64,000 bases of DNA from Amphiscolops sp. MND2022 (taxonomy: Eukaryota), in contig OZ076409.1 in assembly GCA_964187785.1 (NCBI GenBank), positions 71,054,001 through 71,118,000 of the forward strand, in the 5' to 3' direction. The position numbers and the translations under genes are program-made. The notes under the pieces were generated by a model that searched no databases, was not told the DNA's origin, and was given only the letters and a program-made list of their open reading frames with translations. Numbering within the stretch: the first letter of the stretch is position 1; each line of letters opens with the position of its first letter. Positions 1-64,000 of the stretch are shown piece by piece.

Positions 1-904
1 TGCCATATATCAAAAGTAGGTTTAGACAAGGACCTATCGGAAACATGTGGTTTGGGACCCCCTGGACCAACCCGTTAGCAGGAAATGGGGCTTCCGGCCC
101 GTTTTTTTACGGTTAAAAACGGAAAATGGGCATTGAGGGGTAAATATCTCGTGAACGCGTGGAGCTACGGTGTCCTTCACTACTACAAGGTTTCATACCC
201 ATGATATGGTGCCTTCAGGGGGGCAAACAGATTTCCGCTATCTATCACCGTTACGGACTTGGCCCCCCAGCCTAACCGCTAAGTGACCGGAAATGTCACT
301 TTTTGAGCCCAAAGGGTCGGTCCCAGCCAGGGAACGTTAGGTAACTTATTGTAGTACTCATTGAGATGAGTTGGGGGACATAGTTTCAGTCACCCCCCGT
401 TACCCCTTAAGACCGGAAATGACCGTTATGTGAGTAAATTTGCCGTTTTTGTCCTATTTGAAGGGCATTTAGATGCGGAAGGAGTGGTAATAGGTGCTTG
501 GACACTATATGAGGTAAGGGAGGATATGAGGCGAGCATTCGGAAATAACAGTTATGTTGACCCCAAAGTCCCCCTGGTACCGTAAACGACCGGAAATGGT
601 CAAATTTTGTGTTTCTAGGGCACAAATGTTTGGTTTTTTAAGCATTAAAGTACAGGTTAGGTGTTTCGACGTTCTGCAGTAGTGAACATAGTCATGAAAC
701 CTTGTGGGGGGTAACGGTATACAGCACCGGAAGTCCAAACCGTTGGTCATAGAATAGGTTTTTGGTTACAAAATGTCTTCAGCCGTAGTTTTGTTGGTTG
801 AATTGTCATAATATCAACTATTATGGACTTGTAATGGAAGTAAAATTTTTTCACATTAGTTTCAGGGACCTCCAATGTTTCAGTCAACATAACCGTTACA
901 TTTT

Positions 905-948
905 GATAGCCTGTCAAGTTGGCCTGGTGTCAACTTGGAAGGGCTATC
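905..948 (+). other. Representative ~44-nt bulged hairpin of classes H, B and C
   Basis: GATAGCC..CAAGTTGGC-CTGGT-GTCAACTTG..GGCTATC; variants at 6113-6155 and 7732-7776 keep the pairing. Confidence 0.88.
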
Positions 949-1243
949 CTTCTAAAATCGGTATTCACGAATGTTTTTGGGTAGGTATATACTGCATTAG
1001 TACCAATTAGAGCTTCATCAACAGTTTACCAACGACAAAAACTATGTCCTGATGATTCCGTTATTAGAATAAAAGTTAACAAATTTTTGAAAAAGTTGAC
1101 TTTTTACATTTCAAATGTGTCCTAAATGCCAGGAAACCTATTTAAATAACAAAAGGAATTGATTGAAACTAAATATTAGGTTAAAAAAAAGTTACTTCGT
1201 TCCGTTATGGAAGCTGAAACGTCATATAATAGTGTAATTAACG

Positions 1244-1359
1244 TCAACGCCACATACTTTACATCAACGCCCACCGTCCGTAGGCATGCCGAGGCATGCC
1301 TTTCGACGACGTATACCAAATTCCACCCACACAACACCCTCGAGCGCGGTAGCAGCTAG
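1244..1359 (+). other. Representative conserved 3' module: paired TCAACGCC repeats, GGCATGCC palindrome, variable tail, CTAG
   Basis: TCAACGCC at 1244 and 1264; AGGCATGCC-GA-GGCATGCCT at 1282-1301, flanked by CGTC/GACG; CTAG at 1356-1359. Present before every joint. Confidence 0.92.
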
Positions 1360-2330
1360 GTGGCCGTGTCTTTTCGACGTGCTTTTGCATCGAGGAGTGG
1401 GTAGGGCCCCGCGACGACCTAGAAGAATTGGATGCTCACCGAAACGTGCAGAATTCTACGAGATCTCATAGTTTGAGCCATACGATTTTTCTGAAATTTG
1501 GCATGTGGCCTGGAATTGGTGAGTAGGTAAAACGTGTAGGAGGTGATTTTTCCCAAATTCCACTGTGAGACGAGATATGGGCAAATAACGGTCCCAAAAA
1601 TGGCAAAAATGCACTTTTTTCAAGTTTGTCAGCCCATATCTCGTTCCCAGGTGCCCGGAGCGGGACGCGTTAAGCTGATTATAAACTCTAGGGTGTTGAG
1701 GCTGTACGGTGAACTTGGGCCCGTTCCGATCCGACTTGTAGTCTTGGAGAAATAACGGTATTTTTGGGGAACCTTTTCTAACGGTCCAGCTTATCTTTGC
1801 CATTTTTTCGAAAATGTACTCGCCTAAAGGCCTCCCCCTGGCCGAATTTACTCCCAGCAAAACCATTTGGCCCTAAATACGGAGTTTCAGCGTTCCAGCA
1901 TTCCCGGGCGAAAAGTTGTGGGACTTGGAAAATTTTCAAAAATTTTCAAAAAAATTTTTTTTCGTTTTCCGGGCCCCCAATGAAGGGGAAACGACCCCCC
2001 AACCAGTATTTTGAGTGAATTCATGTGGAAAGCCCTTGTTTTGACGAGAAAAATACCGTTTAGAACATCTTTTTATCTTGACTCAACGTTGACTTATGAC
2101 GTTTTGAATGTGATGTAAGGATGTAGGAGGCATGTGATAAGTTGATGTTTTGAGTCTTTATCTCATATGAAAGCGGTTGAGATGCAAGCTGTCCTGCTCA
2201 AAACGTCTTTCGTTGTAATTTTCCAGTGCACCAATACCCTTTGGTGTCATATAAACATACTTTTTGTCGATATATTAACAATTTTAATGTATTTATTCCA
2301 ATTTTTATTATCTTATAACTCAAAACAGTT

Positions 2331-2373
2331 GAGTACATTTCATCTCCCTTTCGGGGGAGATGAGAATGTACTC
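2331..2373 (+). other. Representative ~43-nt bulged hairpin of the 1.3-kb classes
   Basis: GAGTACATTTCATCTCCC..GGGAGATGAGAATGTACTC with one extrahelical purine; seen in classes A, D and F. Confidence 0.88.
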
Positions 2374-2559
2374 GCTAAAGACCTAGCGCCATGACCAAAA
2401 GTTTGAAACCCACGTTTTTTATCTTCTTACAGACTTGTTTTTGTATTTTTTCGGAATTTTTTAAAAATTAATATACTTGAAATACATTACTTGACTTTAC
2501 TACTACAACCCACCTCCAACGACAACGCCCCCCTGCTTGCATCAACGCCCACCGTCCGT

Positions 2560-2579
2560 GGGCATGCCGAGGCATGCCC
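2560..2579. promoter_or_regulatory. Palindrome GGGCATGCCGAGGCATGCCC: hairpin and 19/20 match to the p53-family response element (representative of 42 copies)
   Basis: Two abutting decamers, GGGCATGCCG and AGGCATGCCC, against the consensus RRRCWWGYYY. The sequence match is direct; function is inferred. Confidence 0.4.
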
Positions 2580-3896
2580 TTCGACGACGTATGCCAAATG
2601 CCCAGTGCCACGCAGTCATTATCGCTAGGTGGCCGTGTCTTTTCGACGTGCTTTTGCATCGAGGAGTGGGTAGGGCCCCGCGACGACCTAGAAGAATTGG
2701 ATGCTCACCGAAACGTGCAGAATTCTACGAGATCTCATAGTTTGAGCCATACGATTTTTCTGAAATTTGGCATGTGGCCTGGAATTGGTGAGTAGGTAAA
2801 ACGTGCAGGAGGTGATTTTTCCCAAATTCCACTGTGAGACGAGATATGGGCAAATAACGGTCCCAAAAATGGCAAAAATGCACTTTTTTCAACTTTGTCA
2901 GCCCATATCTCGTTCCCAGGTGCCCGGAGCGGGACGCGTTAAGCTGATTATAAACTCTAGGGTGTTGAGGCTGTACGGGGAAGTCAGGCCCGTTCCGATC
3001 GGACTTGTAGTCTTGGAGAAATAACGGTATTTTTGGGGAACCTTTTCTAACGGTCCAGCTTATCTTTGCCATTTTTTCGAAAATGTACTCGCCTAAAGGC
3101 CTCCCCCTGGCCGAATTTACTCCCAGCAAAACCATTTGGCCCTAAATACGGAGTTTCAGCGTTCCAGCATTCCCGGGCGAAAAGTTGTGGGACTTGGAAA
3201 ATTTTCAAAAATTTTCAAAAATTTTTTTTTCGTTTTCCGGGCCCCCAATGAAGGGGAAACGACCCCCCAACAAGTATTTTGAGTGAATTCATGTGGAAAG
3301 CCCTTGTTTTGACGAGAAAAATACCGTTTAGAACATCTTTTTATCTTGACTCAACGTTGACTTATGACGTTTTGAATGTGATGTAAGGATGTAGGAGGCA
3401 TGTGATAAGTTGATGTTTTGAGTCTTTATCTCATATGAAAGCGGTTGAGATGCAAGCTGTCCTGCTCAAAACGTCTTTCGTTGTAACTTTCCAGTGCACC
3501 AATACCCTTTGGTGTCATATAAACATACTTTTTGTCGATATATTAACAATTTTAATGTATTTATTCCAATTTTTATTATCTTATAACTCAAAACAGTTGA
3601 GTACATTTCATCTCCCTTTCGGGGGAGATGAGAATGTACTCGCTAAAGACCTAGCGCCATGACCAAAAATTTGAAACCCACGTTTTTTATCTTCTTACAG
3701 ACTTGTTTTTGTATTTTTTCGGAATTTTTTAAAAATTAATATACTTGAAATACATTACTTGACTTTACTACTACAACCCACCTCCAACGACAACGCCCCC
3801 CTGCTTGCATCAACGCCCACCGTCCGTGGGCATGCCGAGGCATGCCCTTCGACGACGTATGCCAAATGCCCAGTGCCACGCAGTCATTATCGCTAG

Positions 3897-6695
3897 GTGG
3901 CGGGGGGCTGTCCCCAATAGAATATAGTGAGGTAGGGTAGGGTTCCCTACCGAACATTCAGTACTGAAGGACTCTTGTAGTATGAAAATTTTTCGATGTT
4001 TTGAGACCGATTTCGGATTCCACCCGTCAGAAGTTTATGATTTTTTGGCCCCCACCCAGATTTTGGGCACTGATCGCCCCCCACCAGGTTCCATACCCGT
4101 GGTTTCGTTGTGACGGGTACACGAGCGACCGTTAGGGGTCAATCAGGGGGTAAAATTTATAAAAGTGTGAATAACTTTTCCCCCCGTCGTTTTAGCAGGT
4201 CCGGTCACTAGTAAAGGTTTGTTGGGCATCATGCAGTGGGTACGGGGGGCCAAACAAAAATTTTCTATCATGCACCGTTACGGACTTGGCCCCCCGCCCA
4301 AACCGCTATTTTACCGGAAATTGCACTTTTTGAACGGGAAGGAGTCGTCTGAGCGCGGAGTCGTTTGGTAATGTTTTGTAGAGCATCTGAAGACGTGGTG
4401 GGGGACATGTAGTTTGCCGACCCCAGTTTACCCCTCGGACGGGAAATGACCGTTATGTTAGTTTTAAAATTGCCCCCCGTCAACTTTAACCGCTATTTCT
4501 GGTGTGAAGGAGTCGGAACAGCGTGTCGGGTGCTATATATCAAAAGTAGCTTTAAACAAGGACCTATCAGAAACATGTGGTTTGGGACCCTTTGAACGGA
4601 CCCGTTAGCCGGAAATAGGGTGACCGCCTCCTTTTTTTGGTGTTAAAACCGTAAAACGGGCATTAAAGTGAAATTATCTCGTGAACGCGTGGAGCAATCG
4701 TGTCCATCACTCCTACAAGGTTTCATACCCATGACATGGTGTCTTCAGGGGGGCAAACAGATCAGCGCTATCTATCACCGTTACGGACTTTGCCCCCCAG
4801 CCTAACCGCTATATTACCGGAAACTGCCCTTTTTGACCGGGAAGGAGTCGTCTGAGAGTGGAGTCGTTAAGTAATGTTTTGTAGAGCATCTAGAGACGTG
4901 TTGGGGGACATGTAGTTTGCCGACCCCTGTTTACCCCTCGGACGGGAAATGACCGGTATGTTAGTTTTAAAATTGCCCCCCGTCAACTTTAACCGCTATT
5001 TCTGGTGTGAAGGAGTCGGAATAGCGTGTCGGGTGCTACATATCAAAAGTAGCTTTAAACAAGGACCTATCAGAAACATGTGGTTTGGGACCCTTGGAAC
5101 GGACCCGTTAGCCGGAAATAGGGTGACCGCCCCCTTTTTCTGCGGTTAAAATTGTAAAACGGGCATTGAAGTGGAATTATCTTGGAAACGCGTGGAGCTA
5201 TAGTGTCCTTCACTACTACAAGGTTTCATACTCAAGATACGGTGCCTTCAGGGGGGAAAACAGATTACCGCTATATATCACCGTTACGGACTTGGCCCCC
5301 CAGCCTAACCGCTATGTTACCGGAAATGTCATTTTTTGAGCCAAAAGGGTTAGTCCCAGCGTGGGAACGTCAGGTAACTTTATGTAGAACTCAATGAGAC
5401 GAGTTGGGGGATATGGTTTCAGTCACCCCCCGTTGACCCGTTAGACCGGAAACGACCGTTATGTAGTGAAAAATGTAATTTTTATACTTTTTGAAGGCCA
5501 TTTAGGGCAGGAAGTATCGGTAATATGTCTTTGGACAGTATACAATGAAAGTTTTGGTGTGAAACAAGCAATCTGAAATATCCGTTATTATGATTCGGAA
5601 GTCACACTAACAGCGAAAATGACCGTTATGTAGTGAAAATTTTTTTCACATTTTTTTTGCTTTCGATAGGTCCTTCAAGCCAAGAAGTAGCTGTATTAGG
5701 TCTTTGGCCACTTTATGATGATTGTGGTGTTGTGAGATGACCGTACGAACTTGACCTTTATAATGCCCCTGAAGTTGCTGCGGCACGAGAAATTTCAGAA
5801 AGTTTGTCTTTTCTGTGTTTTGTTGGAATAAACATTTAATTTCATTAAACCAATGTGCATTCAGGGTGTTTAGAAAGCTTCAAGAAAAGAATTTAATAGG
5901 AAACATGGCGGTGAGAAATAACAAATTGCCACGTAAATCCAACCCCCGTTGGGGAATAAATGTAATAAATTGTTTTGGAAGTGCCAATCGACGTGTATTT
6001 GCGGATCATAGCCACGGTATTGTCTATTCGTGTTTCTTTTTGAAGACTTTGAACATTTTCACTTTATCAGCTTGAGGTTTTAACTCTATATGCTTAATAA
6101 CCGTTACAATATGATAGCCCTCAAGTTGACCTTGTGTCAACTTGAAAGGGCTATCCTTTCACAACTGCGCAGCAACAGTGTGATTGAGTGATTTAGTTAT
6201 TATCCAAGGCCAATTTGAACTTCAACAAGATTTTAACCACAATATTTAAAACTATTCATATGATTCTTTCAAAAGGGTAAATATTTAACTAATATTTGAC
6301 AAAAAAACTCCAACCTTTAATTTGTGGACCGAATAGTAGGAAAACCATGTTTCTTAACGTTGTTGGATGAAATTCAAAATGATGCTTTTAAAAGAATAAC
6401 AATTCTTGACACTATATATTTTTTCTATTTTCCAATAAACTATTTTTCCAAAAGTCTATTTTTCCAATAAACATTGTTGATTGATGCCCATTCATAGTGA
6501 CTGGAAAGTTTTACCAACTGTGGTGTTTTTTTTTAATCAGAGGTGAAACCGCTCCCTACCGTCGCATAATGTAATTCAAGCCGACGCCCACATGCCAACA
6601 TCAACGCCCACCGTCCGTAGGCATGCCGAGGCATGCCTTTCGACGACGTATGCCAAATCACGCCCCTGCGAGGTCAGTAAAGCGGTAGCGGCTAG
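3897..6695 (+). mobile_element. Singleton class B unit (2799 bp), diverged relative of class H with an extra 503-bp subrepeat
   Basis: Head GTGGCGGGGGGCTGTCCCC; body aligns by eye to class H; GATAGCC-type hairpin at 6113-6155; shared 3' module. Confidence 0.6.
4273..5460 (+). repeat. Internal direct repeat with 503-bp period (two full copies plus a diverging third)
   Basis: CACCGTTACGGACTT starts at 4273, 4776 and 5279, with long colinear similarity between the first two copies. Confidence 0.9.
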
Positions 6696-8084
6696 GTGGT
6701 TGGGGCGGTCCCCAGAACGCACAAGGAGGCGCGGGGAGGGTCCTGCGCCGACGTAGAATAATTTCATATAATACTAGTATCCTACATGGGTGTTTTAGAG
6801 GCGATTTTGGAATCTAACCGTAGGATTTGGATAATTTTTTGCATGCGGCCATAACTCGAAATTCTAAGAACTTTTTCCTACTGTCATTTTCCCCGCAAAT
6901 TGTTTTTTGTTGACTTATGGCCGAAAAACCGGAAATAACGTCCTTTTTAGACGTTATATCCGAAGTGTCGTCATAACTTTTTTCCAGGGCATGCTAGCGT
7001 TCTCGTTCACTTTTACACTTAGTTGCAGCATCTCAAAATACAACTGGTGGAAAATTTTGGTTGCATTCGGATCACCCCCCACCGAGATAGAAGGGTTCCC
7101 CCCTCCAGTTTTACCCCCCAAAGTTGCAAAATAGTCAAATTTGAGCATGAAGCCGAGGATTTAGCGTACCCGCACTCTCCTGATGTTTTGTTGTACGTAT
7201 TGGGGTCAATCTGACGGCATGTGTGGTTTTCACCCCCAACCCCCCCTTGGACCGGAAATGACACTTTTTTGTGTTTTTTGGCAGAATTTAGCCTTTTTCA
7301 TTATTAGGCAGTCGTTTTAGGGACTCCTAGCAGGATATCGAAATTGAAATACAACCTGATCACAACCCAGTGACAACATGTTGGCCACTTGGAGGTATCA
7401 TCATGACCGGAAGTGGGGTCAACCCCCCTTTTTGTGACCGCTTTTTGACCTTGTGCACCAAAATGCCAACATCTTGAGGCCTAATGAGGCATTCAAATCT
7501 GTACAAAGATAAAATGTTAGACAACCGAAGTCCCGGAAGATCTTTAGCATATACCGGAAGTTACCCCCCATGACCGGAAGTTACCCAATGTGACCGGAAA
7601 TGGTCCAAAAATAAATGTAAAGTTGAATTTTTCACTATTTCAAGACCACTTAATTGAAACTTTTCAATCTCAAAACTAGCGTACTGGCTTGTTTTGCTGA
7701 ATTTATGGAAATTGATAAGCTCTATCGCCCCCGATAGCCTTCGAAGTTGACCTTGCGTCAACTTTGGAGGCTATCGATAAAGAAAAATGAACAACAAAGT
7801 ACATTGTTGCTCTCGTTTTTCTCCCGTTGTTTTCCCTCAAACATTCTTGAGACATATACATGGCCGTTAGTGGAAATCAATATTTAGCCCATGTTATAGC
7901 TGGAGCAGCGAAGCGTTACACAGACTAGTGTGGTTTTGAAATCACACTATTTATATTAACAACTGACCGTCTTAGTCAACTCCACACACTCATACCAACG
8001 CCCACCGTCTGTGGGCATGCCGAGGCATGCCCTTCGACGACGTATGACGAATCCATTCCAAAGACACCCGCAGTCCTCAGCTAG
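6696..8084 (+). mobile_element. Singleton class C unit (1389 bp)
   Basis: Head GTGGTTGGGGCGGTCCCC; distinct body rich in ACCGGAAG; GATAGCC-type hairpin at 7732-7776; shared 3' module. Confidence 0.6.
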
Positions 8085-10648
8085 GTGCCGGTGTTTTTTT
8101 ACACAATGGGGGAAGTTGCGCGTGTGGGGAGGGTCCCTGACGCGCTCCCGGGATTTCGGATTTTTTAACCTTTACGTACCCATCAAAAATTTTGGGATCT
8201 CGAAAACTAGCCGTACGATTTGGCTGAAATTTGGCACACGTACCCCCCTCGGCACGGTGAAGATGATTCCCTACTGACGTTTTGCTCGCTAAACATTTTT
8301 TGTTGACCAAAATAACGGTTTTTGGGGTAAAATTTTCAACATTTTTTAAATTTCATCTTATATCTCGCCACGGGTACACGCTAGCGCTTCCAAACCTTGC
8401 TGACGAAAGTTTGCAAACTGTCTCAGGAATGCTGTGTGAAATTTTCAGCTCAATCGGACTTAAACTCGAGGAGATATAGCGTTTTTCCGGAGCGGGGGGG
8501 TTTCATTTTTCTAACGGTCCAGCTTATCTTTGCCATTTTTTCGAAAATGCACTCGCCTAAAGGCCTCCCCTGGCCGGTTTTATTCCCAGCAAAACCATTT
8601 GGCCCTAAATACGGAGTTTCAGCGTTCTAGCATTCCGGGGCGAAAAGTTGTGGGACTTAGAAAATTTCAAAAATTTTCAAAAAAATTTTTTTCCGTTATT
8701 TGGGCCCTCAAAGTGGGGGAAAAGACCCCCCAACCAGTAAAGCAAGTGAATGCATGTGGAAAGCCCTTGTTTAGACGAGAAAAATGCCGTTTAGAACGTC
8801 TTTTTATCTTAACTTGACATTGACTTTTGCCGTTTTGAAGGTGACCGTTAGATACGGAAAATTGATGTTTTGAGTATTTATCCCATCTGAAAGCCATTGA
8901 GATACAACATGTTTTGCTCAAAACGTGTTTCATTGCAGTTTCGCTGTCCATTATCACCCTTTGGTGTCTTTTCACGTAATTTTCGTTTCTATAATAACAA
9001 TTTTTTTGTGTATTTATTCATTTTTTCTCATCAAATAACTTGAAACAGTTGAGTACATTCCATCTCCCTTCCCGGGGGAGATGAGAATGTACTCGCTAAA
9101 GGTCAGGAACTACGGTCAATATCTTCCACAACACAAAAGGGATTGCAAATGGTTTCAGTTTGTCGCCGAAAACTTCTTTTTGCCCTCTGTGACTCGACAA
9201 AATGAACGTTTCTTACTTACTTTGAAACTCAGCATACCACAACTCATTTCTAACGTCAGCGCCCCCCTACTTGCATCAACGCCCACCGTCCGTGGGCATG
9301 CCGAGGCATGCCCTTCGACGACGTATACCAAGATATACCTGGAGCGCGGTAGCCGCTAGGTGCCGGGATTTCTATTCGATAAAGTATGTGGCGCGCCTTG
9401 GGTAGGGTCCCTTGCGCGCTCTTGGGTATGGTGTTCACCAGCTAGGAAATAGGGGTCGATTTTTCGGGATCTCCTAAACTAGCCACACGATTTGGCTGAA
9501 ATTTGGCACACGTATTCCCCTCGGCACGGTGAAGATGATTTCCTACTGACGTTTTTCCCGCAAAATTTTTTTTGTTGTCCAAAATAACGGTTTTTGGGGG
9601 AAAATTTTGAACTTTTTTTAAATTTCATCTTATATCTCGCCATGGGTTTACGCTAGCGCTTCAAAACCCTGCTAAAGAAAGCTTGCAAACTGTCTCAGGA
9701 ATGCGGTGTGAAATTTTCAGCTCAATCAGACTTAAACTCAGGGAGATATAGCGTTTTTCCGGAGCGGGGGGGTTTCATTTTTCTAACGGTCCAGCTTATC
9801 TTAGCCATTTTTTCGAAAATGTACTCGCCTAAAGACCTCCCCTGGCCGGTTTTATTCCCAGCAAAACCATTTGGCCCTAAATACGGAGTTTCAGCGTTCC
9901 AGCATTCCCGGGCGAAAAGTTGTGGGACTTAGAAAAATTCAAAAATTTTCAAAATTTTTTTTTTCGGTTTTCCGCCCTCCCCCCCGAGGGGAAAAGACAC
10001 CCCAACCAGTAATTTGAGTGAATTCATGTGGAAAGGCCATGTTTAGAGGAGAAAAATCCCGTTTAAATCGTCTTTTTATCTTTATTCAACGTTGACTTAT
10101 GACGTTTTGAAGGTGATGTTTGGAAGGTGTGAAGCACGTGAAAAGTAAACGTTATGAGTATTTATCTGATCTGAAAGCCATTGAGATGCAATCTGTTTTG
10201 CTCAAAACGTAATTCATATCCGTTTGGTAGTCAATCAACACCCTTTGTTATCATTTGACATCTTTTTTTGTTGATATAAGAAAAAATTTTGTGTATTTAT
10301 TCATTTTTTTCTCATCAAATAACTTGAAACAGTTGAGTACATTCCATCCCCCCTTCACGGGGGAGATGAGAATGTACTCGCAAAAAGCCCCAAACTACGG
10401 CCCTTACCTTCCTGAGCTACACAGTATAAAGATTGCATATTGGTTCCGACATTTTGATAGAGTTATATCTTGGTAATCTGTCTGGATATGCAGAAAAACC
10501 AGCACGTGCTTTTTTATACCAAGTTGCTTACAACGACAATTATTTTATATCAACGCCCCCATATTTATCAACGCCCCCCGTCCGTGGGCATGCCGAGGCA
10601 TGCCCTTCGACGACGTATACCAAGATATGTTCGAGCGCGTTAGCCTAG
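8085..10648 (+). mobile_element. Two class D units (1275 and 1289 bp)
   Basis: Heads GTGCCGG; body GATTTGGCTGAAATTTGGCACACGTA..CCCCTCGGCACGG; the two units have different variable windows. Confidence 0.6.
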
Positions 10649-13600
10649 GTGGCCGTGTCTTTTCGACGTGCTTTTGCATTGAGGAGTGGGTAGGGCCCCG
10701 CGACGACCTAGAAGAATTGGATGCTCACCGAAACGTGCAGAATTCTACGAGATCTCATAGTTTGAGCCATACGATTTTGCTGAAAGTTGGCATGTGGCCT
10801 GGAATTGGTGAGTAGGTAAAACGTGTAGGATGTGATTTTTCCCAAATTCCACTGTGAGACGAGATATGGGCAAATAACGGTCCCAAAAATGGCAAAAATG
10901 CACTTTTTTCAACTTTGTCAGCCCATATCTCGTTCCCAGGTGCCCGGAGCGGGACGCGTTAAGCTGATTATAAACTCTAGGGTGTTGAGGCTGTACGGTG
11001 AACTTAGGCCCGTTCCGATCCGACTTGTAGTCTTGGAGAAATAACGGTATTTTTGGGGAACCTTTTCTAACGGTCCAGCTTATCTTTGCCATTTTTTCGA
11101 AAATGTACTCGCCTAAAGGCCTCCCCCTGGCCGAATTTACTCCCAGCAAAACCATTTGGCCCTAAATACGGAGTTTCAGCGTTCCAGCATTCCCGGGCGA
11201 AAAGTTGTGGGACTTGGAAAATTTTCAAAAATTTTCAAAAAATTTTTTTTTCGTTTTCCGGGCCCCCAATGAAGGGGAAACGACCCCCCAACCAGTATTT
11301 TGAGTGAATTCATGTGGAAAGCCCTTGTTTTGACGAGAAAAATACCGTTTAGAACATCTTTTTATCTTGACTCAACGTTGACTTATGACGTTTTGAATGT
11401 GATGTAAGGATGTAGGAGGCATGTGATAAGTTGATGTTTTGAGTCTTTATCTCATATGAAAGCGGTTGAGATGCAAGCTGTCCTGCTCAAAACGTCTTTC
11501 GTTGTAATTTTCCAGTGCACCAATACCCTTTGGTGTCATATAAACATACTTTTTGTCGATATATTAACAATTTTAATGTATTTATTCCAATTTTTATTAT
11601 CTTATAACTCAAAACAGTTGAGTACATTTCATCTCCCTTTCGGGGGAGATGAGAATGTACTCGCTAAAGACCTAGCGCCATGACCAAAAGTTTGAAACCC
11701 ACGTTTTTTATCTTCTTACAGACTTGTTTTTGTATTTTTTCGGAATTTTTTAAAAATTAATATACTTGAAATACATTACTTGACTTTACTACTACAACCC
11801 ACCTCCAACGACAACGCCCCCCTGCTTGCATCAACGCCCACCGTCCGTGGGCATGCCGAGGCATGCCCTTCGACGACGTATGCCAAATGCCCAGTGCCAC
11901 GCAGTCATTATCGCTAGGTGGCCGTGTCTTTTCGACGTGCTTTTGCATTGAGGAGTGGGTAGGGCCCCGCGACGACCTAGAAGAATTGGATGCTCACCGA
12001 AACGTGCAGAATTCTACGAGATCTCATAGTTTGAGCCATACGATTTTTCTGAAATTTGGCATGTGGCCTGGAATTGGTGAGTAGGTAAAACGTGTAGAAG
12101 GTAATTTTTCCCAAATTCCACTGTGAGAGGAGATATGGGCAAATAACGGACCCAAAAATGGCAAAAATGCACATTTTTCAACTTTGTCAGCCAATATCTC
12201 TTTTCCAGGTGCCCGTAGCGTTCCGCACGTGGACATCAATATTGCTCAGCGCTGTTGGAGGAGTGCGTGGACAAATTTTGGTTTAAATCGGACTAAAACT
12301 TGACGAGAAATTAACGGTTTTTTGGGCGTTTCCGGGGTAAATTTTTTAACGGTCCAGCTTATCTTTGCCATTTTTTCGAAAATGTACATGCCTAAAGGCC
12401 TCCCCCTGGCCGAATTTACTCCCAGCAAACCCATTTGGCCCTAAATACGGAGTTTCAGCGTTCCAGCATTCCGGGGCGGAAAGTTGTGTGACTTGGAAAA
12501 ATTTCAAAATTTTTTCAAAAATTTTTTTCCCGTTTTCCGGGCCCCCAATGAAGGGGAACGACCCCCCAACCAGTATTTTGAGTGAATTCATGTGGAAAGC
12601 CCATGTTTGGAGGAGAAAAATGCCGTTTAGCACATCTTTTTATCTTAACTTGACATTGACTTATGACGTTTTGAATGTGATGTTAGGATATATGAAGCAT
12701 GTTAAAAGTTGAAGTTTTGAGTCTTTATCTCATCGGAAAACCATTGAGATACAAGCAGTTTTGCTAAAAACGATTTTCATTGTAGGTTAGCAGAGTATTA
12801 GTACACTTTGATGTCATTTGAGTATTTTTTTCTTCTATATAATAACTGTTTTTATGTATTTATTCCAATTTATCTCATCTTTTACCATCAAGCAGTTGAG
12901 TACATTTCATCTCCCTTTCGGGGGAGATGAGAATGTACTCGCTAAAAACCTAATGCTATGGCGCCAATGTTTGGATGGGAAGTTTTCTATGCTTTGAAAA
13001 AAGTTATTTTTAATTACTTGATTTTTTAAAACAATAATTAACATGAAGTACATTACTTGCTCCTACTACTACCACCATACATCTCTAACGTCAACGCCCC
13101 CTGCTTGCATCAACGCCCCATCGTCCGTGGGCATGCCGAGGCATGCCCTTCGACGACGTATGCCAAATGCCCAGTGCCACGCAGTCTTTTCCCGCTAGGT
13201 GGCCGTGTCTTTTCGACGTGCTTTTGCATTGAGGAGTGGGTAGGGCCCCGCGACGACCTAGAAGAATTGGATGCTCACCGAAACGTGCAGAATTCTACGA
13301 GATCTCATAGTTTGAGCCATACGATTTTTCTGAAATTTGGCATGTGGCCTGGAATTGGTGAGTAGGTAAAACGTGTAGAAGGTAATTTTTCCCAAATTCC
13401 ACTGTGAGAGGAGATATGGGCAAATAACGGACCCAAAAATGGCAAAAATGCACATTTTTCAACTTTGTCAGCCAATATCTCTTTTCCAGGTGCCCGTAGC
13501 GTTCCGCACGTGGACATCAATATTGCTCAGCGCTGTTGGAGGAGTGCGTGGACAAATTTTGGTTTAAATCGGACTTAAACTTGACGAGAAATTAACGGTT

Positions 13601-16600
13601 TTTTGGGCGTTTCCGGGGTAAATTTTTTAACGGTCCAGCTTATCTTTGCCATTTTTTCGAAAATGTACATGCCTAAAGGCCTCCCCCTGGCCGAATTTAC
13701 TCCCAGCAAACCCATTTGGCCCTAAATACGGAGTTTCAGCGTTCCAGCATTCCGGGGCGGAAAGTTGTGGGACTTGGAAAAATTTCAAAATTTTTTCAAA
13801 AATTTTTTTTCCCGTTTTCCGGGCCCCCAATGAAGGGGAACGACCCCCCAACCAGTATTTTGAGTGAATTCATGTGGAACGCCCATGTTTGGAGGAGAAA
13901 AATGCCGTTTAGAACATCTTTTTATCTTAACTTGACATTGACTTATGACGTTTTGAATGTGATGTTAGGATATATGAAGCATGTTAAAAGTTGAAGTTTT
14001 GAGTCTTTATCTCATCGGAAAACCATTGAGATACAAGCAGTTTTGCTAAAAACGATTTTCATTGTAGGTTAGCAGAGTATTAGTACACTTTGATGTCATT
14101 TGAGTATTTTTTTCTTCTATATAATAACTGTTTTTATGTATTTATTCCAATTTATCTCATCTTTTAACATCAAGCAGTTGAGTACATTTCATCTCCCTTT
14201 CGGGGGAGATGAGAATGTACTCGCTAAAAACCTAATGCTATGGCGCCAATGTTTGGATGGGAAGTTTTCTATGCTTTGAAAAAAGTTATTTTTAATTACT
14301 TGATTTTTTAAAACAATAATTAACATGAAGTACATTACTTGCTCCTACTACTACCACCATACATCTCTAACGTCAACGCCCCCTGCTTGCATCAACGCCC
14401 CATCGTCCGTGGGCATGCCGAGGCATGCCCTTCGACGACGTATGCCAAATGCCCAGTGCCACGCAGTCTTTTCCCGCTAGGTGGCCGTGTCTTTTCGACG
14501 TGCTTTTGCATCGAGGAGTGGGTAGGGCCCCGCGACGACCTAGAAGAATTGGATGCTCACCGAAACGTGCAGAATTCTACGAGATCTCATAGTTTGAGCC
14601 ATACGATTTTTCTGAAATTTGGCATGTGGCCTGGAATTGGTGAGTAGGTAAAACGTGTAGAAGGTAATTTTTCCCAAATTCCACTCTGAGACGAGATATG
14701 GGCAAATAACGGTCCCAAAAATCGCAAAATTGCACTTTTTTCAACTTTGTCAGCCCATATCTCGTTCCCAGGTGCCCGGAGCGGGACGCGTTAAGCTGAT
14801 TATAAACTTTAGGGTGTTGAGGCGGTACGGTGAACTTGGGCCCGTTCCGATCGGACTTGTAGTCTTGGAGAAATAACGGTATTTTTGGGAAATTTTTTCT
14901 AACGGTCCAGCTTATCTTTGCCATTTTTTCGAAAATGTACTCGCCTAAAGGCCTCCCCCTGGCCGAATTTACACCCAGCAAAACCATTTGGCCCTAAATA
15001 CGGAGTTTCAGCGTTCCAGCATTCCCGGGCGAAAAGTTGTGGGACTTGGAAAAATTTCAAAAATTTTCAAAATTTTTTTTTTAACGTTTTCCGGGCCCCC
15101 AATGAAGGGGAAACGAACCCCCAACCAGTATTTTGAGTGAATGCATGTGGAAAGGCCATGGTTAGAGGAGAAAAATGCCGTTTAGATTGTCTTTCTATTT
15201 TAACTTGACATTGACTTATGACGTTTTGAATGTGATGTTAGGATGTGTGAGGCATGTGAAAAGTTGATGTTTTGAGTCTTTATCTCATATGAAAGCAATT
15301 GAGATGCACGCTGTCCTGCTCAAAACGTCTTTCGTTGTAGTTTTCCAGTGCACCAGAACCCTTTGGTGTCATTTGAACATACTTTTCTTCGGTTTATTAA
15401 CATTTTTAATGTATTTATTCCAATTTTTATTATCTTATAGCTCAAAACAGTTGAGTACATTTCATCTCCCTTTCGGGGGAGATGAGAATGTACTCGCTAA
15501 AGACCTAGCGCCATGACCAAAATTTGAAGCGCACGTTTTGTATCTTCTTACAGACTTGTTTTTGTATTTTTTCGGATTTTTCTAAAAAATAATAATATAC
15601 TTGAAATACATTACTTGACTTTACTACTACATTCCACCTCCAACGTCAACGCCCCCCTGCTTGCATCAACGCCCACCGTCCGTGGGCATGCCGAGGCATG
15701 CCCTTCGACGACGTATGCCAAATGCCCAGTGCCACGCAGTCATTTTCGCTAGGTGGCCGTGTCTTTTCGACGTGCTTTTGCATCGAGGAGTGGGTAGGGC
15801 CCCGCGACGACCTAGAAGAATTGGATGCTCACCGAAACGTGCAGAATTCTACGAGATCTCATAGTTTGAGCCATACGATTTTTCTGAAATTTGGCATGTG
15901 GCCTGGAATTGGTGAGTAGGTAAAACGTGTAGAAGGTGATTTTTCCCAAATTCCACTGTGAGACGAGATATGGGCAAATAACGGTCCCAAAAATGGCAAA
16001 AATGCACTTTTTTCAACTTTGTCAGCCCATATCTCGTTCCCAGGTGCCCGGAGCGGGACGCGTTAAGCTGATTATAAACTCTAGGGTGTTGAGGCTGTAC
16101 GGGGAAGTCAGGCCCGTTCCGATCGGACTTGTAGTCTTGAAGAAATAACGGTATTTTTGGGGAACCTTTTCTAACGGTCCAGCTTATCTTTGCCATTTTT
16201 TCGAAAATGTACTCGCCTAAAGGCCTCCCCCTGGCCGAATTTACTCCCAGCAAAACCATTTGGCCCTAAATACGGAGTTTCAGCGTTCCAGCATTCCCGG
16301 GCGAAAAGTTGTGGGACTTGGAAAATTTTCAAAAATTTTCAAAAATTTTTTTTTTTCGTTTTCCGGGCCCCCAATGAAGGGGAAACGACCCCCCAACCAG
16401 TATTTTGAGTGAATTCATGTGGAAAGCCCTTGTTTTGACGAGAAAAATACCGTTTAGAACATCTTTTTATCTTGACTCAACGTTGACTTATGACGTTTTG
16501 AATGTGATGTAAGGATGTAGGAGGCATGTGATAAGTTGATGTTTTGAGTCTTTATCTCATATGAAAGCGGTTGAGATGCAAGCTGTCCTGCTCAAAACGT

Positions 16601-18302
16601 CTTTCGTTGTAACTTTCCAGTGCACCAATACCCTTTGGTGTCATATAAACATACTTTTTGTCGATATATTAACAATTTTAATGTATTTATTCCAATTTTT
16701 ATTATCTTATAACTCAAAACAGTTGAGTACATTTCATCTCCCTTTCGGGGGAGATGAGAATGTACTCGCTAAAGACCTAGCGCCATGACCAAAAATTTGA
16801 AACCCACGTTTTTTATCTTCTTACAGACTTGTTTTTGTATTTTTTCGGAATTTTTCAAAAATTAATATACTTGAAATACATTACTTGACTTTACTACTAC
16901 AACCCACCTCCAACGACAACGCCCCCCTGCTTGCATCAACGCCCACCGTCCGTGGGCATGCCGAGGCATGCCCTTCGACGACGTATGCCAAATGCCCAGT
17001 GCCACGCAGTCATTATCGCTAGGTGGCCGTGTCTTTTCGACGTGCTTTTGCATTGAGGAGTGGGTAGGGCCCCGCGACGACCTAGAAGAATTGGATGCTC
17101 ACCGAAACGTGCAGAATTCTACGAGATCTCATAGTTTGAGCCATACGATTTTTCTGAAATTTGGCATGTGGCCTGGAATTGGTGAGTAGGTAAAACGTGT
17201 AGAAGGTAATTTTTCCCAAATTCCACTGTGAGAGGAGATATGGGCAAATAACGGACCCAAAAATGGCAAAAATGCACATTTTTCAACTTTGTCAGCCAAT
17301 ATCTCTTTTCCAGGTGCCCGTAGCGTTCCGCACGTGGACGTCAATATTGCTCAGCGCTGTTGGAGGAGTGCGTGGACAAATTTTGGTTTGAATCGGACTG
17401 AAACTTGACGAGAAATTACCGGTTTTTTGGGCGTTTCCGGGGTAAATTTTTTAACGGTCCAGCTTATCTTTGCCATTTTTTCGAAAATGTACATGCCTAA
17501 AGGCCTCCCCCTGGCCGAATTTACTCCCAGCAAACCCATTTGGCCCTAAATACGGAGTTTCAGCGTTCCAGCATTCCGGGGCGGAAAGTTGTGGGACTTG
17601 GAAAAATTTCAAAATTTTTTCAAAATTTTTTTTTCCCGTTTTCCGGGCCCCCAATGAAGGGGAACGACCCCCCAACCAGTATTTTGAGTGAATTCATGTG
17701 GAACGCCCATGTTTGGAGGAGAAAAATGCCGTTTAGCACATATTTTTATCTTAACTTGACATTGACTTATGACGTTTTGAATGTGATGTTAGGATATATG
17801 AAGCATGTTAAAAGTTGAAGTTTTGAGTCTTTATCTCATCGGAAAACCATTGAGATACAAGCAGTTTTGCTAAAAACGATTTTCATTGTAGGTTAGCAGA
17901 GTATTAGTACACTTTGATGTCATTTGAGTATTTTTTTCTTCTATATAATAACTGTTTTTATGTATTTATTCCAATTTATCTCATCTTTTAACATCAAGCA
18001 GTTGAGTACATTTCATCTCCCTTTCGGGGGAGATGAGAATGTACTCGCTAAAAACCTAATGCTATGGCGCCAATGTTTGGATGGGAAGTTTTCTATGCTT
18101 TGAAAAAAGTTATTTTTAATTACTTGATTTTTTAAAACAATAATTAACATGAAGTACATTACTTGCTCCTACTACTACCACCATACATCTCTAACGTCAA
18201 CGCCCCCTGCTTGCATCAACGCCCACCGTCCGTGGGCATGCCGAGGCATGCCCTTCGACGACGTATGCCAAATGCCCAGTGCCACGCAGTCATTATCGCT
18301 AG
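10649..18302 (+). mobile_element. Six class A units (1269-1282 bp, three subtypes)
   Basis: Same class A head; internal joints at 11917, 13198, 14480, 15752 and 17022. Confidence 0.6.
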
Positions 18303-19584
18303 GTGGCCGGGAATTTTTTTTTCCACATAAATCTTTGCCACTGGGGTAGGGGCCCCGAGTGGCTGTTGTTCGGTTTACTTCCCATAGGATTTGCCCGCTG
18401 CGGAGACGATCTCAGAAACTAGCCATACGATTTGGCTCAAACTTGGCACAGAGCCTCCTTGAAAGATTATAAGAACTTTTTCCTATTGGCGTTTTTCGAT
18501 TGAAATATTTTATGTTGACCAAAATTGCGTTCAAAGTGTCCATTGTTGCGTAATTTTTGTCTTTTTCAACTTTGATGGTCCATAACTTTTTTTGAGATGC
18601 CCGGAGCGGGTCGCACGTGGTGAACAATATTGCTGGGCACTTCAAGAGCTGTCCGTAGACAAATTTTAGTCCAGATTGGAAAAAAATTGATGGAGTAATA
18701 GCCGCAAATCGCACACATTTTGTCGAATTTTTTCGGAACACTAGTCTATCTCTGCCGTTTTTTGCCCAGATTTTTTTCCAGGACCTCTCCTAAAGGCCTC
18801 CCCTGGCCGGTTTACCTCCCAGAAAAACCATTTGGCCTTAAATACGGAGTTTCAGCATTCCAGTATTCCCCGGGTAAAAGATAAATGACTTAGAATTTTT
18901 TTCGAAAAATTTTCAAAAATTTTTTTTCAACTTCAGGCCTCCCAAAGTCAGGAATTTTCCACACAACTAGTATTGCAAGTGAATGCATGTGGAAAGTGCT
19001 TGAATAGACAAGAAAAATGAGCTATTATACGACTCTGTAGCTTAATCTGACGTTGACTTATGACAATTTTAGTAAGAGCTTCCTATGTGAGAAAAAAATT
19101 CAAAAAGTGAAAATTGAATCTAAGTCTCATCCAAAACTCATCGGAATACGTTCAATTCACACCAGAGCGGTTCAATTCCAGTTGTATAGTGCAGCAACAC
19201 CATTCAAGGTCTTTTGGTCCATTTTTATAACTTTTGACACCGTCTTGTTCATCCGATAGCACAAAACAGTTGAGTACATTCCATCTCCCCCCTTGTGGGG
19301 GAGATGAGAATGTACTCGCTAAAAGTCAGGTACTATAGCGCCCATTTTTATTTATTCGACGCTAGTGATGCTATTGCACACGAATACAATAGTTTTGTCA
19401 AATCATGTTTGACATGATGAATCTTACTTTACCTTTAGTTTACGTTTACCTACTACTACAACATCGCAGCCCTAACGTCAACGCCACACACTCTCACTAA
19501 CGCCCACTGTCCGTGGGCATGCCGAGGCATGCCCTTCGACGACGTATGCCAAATAGCGCCACAGGGCGCAAACATTCCCGCTAG
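18303..19584 (+). mobile_element. Class F unit (1282 bp), diverged member of the 1.3-kb group
   Basis: Retains the central block AAAACCATTTGGCC.TAAATACGGAGTTTCAGC, the GAGTACATT hairpin (19272-19317) and the 3' module; the rest is strongly diverged. Confidence 0.6.
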
Positions 19585-22500
19585 GTGCCGGGATTTCTAT
19601 TCGATAAGGTATGTTGCGCGTGTGGGTAGGGTCCCTGGCGCGCTCTTGGGTATGGTGTTCACCAGCTAGGAAACAGGGGTCGATTTTTCGGGATCTCCTA
19701 AACTAGCCACACGATTTGGCTGAAATTTGGCACACGTACTCCCCTCGGCACGGTGAAGATGATTTCCTACTGACGTTTTTCCCGCAAAATTTTTTTTGTT
19801 GTCCAAAATAACGGTTTTTGGGGTAAAATTTTGAATTTTTTTTAAATTTTATCTTATATCTCGCCACGGGTTTACGCTAGCGCTTCAAAACCCTGCTAAA
19901 GAAAGCTTGCAAACTGTCTCAGGAATGCGGTGTGAAATTTTCAGCTCAATCGGACTCAAACTCAGGGAGATATAGCGTTTTTCCGGAGCGGGGGGGTTTC
20001 ATTTTTCTAACGGTCCAGCATATCTTTGCCATTTTTTCGAAAATGCACTCGCCTAAAGACCTCCCCTGGCCGGTTTTATTCCCAGCAAAACCATTTGGCC
20101 CTAAATACGGAGTTTCAGCGTTCCAGCATTCCCGGGCGAAAAGTTGTGGGACTTAGAAAATTTCAAAAATTTTCAAAATTTTTTTTTTCGGTTTTCCGCC
20201 CTCCCCCCCCGGGGGAAAAGACCCCCCAACCAGTAATTTGAGTGAATTCATGTGGAAAGGCCATGTTTAGAGGAGAAAAATCCCGTTTAAATCGTCTTTT
20301 TATCTTTATTCAACGTTGACTTATGACGTTTTGAAGGTGATGTTTGGAGGTGTGAAGCACGTGAAAAGTAAACGTTATGAGTATTTATCTGATCTGAAAG
20401 TCATTGAGATGCAACCTGTTTTGCTCAAAACGTAATTCATATCAATTTGGTAGTCAATAAACACCCTTTGTTGTCATTTGACATTTTTTTTTGTTGATAT
20501 AAGAAAAAATTTTGTGTATTTATTCATTTTTTTCTCATCAAATAACTTGAAACAGTTGAGTACATTCCATCCCCCCTTCACGGGGGAGATGAGAATGTAC
20601 TCGCAAAAAGCCCCAAACTACGGCCCTTACCTTCCTGAGCTACGCAGTATAAAGATTGCATATTGGTTCCGACATTTTGATAGAGTTATATCTTGGTAAT
20701 CTGTCTGGGTATGCAGAAAAACCAGCACGTGCTTTTTTATACCAAGTTGCTCACAACGACATTTATTTTATATCAACGCCCCCATATTTATCAACGCCCC
20801 CCGTCCGTGGGCATGCCGAGGCATGCCCTTCGACGACGTATACCAAGATATACTTCGAGCGCGTTAGCCTAGGTGCCGGTGTTTTTTTACACAAAGGGGG
20901 ATGTTGCGCGTGTGGGGAGGGTCCCTGACGCGCTCCCGGGATTTCGGATTTTTTAACCTTTACGTACCCATCAAAAATTTTGGGATCTCGAAAACTAGCC
21001 GTACGATTTGGCTGAAATTTGGCACACGTACCCCCCTCGGCACGGTGAAGATGATTCCCTACTGACGTTTTGCTCGCTAAACATTTTTTGTTGACCAAAA
21101 TAACGGTTTTTGGGGTAAAATTTTCAACTTTTTTTAAATTTCATCTTATATCTCGCCACGGGTACACGCTAGCGCTTCCAAACCTTGCTGACAAAAGTTT
21201 GCAAACTGTCTCAGGAATGCTGTGTGAAATTTTCAGCTCAATCGGACTCAAACTCGAGGAGATATAGCGTTTTTCCGGAGCGGGGGGGTTTCATTTTTCT
21301 AACGGTCCAGCTTATCTTTGCCATTTTTTCAAAAATGTACTCGTCTAAAGGCCTCCCCTGGCCGGTTTTATTCCCAGCAAAACCATTTGGCCCTAAATAC
21401 GGAGTTTCAGCGTTCCAGCATTTCTGGGCGAAAAGTTGTGGGACTTAGAAAATTTCAAAAATTTTCATAAAATTTTTTTTTCGTTATTTGGGCCCCCAAA
21501 GTGGGGGAAAAGACCCCCCAACCAGTAAAGCAAGTGAATGCATGTGCAAAGCCCTTGTTTGGACGAGAAAAATGCCGTTTAGAACGTCTTTTTATCTTGG
21601 CTCAACGTTGACTTATGACGTTTTGAAGGTGATGTTTGGAGGTGTAAAGCAAGTGAATAGTAAACGTTATGAGTATTTATCTGATCTGAAAGCCATTGAG
21701 ATGCAATATGGTTTGCTCAAAACGTAATTCATTGCAGTTTGGCAATCAATCAACACCCTTTGTTGTCGTTTGACATACTTTTTGGTTGTTATAATAAAAA
21801 ATTTTGTGTATTTATTCATTTTTTTCTCATCAAATAACTTGGAACAGTTGAGTACATTCCATCCCCCCCTTCCGGGGGAGATGAGAATGTACTCGCAAAA
21901 AGCACCGAACTACGGCCCTTACCTTCCCGAGCTACGCAGTATAAGGATTACATATTGGTTCCGACATTTTCATAGAGTTATATCTTGGTAATCTGTCTGG
22001 ATATGCCGAAAAATCAGCACGTGCCTTTTAATACCAAGTTGCTCACAACGACAATTATTTTATCTCAACGCCCCCATATTTATCAACGCCCCCCGTCCGT
22101 GGGCATGCCGAGGCATGCCCTTCGACGACCCGCACCAAAATATGCGTTAGCGCGTTAGCCTAGGTGCCGGGATTTTCTATTCGACAAGTTTGCGCGCCTT
22201 GGGGAGGGTCCCTTTGCGCGCTTTAAGATCCAGGTGTTTCCAACTCCTAAACGGGCATGTGATTTCGACGATCTCCTAAACTAGCCATACGATTTGGCTG
22301 AAATTTGGCACACGTACCCCCCTCGGCACGGTGAAGATGATTTCCTACTGACGTTTTTCCCGCTAAACATTTTTTGTTGACCAAAATAACGGTTTTTGGG
22401 GTAAAATTTTCAACTTTTTTTAAATTTCATCTTATATCTCGCCACGGGTACACGCTAGCGCTTCCAAACCTTGCTGACGAAAGTTTGCAAACTGTCTCAG

Positions 22501-23434
22501 GAATGCTGTGTGAAATTTTCAGCTCAATCGGACTTAAACTCGAGGAGATATAGCGTTTTTCCGGAGCGGGGGGGTTTCATTTTTCTAACGGTCCAGCTTA
22601 TCTTTGCCATTTTTTCGAAAATGCACTCGCCTAAAGGCCTCCCCTGGCCGGTTTTATTCCCAGCAAAACCATTTGGCCCTAAATACGGAGTTTCAGCGTT
22701 CAAGCATTCCTGGGCGAAAAGTTGTGGGACTTAGAAAAGTTCAAAAATTTTCAAAAATTTTTTTTTCCGTTATTTGGGCCCCCAAAGTGGGGGAAAAGAC
22801 CCCCCAACCAGTAAGGCAAGTGAATGCATGTGCAAAGCCCTTGTTTAGACGAGAAAAATGCCGTTTAGAACGTCTTTTTATCTTAACTTGACATTGACTT
22901 TTGTCGTTTTGAAGGTGACCGTTAGATACGGAAAATTGATGTTTTGAGTATTTATCCCATCTGAAAGCCATTGAGATACAACATGTTTTGCTCAAAACGT
23001 GTTTCATTGCAGTTTCGCTGTCCATTATCACCCTTTGGTGTCTTTTCACGTAATTTTCGTTTCTATAATAACAATTTTTTTGTGTATTTATTCATTTTTT
23101 TCTCATCAAATAACTTGAAACAGTTGAGTACATTCCATCTCCCTTCCCGGGGGAGATGAGAATGTACTCGCTAAAGGTCAGGAACTACGGTCTATATCTT
23201 CCACAACACAAAAGGGATTGCAAATGGTTTCAGTTTGTCGCAGAAAACTTCTTTTTGCCCTCTGTGACTCGACAAAATGAACGTTTCTTACTTACTTTGA
23301 AACTCAGCATACCACAACTCATCTCTAACGTCAGCGCCCCCCTACTTGCATCAACGCCCACCGTCCGTGGGCATGCCGAGGCATGCCCTTCGACGACGTA
23401 TACCAAGATATACCTGGAGCGCGGTAGCCGCTAG
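19585..23434 (+). mobile_element. Three class D units (1288, 1291, 1271 bp)
   Basis: Joints at 20872 and 22163; three different head windows on similar bodies. Confidence 0.6.
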
Positions 23435-25969
23435 GTGGCCGTGTCTTTTCGACGTGCTTTTGCATCGAGGAGTGGGTAGGGCCCCGCGACGACCTAGAAG
23501 AATTGGATGCTCACCGAAACGTGCAGAATTCTACGAGATCTCATAGTTTGAGCCATACGATTTTTCTGAAATTTGGCATGTGGCCTGGAATTGGTGAGTA
23601 GGTAAAACGTGTAGGAGGTGATTTTTCCCAAATTCCACTGTGAGACGAGATATGGGCAAATAACGGTCCCAAAAATGGCAAAAATGCACTTTTTTCAAGT
23701 TTGTCAGCCCATATCTCGTTCCCAGGTGCCCGGAGCGGGACGCGTTAAGCTGATTATAAACTCTAGGGTGTTGAGGCTGTACGGTGAACTTGGGCCCGTT
23801 CCGATCCGACTTGTAGTCTTGGAGAAATAACGGTATTTTTGGGGAACCTTTTCTAACGGTCCAGCTTATCTTTGCCATTTTTTCGAAAATGTACTCGCCT
23901 AAAGGCCTCCCCCTGGCCGAATTTACTCCCAGCAAAACCATTTGGCCCTAAATACGGAGTTTCAGCGTTCCAGCATTCCCGGGCGAAAAGTTGTGGGACT
24001 TGGAAAATTTTCAAAAATTTTCAAAAAATTTTTTTTTCGTTTTCCGGGCCCCCAATGAAGGGGAAACGACCCCCCAACCAGTATTTTGAGTGAATTCATG
24101 TGGAAAGCCCTTGTTTTGACGAGAAAAATACCGTTTAGAACATCTTTTTATCTTGACTCAACGTTGACTTATGACGTTTTGAATGTGATGTAAGGATGTA
24201 GGAGGCATGTGATAAGTTGATGTTTTGAGTCTTTATCTCATATGAAAGCGGTTGAGATGCAAGCTGTCCTGCTCAAAACGTCTTTCGTTGTAATTTTCCA
24301 GTGCACCAATACCCTTTGGTGTCATATAAACATACTTTTTGTCGATATATTAACAATTTTAATGTATTTATTCCAATTTTTATTATCTTATAACTCAAAA
24401 CAGTTGAGTACATTTCATCTCCCTTTCGGGGGAGATGAGAATGTACTCGCTAAAGACCTAGCGCCATGACCAAAAGTTTGAAACCCACGTTTTTTATCTT
24501 CTTACAGACTTGTTTTTGTATTTTTTCGGAATTTTTTAAAAATTAATATACTTGAAATACATTACTTGACTTTACTACTACAACCCACCTCCAACGACAA
24601 CGCCCCCCTGCTTGCATCAACGCCCACCGTCCGTGGGCATGCCGAGGCATGCCCTTCGACGACGTATGCCAAATGCCCAGTGCCACGCAGTCATTATCGC
24701 TAGGTGGCCGTGTCTTTTCGACGTGCTTTTGCATCGAGGAGTGGGTAGGGCCCCGCGACGACCTAGAAGAATTGGATGCTCACCGAAACGTGCAGAATTC
24801 TACGAGATCTCATAGTTTGAGCCATACGATTTTGCTGAAATTTGGCATGTGGCCTGGAATTGGTGAGTAGGTAAAACGTGTAGGAGGTGATTTTTCCCAA
24901 ATTCCACTGTGAGACGAGATATGGGCAAATAACGGTCCCAAAAATGGCAAAAATGCACTTTTTTCAACTTTGTCAGCCCATATCTCGTTCCCAGGTGCCC
25001 GGAGCGGGACGCGTTAAGCTGATTATAAACTCTAGGGTGTTGAGGCTGTACGGGGAAGTCAGGCCCGTTCCGATCGGACCTGTAGTCTTGGAGAAATAAC
25101 GGTATTTTTGGGGAACCTTTTCTAACGGTCCAGCTTATCTTTGCCATTTTTTCGAAAATGTACTCGCCTAAAGGCCTCCCCCTGGCCGAATTTACTCCCA
25201 GCAAAACCATTTGGCCCTAAATACGGAGTTTCAGCGTTCCAGCATTCCCGGGCGAAAAGTTGTGGGACTTGGAAAATTTTCAAAAATTTTCAAAAATTTT
25301 TTTTTTCGTTTTCCGGGCCCCCAATGAAGGGGAAACGACCCCCCAACCAGTATTTTGAGTGAATTCATGTGGAAAGCCCTTGTTTTGACGAGAAAAATAC
25401 CGTTTAGAACATCTTTTTATCTTGACTCAACGTTGACTTATGACGTTTTGAATGTGATGTAAGGATGTAGGAGGCATGTGATAAGTTGATGTTTTGAGCC
25501 TTATCTCATATGAAAGCGGTTGAGATGCAAGCTGTCCTGCTCAAAACGTCTTTCGTTGTAATTTTGCAGTGCAACAATACCCTTTGGTGTCATATAAACA
25601 TACTTTTTGTCGATATATTAACAATTTTAATGTATTTATTCCAATTTTTATTATCTTATAACTCAAAACAGTTGAGTACATTTCATCTCCCTTTCGGGGG
25701 AGATGAGAATGTACTCGCTAAAGACCTAGCGCCATGACCAAAAGTTTGAAACCCACGTTTTTTATCTTCTTACAGACTTGTTTTTGTATTTTTTCGGAAT
25801 TTTTTAAAAATTAATATACTTGAAATACATTACTTGACTTTACTACTACACCACCTCCAACGACAACGCCCCCCTGCTTGCATCAACGCCCACCGTCCGT
25901 GGGCATGCCGAGGCATGCCCTTCGACGACGTATGCCAAATGCCCAGTGCCACGCAGTCATTATCGCTAG
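23435..25969 (+). mobile_element. Two class A units (1269 and 1266 bp)
   Basis: Same pair of subtypes, in the same order, as 1360-3896. Confidence 0.6.
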
Positions 25970-28900
25970 GTGCCGGGATTTTCTATTCGACAAGTTTGCG
26001 CGCCTTGGGGAGGGTCCCTTTGCGCGCTTTAAGATCCAGGTGTTTCCAACTCCTAAACGGGCATGTGATTTCGACGATCTCCTAAACTAGCCATACGATT
26101 TGGCTGAAATTTGGCACACGTACCCCCCTCGGCACGGTGAAGATGATTCCCTACTGACGTTTTTCCCGCTAAACATTTTTTGTTGACCAAAATAACGGTT
26201 TTTGGGGTAAATTTTTGAACTTTTTTTTAAATTTCATCTTATATCTCGCCACGGGTACACGCTAGCGCTTCAAAACCTTGCTGATGAAACCTTGCAAACT
26301 GTCTCAGGAATGCTGTGTGAAATTTTCAGCTCAATCGGACTCAAACTCGAGGAGATATAGCGTTTTTCCGGAGCGGGGGGGTTTCATTTTTCTAACGGTC
26401 CAGCTTATCTTTGCCATTTTTTCGAAAATGTACTCGTCTAAAGGCCTCCCCTGGCCGGTTTTATTCCAAGCAAAACCATTTGGCCCTAAATACGGAGTTT
26501 CAGCGTTCCAGCATTTCCGGGCGAAAAGTTGTGGGACTTAGAAAATTTCAAAAATTTTCAAAAAAAATTTTTTTCGTTATTTGGGCCCCCAAAGTGGGGG
26601 AAAAGACCCCCCAACCAGTAGAGCAAGTGAATGCATGTGCAAAGCCCTTGTTTGGACGAGAAAAATGCCGTTTAGAACGTCTTTTTATCTTGGCTCAACG
26701 TTGACTTATGACGTTTTGAAGGTGATGTTTGGAGGTGTAAAGCAAGTGAATAGTAAACGTTATGAGTATTTCTCTGATCTGAAAGCCATTGAGATGCAAT
26801 ATGGTTTGCTCAAAACGTAATTCATTGCAGTTTGGCAATCAATCAACACCCTTTGTTGTCGTTTGACATACTTTTTTGTTGTTATAATAAAAAATTTTGT
26901 GTATTTATTCATTTTTTTCTCATCAAATAACTTGGAACAGTTGAGTACATTCCATCCCCCCCTTCCGGGGGAGATGAGAATGTACTCGCAAAAAGCACCG
27001 AACTACGGCCCTTACCTTCTCGAGCTACGCAGTATAAGGATTACATATTGGTTCCGACATTTTCATAGAGTTATATCTTGGTAATCTGTCTGGATATGCC
27101 GAAAAATCAGCACGTGCCTTTTAATACCAAGTTGCTCACAACGACAATTATTTTATATCAACGCCCCCATATTTATCAACGCCCCCCGTCCGTGGGCATG
27201 CCGAGGCATGCCCTTCGACGACCCGCACCAAAATATGCGTTAGCGCGGTAGCCGCTAGGTGCCCGGATTTCTATTCATTAAAGTATGTTGCGCGTGCGGG
27301 TAGGGCCCCTGGCGCGCTCTTGTGTCCCTGTTCTCATAACTGCAATTTCCGGCAGCATTCTGAGCGATTTTCTAAACTATCCATACGATTCGGCTGAAAT
27401 TTGGCACACGTACCCCCCTCGGCACGGTGAAGATGATTTCCTACTGACGTTTTTCCCGCAAATTTTTTTTTGTTGTCCAAAATAACGGTTTTTGGGGTAA
27501 AATTTTGAATTTTTTTTAAATTTTATCTTATATCTCGCCACGGGTTTACGCTAGCGCTTCAGAACCCTGCTAAAGAAAGCTTGCAAACTGTCTCAGGAAT
27601 GCTGTGTGAAATTTTCAGCTCAATCGGACTCAAACTCGGGGAGATATAGCGTTTTTCCGGAGCGGGGGGGTTTCATTTTTCTAACGGTCCAGCTTATCTT
27701 TGCCATTTTTTCGAAAATGCACTCGCCTAAAGGCCTCCCCTGGCCGGTTTTATTCCCAGCAAAACCATTTGGCCCTAAATACGGAGTTTCAGCGTTCCAG
27801 CATTCCCGGGCGAAAAGTTGTGGGACTTAGAAAAGTTCAAAAGTTTTCAAAAAATTTTTTTTCCGTTTTCCGCCCTCCCCCCCTAGGGGAAAAGACCCCC
27901 CAACCAGTAATTTGAGTGAATTCATGTGGAAAGGCCATGTTTAGAGGAGAAAAATGCCGTTTAGAACGTCTTTTTATCTTAATTCAACGTTGACTTATGA
28001 CGTTTTGAAGGTGATGTTTGGAGGTGTGAAGCACGTGAAAAGTAAACGTTATGAGTATTTATCTGATCTGAAAGCCATTGAGATGCAACCTGTTTTGCTC
28101 AAAACGTAATTCATATCAATTTGGTAGTCAATCAACACCCTTTGTTGTCATTTGACATCTTTTTTTGTTGATATAAGAAAAAAATTCGTGTATTTATTCA
28201 TTTTTTTCTCATCAAATAACTTGAAACAGTTGAGTACATTCCATCCCCCCTTCACGGGGGAGATGAGAATGTACTCGCAAAAAGCCCCAAACTACGGCCC
28301 TTACCTTCCTGAGCTACGCAGTATAAAGATTGCATATTGGTTCCGACATTTTGATAGAGTTATATCTTGGTAATCTGTCTGGGTATGCAGAAAAACCAGC
28401 ACGTGCTTTTTTATACCAAGTTGCTCACAACGACATTTATTTTATATCAACGCCCCCATATTTATCAACGCCCCCCGTCCGTGGGCATGCCGAGGCATGC
28501 CCTTCGACGACGTATACCAAGATATACTTCGAGCGCGTTAGCCTAGGTGCCGGGATTTTCTATTCGACAAGTTTGCGCGCCTTGGGGAGGGTCCCTTTGC
28601 GCGCTTTAAGATCCAGGTGTTTCCAACTCCTAAACGGGCATGTGATTTCGACGATCTCCTAAACTAGCCATACGATTTGGCTGAAATTTGGCACACGTAC
28701 CCCCCTCGGCACGGTGAAGATGATTCCCTACTGACGTTTTTCCCGCTAAACATTTTTTGTTGACCAAAATAACGGTTTTTGGGGTAAAATTTTCAACTTT
28801 TTTTAAATTTCATCTTATATCTCGCCACGGGTACACGCTAGCGCTTCCAAACCTTGCTGACGAAAGTTTGCAAACTGTCTCAGGAATGCTGTGTGAAATT

Positions 28901-29811
28901 TACAGCTCAATCAGACTTAAACTCAGGGAGATATAGCGTTTTTCCGGAGCGGGGGGGTTTCATTTTTCTAACGGTCCAGCTTATCTTTGCCATTTTTTCG
29001 AAAATGCACTCGCCTAAAGGCCTCCCCTGGCCGGTTTTATCCCCAGCAACACCATTTGGCCCTAAATACGGAGTTTCAGCGTTCCAGCATTCCCGGGCGA
29101 AAAGTTGTGGGACTTAGAATTTTTCAAAAATTTTCAAAAATTTTTTTTCCGTTATTTGGGCCCCCAAAGTGGGGGAAAGCACCCCCCAACCAGTAAAGCA
29201 AGTGAATGCATGTGGAAAGCCCTTGTTAAGACAAGAAAAATGGCGTTTAGAATGTCTTTTTATCTTAACTTGACATTGACTTTTGTCGTTTTGAAGGTGA
29301 CCGTTAGATACAGAAAATTGATATTTTGAGTATTTATCCCATCTGAAAGCCATTGAGATACAACATGTTTTGCTCAAAACGTGCTTCATTGCAGTTCCGC
29401 TGTCCATTGACACCCTTTGATGTCTTTTGACGTAATTTTCTTTTCTATAATAACAATTTTTTTGTGTATTTATTCATTTTTTTCTCATCAAATAACTTGA
29501 AACAGTTGAGTACATTCCATCTCCCTTCCCGGGGGAGATGAGAATGTACTCGCTAAAGGTCAGGAACTACGGTCTATATCTTCCACAACACAAAAGCAAT
29601 TGAAAATTGTTTCAGTTTGTCGCAGAAAACTTTTCTTTTTGCATTCAGTGACTCGGCAAAGTGAACGATTTTGACCCATATTGAACCTTACTTTACCACA
29701 ACTCATCTCTAACGTCAACGCCCCACACTCATATCAACGCCCACCGTCCGTGGGCATGCCGAGGCATGCCCTTCGACGACGTATGCCAAACACAAACGCG
29801 GTAGCCGCTAG
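25970..29811 (+). mobile_element. Three class D units (1289, 1288, 1265 bp)
   Basis: Joints at 27258 and 28546. Confidence 0.6.
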
Positions 29812-31093
29812 GTGGCCGTGTCTTTTCGACGTGCTTTTGCATCGAGGAGTGGGTAGGGCCCCGCGACGACCTAGAAGAATTGGATGCTCACCGAAACGTG
29901 CAGAATTCTACGAGATCTCATAGTTTGAGCCATACGATTTTTCTGAAATTTGGCATGTGGCCTGGAATTGGTGAGTAGGTAAAACGTGTAGGAGGTAATT
30001 TTTCCCAAATTCCATTGTGAGAGGAGATATGGGCAAATAACGGACCCAAAAATGGGGAAAATGCTTTTTTTTCAAGCTTGTCAGCCCATATCTCGTTTCC
30101 ACGTGCTCGGAGCGGGACGCGTTAAGCTGATTATAAACGCTACGGTGTTGGGGCTGTACGGGGAACTTAGGCTCGTTTCGATCGGATAAGTGGTCTTGGA
30201 GAAATAACGGTATTTTTGGGGGTTTCCGGGTTAAAATTTTTAACGGTCCAGCTTATCTTTGCCATTTTTTCGAAAATGTACTCGCCTAAAGGCCTCCCCC
30301 TGGCCGAATTTACTCCCAGCAAAACCATTTGGCCCTAAATACGGAGTTTCAGCGTTCCAGCATTCCCGGGCGAAAAGTTGTGGGACTTGGAAAAATTTTA
30401 AAAATTTTCAAAATTTTTTTTTACGTTTTCCGGGCCCCCAATGAAGGGGAAACGACCCCCCAACCCTTATTTTGAGTGAATGCATGTGGAAAGGCCATGG
30501 TTAGAGGAGAAAAATGCCGTTTAGATTGTCTTTCTATTTTAACTTGACATTGACTTATGACGTTTTGAATGTGATGTTAGGATGTGTGAGGCATGTGAAA
30601 AGTTGATGTTTTGAGTCTTTATCTCATATGAAAGCAATTGAGATGCACGCTGTCCTGCTCAAAACGTCTTTCGTTGTAGTTTTCCAGTGCACCAGAACCC
30701 TTTGGTGTCATTTGAACATACTTTTCTTCGGTTTATTAACATTTTTAATGTATTTATTCCAATTTTTATTATCTTATAGCTCAAAACAGTTGAGTACATT
30801 TCATCTCCCTTTCGGGGGAGATGAGAATGTACTCGCTAAAGACCTAGCGCCATGACCAAAATTTGAAGCGCACGTTTTGTATCTTCTTACAGACTTGTTT
30901 TTGTATTTTTTCGGATTTTTCTAAAAAAATGATAATATACTTGAAATACATTACTTGACTTTACTACTACATTCCACCTCCAACGTCAACGCCCCCCTGC
31001 TTGCATCAACGCCCACCGTCCGTGGGCATGCCGAGGCATGCCCTTCGACGACGTATGCCAAATGCCCAGTGCCACGCAGTCTTTCCCCGCTAG
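29812..31093 (+). mobile_element. Class A unit (1282 bp)
   Basis: Class A head; 3' half matches the unit at 14481-15752. Confidence 0.6.
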
Positions 31094-32366
31094 GTGCCGG
31101 TGTTTTTTTACACAATGGGGGATGTTGCGCGGTTGGGGAGGGTCCCTGACGCGCTTCCGTGGTATCGGGTCTTTCAACCGATGAAAACGACATAAAAAAT
31201 TGGGATCTCGTAAACTAGCCATACGATTTGGCTGAAATTTGGCACACGTACCCCCCTCGGCACGGTGAAGATGATTCCCTACTGACGTTTTTCCCGCTAA
31301 ACATTTTTTGTTGACCAAAATAACGGTTTTTGGGGTAAAATTTTCAACTTTTTTTAAATTTCATCTTATATCTCGCCACGGGTACACGCTAGCGCTTCCA
31401 AACCTTGCTGACGAAAGTTTGCAAACTGTCTCAGGAATGCGGTGTGAAATTTTCAGCTCAATCGGACTTAAACTCGAGGAGATATAGCGTTTTTCCGGAG
31501 CGGGGGGGTTTCATTTTTCTAACGGTCCAGCTTATCTTTGCCATTTTTTCGGAAATGCACTCGCCTAAAGGCCTTCCCTGGCCGGTTTTATTCCCAGCAA
31601 AACCATTTGGCCCTAAATACGGAGTTTCAGCGTTCCAGCATTCCTGGGCGAAAAGTTGTGGGACTTAGAAAAGTTGAAAAATTTTCAAAAAAAATTTTTC
31701 CGTTATTTGGGCCCTCAAAGTGGGGGAAAAGACCCCCCAACCAGTAAAGCAAGTGAATGCATGTGGAAAGCCCTTGTTTAGACGAGAAAAATGCCGTTTA
31801 GAACGTCTTTTTATCTTAACTTGACATTGACTTTTGTCGTTTTGAAGGTGACCGTTAGATACGGAAAATTGATGTTTTGAGTATTTATCCCATCTGAAAG
31901 CCATTGAGATACAACATGTTTTGCTCAAAACGTGTTTCATTGCAATTTCGCTGTCCATTATCACCCTTTGGTGTCTTTTCACGTAATTTTCGTTTCTATA
32001 ATAACAATTTTTTGTGTATTTATTCATTATTTTCTCATCAAATAACTTGAAACAGTTGAGTACATTCCATCTCCCTTCCCGGGGGAGATGAGAATGTACT
32101 CGCTAAAGGTCAGGAACTACGGTCTATATCTTCCACAACACAAAAGGGATTGCAAATGGTTTCAGTTTGTCGCAGAAAACTTCTTTTTGCCCTCTGTGAC
32201 TCGACAAAATGAACGTTTCTTACTTACTTTGAAACTCAGCATACCACAACTCATCTCTAACGTCAGCGCCCCCCTACTTGCATCAACGCCCACCGTCCGT
32301 GGGCATGCCGAGGCATGCCCTTCGACGACGTATACCAAGATATACCTGGAGCGCGGTAGCCGCTAG
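31094..32366 (+). mobile_element. Class D unit (1273 bp)
   Basis: Class D body; its variable window is related to the ones at 38259 and 57304. Confidence 0.6.
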
Positions 32367-32423
32367 GTGCGGGGGGGTAACCCCAACAAATATATTGGAG
32401 GATTCGGGTAGGGTCCTGAATCC
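32367..32423 (+). other. Representative 5' structured head (two hairpins)
   Basis: GGGG-GTAA-CCCC, then GGATTCGGG-TAGGGT-CCTGAATCC. Stems differ between classes but still pair. Confidence 0.8.
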
Positions 32424-34337
32424 GATTTTAACTCTAATAGCTATCGATAGGAAATCTTGCAAAAATTTCGGGATCTCGTGATCTAACCATAGGATTTTAA
32501 AGTTGGAGCGGCCCCCACCAGATTTTCCGAAAATTAGCGCCCCCCACCGGGTTCCATACCCCGGAAAATTTTTTTCTGGCCACACGGGCGACCGTTAGGG
32601 GGTCATTTTAGGGGTAAAATTCATATTGGGCCACATAACTTTTTTTCTGTTGATTTAAAACTTTGGAACCCTGCTAAAAGTTTTTTGACCGTGTTGCAGG
32701 GGCCCCGAAGGTCCAAACCAAATTTTTCTATCTTGAAGCTATCTCCAAGTACCCCCCCGCTCAAACCGTTATTTTTCCGGAAACGCAGGTTTTTGACCCG
32801 GAAGGAGTCGTCTGAGCGCGGGGTCGTTAGGTGATGTATTGGGGACGGCCTTGAGACGAAGTGGGGGACAAGTAGTTTGCCAACCTCAATTTACCCCCCG
32901 GACGGGAAATGACCGTTATATGAGCGTGAAAAATGCCCCCCTCCACGTTTTACCGCTATTTCCAGTGTGAAGGAGTGGGAGTAGCGCGTCGGGTGTTATA
33001 TAACAAAAGTAGGTTTAGACAAGGACCTATCGGAAACATGTAGTTTGGGCCCCCCTGGACCAACCCGTTAGCGGGAAATGGGGCTTCCGCCTCCTTTTTT
33101 TAGTGCTAAAACCGTAAAATTGGCATTGAGGGGTAAATATCTCGTGAACGCGTGGAGCAATCGTGTCCATCACTACTACAAGGTTTCATACCCATGATAT
33201 GGTGCCTTCAGGGGGGCAAACAGATTTCCGCTATCTATCACCGTTACCGACTTGGCCCCCCAGCCTAACCGCTATGTGACCGGAAATGTCACTTTTTGAG
33301 CCCAAAGGGTCGGTCCCAGCCGGGGAACGTTAGGTAACTTATTGTAGTTCTCAATGAGACGAGTTGGGGGATATAGTTTCAGTCACCCCCCGTTACCCCT
33401 TGGGACCGGAAATGACCGTTATGTGGGTAAAATTGCAATTTTTATACTTTTTCAAGTGTATTTAGGTGCGGAAGTAGTGGTAATAGGTGCTTGGACACTA
33501 TATGAGGTAAGGGAGGACGTGAGGCGAGCATTCGGAAATAACCGTTATGTTGACCCTAAAGTCCCCCTGGTACCGTAAACGACCGGAAATGGTCAAATTT
33601 TGTGTCTATTGGGTACAAATGTTTTGTATTTTGTAGATAAAAGTATCTATTAGGTGTTTCGACGGTCTACAGTAGTGAACATAGTCATGAAACCTTGTGG
33701 GGGGTAACGGTATATAGCACCGGAAGTCAAACCGTTGGAGACAGGATAGGTTTTTTGGTTTTAAAATGTCTTTCGGCGTAATTTTTTCGACTCTTGTGGC
33801 CTATTTTTAAAAATTAAAGTTTTTCCATATAGTTTCAGAGACTCCGAAACCTCAACCAACATAACCGTTACCTTATGATAGCCTTTCAAGTTGGCCTGGT
33901 GTCAACTTGGAAGGGCTATCCTTCAAAAATCGTCAATCAAGTGTATTTTTGGGTATGTTTGTATCGTTTTAGAATCAAATAGAGCTTCAAGAAAAGTTTG
34001 CCAACGACAAAAACTATGTCGTGATGATTCCGTTATTAGAATAATAGTTAGCAATTTGTTGAGAAAATTGATTTTTTCCATATAAAATGTGTCCTAATTG
34101 CCAGGAAACCTATTTAACTAACAAATGGTATTGATTGGAATGTATGTAACAGAGTTATAAAAGTTCAAATTGATTATTACGTTTCATTATGGAAGCTGAA
34201 ACGTCATATTTCAGTTTAATTAACGTCAACGCCACATACTTTACATCAACGCCCACCGTCTGTGGGCATGCCGAGGCATGCCCTTCGACGACGTATGACA
34301 AATCCATATCAAACGACGCCCGTACATCCCGGGCTAG
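32367..34337 (+). mobile_element. Class H unit (1971 bp)
   Basis: Head GTGCGGGGGGGTAACCCC; two diverged ~500-bp internal subrepeats; GATAGCC-type hairpin. Confidence 0.6.
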
Positions 34338-37300
34338 GTGCCGGGATTTCCATTCGATAAGGAATTCTGCGCGTGTGGGTAGGGCCCCTGGCGCGCTCCT
34401 GTGTTTTCGGTTTTCCTACTCCAAATTCACACCCCAGTTATCTCCGATCTCGTAAACTATCCATACGATTTGGCTGAAATTTGGCACACGTACCCCCCTC
34501 GGCACGGTGAAGATGATTTCCTACTGACGTTTTTCCCGCTAAACATTTTTTGTTGACCAAAATAACGGTTTTTGGGGTAAAATTTTCAACTTTTTTTAAA
34601 TTTTATCTTATATCTCGCCACGGGTACACGCTAGCGCTTCCAAACCTTGCTGACGAAAGTTTGCAAACTGTCTCAGGAATGCTGTGTGAAATTTTCAGCT
34701 CAATCGGACTTAAACTCGAGGAGATATAGCGTTTTTCCGGAGCGGGGGGGTTTCATTTTTCTAACGGTCCAGCTTATCTTTGCCATTTTTTCGAAAATGC
34801 ACTCGCCTAAAGGCCTCCCCTGGCCGGTTTTATTCCCAGCAAAACCATTTGGCCCTAAATACGGAGTTTCAGCGTTCCAGCATTCCCGGGCGAAAAGTTG
34901 TGGGACTTAGAAAATTTCAAAAATTTTCAAAAATTTTTTTTCCGTTATTTGGGCCCCCAAAGTGGGGGAAAAGACCCCCCAACCAGTAAAGCAAGTGAAT
35001 GCATGTGCAAAGCCCTTGTTTAGAGGAGAAAAATGCCGTTTAGAACGTCTTTTTATCTTGGCTCAACGTTGACTTATGACGTTTTGAAGGTGATGTTTGG
35101 AGGTGTAAATCACGTGAATAGTAAACGTTATGAGTATTTATCTGATCTGAAAGCCATTGAGATGCAATATGGTTTGCTCAAAACGTAATTCATGGCAGTT
35201 TGGCAATCAATCAACACCCTTTGTTGTCGTTTGACATACTTTTTTGTTGTTATAATAAAAATTTTGTGTATTTGTTCATTTTTTTCTCATCAAATAACTT
35301 GAAACAGTTGAGTACATTCCATCCCCCCTTCCGGGGGAGATGAGAATGTACTCGCAAAAAGCAGCGAATTACGGCCCTTACCTTCCCGAGCTACGCAGTA
35401 TAAGGATTACATATTGGTTCCGACATTTTCATAGAGTTAAATCTTGGTAATCTGTCTGGATATGCAGAAAAATCAGCACGTGCCTTTTAATACCAAGTTG
35501 CTCACAACGACAATTATTTTATATCAACGCCCCCATATTTATCAACGCCCCCCGTCCGTGGGCATGCCGAGGCATGCCCTTCGACGACGTATACCAAGAT
35601 ATACATCGAGCGCGTTAGCCTAGGTGCCGGGATTTCTATTCGATAAAGTATGTGGCGCGCCTTGGGTAGGGTCCCTTGCGCGCTCTTGGGTTTGGTGTTC
35701 ACCAGCTAGGAAACAGGGGTCGATTTTTCGGGATCTCCTAAACTAGCCACACGATTTGGCTGAAATTTGGCACACGTACCCCCCTCGGCACGGTGAAGAT
35801 GATTTCCTACTGACGTTTTTCCCGCAAAATTTTTTTTGTTGTCCAAAATAACGGTTTTTGGGGGAAAATTTTGAACTTTTTTTAAATTTCATCTTATATC
35901 TCGCCACCGGTTTACGCTAGCGCTTCAAAACCCTGCTAAAGAAAGCTTGCAAACTGTCTCAGGAATGCGGTGTGAAATTTTCAGCTCAATCGGACTCAAA
36001 CTCAGGGAGATATAGCGTTTTTCCGGAGCGGGGGGGTTTCATTTTTCTAACGGTCCAGCTTATCTTAGCCATTTTTTCGAAAATGTACTCGCCTAAAGAC
36101 CTCCCCTGGCCGGTTTTATTCCCAGCAAAACCATTTGGCCCTAAATACGGAGTTTCAGCGTTCCAGCATTCCCGGGCGAAAAGTTGTGGGACTTAGAAAA
36201 TTTCAAAAATTTTCAAAAATTTTTTTTCCGTTTTCCGCCCTCCCCCCCTAGGGGAAAAGACCCCCCAACCAGTAATTTGAGTGAATTCATGTGGAAAGGC
36301 CATGTTTAGAGGAGAAAAATCCCGTTTAAATTGTCTTTTTATCTTTATTCAACGTTGACTTATGACGTTTTGAAGGTGATGTTTGGAGGTGTGAAGCACG
36401 TGAAAAGTAAACGTTATGAGTATTTATCTGATCTGAAAGCCATTGAGATGCAACCTGTTTTGCTCAAAACGTAATTCATATCAGTTTGGTAGTCAATCAA
36501 CACCCTTTGTTGTCATTTGACATCTTTTTTTGTTGATATAAGAAAAAATTTCGTGTATTTATTCATTTTTTTCTCATCAAATAACTTGAAACAGTTGAGT
36601 ACATTCCATCCCCCCTTCACGGGGGAGATGAGAATGTACTCGCAAAAAGCCCCAAACTACGGCCCTTACCTTCCTGAGCTACGCAGTATAAAGATTGCAT
36701 ATTGGTTCCGACATTTTGATAGAGTTATATCTTGGTAATCGGTCTGGGTATGCAGAAAAACCAGCACGTGCTTTTTTATACCAAGTTGCTCACAACGACA
36801 TTTATTTTATATCAACGCCCCCAAAATTATCAACGCCCCCCCGTCCGTGGGCATGCCGAGGCATGCCCTTCGACGACGTATACCAAAATATGTTCGAGCG
36901 CGTTAGCCTAGGTGCCGGGATTTCCATTCGATAAGGAATTCTGCGCGTGTGGGTAGGGCCCCTGGCGCGCTCCTGTGTTTTCGGTTTTCCTACTCCAAAT
37001 TCACACCCCAGTTATCTCCGATCTCGTAAACTATCCATACGATTTGGCTGAAATTTGGCACACGTACCCCCCTCGGCACGGTGAAGATGATTTCCTACTG
37101 ACGTTTTTCCCGCTAAACATTTTTTGTTGACCAAAATAACGGTTTTTGGGGTAAAATTTTCAACTTTTTTTAAATTTTATCTTATATCTCGCCACGGGTA
37201 CACGCTAGCGCTTCCAAACCTTGCTGACGAAAGTTTGCAAACTGTCTCAGGAATGCTGTGTGAAATTTTCAGCTCAATCGGACTTAAACTCGAGGAGATA

Positions 37301-40300
37301 TAGCGTTTTTCCGGAGCGGGGGGGTTTCATTTTTCTAACGGTCCAGCTTATCTTTGCCATTTTTTCGAAAATGCACTCGCCTAAAGGCCTCCCCTGGCCG
37401 GTTTTATTCCCAGCAAAACCATTTGGCCCTAAATACGGAGTTTCAGCGTTCCAGCATTCCCGGGCGAAAAGTTGTGGGACTTAGAAAATTTCAAAAATTT
37501 TCAAAAATTTTTTTTCCGTTATTTGGGCCCCCAAAGTGGGGGAAAAGACCCCCCAACCAGTAAAGCAAGTGAATGCATGTGCAAAGCCCTTGTTTAGAGG
37601 AGAAAAATGCCGTTTAGAACGTCTTTTTATCTTGGCTCAACGTTGACTTATGACGTTTTGAAGGTGATGTTTGGAGGTGTAAATCACGTGAATAGTAAAC
37701 GTTATGAGTATTTATCTGATCTGAAAGCCATTGAGATGCAATATGGTTTGCTCAAAACGTAATTCATGGCAGTTTGGCAATCAATCAACACCCTTTGTTG
37801 TCGTTTGACATACTTTTTTGTTGTTATAATAAAAATTTTGTGTATTTGTTCATTTTTTTCTCATCAAATAACTTGAAACAGTTGAGTACATTCCATCCCC
37901 CCTTCCGGGGGAGATGAGAATGTACTCGCAAAAAGCAGCGAATTACGGCCCTTACCTTCCCGAGCTACGCAGTATAAGGATTACATATTGGTTCCGACAT
38001 TTTCATAGAGTTAAATCTTGGTAATCTGTCTGGATATGCAGAAAAATCAGCACGTGCCTTTTAATACCAAGTTGCTCACAACGACAATTATTTTATATCA
38101 ACGCCCCCATATTTATCAACGCCCCCCGTCCGTGGGCATGCCGAGGCATGCCCTTCGACGACGTATACCAAGATATACATCGAGCGCGTTAGCCTAGGTG
38201 CCGGTGTCTTTTTACACAATGGGGGAAGTTGCGCGGTTGGGGAGGGTCCCTGACGCGCTTCCGTGAGATCAGGTTTTTCAACTAGTGAAATCGACAAAGA
38301 AAATTGAGATCTCGTAAACTAGCCATACGATTTGGCTGAAATTTGGCACACGTACCCCCCTCGGCACGGTGAAGATGATTTCCTACTGACGTTTTGCTCG
38401 CTAAACATTTTTTGTTGACCAAAATAACGGTTTTTGGGGTAAAATTTTCAACTTTTTTTAAATTTCATCTTATATCTCGCCACAGCTTTACGCTAGCGCT
38501 TCCAAACCTTGCTGACGAAAGTTTGCAAACTGTCTCATGAATGCTGTGTGAAATTTTCAGCTCAATCGGACTTAAACTCGAGGAGATATAGCGTTTTTCC
38601 GGAGCGGGGGGGTTTCATTTTTCTAACGGTCCAGCTTATCTTTGCCATTTTTTCGAAAATGCACTCGCCTAAAGGCCTCCCCTGGCCGGTTTTATTCCCA
38701 ACAAAACCATTTGGCCCTAAATACGGAGTTTCAGCGTTCTAGCATTCCCGGGCGAAAAGTTGTGGGACTTAGAAAATTTCAAAAATTTTCAAAAAAATTT
38801 TTTCCGTTATTTGTGCCCCCAAAGTGGGGGAAAGCACCCTCCAACCAGTAATTTGAGTGAATTCATGTAGAAAGGCCATGTTTAGAGGAGAAAAATCCCG
38901 TTTAAATCGTCTTTTTATCTTTATTCAACGTTGACTTATGACGTTTTGAAGGTGATGTTTGGAGGTGTAAAGCACGTGAATAGTAAACGTTATGAGTTTT
39001 TATCTGATCTGAAAGCCATTGAGATGCAATATGGTTTGCTCAAAACGTAATTCATGGCAGTTTGGCAATCAATCAACACCCTTTGTTGTCGTTTGACATA
39101 CTTTTTTGTTGTTATAATAAAAAATTTTGTGTATTTATTCATTTTTTTCTCATCAAATAACTTGAAACAGTTGAGTACATTCCATCGCCCCCTTCCGGGG
39201 GAGATGAGAATGTACTCGCAAAAAGCACCGAACTACGGCCATTACCTTCCCGAGCTACGCAGTATAAGGATTACATATTGGTTCCGACATTTTCATAGAG
39301 TTAAATCTTGGTAATCTGTCTGGATATGCAGAAAAACCAGCACGTGCTTTTTTATACCAAGTTGCTTACAACGACAATTATTTTATATCAACGCCCCCAT
39401 ATTTATCAACGCCCCCCGTCCGTGGGCATGCCGAGGCATGCCCTTCGACGACGTATACCAAGATATGTTCGAGCGCGTTAGCCTAGGTGCCGGTGTTTTT
39501 TTACACAATGGGGGAAGTTGCGCGGTTGGGGAGGGTCCCTGACGCGCTCCCGGGATTTCGGATTTTTTAACCTTTACGTACCCATCAAAAATTTTGGGAT
39601 CTCGAAAACTAGCCGTACGATTTGGCTGAAATTTGGCACACGTACCCCCCTCGGCACGGTGAAGATGATTCCCTACTGACGTTTTTCTCGCTAAACATTT
39701 TTTGTTGACCAAAATAACGGTTTTTGGGGTAAAATTTTCAACTTTTTTTAAATTTCATCTTATATCTCGCCACGGGTACACGCTAGCGCTTCCAAACCTT
39801 GCTGACGAAAGTTTGCAAACTGTCTCAGGAATGCTGTGTGAAATTTTCAGCTCAATCGAACTTGAACTCGAGGAGATTTAGCGTTTTTCCGGAGCGGGGG
39901 GGTTTCATTTTTCTAACGGTCCAGCTTATCTTTGCCATTTTTTCGAAAATGCACTCGCCTAAAGGCCTCCCCTGGCCGGTTTTATTCCCAGCAAAACCAT
40001 TTGGCCCTAAATACGGAGTTTCAGCGTTCCAGCATTCCCGGGCGAAAAGTTGTGGGACTTAGAAAAGTTCAAAAATTTTCAAAAAAATTTTTTTCCGTTA
40101 TTTGGGCCCCCAAAGTGGGGAAAAGACCCCCCAACCAGTAAAGCAAGTGAATGCATGTGCAAAGCCCTTGTTTGGACGAGAAAAATGCCGTTTAGAACGT
40201 CTTTTTATCTTGGCTCAACGTTGACTTATGACGTTTTGAAGGTGATGTTTGGAGGTGTAAAGCAAGTGAATAGTAAACGTTATGAGTATTTATCTGATCT

Positions 40301-40777
40301 GAAAGCCATTGAGATGCAATATTGTTTGCTCAAAACGTAATTCATTGCAGTTTGGCAATCAATCAACACCCTTTGTTGTCGTTTGACATACTTTTTTGTT
40401 GTTATAACAAAAAATTTTGTGTATTTATTCATTTTTTTCTCATCAAATAACTTGGAACAGTTGAGTACATTCCATCCCCCCTTCCGGGGGAGATGAGAAT
40501 GTACTCGCAAAAAGCACCGAACTACGGCCCTTACCTTCCCGAGCTACGCAGTATAAGGATTACATATTGGTTCCGACATTTTCATAGAGTTATATCTTGG
40601 TAATCTGTCTGGATATGCCGAAAAATCAGCACGTGCCTTTTAATACCAAGTTGCTCACAACGACAATTATTTTATATCAACGCCCCCATATTTATCAACG
40701 CCCCCCGTCCGTGGGCATGCCGAGGCATGCCCTTCGACGACTCGCACCAAAATATGCGTTAGCGCGGTAGCTGCTAG
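34338..40777 (+). mobile_element. Five class D units (1286-1291 bp)
   Basis: Joints at 35623, 36911, 38197 and 39486; units 34338-35623 and 36912-38197 look nearly identical. Confidence 0.6.
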
Positions 40778-43307
40778 GTGCCGGGATTTCTATTCGATAA
40801 AGTATTTTGCGCGGTTGGGTAGGGCCCCGTGAGCGCGCCAGGGGATTGTGTTAGAACAACCGGAAATTCGGCATACGATTTTGGCGATTTTCTAAACTAT
40901 CCATACGATTTGGCTCAAATTTGGCATACGGGTTCCTGAGACAGATATAAGAACTAATTCCTACTGGCGTTTTGCCCGGAAAATTTTTTTTGTTGCCCAA
41001 AATTGAAATTTTCGGCAAAAAAATGCGATTTTTTTTGAAAAATTTTTTTTGAGAGGCCATATCTTTTTTCAGGGTGCCCGGAGCGGGACGCGTTAAACTG
41101 ATTATAAACTCTACGGTTCATGGGCTTTACGGAGAACCTAGGCTCGTTCCAATCGGACTTGTAGTCTTGGAGATATAACGGCATTTTTTGGGAATTTTTT
41201 GGAAATTTTTCTAACGGTCCAGCTTATCTTTGCCATTTTTTCGAAAATGTACTCGCCTAAAGGCCTCCCCTGGCCGGTTTTATTCCCAGCAAAACCATTT
41301 GGCCCTAAATACGGAGTTTCAGCGTTCCAGCATTCCCGGGCGAAAAGTTGTGGGACTTAGAAAATTTTTTTGGAAACGCAAAATGTGTAAAGTCAACTTC
41401 TGGCCTCCCAAAGTCAAGGAACTTCCACACAACTAGTATTGCAAGTGAATGCATGTGGAGAGTACTCGAATAGACGAGGAAAATGAGCTATAGAACGTCT
41501 CTGTAGCTTAACTTGACGTTGACTTATGACCTTTTGAGTGTGAGCTTGCTATGCGAGAAAAAATGCAAAACATGAAAATGGAAGCAAAGTATCGTCGAAA
41601 ACCCATCATAAGATGTTCAACTCATCCTAGAGCGGTTTATTAACAGTTGTTTAGTAGAGCAACACCATTCATGATCATGTGACCCATTTTTATGGGTTAT
41701 GAGATTGTCTTATTCATCCGATAGCCCAAAGCAGTTGAGTACATTCCATCTCACATCCGTGTGAGATGAGAATGTACTCGCTAAAGTCCAGGTACTACAG
41801 GCCATTTTGGTTTTATGCGACGCTCTGTATGCAAATGAGCTTACTTGAAATTTTTTTAGCTGATATTTTTTTAAACTGCACTTTGACTCTGACCTGACAT
41901 ACTGAATATTTAGTCCTTATAACATACACATAATTGACGTCAACGCCCCATCCTTGCATCAACGCCCACCGTCCGTGGGCATGCCGAGGCATGCCCTTCG
42001 ACGACGCGCACCAAAATATTCCCCGAGCGCGTTAGCCTAGGTGCCGGTGTTTTTCACGACAGAGAAAGTTGCGCGCTTTGGGTAGGGTCCCGGCGCGCTT
42101 CAGGGGCTCATTTTTACAACCTGATAGGACACATGCTGAAATGACCGATCTCCTAAACTACCCGTCAGATTTTGCTGAAATTTGGCACGAAGCTTCCTTG
42201 GAACATTCTAAGAACAAATCCCTACTGGCGTTTTGCTGGGAAAAATCGAAAAGTTGGTCAAAAATGCGATTTTCCGACAAAATTTTGGGGTAAAATTTTT
42301 TTGAAACGGTATATCTCGCCACAGGGTCACGCTAGCGCCTCGCAACCTATGATCGTGTTTTGTTGGGCGTTGTCTGTAGAACACGTATGCCAAATTTGGT
42401 GGCGATCGGACTTAAACTCAGGGAGATATAGCGATTTTTTAGGTGCATTTTTTGACATTTTTTGCATTTGCCGATTTATCTCTGCCGTTTTTGCCCAAAT
42501 TTTTTTTGAGACACTCTCCTAAAGACCTCCCCTGGCCGGTTTACCTCCCAGAAAAACCATTTGGCCCTAAATACGAAGTTTCAGCGTTCTAGCATTCCCG
42601 GGCAAAAAGTTGTGGGACTTAGAATAGTTTTTATGGTAACGCAAAATGTGTAAAGTCAACTTCAGGCCTCCCAAAGTCAAAGAACTTCCACACAACTAGG
42701 ATTGCAAGTGGGTGCATGTGGAAAGTACTCGGATAGACGAGAAAAATGAGCTATAGAACGACTCTGTAGCTTAACCTGACGTTGACTTATGACAATTTTA
42801 GTGTGAGCTTGCTATTTGGTGTAAAAATTCAAATGATGAAAATCGAAGCTAAGTCTCATCCAAAACTCATCGGAATACGTTCAATGCACCCCAAAGCGGA
42901 TTAATTCGAGATGTTTAGTGCAGCAACACCATTCAAGACCATTTGACCCATTTTTATAAGTTTTGACAACGTATTATTCATACGAGAGCACGAAACAGTT
43001 GAGTACATTCCATCTCCCTTTCGGGGGAGATGAGAATGTACTCGCTAAAGTCCAGGTACTACAGCCCATATTTGCTTTTATGCGACGCTCTTATGCTAGT
43101 GCGCATACTTTTTAATCGTTTAACTGAATTTTCTTCTGTCTGCACTTTGACTTTGACTTGACATATAGTGAACGTTTTGTCTTACAACTTACAAATGAGT
43201 AACGTCAACGCCCCATCCTTGCATCAACGCCCACCGTCCGTGGGCATGCCGAGGCATGCCCTTCGACGACGTATGCCAAGATATATCCCAAGCGCGGTAG
43301 CCGCTAG
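40778..43307 (+). mobile_element. Two F-like or mosaic units (1263 and 1267 bp)
   Basis: 3' halves resemble class F (GGCCTCCCAAAGTCA..CCACACAACTAG); 5' halves differ; joint at 42040. Confidence 0.6.
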
Positions 43308-46300
43308 GTGCGGGGGGGAAACCCCAACAAAATTTTTGGAGGATTCGGGTAGGGTCCTGAATCCGAGTTCAGTGCTGCCAGCTTTCGTTAAGAAAATTTG
43401 GATAGGATTCGGGATCTCGTGATCTAACCATAGGATTTTAAAGTTGGAGCGGCCCCCACCAGATTTTCCGAAAATTAGCGCCCCCCACCGGGTTCCATAC
43501 CCCGGAAAATTTTTTTCTGGCCACACGGGCGACCGTTAGGGGGTCATTTTAGGGGTAAAATTCATATTGGGCCACATAACTTTTTTTCTGTTGATTTAAA
43601 ACTTTGGGACCCTGCTAAAAGTTTCTTGACCGTGTTGCAGGGGCCCCGGAGGTCCAAACCAAATTTTTCTATCTTGAAGCTATCTCCAAGTACCCCCCCG
43701 CCCAAAACGTTATTTTTCCGGAAACGCAGGTTTTTGACCCGGAAGGAGTCGTCGGAGCGCGGGGTCGTTAGGTGATGTATTGGGGACGGCCTTGAGACGA
43801 AGTGGGGGACATGCAGTTTGCCAACCCCAGTTTACCCCCCGGACCGGAAATGACCGTTATTTGAGCGGGAAAAATGCCCCCCTCCACGTTTTACCGCTAT
43901 TTCCGGTGTGAAGGAGTGGGAGTAGCGCGTCGGGTGCCATATATCAAAAGTAGGTTTAGACAAGGATCTATCGGAAACATGTGGTTTGGGACCCCCTGGA
44001 CCAACCCGTTAGCAGGAAATGGGGCTTCCGGCCCGTTTTTTTACGGTTAAAAACGGAAAATGGGCATTGAGGGGTAAATATCTCGTGAACGCGTGGAGCT
44101 ACGGTGTCCTTCACTCCTACAAGGTTTCATACCCATGATATGGTGCCTTCAGAGGGGCAAACAGATTTCCGCTATCTATCACCGTTACGGACTTGGCCCC
44201 CCAGCCTAACCGTTAAGTGACCGGAAATGTCATATTTTGAGCCCAAAGGGTCGGTCCCAGCCAGGGAACGTTAGGTAACTTATTGTAGTACTCATTGAGA
44301 CGAGTTGGGGGACATAGTTTCAGTCACCCCCCGTTACCCCTTGGGACCGGAAATGACCGTTATGTGAGTAAATTTGCCATTTTTGTCCTATTTGAAGGGC
44401 ATTTAGATGCGGAAGGAGTGGTAATAGGGGCTTGGACACTATATGAGGTAAGGGAGGACGTGAGGCGAGCATTCGGACATAACCGTTATGTTGACCCTAA
44501 AGTCCCCCTGGTACCGTAAACAACCGGAAATGGTCAAATTTTGTGTCTATTGGGTACAAATGTTTGGTATTTTGTAAATAAAAGTATCTATTAGGTGTTT
44601 CGACGGTTTGCAGTAGTGAACATAGTCATGAAACCTTGTGGGGGGTAACGGTATATAGCACCGGAAATCCAAACCGTTGGAGACAGGATAGGTTTTTTGA
44701 TTTTAAAATGTCTTTCGACGTACTTTTGTTGACTATTAAGGACTATTTTTAAAAATTAAAGTTTTTCCATATAGTTTCAGAGACTCCGAAACCTCAACCA
44801 ACATAACCGTTACCTCATGATAGCCTTTCAAGTTGGCCTGGTGTCAACTTGGAAGGGCTATCCTTCAAAAATCGTCAATCAGGTGTGTTTTTGGGTATGT
44901 TTGTATCACTTTAGAATCAATTAGAGCTTCAAGAAAAGTTTGCCAACGACAAAAACTATGTCGTGATGATTCCGTTATTAGAATAATAGTTAGCAAATTG
45001 TTGAGAAAATTGATTTTTTCCATATAAAATGTGTCCTAAATGCCAGGAAACCTATTTAACTAACAAATGGTATTGATTGGAATGTATGTAACAGATTTAT
45101 AAAATTTCAAATTAATTATTACGATTCAAAATGGAAGCTGAAACGTAATATTTTAGTTTAATTAACGTCAACGCCACACACTTTACATCAACGCCCACCG
45201 TCTGTGGGCATGCCGAGGCATGCCCTTCGACGACGTATACCAAATACATACCCAAACGACGCCCGTACATCCCGGGCTAGGTGCGGGGGGGTAACCCCAA
45301 CAAAAATTTTGGAGGATTCGGGTAGGGTCCTGAATCCGATTTTAACTCTAATAGCTATCGATAGGAAATCTTGGTGCGGGGGGGTAACCCCAACAAAAAT
45401 TTTGGAGGATTCGGGTAGGGTCCTGAATCCGATTTTAACTCTAATAGCTATCGATAGGAAATCTTGCAAAAATTTCGGGATCTCGTGATCTAACCATAGG
45501 ATTTTAAAGTTGGAGCGGCCCCCACCAGATTTTCCAAAGTTATTCGCCCCCCACCGGGTTCCAGCGTGATTGAAATATTCTGACGGGGTACACGGGCGAC
45601 CGTTAGGGGTCATTTTAGGGGTAAATTTTATATAATGTCGCATAACTTTTTTCCTGTTGGATTAAAACTTTGGGACCCTGCTAAAAGTTTCTTGACCGTG
45701 TTGCGGGGGCTCCGGAGGTCCAAACCAAATTTTTCTATCTTGAAGCTATCTCCAAGTACCCCCCTGCCCAAACCGTTATTTTTCCGGAAACGCAGGTTTT
45801 TGACCCGGAAGGAGTCGTCTGAGCGCGGGGTCGTTAGGTGATGTATTGGGGACGGCCTTGAGACGAAGCGGGGGACATGTAGTTTGCCGACCCCTGTTTA
45901 CCCCCCGGACGGGAAATGACTGTTATTTGAGCGGGATAAATGCCCCCCTCCACGTTTTACCGCTATTTCCGGTGTGAAGGAGTGGGAGTAGCGCGTCGGG
46001 TGTTACATAACAAAAGTAGGTTTAGACAAGGACCTATCGGAAACATGTAGTTTGGGACCCCCTGGACCAACCCGTTAGCAGGAAATGGGGCTTCCGGCCC
46101 GTTTTTTTACGGTTAAAAACGGAAAATGGGCATTGAGGGGTAAATATCTCGTGAACGCGTGGAGCAATCGTGTCCTTCACTACTACAAGGTTTCATACCC
46201 ATGATATGGTGCCTTCAGGGGGGCAAACAGATTTCCGCTATCTATCACCGTTACGGACTTGGCCCCCCAGCCTAACCGCTAAGTGACCGGAAATGTCACT

Positions 46301-49300
46301 TTTTGAGCCCAAAGGGTCGGTCCCAGCCAGGGAACGTTAGGTAACTTATTGTAGTACTCATTGAGATGAGTTGGGGGACATAGTTTCAGTCACCCCCCGT
46401 TACCCCTTAAGACCGGAAATGACCGTTATGTGAGTAAATTTGCCGTTTTTGTCCTATTTGAAGGGCATTTAGATGCGGAAGGAGTGGTAATAGGTGCTTG
46501 GACACTATATGAGGTAAGGGAGGATATGAGGCGAGCATTCGGAAATAACCGTTATGTTGACCCCAAAGTCCCCCTGGTACCGTAAACGACCGGAAATGGT
46601 CAAATTTTCTGTTTATAGGGTACAAATGTTTGGTATTTTGTAGATAAAAGTATCTATTAGGTGTTTCGACGGTCTGCAGTAGTGAACATAGTCATGAAAC
46701 CTTGTGGGGGGTAACGGTATATAGCACCGGAAGTCCAAACCGTTGGAGACAGGATAGGTTTTTTGGTTTTAAAATGTCTGTCGGCGTACTTTTGTCGACT
46801 ATTAAGGACTACTTTTAAAAATTAAAGTTTTTCCATATAGTTTTAGAGACTCCGAAACCTCAACCAACATAACCGTTACCTCATGATAGCCTTTCAAGTT
46901 GGCCTGGTGTCAACTTGGAAGGGCTATCCTTCAAAAATCGTCAATCAAGTGTGTTTTTGGGTATGTTTGTATCATTTTAGAATCAAATAGAGCTTCAAGA
47001 AAAGTTTGCCAACGACAAAAACTATTTCGTGATGATTCCGTTATTAGAATAATAGTTAGCAAATTGTTGAGAAAATTGATTTTTTCCATATAAAAAGTGT
47101 CCTAATTGCCAGTAAACCTATTTAACTAACAAATGGTATTGATTGGAATGTATGTAACAGAGTTATAAAAGTTCAAATTGATTATTACGTTTCATTATGG
47201 AAGCTGAAACGTCATATTTTAGTTTAATTAACGTCAACGCCACACACTTTACATCAACGCACACCGTCTGTGGGCATGCCGAGGCATGCCCTTCGACGAC
47301 GTATGACAAATCCATATCAAACGACGCCCGTACATCCCGGGCTAGGTGCGGGGGGGAAACCCCAACAAAATTTTTGGAGGATTCGGGTAGGGTCCTGAAT
47401 CCGAGTTCAGTGCTGCCAGCTTTCGTTAAGAAAATTTGGATAGGATTCGGGATCTCGTGATCTAACCATAGGATTTTAAAGTTGGAGCGGCCCCCACCAG
47501 ATTTTCCGAAAATTAGCGCCCCCCACCGGGTTCCATACCCCGGAAAATTTTTTTCTGGCCACACGGGCGACCGTTAGGGGGTCATTTTAGGGGTAAAATT
47601 CATATTGGGCCACATAACTTTTTTTCTGTTGATTTAAAACTTTGGGACCCTGCTAAAAGTTTCTTGACCGTGTTGCAAGGGCTCCGGAGGTCCAAACCAA
47701 ATTTTTCTATCTTGAAGCTATCTCCAAGTACCCCCCCGCCCAAAACGTTATTTTTCCGGAAACGCAGGTTTTTGACCCGGAAGGAGTCGTCGGAGCGCGG
47801 GGTCGTTAGGTGGTGTATTGGGGACGGCCTTGAGACGAAGTGGGGGACATGCAGTTTGCCAACCCCAGTTTACCCCCCGGACGGGAAATGACCGTTATAT
47901 GAGCGGCAAAAATGTCCCCCTCCACGTTTTACCGCTATTTCCGGTGTGAAGGAATGGGAGTAGCGCGTCGGGTGCCATATATCAAAAGTAGGTTTAGACA
48001 AGGATCTATCGGAAACATGTGGTTTGGGACCCCCTAGACCAACCCGTTAGCAGGAAATGGGGCTTCCGGCCCGTTTTTTTACGGTTAAAAACGGAAAATG
48101 GGCATTGAGGGGTAAATATCTCGTGAACGCGTGGAGCTACGGTGTCCTTCACTACTTCAAGGTTTCATACCCATGATATGGTGCCTTCAGGGGGGCAAAC
48201 AGATTTCCGCTATCTATCACCGTTACGGACTTGGCCCCCCAGCCTAACCGTTAAGTGACCGGAAATGTCATATTTTGAGCCCAAAGGGTCGGTCCCAGCC
48301 AGGGAACGTTAGGTAACTTATTGTAGTACTCATTGAGACGAGTTGGGGGACATAGTTTCAGTCACCCCCCGTTACCCCTTGGGACCGGAAATGACCGTTA
48401 TGTGAGTAAATTTGCCATTTTTGTCCTATTTGAAGGGCATTTAGACGCGGAAGGAGTGGTAACAGGTGCTTGGACACTATATGAGGTAAGGGAGGACGTG
48501 AGGCGAGCATTCGGACATAACCGTTATGTTGACCCTAAAGTCCCCCTGGTACCGTAAACGACCGGAAATGGTCAAATTTTGTATTTTTAGGGTACAAATG
48601 TTTGGTATTTTATGGAATAAAGTACATGGAAGGTGTTTCAAAGGCATCCAGAAATGAACATAGTCATGAAACCTTGAGGGGGGTAACGGTATATAACACC
48701 GGAAGTCCAAGCCGTTGGACACAGTATAGGTTTTTGGGTTTTAAAATGCTTATGAACGTACATTTGTGGGTTGAATTGTTCTAATATTGACTATTTTCGA
48801 TATTTTTTGACATTAAAGGTTTTTCCAATAGTTTCAGGGCCCTCCAAAGCTTCAATCAACATAACCTTTACATTATGATAGCCTTTCAAGTTGGCCTGGT
48901 GTCAACTTGGAAGGGCTATCCTTCACAAATCGTATATCAAGTGTGTTTTTGAGTAGGTTTTTATCACTTTAGTATCAATTAGAGCTTAATCATTAGTTTG
49001 CCAACGACAAAAACCATGTCGTGATGATTCCGTTAGTAGAAGAATAGTTAACATCTTGTTGACAAAGTTGATTTTTTGCATTTAAAATGTTTCCTAAATG
49101 CCAGGAAAACGATTTACGTTATAAATGGTACTGATTGACCCAAAGAACAGTTAAAAAAAGTTAAACATTATTTTTTCGTTTCATTATAGAAGCTGAAACC
49201 TCACGTTTTAACTTAATTAACGTCAACGCCACATACTTTACATCAACGCCCACCGTCTGTGGGCATGCCGAGGCATGCCCTTCGACGACGTATACCAAAC

Positions 49301-52300
49301 ACCAATATATCTACACCCAATTGCGGTAGCGGCTAGGTGCGGGGGGGTAACCCCAACAAATATATTGGAGGATTCGGGTAGGGTCCTGAATCCGATTTTA
49401 ACTCTAATAGCTATCGATAGGAAATCTTGCAAAAATTTCGGGATCTCGTGATCTAACCATAGGATTTTAAAGTTGGAGCGGCCCCCACCAGATTTTCCAA
49501 AATTATTCGCCCCCCACCGGGTTCCAGCGTGATTGAAATATTTTGTCGGGGTACACGGGCGACCGTTAGGGGTCATTTTGGGGGTAAAATTTATATAATG
49601 TCGCATAACTTTTTTCCTGTTGGATTAAAACTTTGGGACCCTGCTAAAAGTTTCTTGACCGTGTTGCGGGGGCTCCGGAGGTCCAAACCAAATTTTTCTA
49701 TCTTGAAGCTATCTCCAAGTACCCCCCCGCCCAAACCGTTATTTTTCCGGAAACGCAGGTTTTTGACCCGGAAGGAGTCGTCTGAGCGCGGGGTCGTTAG
49801 GTGATGTATTGGGGACGGCCTTGAGACGAAGCGGGGGACATGTAGTTTGCCGACCCCAGTTTACCCCCCGGACGGGAAATGACCGTTAGTTGAGCGGGAA
49901 AAATGCCCCCCTCCACGTTTTACCGCTATTTCCGGTGTGAAGGAGTGGGAGTAGCGCGTCGGGTGTTTTATATCAAAAGTAGGTTTAGACAAGGATCTAT
50001 CGGAAACATGTAGTTTGGGACCCTCTGGACCAACCCGTTAGCGGGAAATGGCGCTTCCGCTTCCTTTTTTTACTGCTAAAACCGTAAAATGGGCATTGAG
50101 GGGTAAATATCTTTTGAACGCGTGGAGCAATCGTGTCCATCACTACTACAAGGTTTCATACCCATGATATGGTGCCTTCAGGGGGGCAAACAGATTTCCG
50201 CTATCTATCACCGTTACCGACTTGGCCCCCCAGCCTAACCGCTATGTGACCGGAAATGTCACTTTTTGAGCCCAAAGGGTCGGTCCCAGCCGGGGAACGT
50301 TAGGTAACTTATTGTAGTACTCAAGGAGACGAGTTGGGGGATATAGTTTCAGTCAACCCCCGTTACCCCTTGGGACCGGAAATGACCGTTATGTGGGTAA
50401 ATTTGCATTTTTAATACTTTTTCAAGTGCATTTATGTGCGGAAGGAGTGGTAATAGGTGCTTGGACACTATATGATGTAATGGAGGTCGTGAGGAGAGCA
50501 TTCGGAAATAACCGTTATGTTGACCCTAAAGTCCCCCTGGTACCGTTAACGACCGGAAATGGTCAAATTTTGTGTCTATTGGGTACAAATGTTTGGTATT
50601 TTATGGATAAAAGTACCTGGAAGGTGTTTTAAAGGCCTCCAGAAGTGAACATAGTCATGAAACCTTGTGGGGGGTAACGGTATATAGCACCGGAAGTCCA
50701 AACCGTTGGTCACAGAATAGGTTTTTTTGTTTCAAAATGTCTTTAGGCATAGTTTTGTGGGTTGAATCGTCATAATATCAACTAATACGGACTTTTTTTC
50801 GGAAATAAAATTTTTTCACATTAGTTTCAGGGACCTCCAATGCTTCAGTCAACATAACCGTTACATTTTGATAGCCTTTCAAGTTGACCTGGTGTCAACT
50901 TGGAAGGGCTATCCTTCTAAAATCGTTAATCAAGAGTGTTTTTGGGTAGGTATATGTTGCATTAGTACCAATTAGAGCTTCATCAACAGTTTGCCAACGG
51001 CAAAAACGATGTCGTGATAATTCCGTTATAAAAATATTAGTTAACAAATTGTTTTCAAAGTTGATTTTTTCCATTAAAAATGTGTCCTAATGCCACCAAA
51101 TTGAATAAAATGGTATTGACTAAAACTAAATAACAATGAAAAAGAAGATCAACATTTTTATTAGGTCTCATTATGGAAGCTGAAACCTCACGTTTTAGTT
51201 TAATTAACGTCAACGCCACATACTTTACATCAACGCCCACCGTCTGTGGGCATGCCGAGGCATGCCCTTCGACGACGTATACCAAACAACCTCCATATCT
51301 ACACCCACCCGCGGTAGCAGCTAGGTGCGGGGGGGAAACCCCATCCTTTATCTTGGAGGATTCGGGTAGGGTCCTGAATCCGAGTTCAGTGCCGCCAGCT
51401 CTCAGTAGAAATCTGGGAAATTTTTTGCGATCTCGTGATCTAACCATAGGATTTTAAAGTTGGAGCGGCCCCCACCAGATTTTCCAAAGTTATTCGCCCC
51501 CCACCGGGTTCCAGCGTGATTGAAATATTCTGACGGGGTACACGGACGACCGTTAGGGGTCATTTTAGGGGTAAAATTTATATAATGTCGCATAACTTTT
51601 TTCCTGTTGGATTAAAACTTTGGGACCCTGCTAAAAGTTTCTTGACCGTGTTGCGGGGGCTCCGGAGGTCCAAACCAAATTTTTCTATCTTGAAGCTATC
51701 TCCAAGTACCCCCCCGCCCAAACCGTTATTTTTCCGGAAACGCAGGTTTTTGACCCGGAAGGAGTCGTCTGAGCGCGGGGTCGTTAGGTGATGTATTGGG
51801 GACGGCCTTGAGACGAAGCGGGGGACATGTAATTTGCCGACCCCAGTTTACCCCCCGGGCGGGAAATGACCGTTATATGAGCGGGAAAAATGCCCCCCTC
51901 CACGTTTTACCGCTATTTCCGGTGTGAAGGAGTGGGAGTAGCGCGTCGGGTGTTATATAACAAAAGTAGGTTTAGACAAGGACCTATCGGAAACATGTAG
52001 TTTGGGACCCCCTGGTCCAACCCGTTAGCGAGAAATGGGGCTTCCGCCTCCTTTTTTTACTGCTAAAACCGTAAAATGGGCGTTGAGGGGTAAATATCTC
52101 GTGAACGCGTGGAACAATCGTGTCCATCACTACTACAAGGTTTCATACCCATGATATGGTGCCTTCAGGGGGGCAAACAGATTTCCGCTATCTATCACCG
52201 TTACCGACTTGGCCCCCCAGCCTAACCGCTATGTGACCGGAAATGTCACTTTTTGAGCCCAAAGGGTCGGTCCCAGCCGGGGAACGTTAGGTAACTTATT

Positions 52301-55300
52301 GTAGTACTCAATGAGACGAGTTGGGGGATATAGTTTCAGTCACCCCCTGTTACCCCTTGGGACCGGAAATGACCGTTATGTGGGTAAAATTGCAATTTTT
52401 ATACTTTTTCAAGTGTATTTAGGTGCGGAAGGAGTGGTAATAGGTGCTTGGACACTATATGAGGTAAGGGAGGACGTGAGGCGAGCATTCGGAAATAACC
52501 GTTATGTTGACCCTAAAGTCCCCCTGGTACCGTAAACGACCGGAAATGGTCAAATTTTGTGTCTATTGGGTACAAATGTTTAGTATTTTGTAGATAAAAG
52601 TATCTATTAGGTGTTTCGACGGTCTGCAATAGTGAACATAGTCATGAAACGTTGTGGGGGGTAACGGGGTATATAGCACCGGAAGTCCAAACCGTTGGAC
52701 ACAGGATAGGTTTTTGGTTTGAAAATGTCTTTCGGCGTACTTTTGTCGACTATTATGGACTATTAATAAAAATTAAAGTTTTTCCATATAGTTTCAGAGA
52801 CTCCGAAACCTCAACCAACATAACCGTTATATTTTGATAGCCTTTCAAGTTGGCCTGGTGTCAACTTGGAAGCGCTATCCTTCTGAAATCGTTAATCAAG
52901 AGTGTTTTTGGGTAGGTATATATTGCATTAGTACCAGTTAGAGCTTCATCAACAGTGTATCAACGACAAAAACTATGCCGTCATGATTCCGTTATCAGAA
53001 TCATAGTGAGCAAATTGTTGAAAAAAATGGTTTTTTCCATACAAAATGTGTCCTAAATGCCAGGAAACCTATTTACCTAACAAATGGTATTAATTGGAAT
53101 GTATGTAACAGATTTATAAAAGTTCAAATTGAATATTACATTTCATTATGGAAGCTGAAACGTCATATTTTAGTTTAATTAACGTCAACGCCACACACTT
53201 TACATCAACGCCCACCGTCTGTGGGCATGCCGAGGCATGCCCTTCGACGACATATACCAAATACATACCTAACGACGCCCGTACATCCCGGGCTAGGTGC
53301 GGGGGGGTAACCCCTACAAAGATATTGGAGGATTCGGGTAGGGTCCTGAATCCGAGTTCAGTGCTGCCAGCTATCGTTAGGGAATTTTAGAAAATTTTGC
53401 CGATCTCGTGATCTAACCGTAGGATTTTAAAGTTGGAGCGGCCCCCACCAGATTTTCCAAAGTTATTCGCCCCCCACCGGGTTCCAGCGTGATTGAAATA
53501 TTTTGTCGGGGTACACGGGCGACCGTTAGGGGTCATTTTGGGGGTAAAATTTATATCCGGTCGCATAACTTTTTTCCTGTTGGTTTAAAACTTTGGGACC
53601 CTGCTAAAAGTTTCTTGACCGTGTTGCAGTGGCTCCGGAGGTCCAAACCAAATTTTTCTATCTTGAAGCTATCTCCAAGTACCCCCCCGCCCAAACCGTT
53701 ATTTTTCCGGAAACGCAGGTTTTTGACCCGGAAGGAGTCGTCTGAGCGCGGGGTCGTTAGGTGATGTATTGGGGACGGCCTTGAGACGAAGCGGGGGACA
53801 TGTAGTTTGCCGACCCCAGTTTACCCCCCGGACGGGAAATGACCGTTATTTGAGCGGGAAAAATGCCCCCTTCTACGTTTTACCGCTATTTCCGGTGTGA
53901 AGGAGTGGGAGTAGCGCGTCGGGTGTTATATAACAAAAGTAGGTTTAGGCAAGGACCTATCGGAAACATGTAGTTTGGGACCCCCTGGACCAACCCGTTA
54001 GCGGGAAATGGGGCTTCGCCTCCTTTTTTTACTGCTAAAACCGTAAAATGGGCATTGAGGGGTAAATATCTCGTGAACGCGTGGAGCTACAGTGTCCATC
54101 ACTACTACAAGGTTTCATACCCATGATATGGTGCCTTCAGGGGGGCAAACAGATTTCCGCTATCTATCACCGTTACCGACTTGCCCCCCCAGCCTAACCG
54201 CTATGTGACCGGAAATGTCACTTTTTGAGCCCAAAGGGTCGGTCCCAGCCGGGGAACGTTAGGTAACTTATTGTAGTACTCAATGAGACGAGCTGGGGGA
54301 TATAGTTTCAGTCACCCCCCGTTACCCCTTGGGACCGGAAATGACCGTTATGTGGGTAAATTGGCATTTTTTGTACTTTTTGAAGGGCATTTAGATGCGG
54401 AAGGAGTGGTAATAGGTGCTTGGACACTATATGAAGGAAGGGAGGACGTGAGGCGAGCATTCGGAAATAACCGTTATGTTGACCCTAAAGTCTCCCTGGT
54501 ACCGGAAGTGACCGGAAATTGTCAAATTTTGTGTTTTTAGGGTACAAATGTTCGGTGTTTTATGGATTAAAGTACAGGTTAGGTGTTTTCACGGTCTGCA
54601 GTAGTGAACATAGTCATGAAACCTTGTGGGGGGTAACGGTATATAGCACCGGAAGTCCAAACCGTTGGAGACAGGATAAGTTTTTTGGTTTTAAAATGTC
54701 TTTCGGCCTACTTTTGTCGACTATTATGGACTATTTTTGGAAAATAAAGTTTTTCCAAATAGTTTCAGAGACTCCGAAACCTCAACCAACATAACCGTTA
54801 CCTTATGATAGCCTTTCAAGTTGGCCTGGTGTCAACTTGGAAGGGCTATCCTTCAAAAATCATTAATCAAGTGTGTTTTTGAGTATGTTTGTATTACTTT
54901 AGAATCAATTAGAGCTTCAAGAAAAGATTGCCAACGACAAAAACTATGTCGTGATGATTCCGTTATTGGAATAATAGTTAACAAAATATTGATAAAGTTG
55001 ATTTTTTACATTTTAAATGTGTTCTAAATGCCAGAAAACCTGTTTACCAAACAAATGGAATTGATTGAATTGTATATAACAGCTAATAAAAGTTCAAATT
55101 GAATATTACGTTTCATTATGGAAGCTGAAACGTCAAATTATAGTTTAATTAACGTCAACGCCACACACTTTACATCAACGCCCACCGTCCGTAGGCATGC
55201 CGAGGCATGCCTTTCGACGACGTATACCAAATTCCACCCACACAACACCCCCGAGCGCGGTAGCAGCTAGGTGCGGGGGGGTAACCCCAACAAATATATT

Positions 55301-57242
55301 GGAGGATTCGGGTAGGGTCCTGAATCCGATTTTAACTCTAATAGCTATCGATAGGAAATCTTGCAAAAATTTCGGGATCTCGTGATCTAACCATAGGATT
55401 TTAAAGTTGGAGCGGCCCCCACCAGATTTTCCAAAGTTATTCGCCCCCCACCGGGTTCCAGCGTGATTGAAATATTTTGACGGGGTACACGGGCGACCGT
55501 TAGGGGTCATTTTGGGGGTAAAATTTTTATCCGGTCGCATAACTTTTTTCCTGTTGGATTAAAACTTTGGGACCCTGCTAAAAGTTTCTTGACCGTGTTG
55601 CGGGGGCTCCGGAGGTCCAAACCAAATTTTTCTATCTTGAAGCTATCTCCAAGTACCCCCCCGCCCAAACCGTTATTTTTCCGGAAACGCAGGTTTTTGA
55701 CCCGGAAGGAGTCGTCTGAGCGCGGGGTCGTTAGGTGATGTATTGGGGACGGCCTTGAGACGAAGCGGGGGATATATAGTTTGCCGACCCCAGTTTACCC
55801 CCCGGACGGGAAATGACCGTTATATGAGCGGGAAAAATGCCCCCCTCCACGTTTTACCGCTATTTCCGGTGTGAAGGAGTGGGAGTAGCGCTTCGGGTGC
55901 CATATATCAAAAATAAGTTTAGACAAGGACCTATCGGAAACATGTAGTTTGGGACCCCCTGGACCAACCCGTTAGCGGGAAATGGGGCTTCCGCCTCCTT
56001 TTTTTACTGCTAAAACCGTATCATGTGCAATGAGGGGTAAATATCTCGTGAACGCGTGGAGCTACGGTGTCCATCACTACTACAAGGTTTCATACCCATG
56101 ACATGGTGCCTTCAGGGGGGCAAACAGATTTCCGCTATCTATCACCGTTACGGACTTGGCCCCCCAGCCTAACCGCTATGTGACCGGAAATGTCACTTTT
56201 TGAGCCCAAAGGGTCGGTCCCAGCCGGGGAACGTTAGGTAACTTATTGTAGTACTCAATGAGACGAGTTGGGGGATATAGTTTCAGTCACCCCCCGTTAC
56301 CCCTTGAAACCGGAAATGACCGTTATGTGGGTAAATTTGCAATTTTTATACTCTTTGAAGTGCATTTATTTGCGGAAGGAGTGGTAATAGGTGCTTGGAC
56401 ACTATATGAGGTAAGGGAGGACGTGAGGCGAGCATTCGAAAATAACCGTTATGTTGACCCCAAAGTCCCCCTGGTACCGGAAGTGACCAGAAATTGTCAA
56501 ATTTTGTGTTTTTAGGGTACAAATGTTTAGTGTTTTATGGATTAAAGTACAGGTTAGGTGTTTTCACGGTCTGCAGTAGTGAACATAGTCATGAAACCTT
56601 ACGGGGGGTAACGGTATATAGCACCGGAAGACAAAAACGTTGGAGACATGTTAGGTTTTTTGGTTTTAAAATGTCTTTCGGCGTACTTTTGTCCACTATT
56701 ATGAACTATTTTTTAAAATTAAAGTTTTTCCATATAGTTTCAGAGACTCCCAAACCTCAACCAACATAGCCGTTACATTTTGATAGCCTTTCAAGTTGGC
56801 CTGGTGTCAACTTGGAAGGGCTATCCTTCAAAAATCGTTAATCAAGTGTGTTTTTGGGTATGTTTGTATCATTTTAGAATCAATTAGAGCTTCAAGAAAA
56901 GTTTGCCAACGACAAAAACTATGTCGTGATGATTCCCTTATTAGAATAAAAGTTAGCAAATTGTTAACCAAACTGATTTTTTTCCATTTAAAATGAGTCC
57001 TAAATGCCAGGACCTCTTTACCTAACAAATGGTATTGATTGGAATGTATGTAACATATTTATAAAAGTTCAAATTGATTATTACGTTTCATTATGGAAGC
57101 TGAAACGTCATATTTCAGTTTAATTAACGTCAACGCCACATACTTTACATCAACGCCCACCGTCTGTGGGCATGCCGAGGCATGCCCTTCGACGACGTAT
57201 ACCAAATACATACCCAAACGACGCCCGTACATCCCGGGCTAG
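43308..57242 (+). mobile_element. Seven class H units (1972-1991 bp; one of 2065 bp with a duplicated head)
   Basis: Joints at 45280, 47345, 49336, 51324, 53296 and 55270. Confidence 0.6.
45281..45466 (+). repeat. Exact 93-bp tandem duplication of the unit head
   Basis: 45281-45373 equals 45374-45466; the internal joint reads ...GAAATCTTG|GTGCGGGG. Confidence 0.95.
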
Positions 57243-58531
57243 GTGCCGGTGTTTTTTACACAATGGGGGAAGTTGCGCGGTTGGGGAGGGTCCCTGACGC
57301 GCTTCCGTGAGATCAGGTTTTTCAACTAGTGAAATCGACAAAGAAAATTGGGATCTCGTAAACTAGCCATACGATTTGGCTGAAATTTGGCACACGTGCC
57401 CCCCTCGGCACGGTGAAGATGATTCCCTACTGACGTTTTGCTCGCTAAACATTTTTTGTTGACCAAAATAACGGTTTTTGGGGTAAAATTTCCAACTTTT
57501 TTTGAATTTCATCTTATATCTCGCCACGGGTACACGCTAGCGCTTTCAAACCTTGCTAACGAAAGTTTGCAAACTGTCTCAGGAATGCTGTGTGAAATTT
57601 TCAGCTCATTCGGACTCAAACTCGAGGAGATATAGCGTTTTTCCGGAGCGGGGGGGTTTCATTTTTCTAACGGTCCAGCTTATCTTTGCCATTTTTTCAA
57701 AAATGTACTCGTCTAAAGGCCTCCCCTGGCCGGTTTTACTCCCAGCAAAACCATTTGGCCCTAAATACGGAGTTTCAGCGTTCCAGCATTCCCGGGCGAA
57801 AAGTTGTGGGACTTAGAAAATTTCAAAAATTTTCAAAAATTTTTTTTCCGTTATTTGGGCCCCCAAAGTGGGGGAAAAGACCCCCCAACCAGTAAAGCAA
57901 GTGAATGCATGTGCAAAGCCCTTGTTTGGACGAGAAAAATGCCGTTTAGAACGTCTTTTTATCTTGGCTCAACGTTGACTTATGACGTTTTGAAGGTGAT
58001 GTTTGGAGGTGTAAAGCACGTGAATAGTAAACGTTATGAGTATTTATCTGATCTGAAAGCCATTGAGATGCAATATGGTTTGCTCAAAACGTAATTCATT
58101 GCAGTTTGGCAATCAATCAACACCCTTTGTTGTCGTTTGACATACTTTTTTTTTGTTATAATAAAAAGTTTTGTGTATTTATTCATTTTTTTCTCATCAA
58201 ATAACTTGGAACAGTTGAGTACATTCCATCCCCCCTTCCGGGGGAGATGAGAATGTACTCGCAAAAAGCACCGAACTACGGCCCTTACCTTCCCGAGCTA
58301 CGCAGTATAAGGATTACATATTGGTTCCGACATTTTCATAGAGTTATATCTTGGTAATCTGTCTGGATATGCCGAAAAATCAGCACGTGCCTTTTAATAC
58401 CAAGTTGCTCACAACGACAATTATTTTATATCAACGCCCCCATATTTATCAACGCCCCCCGTCCGTGGGCATGCCGAGGCATGCCCTTCGACGACCCGCA
58501 CCAAAATATGCGTTAGCGCGGTAGCCGCTAG
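57243..58531 (+). mobile_element. Single class D unit (1289 bp) among class H units
   Basis: Precise CTAG|GTG joints on both sides; window nearly identical to the unit at 38198. Confidence 0.6.
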
Positions 58532-61500
58532 GTGCGGGGGGGAAACCCCATCCCTTATCTTGGAGGATTCGGGTAGGGTCCTGAATCCGAGTTCAGTGCC
58601 GCCAGCTCTCAGTAGAAATCTGGGCATTTTTTTGCGATCTCGTGATCTAACCATAGGATTTTAAAGTTGGAGCGGCCCCCACCAGATTTTCCAAAGTTAT
58701 TCGCCCCCCACCGGGTTCCAGCGTGATTGAAATATTTTGACGGGGTACACGGGCGACCGTTAGGGGTCATTTTGGGGGTAAAATTTATATCCGGTCGCAT
58801 AACTTTTTTCCTGTTGGATTAAAACTTTGGGACCCTGCTAAAAGTTTCTTGACCGTGTTGCGGGGGCTCCGGAGGTCCAAACCAAATTTTTCTATCTTGA
58901 AGCTATCTCCAAGTACCCCCCCGCCCAAACCGTTATTTTTCCGGAAACGCAGGTTTTTGACCCGGAAGGAGTCGTCTGAGCGCGGGGTCGTTAGGTGATG
59001 TATTGGGGACGGCCTTGAGACGAAGCGGGGGATATATAGTTTGCCGACCCCAGTTTACCCCCCGCACGGGAAATGACCGTTATATGAGCCGGAAAAATGC
59101 CCCCCTCCACGTTTTACCGCTATTTCCGATGGGAAGGAGTGGGAGTAGCGCGTCGGGTGTCATATATCAAAAGTAGGTTTAGACAAGGACCTATCGGAAA
59201 CATGTGGTTTGGGACCCCCTGGACCAACCAGTTAGCGGGAAATGGGGCTTCCGCCTCCTTTTTTTACTGCTAAAACCGTAAAATGGGCATTGAGGGGTAA
59301 ATATCTCGTGAACGCGTGGAGCAATCGTGTCCATCACTACTACAAGGTTTCATACCCATGATATGGTGCCTTCAGGGGGGCAAACAGATTTCCGCTATCT
59401 ATCACCGTTACCGACTTGGCCCCCCAGCCTAACCGCTATGTGACCGGAAATGTCACTTTTTGAGCCCAAAGGGTCGGTCCCAGCCGGGGAACGTTAGGTA
59501 ACTTATTGTAGTACTCAATGAGACGAGTTGGGGGATATAGTTTCAGTCAACCCCCGTTACCCCTTGGGACCGGAAATGACCGTTATGTGGGTAAATTTGC
59601 AATTTTTATACTCTTTGAAGTGTATTTAGGTGCGGAAGGAGTGGTAATAGGTGCTTGGACACTATATGATGTAATGGAGGTCGTGAGGAGAGCATTCGGA
59701 AATAACCGTTATGTTGACCCCAAAGTCCCCCTGGTACCGTTAACGACCGGAAATGGCCAAATTTTGTGTCTATTGGGTACAAATGTTTGGTATTTTATGG
59801 ATAAAAGTACCTGGAAGGTGTTTTAAAGGCCTCCAGAAGTGAACATAGTCATGAAACCTTGTGGGGGGTAACGGTATATAGCACCGGAAGTCCAAACCGT
59901 TGGTCACAGAATAGGTTTTTTGGTTTCAAAATGTCTTTAGGCATAGTTTTGTGGGTTGAATCGTCATAATATCAACTAATACGGACTTTTTTCGGAAATA
60001 AAATTTTTTCACATTAGTTTCAGGGACCTCCAATGCTTCAGTCAACATAACCGTTACATTTTGATAGCCTTTCAAGTTGACCTGGTGTCAACTTGGAAGG
60101 GCTATCCTTCTAAAATCGTTAATCAAGAGTGTTTTTGGGTAGGTATATGTTGCATTAGTACCAATTAGAGCTTCATCAACAGTTTGCCAACGGCAAAAAC
60201 GATGTCGTGATAATTCCGTTATAAAAATATTAGTTAACAAATTGTTTTCAAAGTTGATTTTTTCCATTAAAAATGTGTCCTAATGCCACCAAATTGAATA
60301 AAATAATAAATGGTATTGACTAAAACTAAATAACAATGAAAAAGAAGATCAACATTTTTATTAGGTCTCATTATGGAAGCTGAAACCTCACGTTTTAGTT
60401 TAATTAACGTCAACGCCACATACTTTACATCAACGCCCACCGTCTGTGGGCATGCCGAGGCATGCCCTTCGACGACGTATACCAAACAACCTCCATATCT
60501 ACACCCACCCGCGGTAGCAGCTAGGTGCGGGGGGGTAACCCCAACAAATATATTGGAGGATTCGGGTAGGGTCCTGGATCCGATTTTAACTCTAATAGCT
60601 ATCGATAGGAAATCTTGCAAAAATTTCGGGATCTCGTGATCTAACCATAGGATTTTAAAGTTGGAGCGGCCCCCACCAGATTTTCCGAAAATTAGCGCCC
60701 CCCACCGGGTTCCATACCCCGGAAAATTTTTTTCTGGCCACACGGGCGACCGTTAGGGGGTCATTTTAGGGGTAAAATTCATATTGGGCCACATAACTTT
60801 TTTTCTGTTGATTTAAAACTTTGGAACCCTGCTAAAAGTTTCCTGACCGTATTGCAAGGGCTCCGGAGGTCCAAACCAAATTTTTCTATCTTGAAGCTAT
60901 CTCCAAGTACCCCCCCGCTCAAACCGTTATTTTTCCGGAAACGCAGGTTTTTGACCCGGAAGGAGTCGTCTGAGCGCGGGGTCGTTAGGTGATGTATTGG
61001 GGACGGCCTTGAGACGAAGCGGGGGACATGTAGTTTGCCGACCCCAATTTACCCCCCGGACGGGAAATGACCGTTATATGAGAGGGAAAATTGCCCCCCT
61101 CCACGTTTAACCGCTATTTCCGGTGTGAAGGAGTGGGAGTAGCGCGTCGGGTGTCATATATCAAAAGTAGGTTTAGACAAGGACCTATCGGAAACATGTG
61201 GTTTGGGACCCCCTGGACCAACCCGTTAGCGGGAAATGGCGCTTCCGCCTCCTTTTTTTACTGCTAAAACCGTAAAATGGGCATTGAGGGGTAAATATCT
61301 CGTGACCGCGTGGAGCAATCGTGTCCTTCACTACTACAAGGTTTCATGCCCATCATATGGTGCCTTCAGGGGGGCAAACAGATTTCCGCTATCTATCGCC
61401 GTTACCGACTTGGCCCCCCAGCCTAACCGCTATGTGACCGGAAATGTCACTTTTTGAGCCCAAAGGGTCGGTCCCAGCCGGGGAACGTTAGGTAACTTAT

Positions 61501-62495
61501 TGTAGTACTCAATGAGACGAGTTGGGGGATATAGTTTCAGTCACCCCCCGTTACCCCTTGGGACCGGAAATGACCGTTATGTGGGTAAATTTGCATTTTT
61601 TGTACTTTTTGAAGGGCATTTAGATGCGGAAGGAGTGGTAATAGGTGCTTGGACACTATATGAAGGAAGGGAGGACGTGAGGCGAGCATTCGAAAATAAC
61701 CGTTATGTTGACCCTAAAGTCCCCCTGGTACCGTAAACGACCGGAAATGGTCAAATTTTGTGTTTAAAGGGTACAAATGTTTGGTATTTTGTAAATAAAA
61801 GTATCTATTAGGTGTTTCGACGGTTTGCAGTAGTGAACATAGTCATGAAACCTTGTGGGGGTAACGGTATATAGCACCGGAAATCCGAACCGTTGGAGAC
61901 AGGATAGGTTTTTTGGTTTTAAAATGTCTTTCGGCGTACTTTTGTCAACTATTATGGACTATTTTTAAAAATTATAGTTTTTCCATATAGTTTCAGAGAC
62001 TCCGAAACCTCAACCAACATAATCGTTACCTTATGATAGCCTTTCAAGTTGGCCTGGTGTCAACTTGGAAGGGCTATCCTTCAAAAATCGTTAATCAAGT
62101 GTGTTTTTGGGTATGTTTTTATCATTTTAGAATCAATTAGAGCTCCAAGAAAAGTTTGCCAACGACAAAAACTATGTCGTGATGATTCCGTTATTAGAAT
62201 GATGGTTAACAAAATGTTGATAAAGTTGATTTTTTACATTTCAAATGTGTCCTAAAAGCCAGAAAACCTCTTTACCAAAAAAAATGGTATTGATTGAATT
62301 GTATATAACAGGTAATAAAAGTTCAAATTGATTATTACGTTTCATTATTCAAGCTAAAACTTCATAACATAGTTTAATTAACGTCAACGCCACACACTTT
62401 ACATCAACGCCCACCGTCTGTGGGCATGCCGAGGCATGCCCTTCGACGACGTATGACAAATCCATATCAAACGACGCCCGTACATCCCGGGCTAG
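58532..62495 (+). mobile_element. Two class H units (1993 and 1971 bp)
   Basis: Joint at 60524. Confidence 0.6.
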
Positions 62496-64000
62496 GTGGA
62501 GGTTATTTTATAATAATTAATGTGTTTTTTTCCGGAGTTTGTGGCTTTGGAAAAAACAAAAGGCGAGAAATTGGGCACTCCGGGCTGAACCGTATACACT
62601 CAAAATTCGCCCAATATTTATACGATCTCGAAACCCAGCCGTACGATTTGGCTGAAAATTTGCATGCGGCTAAAAAAGCAGATTCTAAGAACTATTTCCT
62701 GCTGACATTTTTTTGAAATTTTTGTGTACGTTTCCCCCCCGCCCCCTAAAGGGGTCAATTTTCCCCAATTTTGCACTTATGAGTCAAATTCTCAAAACTG
62801 GTGGATCTGAGCGTGTTCCCGGCGGGGACAACTTTTAACAAGCGCTCTTCAGTAGACCTGTTTGACTTTTTACTTTGGTGGTACGTTCACCCCCCAAGGA
62901 GGAAATGATGTTTTTGTGACTTCCGGTCGAGACTTTTTTCACCCAAAAAATCGAAATTAGCCAGTTTTGAGCAGGAAGGAGTGGATTTAAAGTGTCTGTA
63001 CCCTGCTAAAAATTTGTTGGGCGTGTGGCGGCACATCTAATACCAAAACCGGTTTTCACCCCCAAACCCCCCTTGTGACCAAAATTCACCCAACTTTTTT
63101 TTACCTCTGTTTGTAGTTTTTTTTACGAATTTTCGTCTTTTCAATCGGTGAAGAGTTGAATTAGGGGCTGCTGATAGGTTACCAAAGTTCAAGTACACTT
63201 GGAGTGCAACTGAGTGACCCTTTTTGGGCCTCTCGTGTGTTCGGCAATGACCGGAAGTGCTATAAACCCCCCTTTTTTGACGTTTGTTGACCTTCATACT
63301 CGCGCTTAGATGAAGTTTATATCGCGCAAATCCTACAAACCAGTATTAGGATGACATGCTAGCCAACTAGAGAGCAATAAGGAAAACTATACTATACCGG
63401 AAGTAACCCCCCTTGACCGGAAGTTGTCATTTTTGACCGGAAATTGTCCAAAACCTAGCGTGAGAGCAGTTTTTCATTGCTTATAAAGTCAACTTTTTAC
63501 TTTTTTCAATCTGCGCGAGCTTGGCTTCAGGTTCGTTAGTGTTGCCCGTGCACACTGCAACAAATATACATCTGTAAAATTTTCGCTATAATATTGTCGG
63601 AGAGAGAAATAACGGGTTTTTGGGATTTTTTTTTTCAAAAATATTAGTCTATGTCTGTCATTTTTACCCAACGTTATTGAACAGTAGAACCACAGGGGTT
63701 AGTCTTTGCCCAAATATATGCCTAACAAAACCACTTGTCCCAGTGGTTGCAGTTTGAGCGTTCTAGCTTTGCCTGGTCACAAGTTAGGGGACTTGAAAAA
63801 GTTTCCAAATTATTTCCGAAGTTTTTTTCTAAACGTCACGTCTCCCAAAGTTAGGAAACTTCCTCACAACTACGACTACAAGTGAATGCATGTGGTAAGA
63901 CCTATAAATGGAGATAAAAACTCCGTTTAAAACGTCTCTTTATCGTAACGTGACGTTAAGAGGTGTTGCTTTGAATATGAGTTTGTTAAAGCGTCGAGAA
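62496..64000 (+). mobile_element. Partial, highly diverged class K unit (C-like front, F-like back)
   Basis: Starts GTGGAGG after CTAG. 62623-63450 resembles class C. From about 63720 it resembles the 1.3-kb central block and the class F back half (CAAGTGAATGCATGTGG). Confidence 0.55.

Follow-up and report, generated by a model that had tools for sequence, protein, structure and literature searches.

The 64,000-nt stretch of contig OZ076409.1 analysed here (positions 1..64000, plus strand), which we call the window, is built of units lying head to tail, each opening with two hairpins whose stems change from family to family. Which molecule folds in this way, and why do such different units meet so exactly? 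The original prediction saw selection on a folded plus-strand molecule, took that molecule to be RNA and considered self-cleavage at the joint between units. We uphold the plus-strand fold and find the RNA unsupported. In the reading that we favour, with a probability of about 0.8, the two hairpins form the 5' end of Helitron-like transposons inserting 3' of a host CTNG and likely act, as single-stranded plus-strand DNA, as the origin signal for the RepHel protein of these elements.

Units and extent of the array

The window contains 41 complete units of 1,263 to 2,799 nt in a single orientation, falling into 11 whole-unit clusters. All 42 heads within it start with GTG(G/C), at 42 CTAG|GTG(G/C) joints, and a search for inverted self-matches in the window found none. 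The units are non-coding, with a longest open frame of at most 161 codons. Each combines a variable two-hairpin head with a common 3' palindromic box located tens of bases before the terminal CTAG, and heads and tails are shuffled between units. Exact copies of the box number 4,919 across the 1.07 Gb of the genome; among the first 100 listed, most lie in arrays and some are solo. Coordinates are collected in Table 1.

The array begins near 70.455 Mb, where the unique sequence before it has CTAG as its last four bases. Element DNA in one orientation made up 98 % or more of each of the 13 ten-kb samples taken from 70.8 to 75.55 Mb; the sample at 76.15 Mb reached 74 % and five samples outside the array at most 4 %. 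All 34 RepHel matches located from 70.56 to 76.46 Mb have plus-strand orientation, and none has an internal stop in the matched part. These samples, rather than a continuous read through the region, indicate a single-polarity array of about 6 Mb.

Table 1. Positions in the window of the class-A unit, its upstream neighbour and selected class-H and class-K features
Feature	Position	Strand	Comment
3' subterminal palindrome of upstream unit, conserved, ~55 nt before CTAG	1283..1300	+	putative terminator hairpin
Terminal CTAG of upstream unit; next unit starts directly after	1356..1359	+	putative nick site CTAG^GTG
Class-A non-autonomous 5' head: GTG(G/C) start, hairpin 1, hairpin 2	1360..1412	+	
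Complete class-A unit, 1,269 nt, non-coding	1360..2628	+	the 12-kb autonomous element aligns with its 3' end and some of its body
Hairpin 1, class A: short, variable, weak	1365..1381	+	best hairpin of the family, p 0.24 alone
Hairpin 2, class A: GTGGG 1397-1401, loop TAGGGC 1402-1407, CCCGC 1408-1412	1397..1412	+	
Duplicated class-H head, 93 nt, ends at internal CTTG, then second identical head	45281..45373	+	
GGATCC variant of class-H hairpin-2 3' arm	60576..60581	+	T-A changed to T.G
Class-K head: two wobble hairpins, without (T/G)AGGG loop	62496..62559	+	

Some units carry further internal structure. Positions 2331-2375 of the window form a long palindrome in a short-unit body, with copies in other class-A units, and the surrounding region is common to classes A and D. 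The class-B sequence at 4265-5464 has internal direct repeats of ~500 nt that are 87 % identical and resemble the satellite-like cores of non-autonomous Helitron derivatives; weaker copies are found in class H. The 93-nt class-H head duplication is exact (window 45281-45466), is also present in locus L159 near 8,000 and resembles the multiple 5' termini of FoHeli. It may result from early termination followed by re-insertion.

Pairing, loop and strand of the head hairpins

The window and the fetched loci, some of which overlap, gave a set of 263 head occurrences, of which 122 are distinct; at 85 % they form 41 families. The head search selected for AGGG loops. The hairpin-2 stems quoted in the original prediction for classes A, B, C, D, F and H were all located in the window. 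For hairpin 2, arms were swapped between families around a 6-nt loop, with G.T and A.C pairs scored alike. The families' own arms score 20.8 compared to 16.4 +/- 0.43 for swapped arms, a difference matched in 0 of 100,000 permutations (41 families, relatedness ignored). The two arms therefore covary, and many stems are fully rewritten around a (T/G)AGGGN loop of 6 nt, as had been predicted. The loop itself was said to be fixed: it is present in 41 of 42 window heads, but TTGGGT and TCGGGT variants elsewhere in the array mean that it is not fully so.

Hairpin 1 is a stem of 4-5 bp near nucleotides 6-10 of the head. At this fixed position its pairing is likewise retained through sequence change (0/20,000 permutations, 41 families, kinship ignored). 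A perfect 4-bp stem is found in 22 of the 41 families, and allowing G.T completes 11 more where A.C completes only 2. Taken alone, hairpin 1 reaches p<0.05 in just 5/41 families, so it is significant only as a set. A MAFFT alignment limited to 11 window heads, with pairs scored in fixed columns, gives a covariation of 0.175 compared to 0.209 for a slid control.

Which strand folds is less evenly answered. Plus-strand G-T wobbles had been singled out, and the GAATCC to GGATCC change placed near 60577 is where it was reported (Table 1). Among hairpin-2 wobbles we counted 28 G.T and 6 A.C, a clear excess against a 50:50 expectation (p 2e-4) that weakens against swapped arms (p 0.06); many of these G.T pairs occupy one position and may be inherited. 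Plus-strand deamination was considered as their source and rejected, with C>T changes (15) showing no bias over G>A (24). Equal folding of the minus strand had been named as evidence against a plus-strand molecule. Folding z-scores are indeed alike on both strands, with the plus strand favoured in 20/41 families for hairpin 2 (DNA) and hairpin 1 more stable on the minus strand in 24/41, but G.T exceeds A.C. RNA energies favour the plus strand for hairpin 2 in 34/41. Individual heads vary: class A is among the weakest folders (DNA z +0.56, no better than shuffles), and class K folds into the two wobble-containing hairpins described for it (DNA z -2.69). Taken together, the retained pairing, the surplus of G.T over A.C and the lack of a C>T bias that could mimic it argue for selection on a folded plus-strand molecule.

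GNRA loops had been taken to favour RNA. Class H accounts for all 10 window heads (of 42) with the GGGG-GNRA-CCCC hairpin, and when the best hairpin 1 of each of the 41 families is taken, no loop is GNRA; the loops exist as described, but being confined to that family they are no general feature. Both G.T pairs and stable GAAA or GTAA loops occur in single-stranded DNA as well. Two further roles of the loop, IS608-like guide pairing and a G-quadruplex, receive no support from the loop variants elsewhere in the array.

Ends, insertion target and the RepHel element

The elements run from GTG(G/C) to CTNG. In the 264 kb around the window, the tails at 147 joints are CTAG (143), CTGG (3) and CTTG (1), and solo copies end in CTAG, CTGG or CTTG and follow a host CTNG. 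One solo copy lies inside an LTR retrotransposon, where the two flanks are joined exactly at each of 11 empty paralogous sites: the element was inserted after CTTG with no target duplication and no loss. In one family, 31 of 45 heads follow the tail of another element and 14 have unique flanks, 13 of which end in CTNG (9 CTTG, 4 CTGG, read by eye from the list). In an independent head set, with the spurious matches L075 and L090 left out, CTNG precedes 6 of 9 heads with unique flanks and is missing before the other 3. The CTNG rule rests on these three sets, a separate logo being circular since its head search required CTNG.

In 12 of 15 solos, the left tetranucleotide is not the one with which the element itself ends, and it is thus host DNA. 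Beyond the element end, the second base is T in 38 of 41 cases and the first is A, G or T, never C, in 43. The CTNG left flank and these bases together read as the target CTNG^[A/G/T]T, with which the joint CTAG^GT agrees. Inside the units (29 short-unit clusters), CTNG[A/G/T]T is found 58 times on the plus strand compared to 131.5 expected, and 99 times on the minus strand compared to 132.5; plus-strand depletion is expected if the motif is cut on that strand. One solo hinted that the tail of an element and its target flank match over a longer stretch, but this is not general (2.29 versus 2.17 matches, 2,945/10,000). Another solo copy (L063) sits within tRNA-like sequence, after CTAG.

At 25-37 kb upstream, the array contains a 12,049-nt unit that shares head and tail with the short units and encodes a 2,327-aa RepHel (Pfam Helitron_like_N E 4.9e-8 and PIF1 E 1.3e-8, both above cut-off) with conserved HUH and YxxxY motifs. 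Its C-terminal tail is SLX1-like, the family profile matching SLX1 with E 8.8e-10, and a C-terminal GIY-YIG was found in 9 of 12 relatives scanned. The predicted fold of ORF2 (pLDDT 82; pLDDT 34 and unusable when predicted without an alignment) has its best Foldseek matches in RPA, LEF-3 and CST (E 7e-5, TM only 0.25-0.28), and a language-model search also indicated POT1 and CTC1; these models suggest an RPA-like protein. The short units have the first ~750 and last ~100 bases in common with this 12-kb element, and unit 42037 is 90 % identical to it over nt 106-774.

The genome contains 121 RepHel matches. A CTNG|GTG head lies upstream in 7 of 11 other RepHel loci, and 4 of 11 are without a head in the DNA fetched; the Rep regions of these 11 are 31-48 % identical to that of the 12-kb element. 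The lineage is widespread (300 clusters at E<=1e-30). The ends of relatives from outside this genome were sought in viral contigs, where none was found, and in three metagenome contigs, which at ~1 kb are too short. Some autonomous elements (L134, L141, L028, P0020) carry extra genes or domains, including ~200-aa ORFs between the RepHel and RPA-like genes and, in one relative, an OTU protease domain.

Could the head nevertheless fold as RNA, as a ribozyme or as the 5' structure of a retro-element or SINE-like transcript, with the joint as its cleavage site? The plus-strand G.T excess, the plus-strand preference of hairpin 2 in RNA energies (34/41) and the class-H GNRA loops would all agree with it. 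We nonetheless hold this to be highly improbable: the joint coincides exactly with a boundary of DNA insertion without target duplication, the same head starts a DNA transposon whose long form encodes an HUH-helicase and not a reverse transcriptase, and GNRA loops occur in one of 41 families. The Rfam search suggested with the original prediction returned 0 matches at gathering score in the window (by E-value, three weak sub-threshold matches, none on a head). Neither the RNA nor its self-cleavage at the joint is supported. Hairpin 2 might otherwise be read in double-stranded DNA, as a palindromic binding site or a cruciform, in keeping with the similar z-scores of the two strands and with the double-stranded donors that Helraiser requires in cells (PMC5876387). 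A protein reading sequence would, however, keep the arms conserved, whereas here the stems are rewritten with pairing kept, the conserved loop is asymmetric and G.T outnumbers A.C, which makes this reading improbable.

If the hairpins are instead a single-stranded origin, RepHel would bind them folded on the plus strand, nick at the CTNG^GTG origin and stay on the 5' G. Its Pif1 helicase would peel off the plus strand, to be coated by the RPA-like protein, and a second nick at the terminal CTNG past the 3' hairpin would close a circle with the junction CTAG^GTG. Every chromosomal joint would then copy the circle junction, terminator plus origin. HUH enzymes are described as cutting single-stranded DNA with fixed polarity; for Helraiser, only the plus strand is reported to be cut and moved, the circle junction is cleaved, the 5' end is essential and the 3' hairpin is the terminator (PMC5876387).

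The elements have a two-tyrosine HUH Rep fused to Pif1 and insert precisely without duplication, as in the Helitron superfamily. With Helitron1/HLE1, of which Helraiser is an example, they have in common an HUH and Pif1 RepHel, a separate downstream RPA-like gene, a 3' hairpin followed by a CTRR-like end, insertion without target duplication and the occurrence of tandem arrays (PMC11417382, PMC5876387, PMC6431247), although the palindrome here is ~35-55 nt from the end, farther than usual, and weak in some families. Unlike HLE1, which is described as starting with TC and inserting between A and T (PMC11417382), they start with GTG(G/C) and insert after CTNG and before [A/G/T]T; their ends may be CTTG or CTCG, and they have two 5' hairpins and a C-terminal GIY-YIG. 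Helraiser is not matched with the single RepHel protein, and with the profile only weakly, ranked below bacterial Pif1s.

Helitron2/Helentron/HLE2 elements such as FoHeli and Chlamydomonas Helitron-1N1 are closer at the 5' end, having a terminal hairpin with compensatory changes, longer targets (TTTT^ and TNAT^A) and short duplicated 5' termini (PMC3627910, PMC5148889), so that these features alone are not new. Their asymmetric terminal inverted repeats of 8-15 bp are absent from the 103 units in which we looked, where the longest inverted match is 4-7 nt (mean 4.8, compared to 5.3 in mismatched pairs). DUF6570 was absent from the 14 RepHel proteins scanned, and no AP endonuclease was found. 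In the published accounts, HLE2 has these domains, a T start and T^T insertion (PMC3627910, PMC11417382), unlike the elements here. Judged by the defining features in these descriptions, the elements would be Helitron-like and yet fit neither HLE1 nor HLE2.

Their end grammar is closest to that of bacterial IS91, a helicase-free TnpA system quite unlike the 2,327-aa RepHel with Pif1, and the likeness is one of end grammar only. IS91 is described as an HUH rolling-circle element without target duplication whose CTTG or CTCG target adjoins the origin end; oriIS carries two imperfect palindromes, and terIS one palindrome and a CTCG cleavage site (PMC13181058). A tetranucleotide target of this type at the origin end and palindromes at both ends are found here. 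Replitrons, too, are eukaryotic HUH elements and insert with constant orientation 3' of a short target, but they are reported to have a helicase-free Y1 Rep and, at their termini, short direct repeats (PMC10288648); the elements here have a Y2 RepHel and a left tetranucleotide that is host DNA. Tandem and centromeric Helitrons have been described from plants, bats and nematodes. Among the titles and abstracts returned by searches of the openly accessible full-text literature, none described a CTNG-targeting Helitron or mixed-family arrays of this scale.

Stacking of families at the joints

For one tail type, 1,870 of 1,942 ends are followed by a GTG(G/C) head, although bare target sites occur at ~5 per kb of genome, or millions genome-wide. 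Within 144 short units, 204 internal plus-strand sites are unused, and nested insertions at an internal CTTG are rare elsewhere (L117). Unrelated families, and autonomous elements of 12-15 kb, meet at base-exact joints, and class K is stacked like the other classes despite lacking the loop. Neighbours at least 98 % identical are rare (5/145), so the array is not the product of simple tandem copying. Neighbours with the same head family, at 74/145 compared to 33 by chance, indicate that local copying or recombination contributes.

One explanation for the stacking is that the elements target joints actively, which we lean towards. Since a joint would copy the circle junction, integration there is likely much favoured over a bare CTNG, and with CTNG at the end of each element every joint offers a target. 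If joints are preferred, new copies of any family would slot into them and regenerate them, and polar arrays would grow. Alternatively, the same elements with the same hairpins may not aim at joints, and the arrays may result from rolling-circle concatemers, unequal crossing-over and the loss of insertions elsewhere. The excess of same-family neighbours, the mixing of heads and tails between units, the 7 of 102 near-identical pairs whose next neighbours are near-identical too, and the tandem Helitrons reported in plants and bats (PMC5876387) are in line with this alternative. Concatemers, however, give identical neighbours, yet so few reach 98 %; class-H units next to each other are no more similar than those far apart (0.900 versus 0.888); the base-exact joints bring together unrelated families and long autonomous elements; and small dispersed arrays are mixed from the first unit onward. 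We therefore consider arrays formed without aiming unlikely.

Taking active joint-targeting together with the end grammar, we narrowly favour a wider picture. The elements may be a third Helitron group, with a RepHel bearing an SLX1-like tail, IS91-style ends and their own folded terminator-origin junction as target, of which dozens of families, both autonomous and non-autonomous, slot like cassettes into one another's joints and form a self-renewing single-polarity array of ~6 Mb, possibly one that also serves as a chromosomal structure. A comparison of which array end is older gave medians of 0.984, 0.980 and 0.984, with only two last units and with several flanks and one end mis-called.

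What stands out is the end grammar and the self-stacked array, more than the hairpins alone. Exact ends, a target rule and a likely structural origin signal are now given for a widespread RepHel lineage; since it fits neither described Helitron group, tools that rely on TC...CTRR or on inverted repeats would annotate it wrongly. To our knowledge, 5'-end recognition and target choice of Helitrons are poorly understood, and 41 naturally rewritten hairpin versions together with intact transposases make 5'-end recognition directly testable. If joint-targeting is true, a DNA transposon can give rise to megabase satellite-like arrays without tandem duplication, and it may offer a basis for site-directed insertion tools.

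Two loci hint at targeting near existing ends. In L117 (458-2958), an element from a different family has split a class-A-like element at the CTTG that directly follows hairpin 2, and in L093 a second insertion lies 16 nt beyond a tail.

The array is zoned by family. Its middle (L155-L161, C1 71.45-73.3 Mb) consists mostly of 2.0 and 4.8 kb families with TTGGGT or TCGGGT loops, and few RepHel matches lie between 71.6 and 73.5 Mb. More intact RepHel clusters are located near contig ends at C2 102.0-103.9 Mb and C3 2.4-3.9 Mb, each apparently as two blocks of opposite orientation. At ~57-71 kb downstream of the window end (L054-L055), a class-H unit is broken by ~12 kb of foreign non-coding DNA that carries a 420-nt inverted repeat.

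Follow-up and report, generated by a model that had tools for sequence, protein, structure and literature searches.

The 64-kb window, that is the whole stretch of DNA analysed, is a single polar head-to-tail array of 43 non-coding units, 41 complete and two clipped by the window ends. The complete units are 1263-2799 bp long (n=41), and nine families were recognised: A (11 members), DK (15), H (11), and B, C, E, F, G and Z with one member each. Comparison of the window units with one another generated no minus-strand matches, and all 43 units lie in one orientation. The features are listed in Table 1.

Table 1. Coordinates of the array, its representative units and the features around the A to B joint.
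Feature	Position	Strand	Remarks
Polar array	1..64000	+	43 units, no other DNA separating them
U02, family A	2625..3892	+	1268 bp; upstream partner of the reported joint
Long internal hairpin of U02	3599..3641	+	~250 nt upstream of the unit end
48-nt block	3809..3856	+	common to all families; contains the 20-nt palindrome (3828-3847)
Family-specific tail	3857..3892	+	36 nt here, 27-45 nt array-wide; goes with the upstream unit
Joint CTAGGTG, A to B switch	3893..3899	+	one of 42; probable cut after CTAG or one base earlier
Small first head hairpin	3904..3915	+	4-bp stem in B; by eye in most families, no statistics
Second head hairpin	3931..3951	+	surrounds conserved GG(T/G)AGGG, 33-41 nt past the core
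U03, family B	3893..6691	+	2799 bp; H-related; internal tandem of ~505 bp
U04, family C	6692..8080	+	1389 bp
Six-unit family A run	10645..18298	+	neighbours 85-99.5% alike
U13, family E	18299..19580	+	1282 bp
Five-unit DK run	34334..40773	+	U25 = U27 (100%), with U26 (90%) between them
U30 (F) and U31 (G)	40774..43303	+	bodies distinct, heads DK-like
Seven-unit family H run	43304..57238	+	units ~1.97-2.07 kb; neighbours 88-94% alike
Extra 93-nt head copy of U33	45281..45373	+	begins at the core, ends CTTG
U42, family Z	62492..64000	+	clipped by the window end; head hairpin differs

Pfam comparison of 23 of the window's ORFs, 22 from a list of 28 and one additional, gave three weak hits, all under the cut-off. 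No tRNA genes were found in the window, nothing in it matched Rfam at the gathering score, and the region 1200-9500 gave three chance-level Rfam matches. No RNA holding the array was present among the matches listed. Viral sequence scans yielded no relatives; one 16-mer gave five chance matches, which were unlike the array beyond the palindrome. The prokaryote genomes and phage records scanned held 0 relatives, and a metagenome scan found one. Motifs for kinetoplast minicircles and CRESS-virus origins had 0 matches in the window, and a hammerhead motif had 15 matches versus 42 joints. A literature search, with most subscription journals and Repbase outside its scope, brought up no title on such an array.

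The word CTAGGTG occurs 42 times, all on the plus strand, compared with 3.3 expected from shuffled sequence (largest shuffle count 8). All 42 joints of the array carry it, with GTG directly after CTAG at 42/42, and every copy lies 27-45 nt downstream of a conserved block of 48-49 nt. The 20-nt palindrome in the block ends 36-54 nt upstream of CTAG. Its outer pair is G-C in 39/43 copies and A-T in 4/43 (the related locus L001 included). We infer a role for the block at the right end, as a terminator or a binding hairpin. In the second head hairpin the stems vary between families yet remain paired; arm-swap permutation gave 2/720 for six lineages and 16/362880 for nine groups. The persistence of pairing despite sequence change suggests single-strand recognition. 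The GG(T/G)AGGG motif is missing from family Z. Within single units, the tail did not pair significantly with the head (permutation 0.13 and 0.18), and among the joint folds listed no common hairpin spanned the joint, the folds varying from joint to joint.

A first-pass annotation of this DNA had proposed that the tail goes with the upstream unit and the head with the downstream unit. Its nine coordinates all fall on the base that follows CTAG in a CTAGGTG joint, and the tails are as it described. Five heads follow the A-type tail: those of families A (2629), B (3897) and E (18303), and those of two DK subtypes (25970, 31094). After the H-type tail come DK (34338, 57243) and H (45281) heads as claimed, but the head at 62496 belongs to a further family, Z, that the annotation did not name. 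Across the 42 joints, tail resemblance followed the upstream body (Mantel r 0.60) and not equally the downstream body (r 0.14), and the partial r was 0.58 with the upstream unit and 0.000 with the downstream unit. Family switches make up 19/42 joints. The tail was nearer the upstream family in 13/13 scorable switches and the head nearer the downstream family in 13/13; 6/19 were unscorable each way, owing to a single-member family or a tail or head outside the window. The proposed tail and head assignments were thus confirmed, and tabulation of the 42 window joints placed the switches at the core. The single F and G units bear DK-like heads, and so the head does not map those two switches to the core.

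Identity shared by the switch partners' own ends reaches 0-3 nt to the left and 0-4 nt to the right of the core, as evaluated at 18/19 switches on each side. At joints 10645 and 19581 it amounts to the 7 bp of the core and no more, and nowhere does it exceed 13 bp around the core. If crossovers fell on block plus core in proportion to length, and joints are treated as independent, the chance of 13/13 in the core is ~2e-12; allowing the core a generous 14 bp raises it to 4e-9. The annotation's argument for site-specific joining, at the 7-bp word or inside it, is therefore supported.

The companion argument, that homologous exchange does not drive the switches, holds across families: the 48-nt block had no cross-family exchange at the 13 scorable switches. 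Ordinary homologous exchange is limited to related units, and the members of a family are mosaics made by it, also at or beside the block. Such mosaics would be expected of a complex satellite, its units reshuffled through homology or microhomology, as would the clustering of families (like-family neighbours at 23/42 joints compared with 10 expected) and two recurring neighbour pairs that are possible higher-order copies. The lack of cross-family exchange in the block speaks against a satellite. Same-family neighbours are no closer than distant copies (A, 92.6 vs 91.8%; DK, 87.3 vs 88.2%; H, 90.6 vs 91.1%), which argues against amplification in place, and 3/23 same-family neighbour pairs are at least 99% alike. 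Judged from these identities, unit-by-unit addition is likely. A library or assembly artefact is disfavoured because seven bases are insufficient for contig joining and the same joint design appears in two other data sets. We felt that satellite or artefact was the least probable explanation of the array. Ligation of restriction fragments was ruled out, as 85 of the 127 CTAG sites in the window are internal and uncut and 43/43 units have the same orientation.

Unit U33 contains the sole misplaced head- or tail-like fragment among the 43 units, a partial second copy of the head. The chance of a duplication beginning at the core is ~0.13% per start position drawn. The new joint (45370-45376) reads CTTGGTG, against CTTGCAA at the equivalent position (45463-45469) of the full copy. 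The joint and this cryptic site have 3/7 core positions in common, hence no 7-bp homology. Because the copy reads CTTG|GTG where the parent has CTTG|CAA, the join is placed after CTAG or one base earlier. Judged from this one event, the word would be made of a CTAG end abutting a GTG start and would not be a 7-bp overlap, which refines the annotation's view of joining within the word. Slippage at the shared CT.G could likewise produce the duplication, the sole basis of the cut point.

Several known systems could build an array of this kind. With a Crypton- or integron-like tyrosine recombinase, circles with one core would excise and integrate by crossover into another core to give a cassette array. 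The asymmetric 7-bp core matches the 6-8-bp spacer of these enzymes, but the 11-13-bp inverted arms that surround such a spacer are absent. In the central register 2-6/13 flanking bases pair in 41/41 units, and the annotation's doubt about a classical tyrosine recombinase is supported by this absence of conserved arms. One unit attains 10/13 paired flanking bases at one shifted register. Folded single-stranded ends could stand in for the usual arms in a variant of the model, and integron integrases are described as recognising structure, not sequence (PMC8946536). However, the inverse core is absent as well: the reverse complement of the core never occurs on the plus strand, CACC is found in the block at only 28/42, and the inverse-core pairing of the folded integron attC strand has no equivalent in the array. 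Cryptons are reported to have 4-6-bp terminal direct repeats without inverted ends (PMC3212892), and an active Crypton recombines its terminal 5-mer with a matching target (PMC9977147). Here the 7-bp word borders each unit, one copy serving two neighbours. For animal Cryptons, the available part of the same description reports that no terminal repeats were found (PMC3212892). Polar, unit-by-unit addition fits a tyrosine recombinase, and Cryptons (PMC3212892, PMC9977147) and integron arrays (PMC8946536), so far as these accounts were available, share with the window a short joint word, polar order of unrelated cassettes and structured ends. The array differs in having no arms, no inverse core and no recombinase in view (Pfam on 23 window ORFs), and the U33 joint lacks core homology. 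We consider a tyrosine recombinase unlikely.

The 7-bp word could instead be the duplication of an original host site made by a Dada-like, target-specific DDE transposon, repeated insertions by different families leaving one copy between neighbours. Dada elements have 6-7-bp duplications and no terminal inverted repeats, and two families have been described in tandem with one duplication separating them (PMC3706591; see also PMC8869645). Tandems from double insertion at one site are reported in flies (10.1101/158386). The 7-bp joints are compatible with the Dada duplication, but the U33 joint does not match it, since the cryptic site was not duplicated. No subterminal inverted repeat equidistant from the core is common to the families, and the block-to-core distance varies (27-45 nt). 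There is no RNA gene target in the window (no tRNA and no Rfam match at gathering score), and the array is far larger and more mixed. Covarying hairpins do not appear in the available part of the Dada description (PMC3706591). This reading is quite unlikely.

RNA-based insertion was also considered. Either a retroelement with a specific target would copy structured non-coding RNAs into a single site, or the units would be intron-like (GT...AG). If cut after CTAG, the units start with GT and end with AG (also in L001), and the hairpins could fold as RNA. Against this, 0/41 complete units are 5'-truncated, none have poly(A) or simple-repeat tails, and the window has no Rfam family at gathering score. 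DIRS and Ngaro elements have internal copies of their ends, and the array has none. The bases after GTG do not follow the donor consensus of spliceosomal introns and introners, and a polypyrimidine tract is lacking: at least 11 pyrimidines occur in the last 15 nt in only 3/42 tails. RNA-based insertion therefore seems very improbable.

The explanation that we favour, with about even confidence, is that the units are non-autonomous HUH/RepHel-type (Helitron-like) transposons, 5'-GTG...CTAG-3', that insert at existing junctions. The units are bounded by the core, lie in a single orientation, lack inverted ends and have hairpins at both ends. One strand would be nicked ahead of GTG by a Helitron-like HUH enzyme, whose gene would lie elsewhere, and peeled off until the enzyme halted at CTAG, past the conserved hairpin block. 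The circle would then close with the junction CTAG|GTG and be inserted singly. As all array joints are identical, the joint word would be both start site and preferred target, so that each insertion would yield a new target and a fixed orientation. The structure of U33 is just what would result if the enzyme read through to a cryptic CTTG, 93 nt inside the same unit, and the circle then closed and was reopened at the true junction. Later homologous exchange would mix the interiors of related units.

The Helitron-like reading is favoured by the mapping of switches to the core, by CTAG, the Helitron 3' tetranucleotide, at 42/42 upstream ends, and by the U33 joint, which uses CTTG while the incoming copy supplies GTG. 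It is also favoured by a tail-head pair from a public run, absent from the window and joined at the core in one contig. Helraiser circles join CTAG straight to the start (PMC5876387), and CTTG, an alternative Helitron end, terminates truncated Helraiser copies (PMC4778049). Repeated 5' ends of 31-85 nt are reported in Fusarium Helitrons (PMC5148889) and Helitrons adjoining one another in bats (PMC4778049), and Paramecium is reported to have Helitrons that are specific for their target and show an absolute orientation bias (PMC13085455).

Compared with Helitron1 (Helraiser, PMC4778049, PMC5876387; wheat Xuan-Feng, PMC13286980), features held in common with the published descriptions, as far as available, are the CTAG 3' end and CTTG alternative end, the hairpin before the end, the lack of inverted ends, precise end-to-start junctions and insertion beside another Helitron. 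CTAG at 42/42 window joints would be a CTRR 3' end if the U33 cut point holds, but L001, the only related locus, has CGAG in its place, which is not CTRR. Two Helitron1 characters differ: units start GT, not TC, and the palindrome, 16-20 nt long in Helitron1, is 36-54 nt and not about 11 nt from the 3' end. Within the array, whose 64 kb include no host flank or empty site, the joints are G|G, not A|T; Helitron1 inserts between A and T without target duplication. The array also differs in its extent, nine families and at least 43 units following one another without intervening host DNA. Helitron2, Helentron, HINE and DINE-1 elements (PMC4067079, PMC5148889, PMC7492417), in the parts of these reports available, resemble it in gene-less derivatives, hairpins at both ends, repeated 5' ends and, in some units, internal tandem repeats, and the FoHeli 3' hairpin lies 30-50 nt from the end, similar to its position here. 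The 11-15-bp subterminal inverted repeats of Helentrons and HINEs are not found: between the first and last 200 nt of 11 representative units the longest inverted repeat was 9 nt and none was common. Their TT or T-rich flanks are also lacking (11/42 joints have a TT no more than 5 nt from the core, and the joint itself is G|G, not TT), as is a microsatellite by tandem scan. A HINE reading in which the element stops at the two Ts next to the block was ruled out, since the tail follows the upstream unit.

Third-clade Helitrons of Paramecium are similar to the array in that their target is not AT, their orientation bias is absolute and their terminal tetranucleotide differs; they too have covarying hairpins at the ends and derivatives without ORFs (PMC13085455). 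They enter telomeric repeats, which persist between copies, whereas copies in the array adjoin directly. Replitrons are HUH elements with non-autonomous forms and insertion in a specific orientation, as proposed for the units here, and their right-end palindrome and short terminal direct repeats are compatible with the array. Their fuzzy right ends and variable duplications are absent from the array, and mixed Replitron arrays are not described in the available part of that report (PMC10288648).

Other observations count against the Helitron-like reading. No RepHel or other HUH gene was found in the window, nor any ORF-bearing relative in the viral, prokaryote and metagenome scans. The cut point comes from one duplication, for which slippage is possible. 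The 64-kb window includes no array edge, solo copy or empty site, so that the insertions may have duplicated their target, and runs of identical neighbours are rare, although rolling-circle concatemers predict them. A more specific proposal, which we put forward tentatively and with some doubt, is an undescribed HUH lineage with 5'-GTG and C(T/G)AG-3' ends and its own junction as target, whose non-autonomous families queue in the polar array, probably in a eukaryotic host.

If such a lineage exists, the range of rolling-circle transposons would widen to a further pair of ends and to a safe harbour of their own making. By inserting into their own junction they would spare genes and build long heterogeneous arrays that annotators would call satellite. 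Complex satellites could in this way arise from transposons, with no need of unequal crossing-over. The partner enzyme would be an integrase that acts on single strands, is specific for sequence and requires no target duplication, and the cassette array would preserve the order of insertion bursts, as integron and CRISPR arrays do. Even with a tyrosine recombinase or a Dada-like transposon, the two main rivals, the window would remain exceptional in size for a cassette array of mixed families.

The long internal hairpin divides the families into two sets, one type being present in A, DK, E, F, G and L001 and another in B, C and H.

The word CTAGGTG, the core, occurred 42 times in the window against 3.3 expected, always on the plus strand. 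At every copy it followed a conserved block of 48-49 nt at a spacing of 27-45 nt. Cutting the window at CTAGGTG generated 43 units, 41/43 of them complete, numbered U00 to U42 in array order. All-against-all BLAST, which gave no minus-strand matches among the 43 units, classified them into families A (11), DK (15) and H (11) and the single members B, C, E, F, G and Z; the family names were coined in this analysis. A, DK, E, F and G were mutually related, H (1971-2065 bp) was related to B (2799 bp), and these two groups and C had little in common beyond their ends. No genes were found over the 64-kb window. The array observation is real.

Several features of the unit bodies were also recorded. 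A length of 1263-1291 bp was kept across the five divergent families A, DK, E, F and G (29 complete units), and H kept to 1971-1993 bp, U33 excepted. The B unit U03 contained an internal tandem, which was decayed in H (~70% over 175 nt). ACCGTTA, which we take to resemble a Myb-type binding word, was strongly enriched, with 151 copies in the whole window on both strands, each B or H unit having 7-8 of them. In family A, A/T tracts phased at 10 bp suggest bent DNA.

Coordinates of individual features (window positions unless marked L001)
Feature	Position	Remark
Head duplication in U33	45281-45373	
Head preceded by an H tail	62496	belongs to a further family
Nested hairpin, example	3599-3641	
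Third conserved stretch, example	1460-1505	
Internal tandem in U03	~4265-5465	~505 bp, 87% over 700 nt
Phased A/T tracts, family A	3198-3225, 16322-16349, 25273-25300	
Core variant in L001	L001:879-885	CGAGGTG, T to G at second base
Region compared with run X1	1356-21000	36 contigs, 7 at ≥99%
Tail and head joined in X1	tail preceding 13195, head at 19581	11 shared letters at core
Positions linked in one X1 contig	4442, 4499	opposite strands

The first-pass annotation had proposed that the tail (block to CTAG) belongs to the upstream unit and the head (from GTG) to the downstream unit. All nine joints that it named were correctly placed; its statement that H tails precede D, H and K heads stood as to coordinates but failed for one head, which is of another family. 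Over all 42 joints, tail distance correlated with the upstream body (r 0.60) and much less with the downstream body (r 0.14), with partial r of 0.58 and 0.000, respectively. Head distance followed the downstream body (r 0.75). Nineteen joints were switches between families; tails were scorable at 13 of these and heads at 13. The tail went with the upstream unit in 13/13, the weakest scoring 0.70 versus 0.61, and the head with the downstream unit in 13/13, as proposed. Identity common to the partners' own ends extended beyond the core by 0-3 nt on the left and 0-4 nt on the right; at two joints there was none outside it. Within families, units were mosaics with some exchange at or beside the block, and the F and G units carried DK-like heads. 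Together with the switch scores, the mosaics point to homologous exchange among relatives and, for scorable between-family joints, to joining at the core.

The right end consisted of a family-type hairpin 250-540 nt before the end, a universal 20-nt palindrome (outer pair G-C in 39/43 copies, A-T in 4/43), the tail and CTAG. The left end had GTG, a small hairpin judged by eye, then a hairpin around GG(T/G)AGGG, a motif missing from family Z. Stems of the latter varied by family with pairing kept: cognate arms were better than swapped arms in all but 2/720 permutations of six lineages, the A and B stems being weak in this test. Conservation of pairing but not of sequence suggests a single-stranded substrate. 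Own tail and own head paired no better than foreign combinations.

The long nested hairpin before the unit ends came in two unrelated types, one in A, DK, E, F, G and the related metagenome contig L001, the other in B, C and H, with paired changes in the stem; the pattern used detected it in 41/43 units. A third conserved stretch lay ~110-150 nt into the units, behind the head hairpins, in most families and L001, and scans with it gave no match elsewhere.

One explanation, that a Crypton- or integron-like recombinase joins the units, suits the 7-bp word and the polar array (PMC3212892, PMC9977147 and PMC8946536). The conserved inverted arms are absent, as already noted in the first pass, as is the inverse core, and the U33 joint lacks core homology; we regard this explanation as doubtful.

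About an even chance is given to the reading that the units are non-autonomous HUH/RepHel-type elements, 5'-GTG...CTAG-3', inserting at existing CTAG^GTG junctions (^ marks the join). A unit would be peeled off as a single strand, closed into a circle and inserted at such a junction; here enzyme, circular intermediate and targeting are all inferred. Precise end-to-start circles with cleavage of the circle junction are described for Helraiser (PMC5876387) and wheat Helitrons (PMC13286980), and Paramecium Helitrons show that both the choice of target and a strict orientation can arise in evolution (PMC13085455). On this reading the elements would be Helitron-like in working, yet outside Helitron1, from which they differ in start, in hairpin distance and, judged by the array joints, in target, and outside Helitron2/HINE (PMC4067079, PMC7492417), since they have neither subterminal inverted repeats nor T flanks. 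Within this reading, Replitrons would be an alternative HUH partner (PMC10288648).

Unit boundaries, polarity and hairpins are directly observed, as is the joint in U33, an H unit whose head is repeated perfectly over 93 nt. The extra copy, the sole misplaced end piece among the 43 units, begins at the core (chance ~0.13%). The new joint reads CTTG^GTG and the parent site CTTG^CAA, so it was the incoming copy that supplied GTG. At the cryptic site 3/7 positions matched the core, and the joint had no target duplication. The join falls after CTAG or one base earlier; this is one event, for which slippage is possible. Truncated Helraiser copies terminate in CTTG (PMC4778049) and Fusarium Helitrons repeat 5' ends of 31-85 nt (PMC5148889). 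Were CTAGGTG instead a Dada-like target duplication, precedent would exist in tandem copies of two families with one 6-bp duplication between them (PMC3706591, PMC8869645) and in double insertion (10.1101/158386); here the families have no subterminal repeats in common and no RNA gene target was seen in the window, and we think this unlikely.

Same-family neighbours numbered 23/42 versus 10.0 expected, the cut unit U00 adding no pair because its neighbour is of another family; families were thus clustered. Neighbours within one family were no more similar than distant copies, and only 3/23 such pairs reached ≥99%. Near-identical units stood apart (U25 equals U27; U01 and U17, 99.9%). Two unit pairs recur, possibly as higher-order copies. 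We infer growth by bursts of unit-by-unit addition from a diverse pool, not expansion in place. RNA-based insertion is very improbable, and so is satellite shuffling or an artefact; these were the worst fits, and the portion consulted of a review of transposon-derived satellites describes no mixed array of this kind (PMC12628747). Tandem insertion of transposons and Helitrons with shifted targets are already known. No description of a single polar array, 64 kb or longer, in which nine gene-less families with these ends adjoin one another was found in a search that lay outside most subscription journals.

Other scans for relatives, prokaryotes and viruses included, were blank or gave chance matches. 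The blank prokaryote and virus scans, taken with the absence of genes across the window, suggest a eukaryotic source. L001 (one contig, 1172 bp) had a block identical at 51/51 bases to two window units, a new tail, a variant core and a C-like head whose stem is paired. The body upstream was similar to the A/DK group, so its joint may also be a family switch. The public sequencing run X1, possibly not independent of the window's source, contained 0.12 of the sampled window words. A single X1 contig had a joint whose tail-head pair is absent from the window, and another observation was a contig linking two window positions. The base change in the L001 core resembles the T/G variation of the head-loop motif within the window.

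Follow-up and report, generated by a model that had tools for sequence, protein, structure and literature searches.

A doubled 93-bp head in an array of non-coding units, possibly the trace of an aborted rolling-circle event

At one position of a long head-to-tail array, the first 93 bp of a non-coding unit were found twice in a row. The array occupies the entire window, i.e., the whole stretch of 64,000 nucleotides that was analysed. The doubled head is real in the assembly, and its best explanation is an aborted rolling-circle event in cis, to which we give about an even chance of being correct. The features of the region are the following.

1-64000, + strand: head-to-tail array of 41 complete non-coding units and two cut ones, in one orientation and uninterrupted
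43308-45280, + strand: neighbouring unit on the upstream side, also of the ~2-kb family, whose head differs at 15 of 93 nt
45206-45225, + strand: hairpin in the tail of this neighbouring unit, 55 nt upstream of its CTAG end
45277-45283, + strand: normal junction core CTAG/GTG, invariant at 42 of 42 junctions, the junctions being defined by the same motif
45281-45373, + strand: extra copy of the unit head, GTG...CTTG, 93 bp (alternative placement one base to the left)
45314-45337, + strand: head hairpin in the extra copy, 9-bp stem with one G-T pair (twin at 45407-45430)
45370-45376, + strand: aberrant joint CTTG/GTG, whose CTTG is the first CTWG to follow the unit start
45374-47345, + strand: complete non-coding unit (1,972 bp, ~2-kb family), whose first 93 bp (45374-45466) equal the extra copy
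45463-45466, + strand: CTTG of the complete unit, which continues into CAAAA and has an exact homology of 1 nt to the junction

Self-comparison of the sequence showed that 45281-45373 and 45374-45466 are two identical 93-bp copies, and Tandem Repeats Finder reported 2.0 copies with 100% matches and 0 indels. The extra copy was preceded by ...GGGCTAG and terminated with ...AAATCTTG, the restart reading CTTG/GTGCG. The second copy continued CTTG/CAAAA into the normal 1,972-bp unit. One G is common to both ends, which leaves two registers for the duplication, with a start at 45281 or 45280. The period-93 run of 94 exact matches (45280-45373 = 45373-45466) agrees on this point with an earlier sequence-only reading, which had described the same restart and placed the start at GTG or at the preceding G. 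This reading had also proposed that the duplication begins at a unit start, as was indeed found, the start being located within the independently mapped 7-nt core CTAGGTG, and that the event is a single one. Sixteen exact tandem duplications with a period of 8-699 were present in the 64-kb window. Fifteen of them had a period of 8-11, and the 93-bp duplication alone was longer, making it the sole one with a period of at least 12. By chance, one or other of its ends would coincide with one of the 42 junctions with a probability of 0.0026, before allowing for the choice by eye. The number of observations is one (n = 1), with one doubled head in the window. The 93-mer showed 0 differences from its twin, then 2, 2, 2, and 3 differences from the nearest other heads, and at least 15 beyond these. 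The head variant of the doubled unit was absent from all the other 41 heads in the window. Identical heads do recur, as one head, identical over 93 nt, was common to three other units.

The motif CTAGGTG occurred 42 times on the + strand of the window and 0 times on the − strand. The array was composed of two related groups of 1.26-1.29 kb (11 and 17 units), 10 units of ~2 kb, and three remaining complete units of 1.28, 1.39, and 2.8 kb, with no host flanking DNA within the 64-kb window. Its layout suggests that the array is eukaryotic. No unit was interrupted by another: 42 tail hairpins were counted, and the sole head motif located off a junction was that of the 93-bp duplicate. Neighbours belonged to the same group in 26 of 40 cases versus 11.7 in shuffles, and none of 20,000 shuffles reached 26. 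The similarity of adjacent versus non-adjacent units was 0.92 versus 0.91, 0.85 versus 0.84, and 0.90 versus 0.91. The units are thus mosaics of shared blocks, in which groups cluster though neighbours are no more similar than distant members. A concatemer copied from a single template was rejected as the origin of the array because neighbours are no more alike than non-neighbours. Together with the presence of identical units one unit apart, this speaks against a single rolling-circle run on a single template, and argues for an array built by repeated arrival at junctions or by later shuffling.

Several details of the units were observed in addition. Two 1,286-bp units (34338-35623 and 36912-38197) were 100% identical, with one different unit between them, and the units at 1360-2628 and 23435-24703, 22 kb apart, were 99.9% identical. 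Judged from their sequence, such near-identical separated units point to a probable recent movement or conversion of single units. Within the 2.8-kb unit (3897-6695), a segment of ~503 bp occurred in approximately three copies (75-87% alike), and within the 2-kb family in two (~70% alike). An 8-bp tandem duplication (22144-22159) was present in one tail, a mosaic of two tail types, and ended 4 nt before the junction. A second motif block, at about +105 to +140 of each head, was conserved across all groups and in L001, a relative described below. This block comes after the head hairpin and is not part of the 93-bp copy, and it may resemble the internal motifs of non-autonomous Helentron-type repeats.

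A pure head-to-tail array hides the true ends of its units because every junction has the same core. Ten tails were seen at more than one junction, nine of which then had more than one kind of head. Four shared tails preceded different +4 bases, and five of the seven shared heads followed different −5 bases. This reassortment of heads and tails places the unit boundary inside CTAGGTG, at one of eight possible positions. The duplication narrows the boundary to CTA/GGTG or CTAG/GTG if a true end was used, which is a reasonable proviso given that this is the only duplication of period above 11 and given the low chance of a coincidence with a junction. A start at TG (CTAGG/TG) was rejected, as it would require an extra G at the joint. 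Very probably, the start of the 93-bp duplication corresponds to an end defined by an enzyme. The doubled head cuts the eight boundary positions to two and supplies a polarity, with a fixed GTG end and a loose CTAG end, which matches that of rolling-circle elements. The narrowed boundary provides exact substrates for nicking assays and terminal probes for an autonomous partner.

Hairpins were located near both ends of the units. The tail hairpin was present once per unit (42 of 42 copies), with its foot 40-58 nt before CTAG, and its stem was kept through a G-C/A-T swap. In some tails, a small hairpin of variable sequence can also form closer to the end than the conserved one. The palindrome of the tail (45206-45225, and likewise in all tails) may also be read as two adjacent decamers near the p53-family binding consensus. 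The head hairpin, approximately 33-58 nt after GTG, associates a constant purine-rich loop with differing stems, and reached z ≤ −2 in 13 of 19 distinct segments. It was weak in the 11-unit family (z +1.0), and the last unit was devoid of the loop motif. The + strand of the head hairpin folded better in 17 of the 19 segments, with 19 G-T pairs on the + strand versus 2 on the − strand. This strand bias largely amounts to one shared G-T pair, and G-U pairing fits RNA equally. In the unit at 1360-2628 and in 10 similar units, the poorly paired head hairpin was immediately followed by a perfect CTAG at +60-63. This group is abundant, yet it showed no truncation at its +60-63 CTAG.

In the extra copy, the foot of the head hairpin (45314-45337) was 36 nt before the CTTG end, a spacing near that of the true ends. 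The sequence-only reading considered the joint as enzymatically recognised, a claim that is weakened here, and it seems to us equally probable that the CTTG was or was not read as an end by an enzyme. In favour of such a reading, CTTG is the first CTWG of the unit, and CTWG ends 379 of the 63,953 window positions (0.6%) and 7 of 1,810 (0.4%) in the first 200 nt of the ~2-kb family. The exact microhomology at the joint is 1 nt, whereas at least 2 nt were available at 318 of 1,922 positions, and 3-4 nt at six sites that precede +93 and were left unused. On the other side, a single tetramer is involved, whose occurrence by chance ranges from 0.4% to 6% according to a motif definition chosen post hoc. 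With one mismatch to CTAG allowed, the share rises to 3.8% over the window and to 6.0% over positions 20-200 of the ~2-kb family. Five one-mismatch tetramer sites lie before +93 and were passed over. In addition, no truncation or nested insertion was observed at any of the 85 internal perfect CTAG and 294 internal CTTG, and no abortive unit was seen in the 11 units where a perfect CTAG is directly behind the head hairpin. The two precedents put forward for the joint were borne out. Passages of PMC13181058 give CTTG and GTTC as targets of IS91, and for the use of cryptic tetramers by rolling-circle transposons, passages of PMC4778049 provide a closer, eukaryotic case with Helraiser truncated at CTTG-3'.

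We propose the following course for the aborted event in cis. An HUH-type enzyme acting in trans would nick the + strand at CTAG^GTG and remain attached to the GTG 5' end. The free 3' end at CTAG would then prime a new copy of the head, with displacement of the old strand. After 93 nt, at the first CTWG, the enzyme would join the ...CTTG end to the GTG end that it holds, the CTTG located 36 nt behind the hairpin acting as a rough mimic of the true end made of hairpin, spacer, and CTAG. Replication would then fix the loop and produce the order CTAG/head/CTTG/GTG-full unit. The product would be identical if the donor were the same unit on the sister chromatid. A private head variant common to both copies favours copying in cis over independent arrival. 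For the same reason, an early stop followed by a restart fits better than the other route offered by the sequence-only reading, the insertion of a full unit at a near-cognate tetramer. A nick on the − strand would double the tail and not the head, so that the model implies the polarity of a fixed GTG end and a loose CTAG end. From the copy, its start at the boundary, the private variant, and the hairpins, all directly observed, we infer the enzyme class, the nicked strand, the chemistry, and the role of CTTG as an end. Against the model, the event is single, and a transposase and an autonomous partner were not found in the searches made. Moreover, the CTTG truncations of Helraiser came, in the passages cited, from hairpin- or end-deleted donors and not from intact ones.

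A different origin, which we regard as unlikely, would involve two molecules: a truncated element from elsewhere that entered the junction, or a full copy that landed behind the near-cognate CTTG of a resident unit, the resulting chimera (outer head to first tail) having then moved into the array as a single piece. Such a chimera corresponds to the self-insertion model of FoHeli, published for doubled 5' ends of less than 200 bp (passages of PMC5148889), and the insertion of IS91 beside a tetramer resembling its own terminal cleavage site fits this route (passages of PMC13181058), as does the recurrence of one head over 93 nt in three other units. The head variant concerned is however found in none of the other 41 heads, and two independent draws would rarely match; furthermore, the window shows no unit that is broken up by a second one. 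The product of two molecules would still be made by an enzyme, and it maps the identical 5' end. Host repair or replication slippage, which we consider distinctly improbable, would start from a nick or a stall at or near the junction and, by flap ligation or template switching, yield a tandem duplication with nearly blunt joining. The CTTG would then not be read by an enzyme and would reflect a coincidence, or a 3-of-4 imperfect homology to CTAG. The frequency of one-mismatch tetramers (3.8-6.0% of positions), the match in register of the C, T, and G of CTTG with CTAG, and the unused perfect internal CTAGs agree with such an origin, from which identical copies are expected. They have to be weighed against the exact microhomology of 1 nt, with better nearby sites unused, and against the chance of 0.0026 attached to the start position if no junction-specific nick is made. 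Plain slippage on exact microhomology is not favoured, with 1 nt at the joint. An artefact of assembly or polishing, i.e., an untrimmed overlap or a consensus error where many repeat paths meet, would account for the 100% identity of the copies and for a left end at the natural branch point of the array. We give it a low probability, as the right end, at +93, does not lie at a branch point (the alignment of the unit with four further CTTG-type heads continues well beyond +130) and elsewhere the similar units of the array are resolved and have regular lengths.

A site-specific recombinase, Crypton- or integron-like, could act on the CTAGGTG core by unequal exchange between the junction and a pseudo-site, CTTGCAA. 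According to passages of PMC3212892, Cryptons have 4-6 bp direct repeats at their ends, and inverted arms of 11-13 bp surround a spacer of 6-8 bp. The elements have no inverted repeats, and a circular form has been proposed for their movement. The invariant 7-bp core of the array is within the size of the 6-8 bp spacer of tyrosine recombinase sites, but the 11-13 bp inverted arms are absent around the core in the sequence logo, and the product switches mid-core, with CTT from the pseudo-site and GTG from the junction. From the chemistry of recombinases, cuts at the spacer edges should carry the whole spacer. We see very little chance for this mechanism, of which a single-strand, integron-like exchange is a possible form. 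The smallest chance of all is given to template jumping of a reverse transcriptase from one transcript to another, by which a 5' fragment of 93 nt would have been trapped between two full units. The G-T(U) pairs do favour the + strand, as RNA would, and template jumps produce mixed head-to-tail chains. However, the window holds no 5'-truncated unit and no unit with a poly(A) tail, no Rfam family reached the threshold in 40,000-50,000, and there is no tRNA in the window.

Genes, partners, and relatives were searched for with several tools. Pfam matched 0 of 14 ORFs, chosen from 28 ORFs of at least 100 aa and 21 stop-to-stop frames of 40778-47345, and no transposase or coding unit was found in the window. 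Rfam yielded three weak matches on 40,000-50,000, all below the gathering score, and ARAGORN 0 tRNA genes on the window. The scan of viral contigs gave 0 loci with the tail-hairpin motif and three loci with the junction-plus-hairpin pattern, which were rejected, 0 of 3 showing BLAST similarity to the units. Among metagenome contigs, the tail-hairpin motif scan identified one locus, L001, which is a genuine relative, 1,172 bp long, and contains no partner gene. Positions 790-1030 of L001 contain a related tail-head junction with both hairpins and the core CGAG/GTG. The family thus reaches beyond the array, and the T at position 2 of the tetramer is not universal. A locus detected by the same scan in bacterial genome contigs (L002) was discarded as a chance isolated 24-nt palindrome between ABC-transporter-like ORFs. 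Motif scans of viral, metagenome, and genome contigs revealed no autonomous partner (RepHel with the same ends). As to terminal inverted repeats, the longest perfect head/tail match was 8 nt, with a mean of 6.2 versus 6.6 in controls (41 units), and the inverted local alignment of head and tail scored 8.07 versus 8.15 when shuffled. For direct repeats, the longest head/tail match was 8 nt and not terminal, with a mean of 6.4 versus 7.0 in controls; in an array without solo copies, a core shared by neighbours is indistinguishable from a direct repeat. The literature search retrieved no description of these ends or of the hairpin, most subscription papers and Repbase/Dfam being outside its scope, so that the absence of such a description is not established.

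It is possible, although we hold it as tentative and rather doubtful, that the array represents an unclassified rolling-circle family whose GTG/CTAG ends each come with a hairpin and lack terminal repeats, in which the junction serves the enzyme as both origin and target and the 93-bp unit is a trapped intermediate. This hypothesis implies that targeting of its own junction chains several non-autonomous families into mixed arrays. The 93-bp unit would then fix the nick at CTAG^GTG on the + strand, and the stop signal would consist of a hairpin, about 35-50 nt, and CTWG.

The units were compared with the defining features of HLE1 and HLE2, as given in passages of PMC11417382 and PMC13085455. 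The CTRR 3' end of HLE1 was found, as CTAG, at 42 of 42 junctions on the + strand. Its TC 5' end was not, since the core CTAGGTG contains no TC in any register on the + strand. HLE1 inserts between a host A and T; the flanks present in the window are those between units, G and G. Of the features of HLE2 (Helitron2/Helentron), a hairpin at each end was observed, in 42 of 42 tails and with z ≤ −2 in 13 of 19 heads, weak in one family. Terminal inverted repeats of 11-18 nt were absent, the matches being at the level of controls, and the TT insertion and T-rich ends were replaced by CTAG/GTG junctions with G+C-rich flanks, as judged from inter-unit flanks only. The short direct terminal repeats of Replitrons (passages of PMC10288648) were not detected above the control level. 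The units work in the manner of Helitrons in that one end, CTAG, is preceded by a hairpin and the opposite end is fixed, but by their termini they do not qualify as HLE1, HLE2, or Replitrons and are unclassified.

Helraiser and HLE1 share with the units the CTAG 3' end behind a hairpin and the combination of a fixed 5' end with a loose 3' end. For Helraiser, passages of PMC4778049 describe experimental insertions from hairpin- or end-deleted donors that ended at an internal CTTG, others ending at CTAC or AATG. Its transposase cleaves the plus strand only, exactly at the end-to-end junction (passages of PMC5876387), and these precise junctions recall those of the array. Unlike Helraiser and HLE1, the units have a 5' end in GTG or GGTG and not TC, a hairpin located 40-58 nt from the end and not 11, no RepHel gene found, and no A/T host target visible in the window. 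The CTTG target of IS91 is also reminiscent of the joint, and the resemblance between its target tetramer and its terminal cleavage tetramer follows a logic that could build head-to-tail chains. IS91 is however bacterial and transposase-encoding, with an HUH Y2 transposase between oriIS and terIS, whereas no transposase ORF was found in the window and the tetramer alone is no target here, 379 internal CTWG being unused.

Tandem arrays of truncated Helitrons were described in plants by Xiong et al. 2016, with many 5' ends for one 3' end (as summarised in passages of PMC12628747 and PMC5148889). The over-copying of 5' ends relative to 3' ends is common to both situations. Those arrays are truncated runs from a single template, in contrast to the 41 complete units of mixed families present here. 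A close likeness is with FoHeli1/2 of Fusarium oxysporum. In passages of PMC5148889, FoHelis repeat their first 31, 65, 73, or 85 nt, which is explained by self-insertion, a subsequent transposition losing the remainder in one step. The sequence-only reading had overlooked this precedent. As in these elements, the 93-bp copy is a short repeat (<200 bp) of the first bases directly ahead of a full element, and hairpins exist at both ends, the 3' hairpin of FoHeli being 38-51 bp from the end versus 40-58 nt here. FoHelis differ by their 12-16 bp asymmetric inverted repeats, their TCAG or TGCCT starts, and their dispersed locations, with doubled heads at many loci; here, one doubled copy is found in a tandem array with GTG/CTAG ends and no inverted repeats. 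As an event, the 93-bp duplication is thus of a kind already on record, since rolling-circle elements with doubled 5' ends are known among Fusarium Helitrons (31-85 nt), and its interest lies in the unclassified, self-chaining element family that surrounds it.
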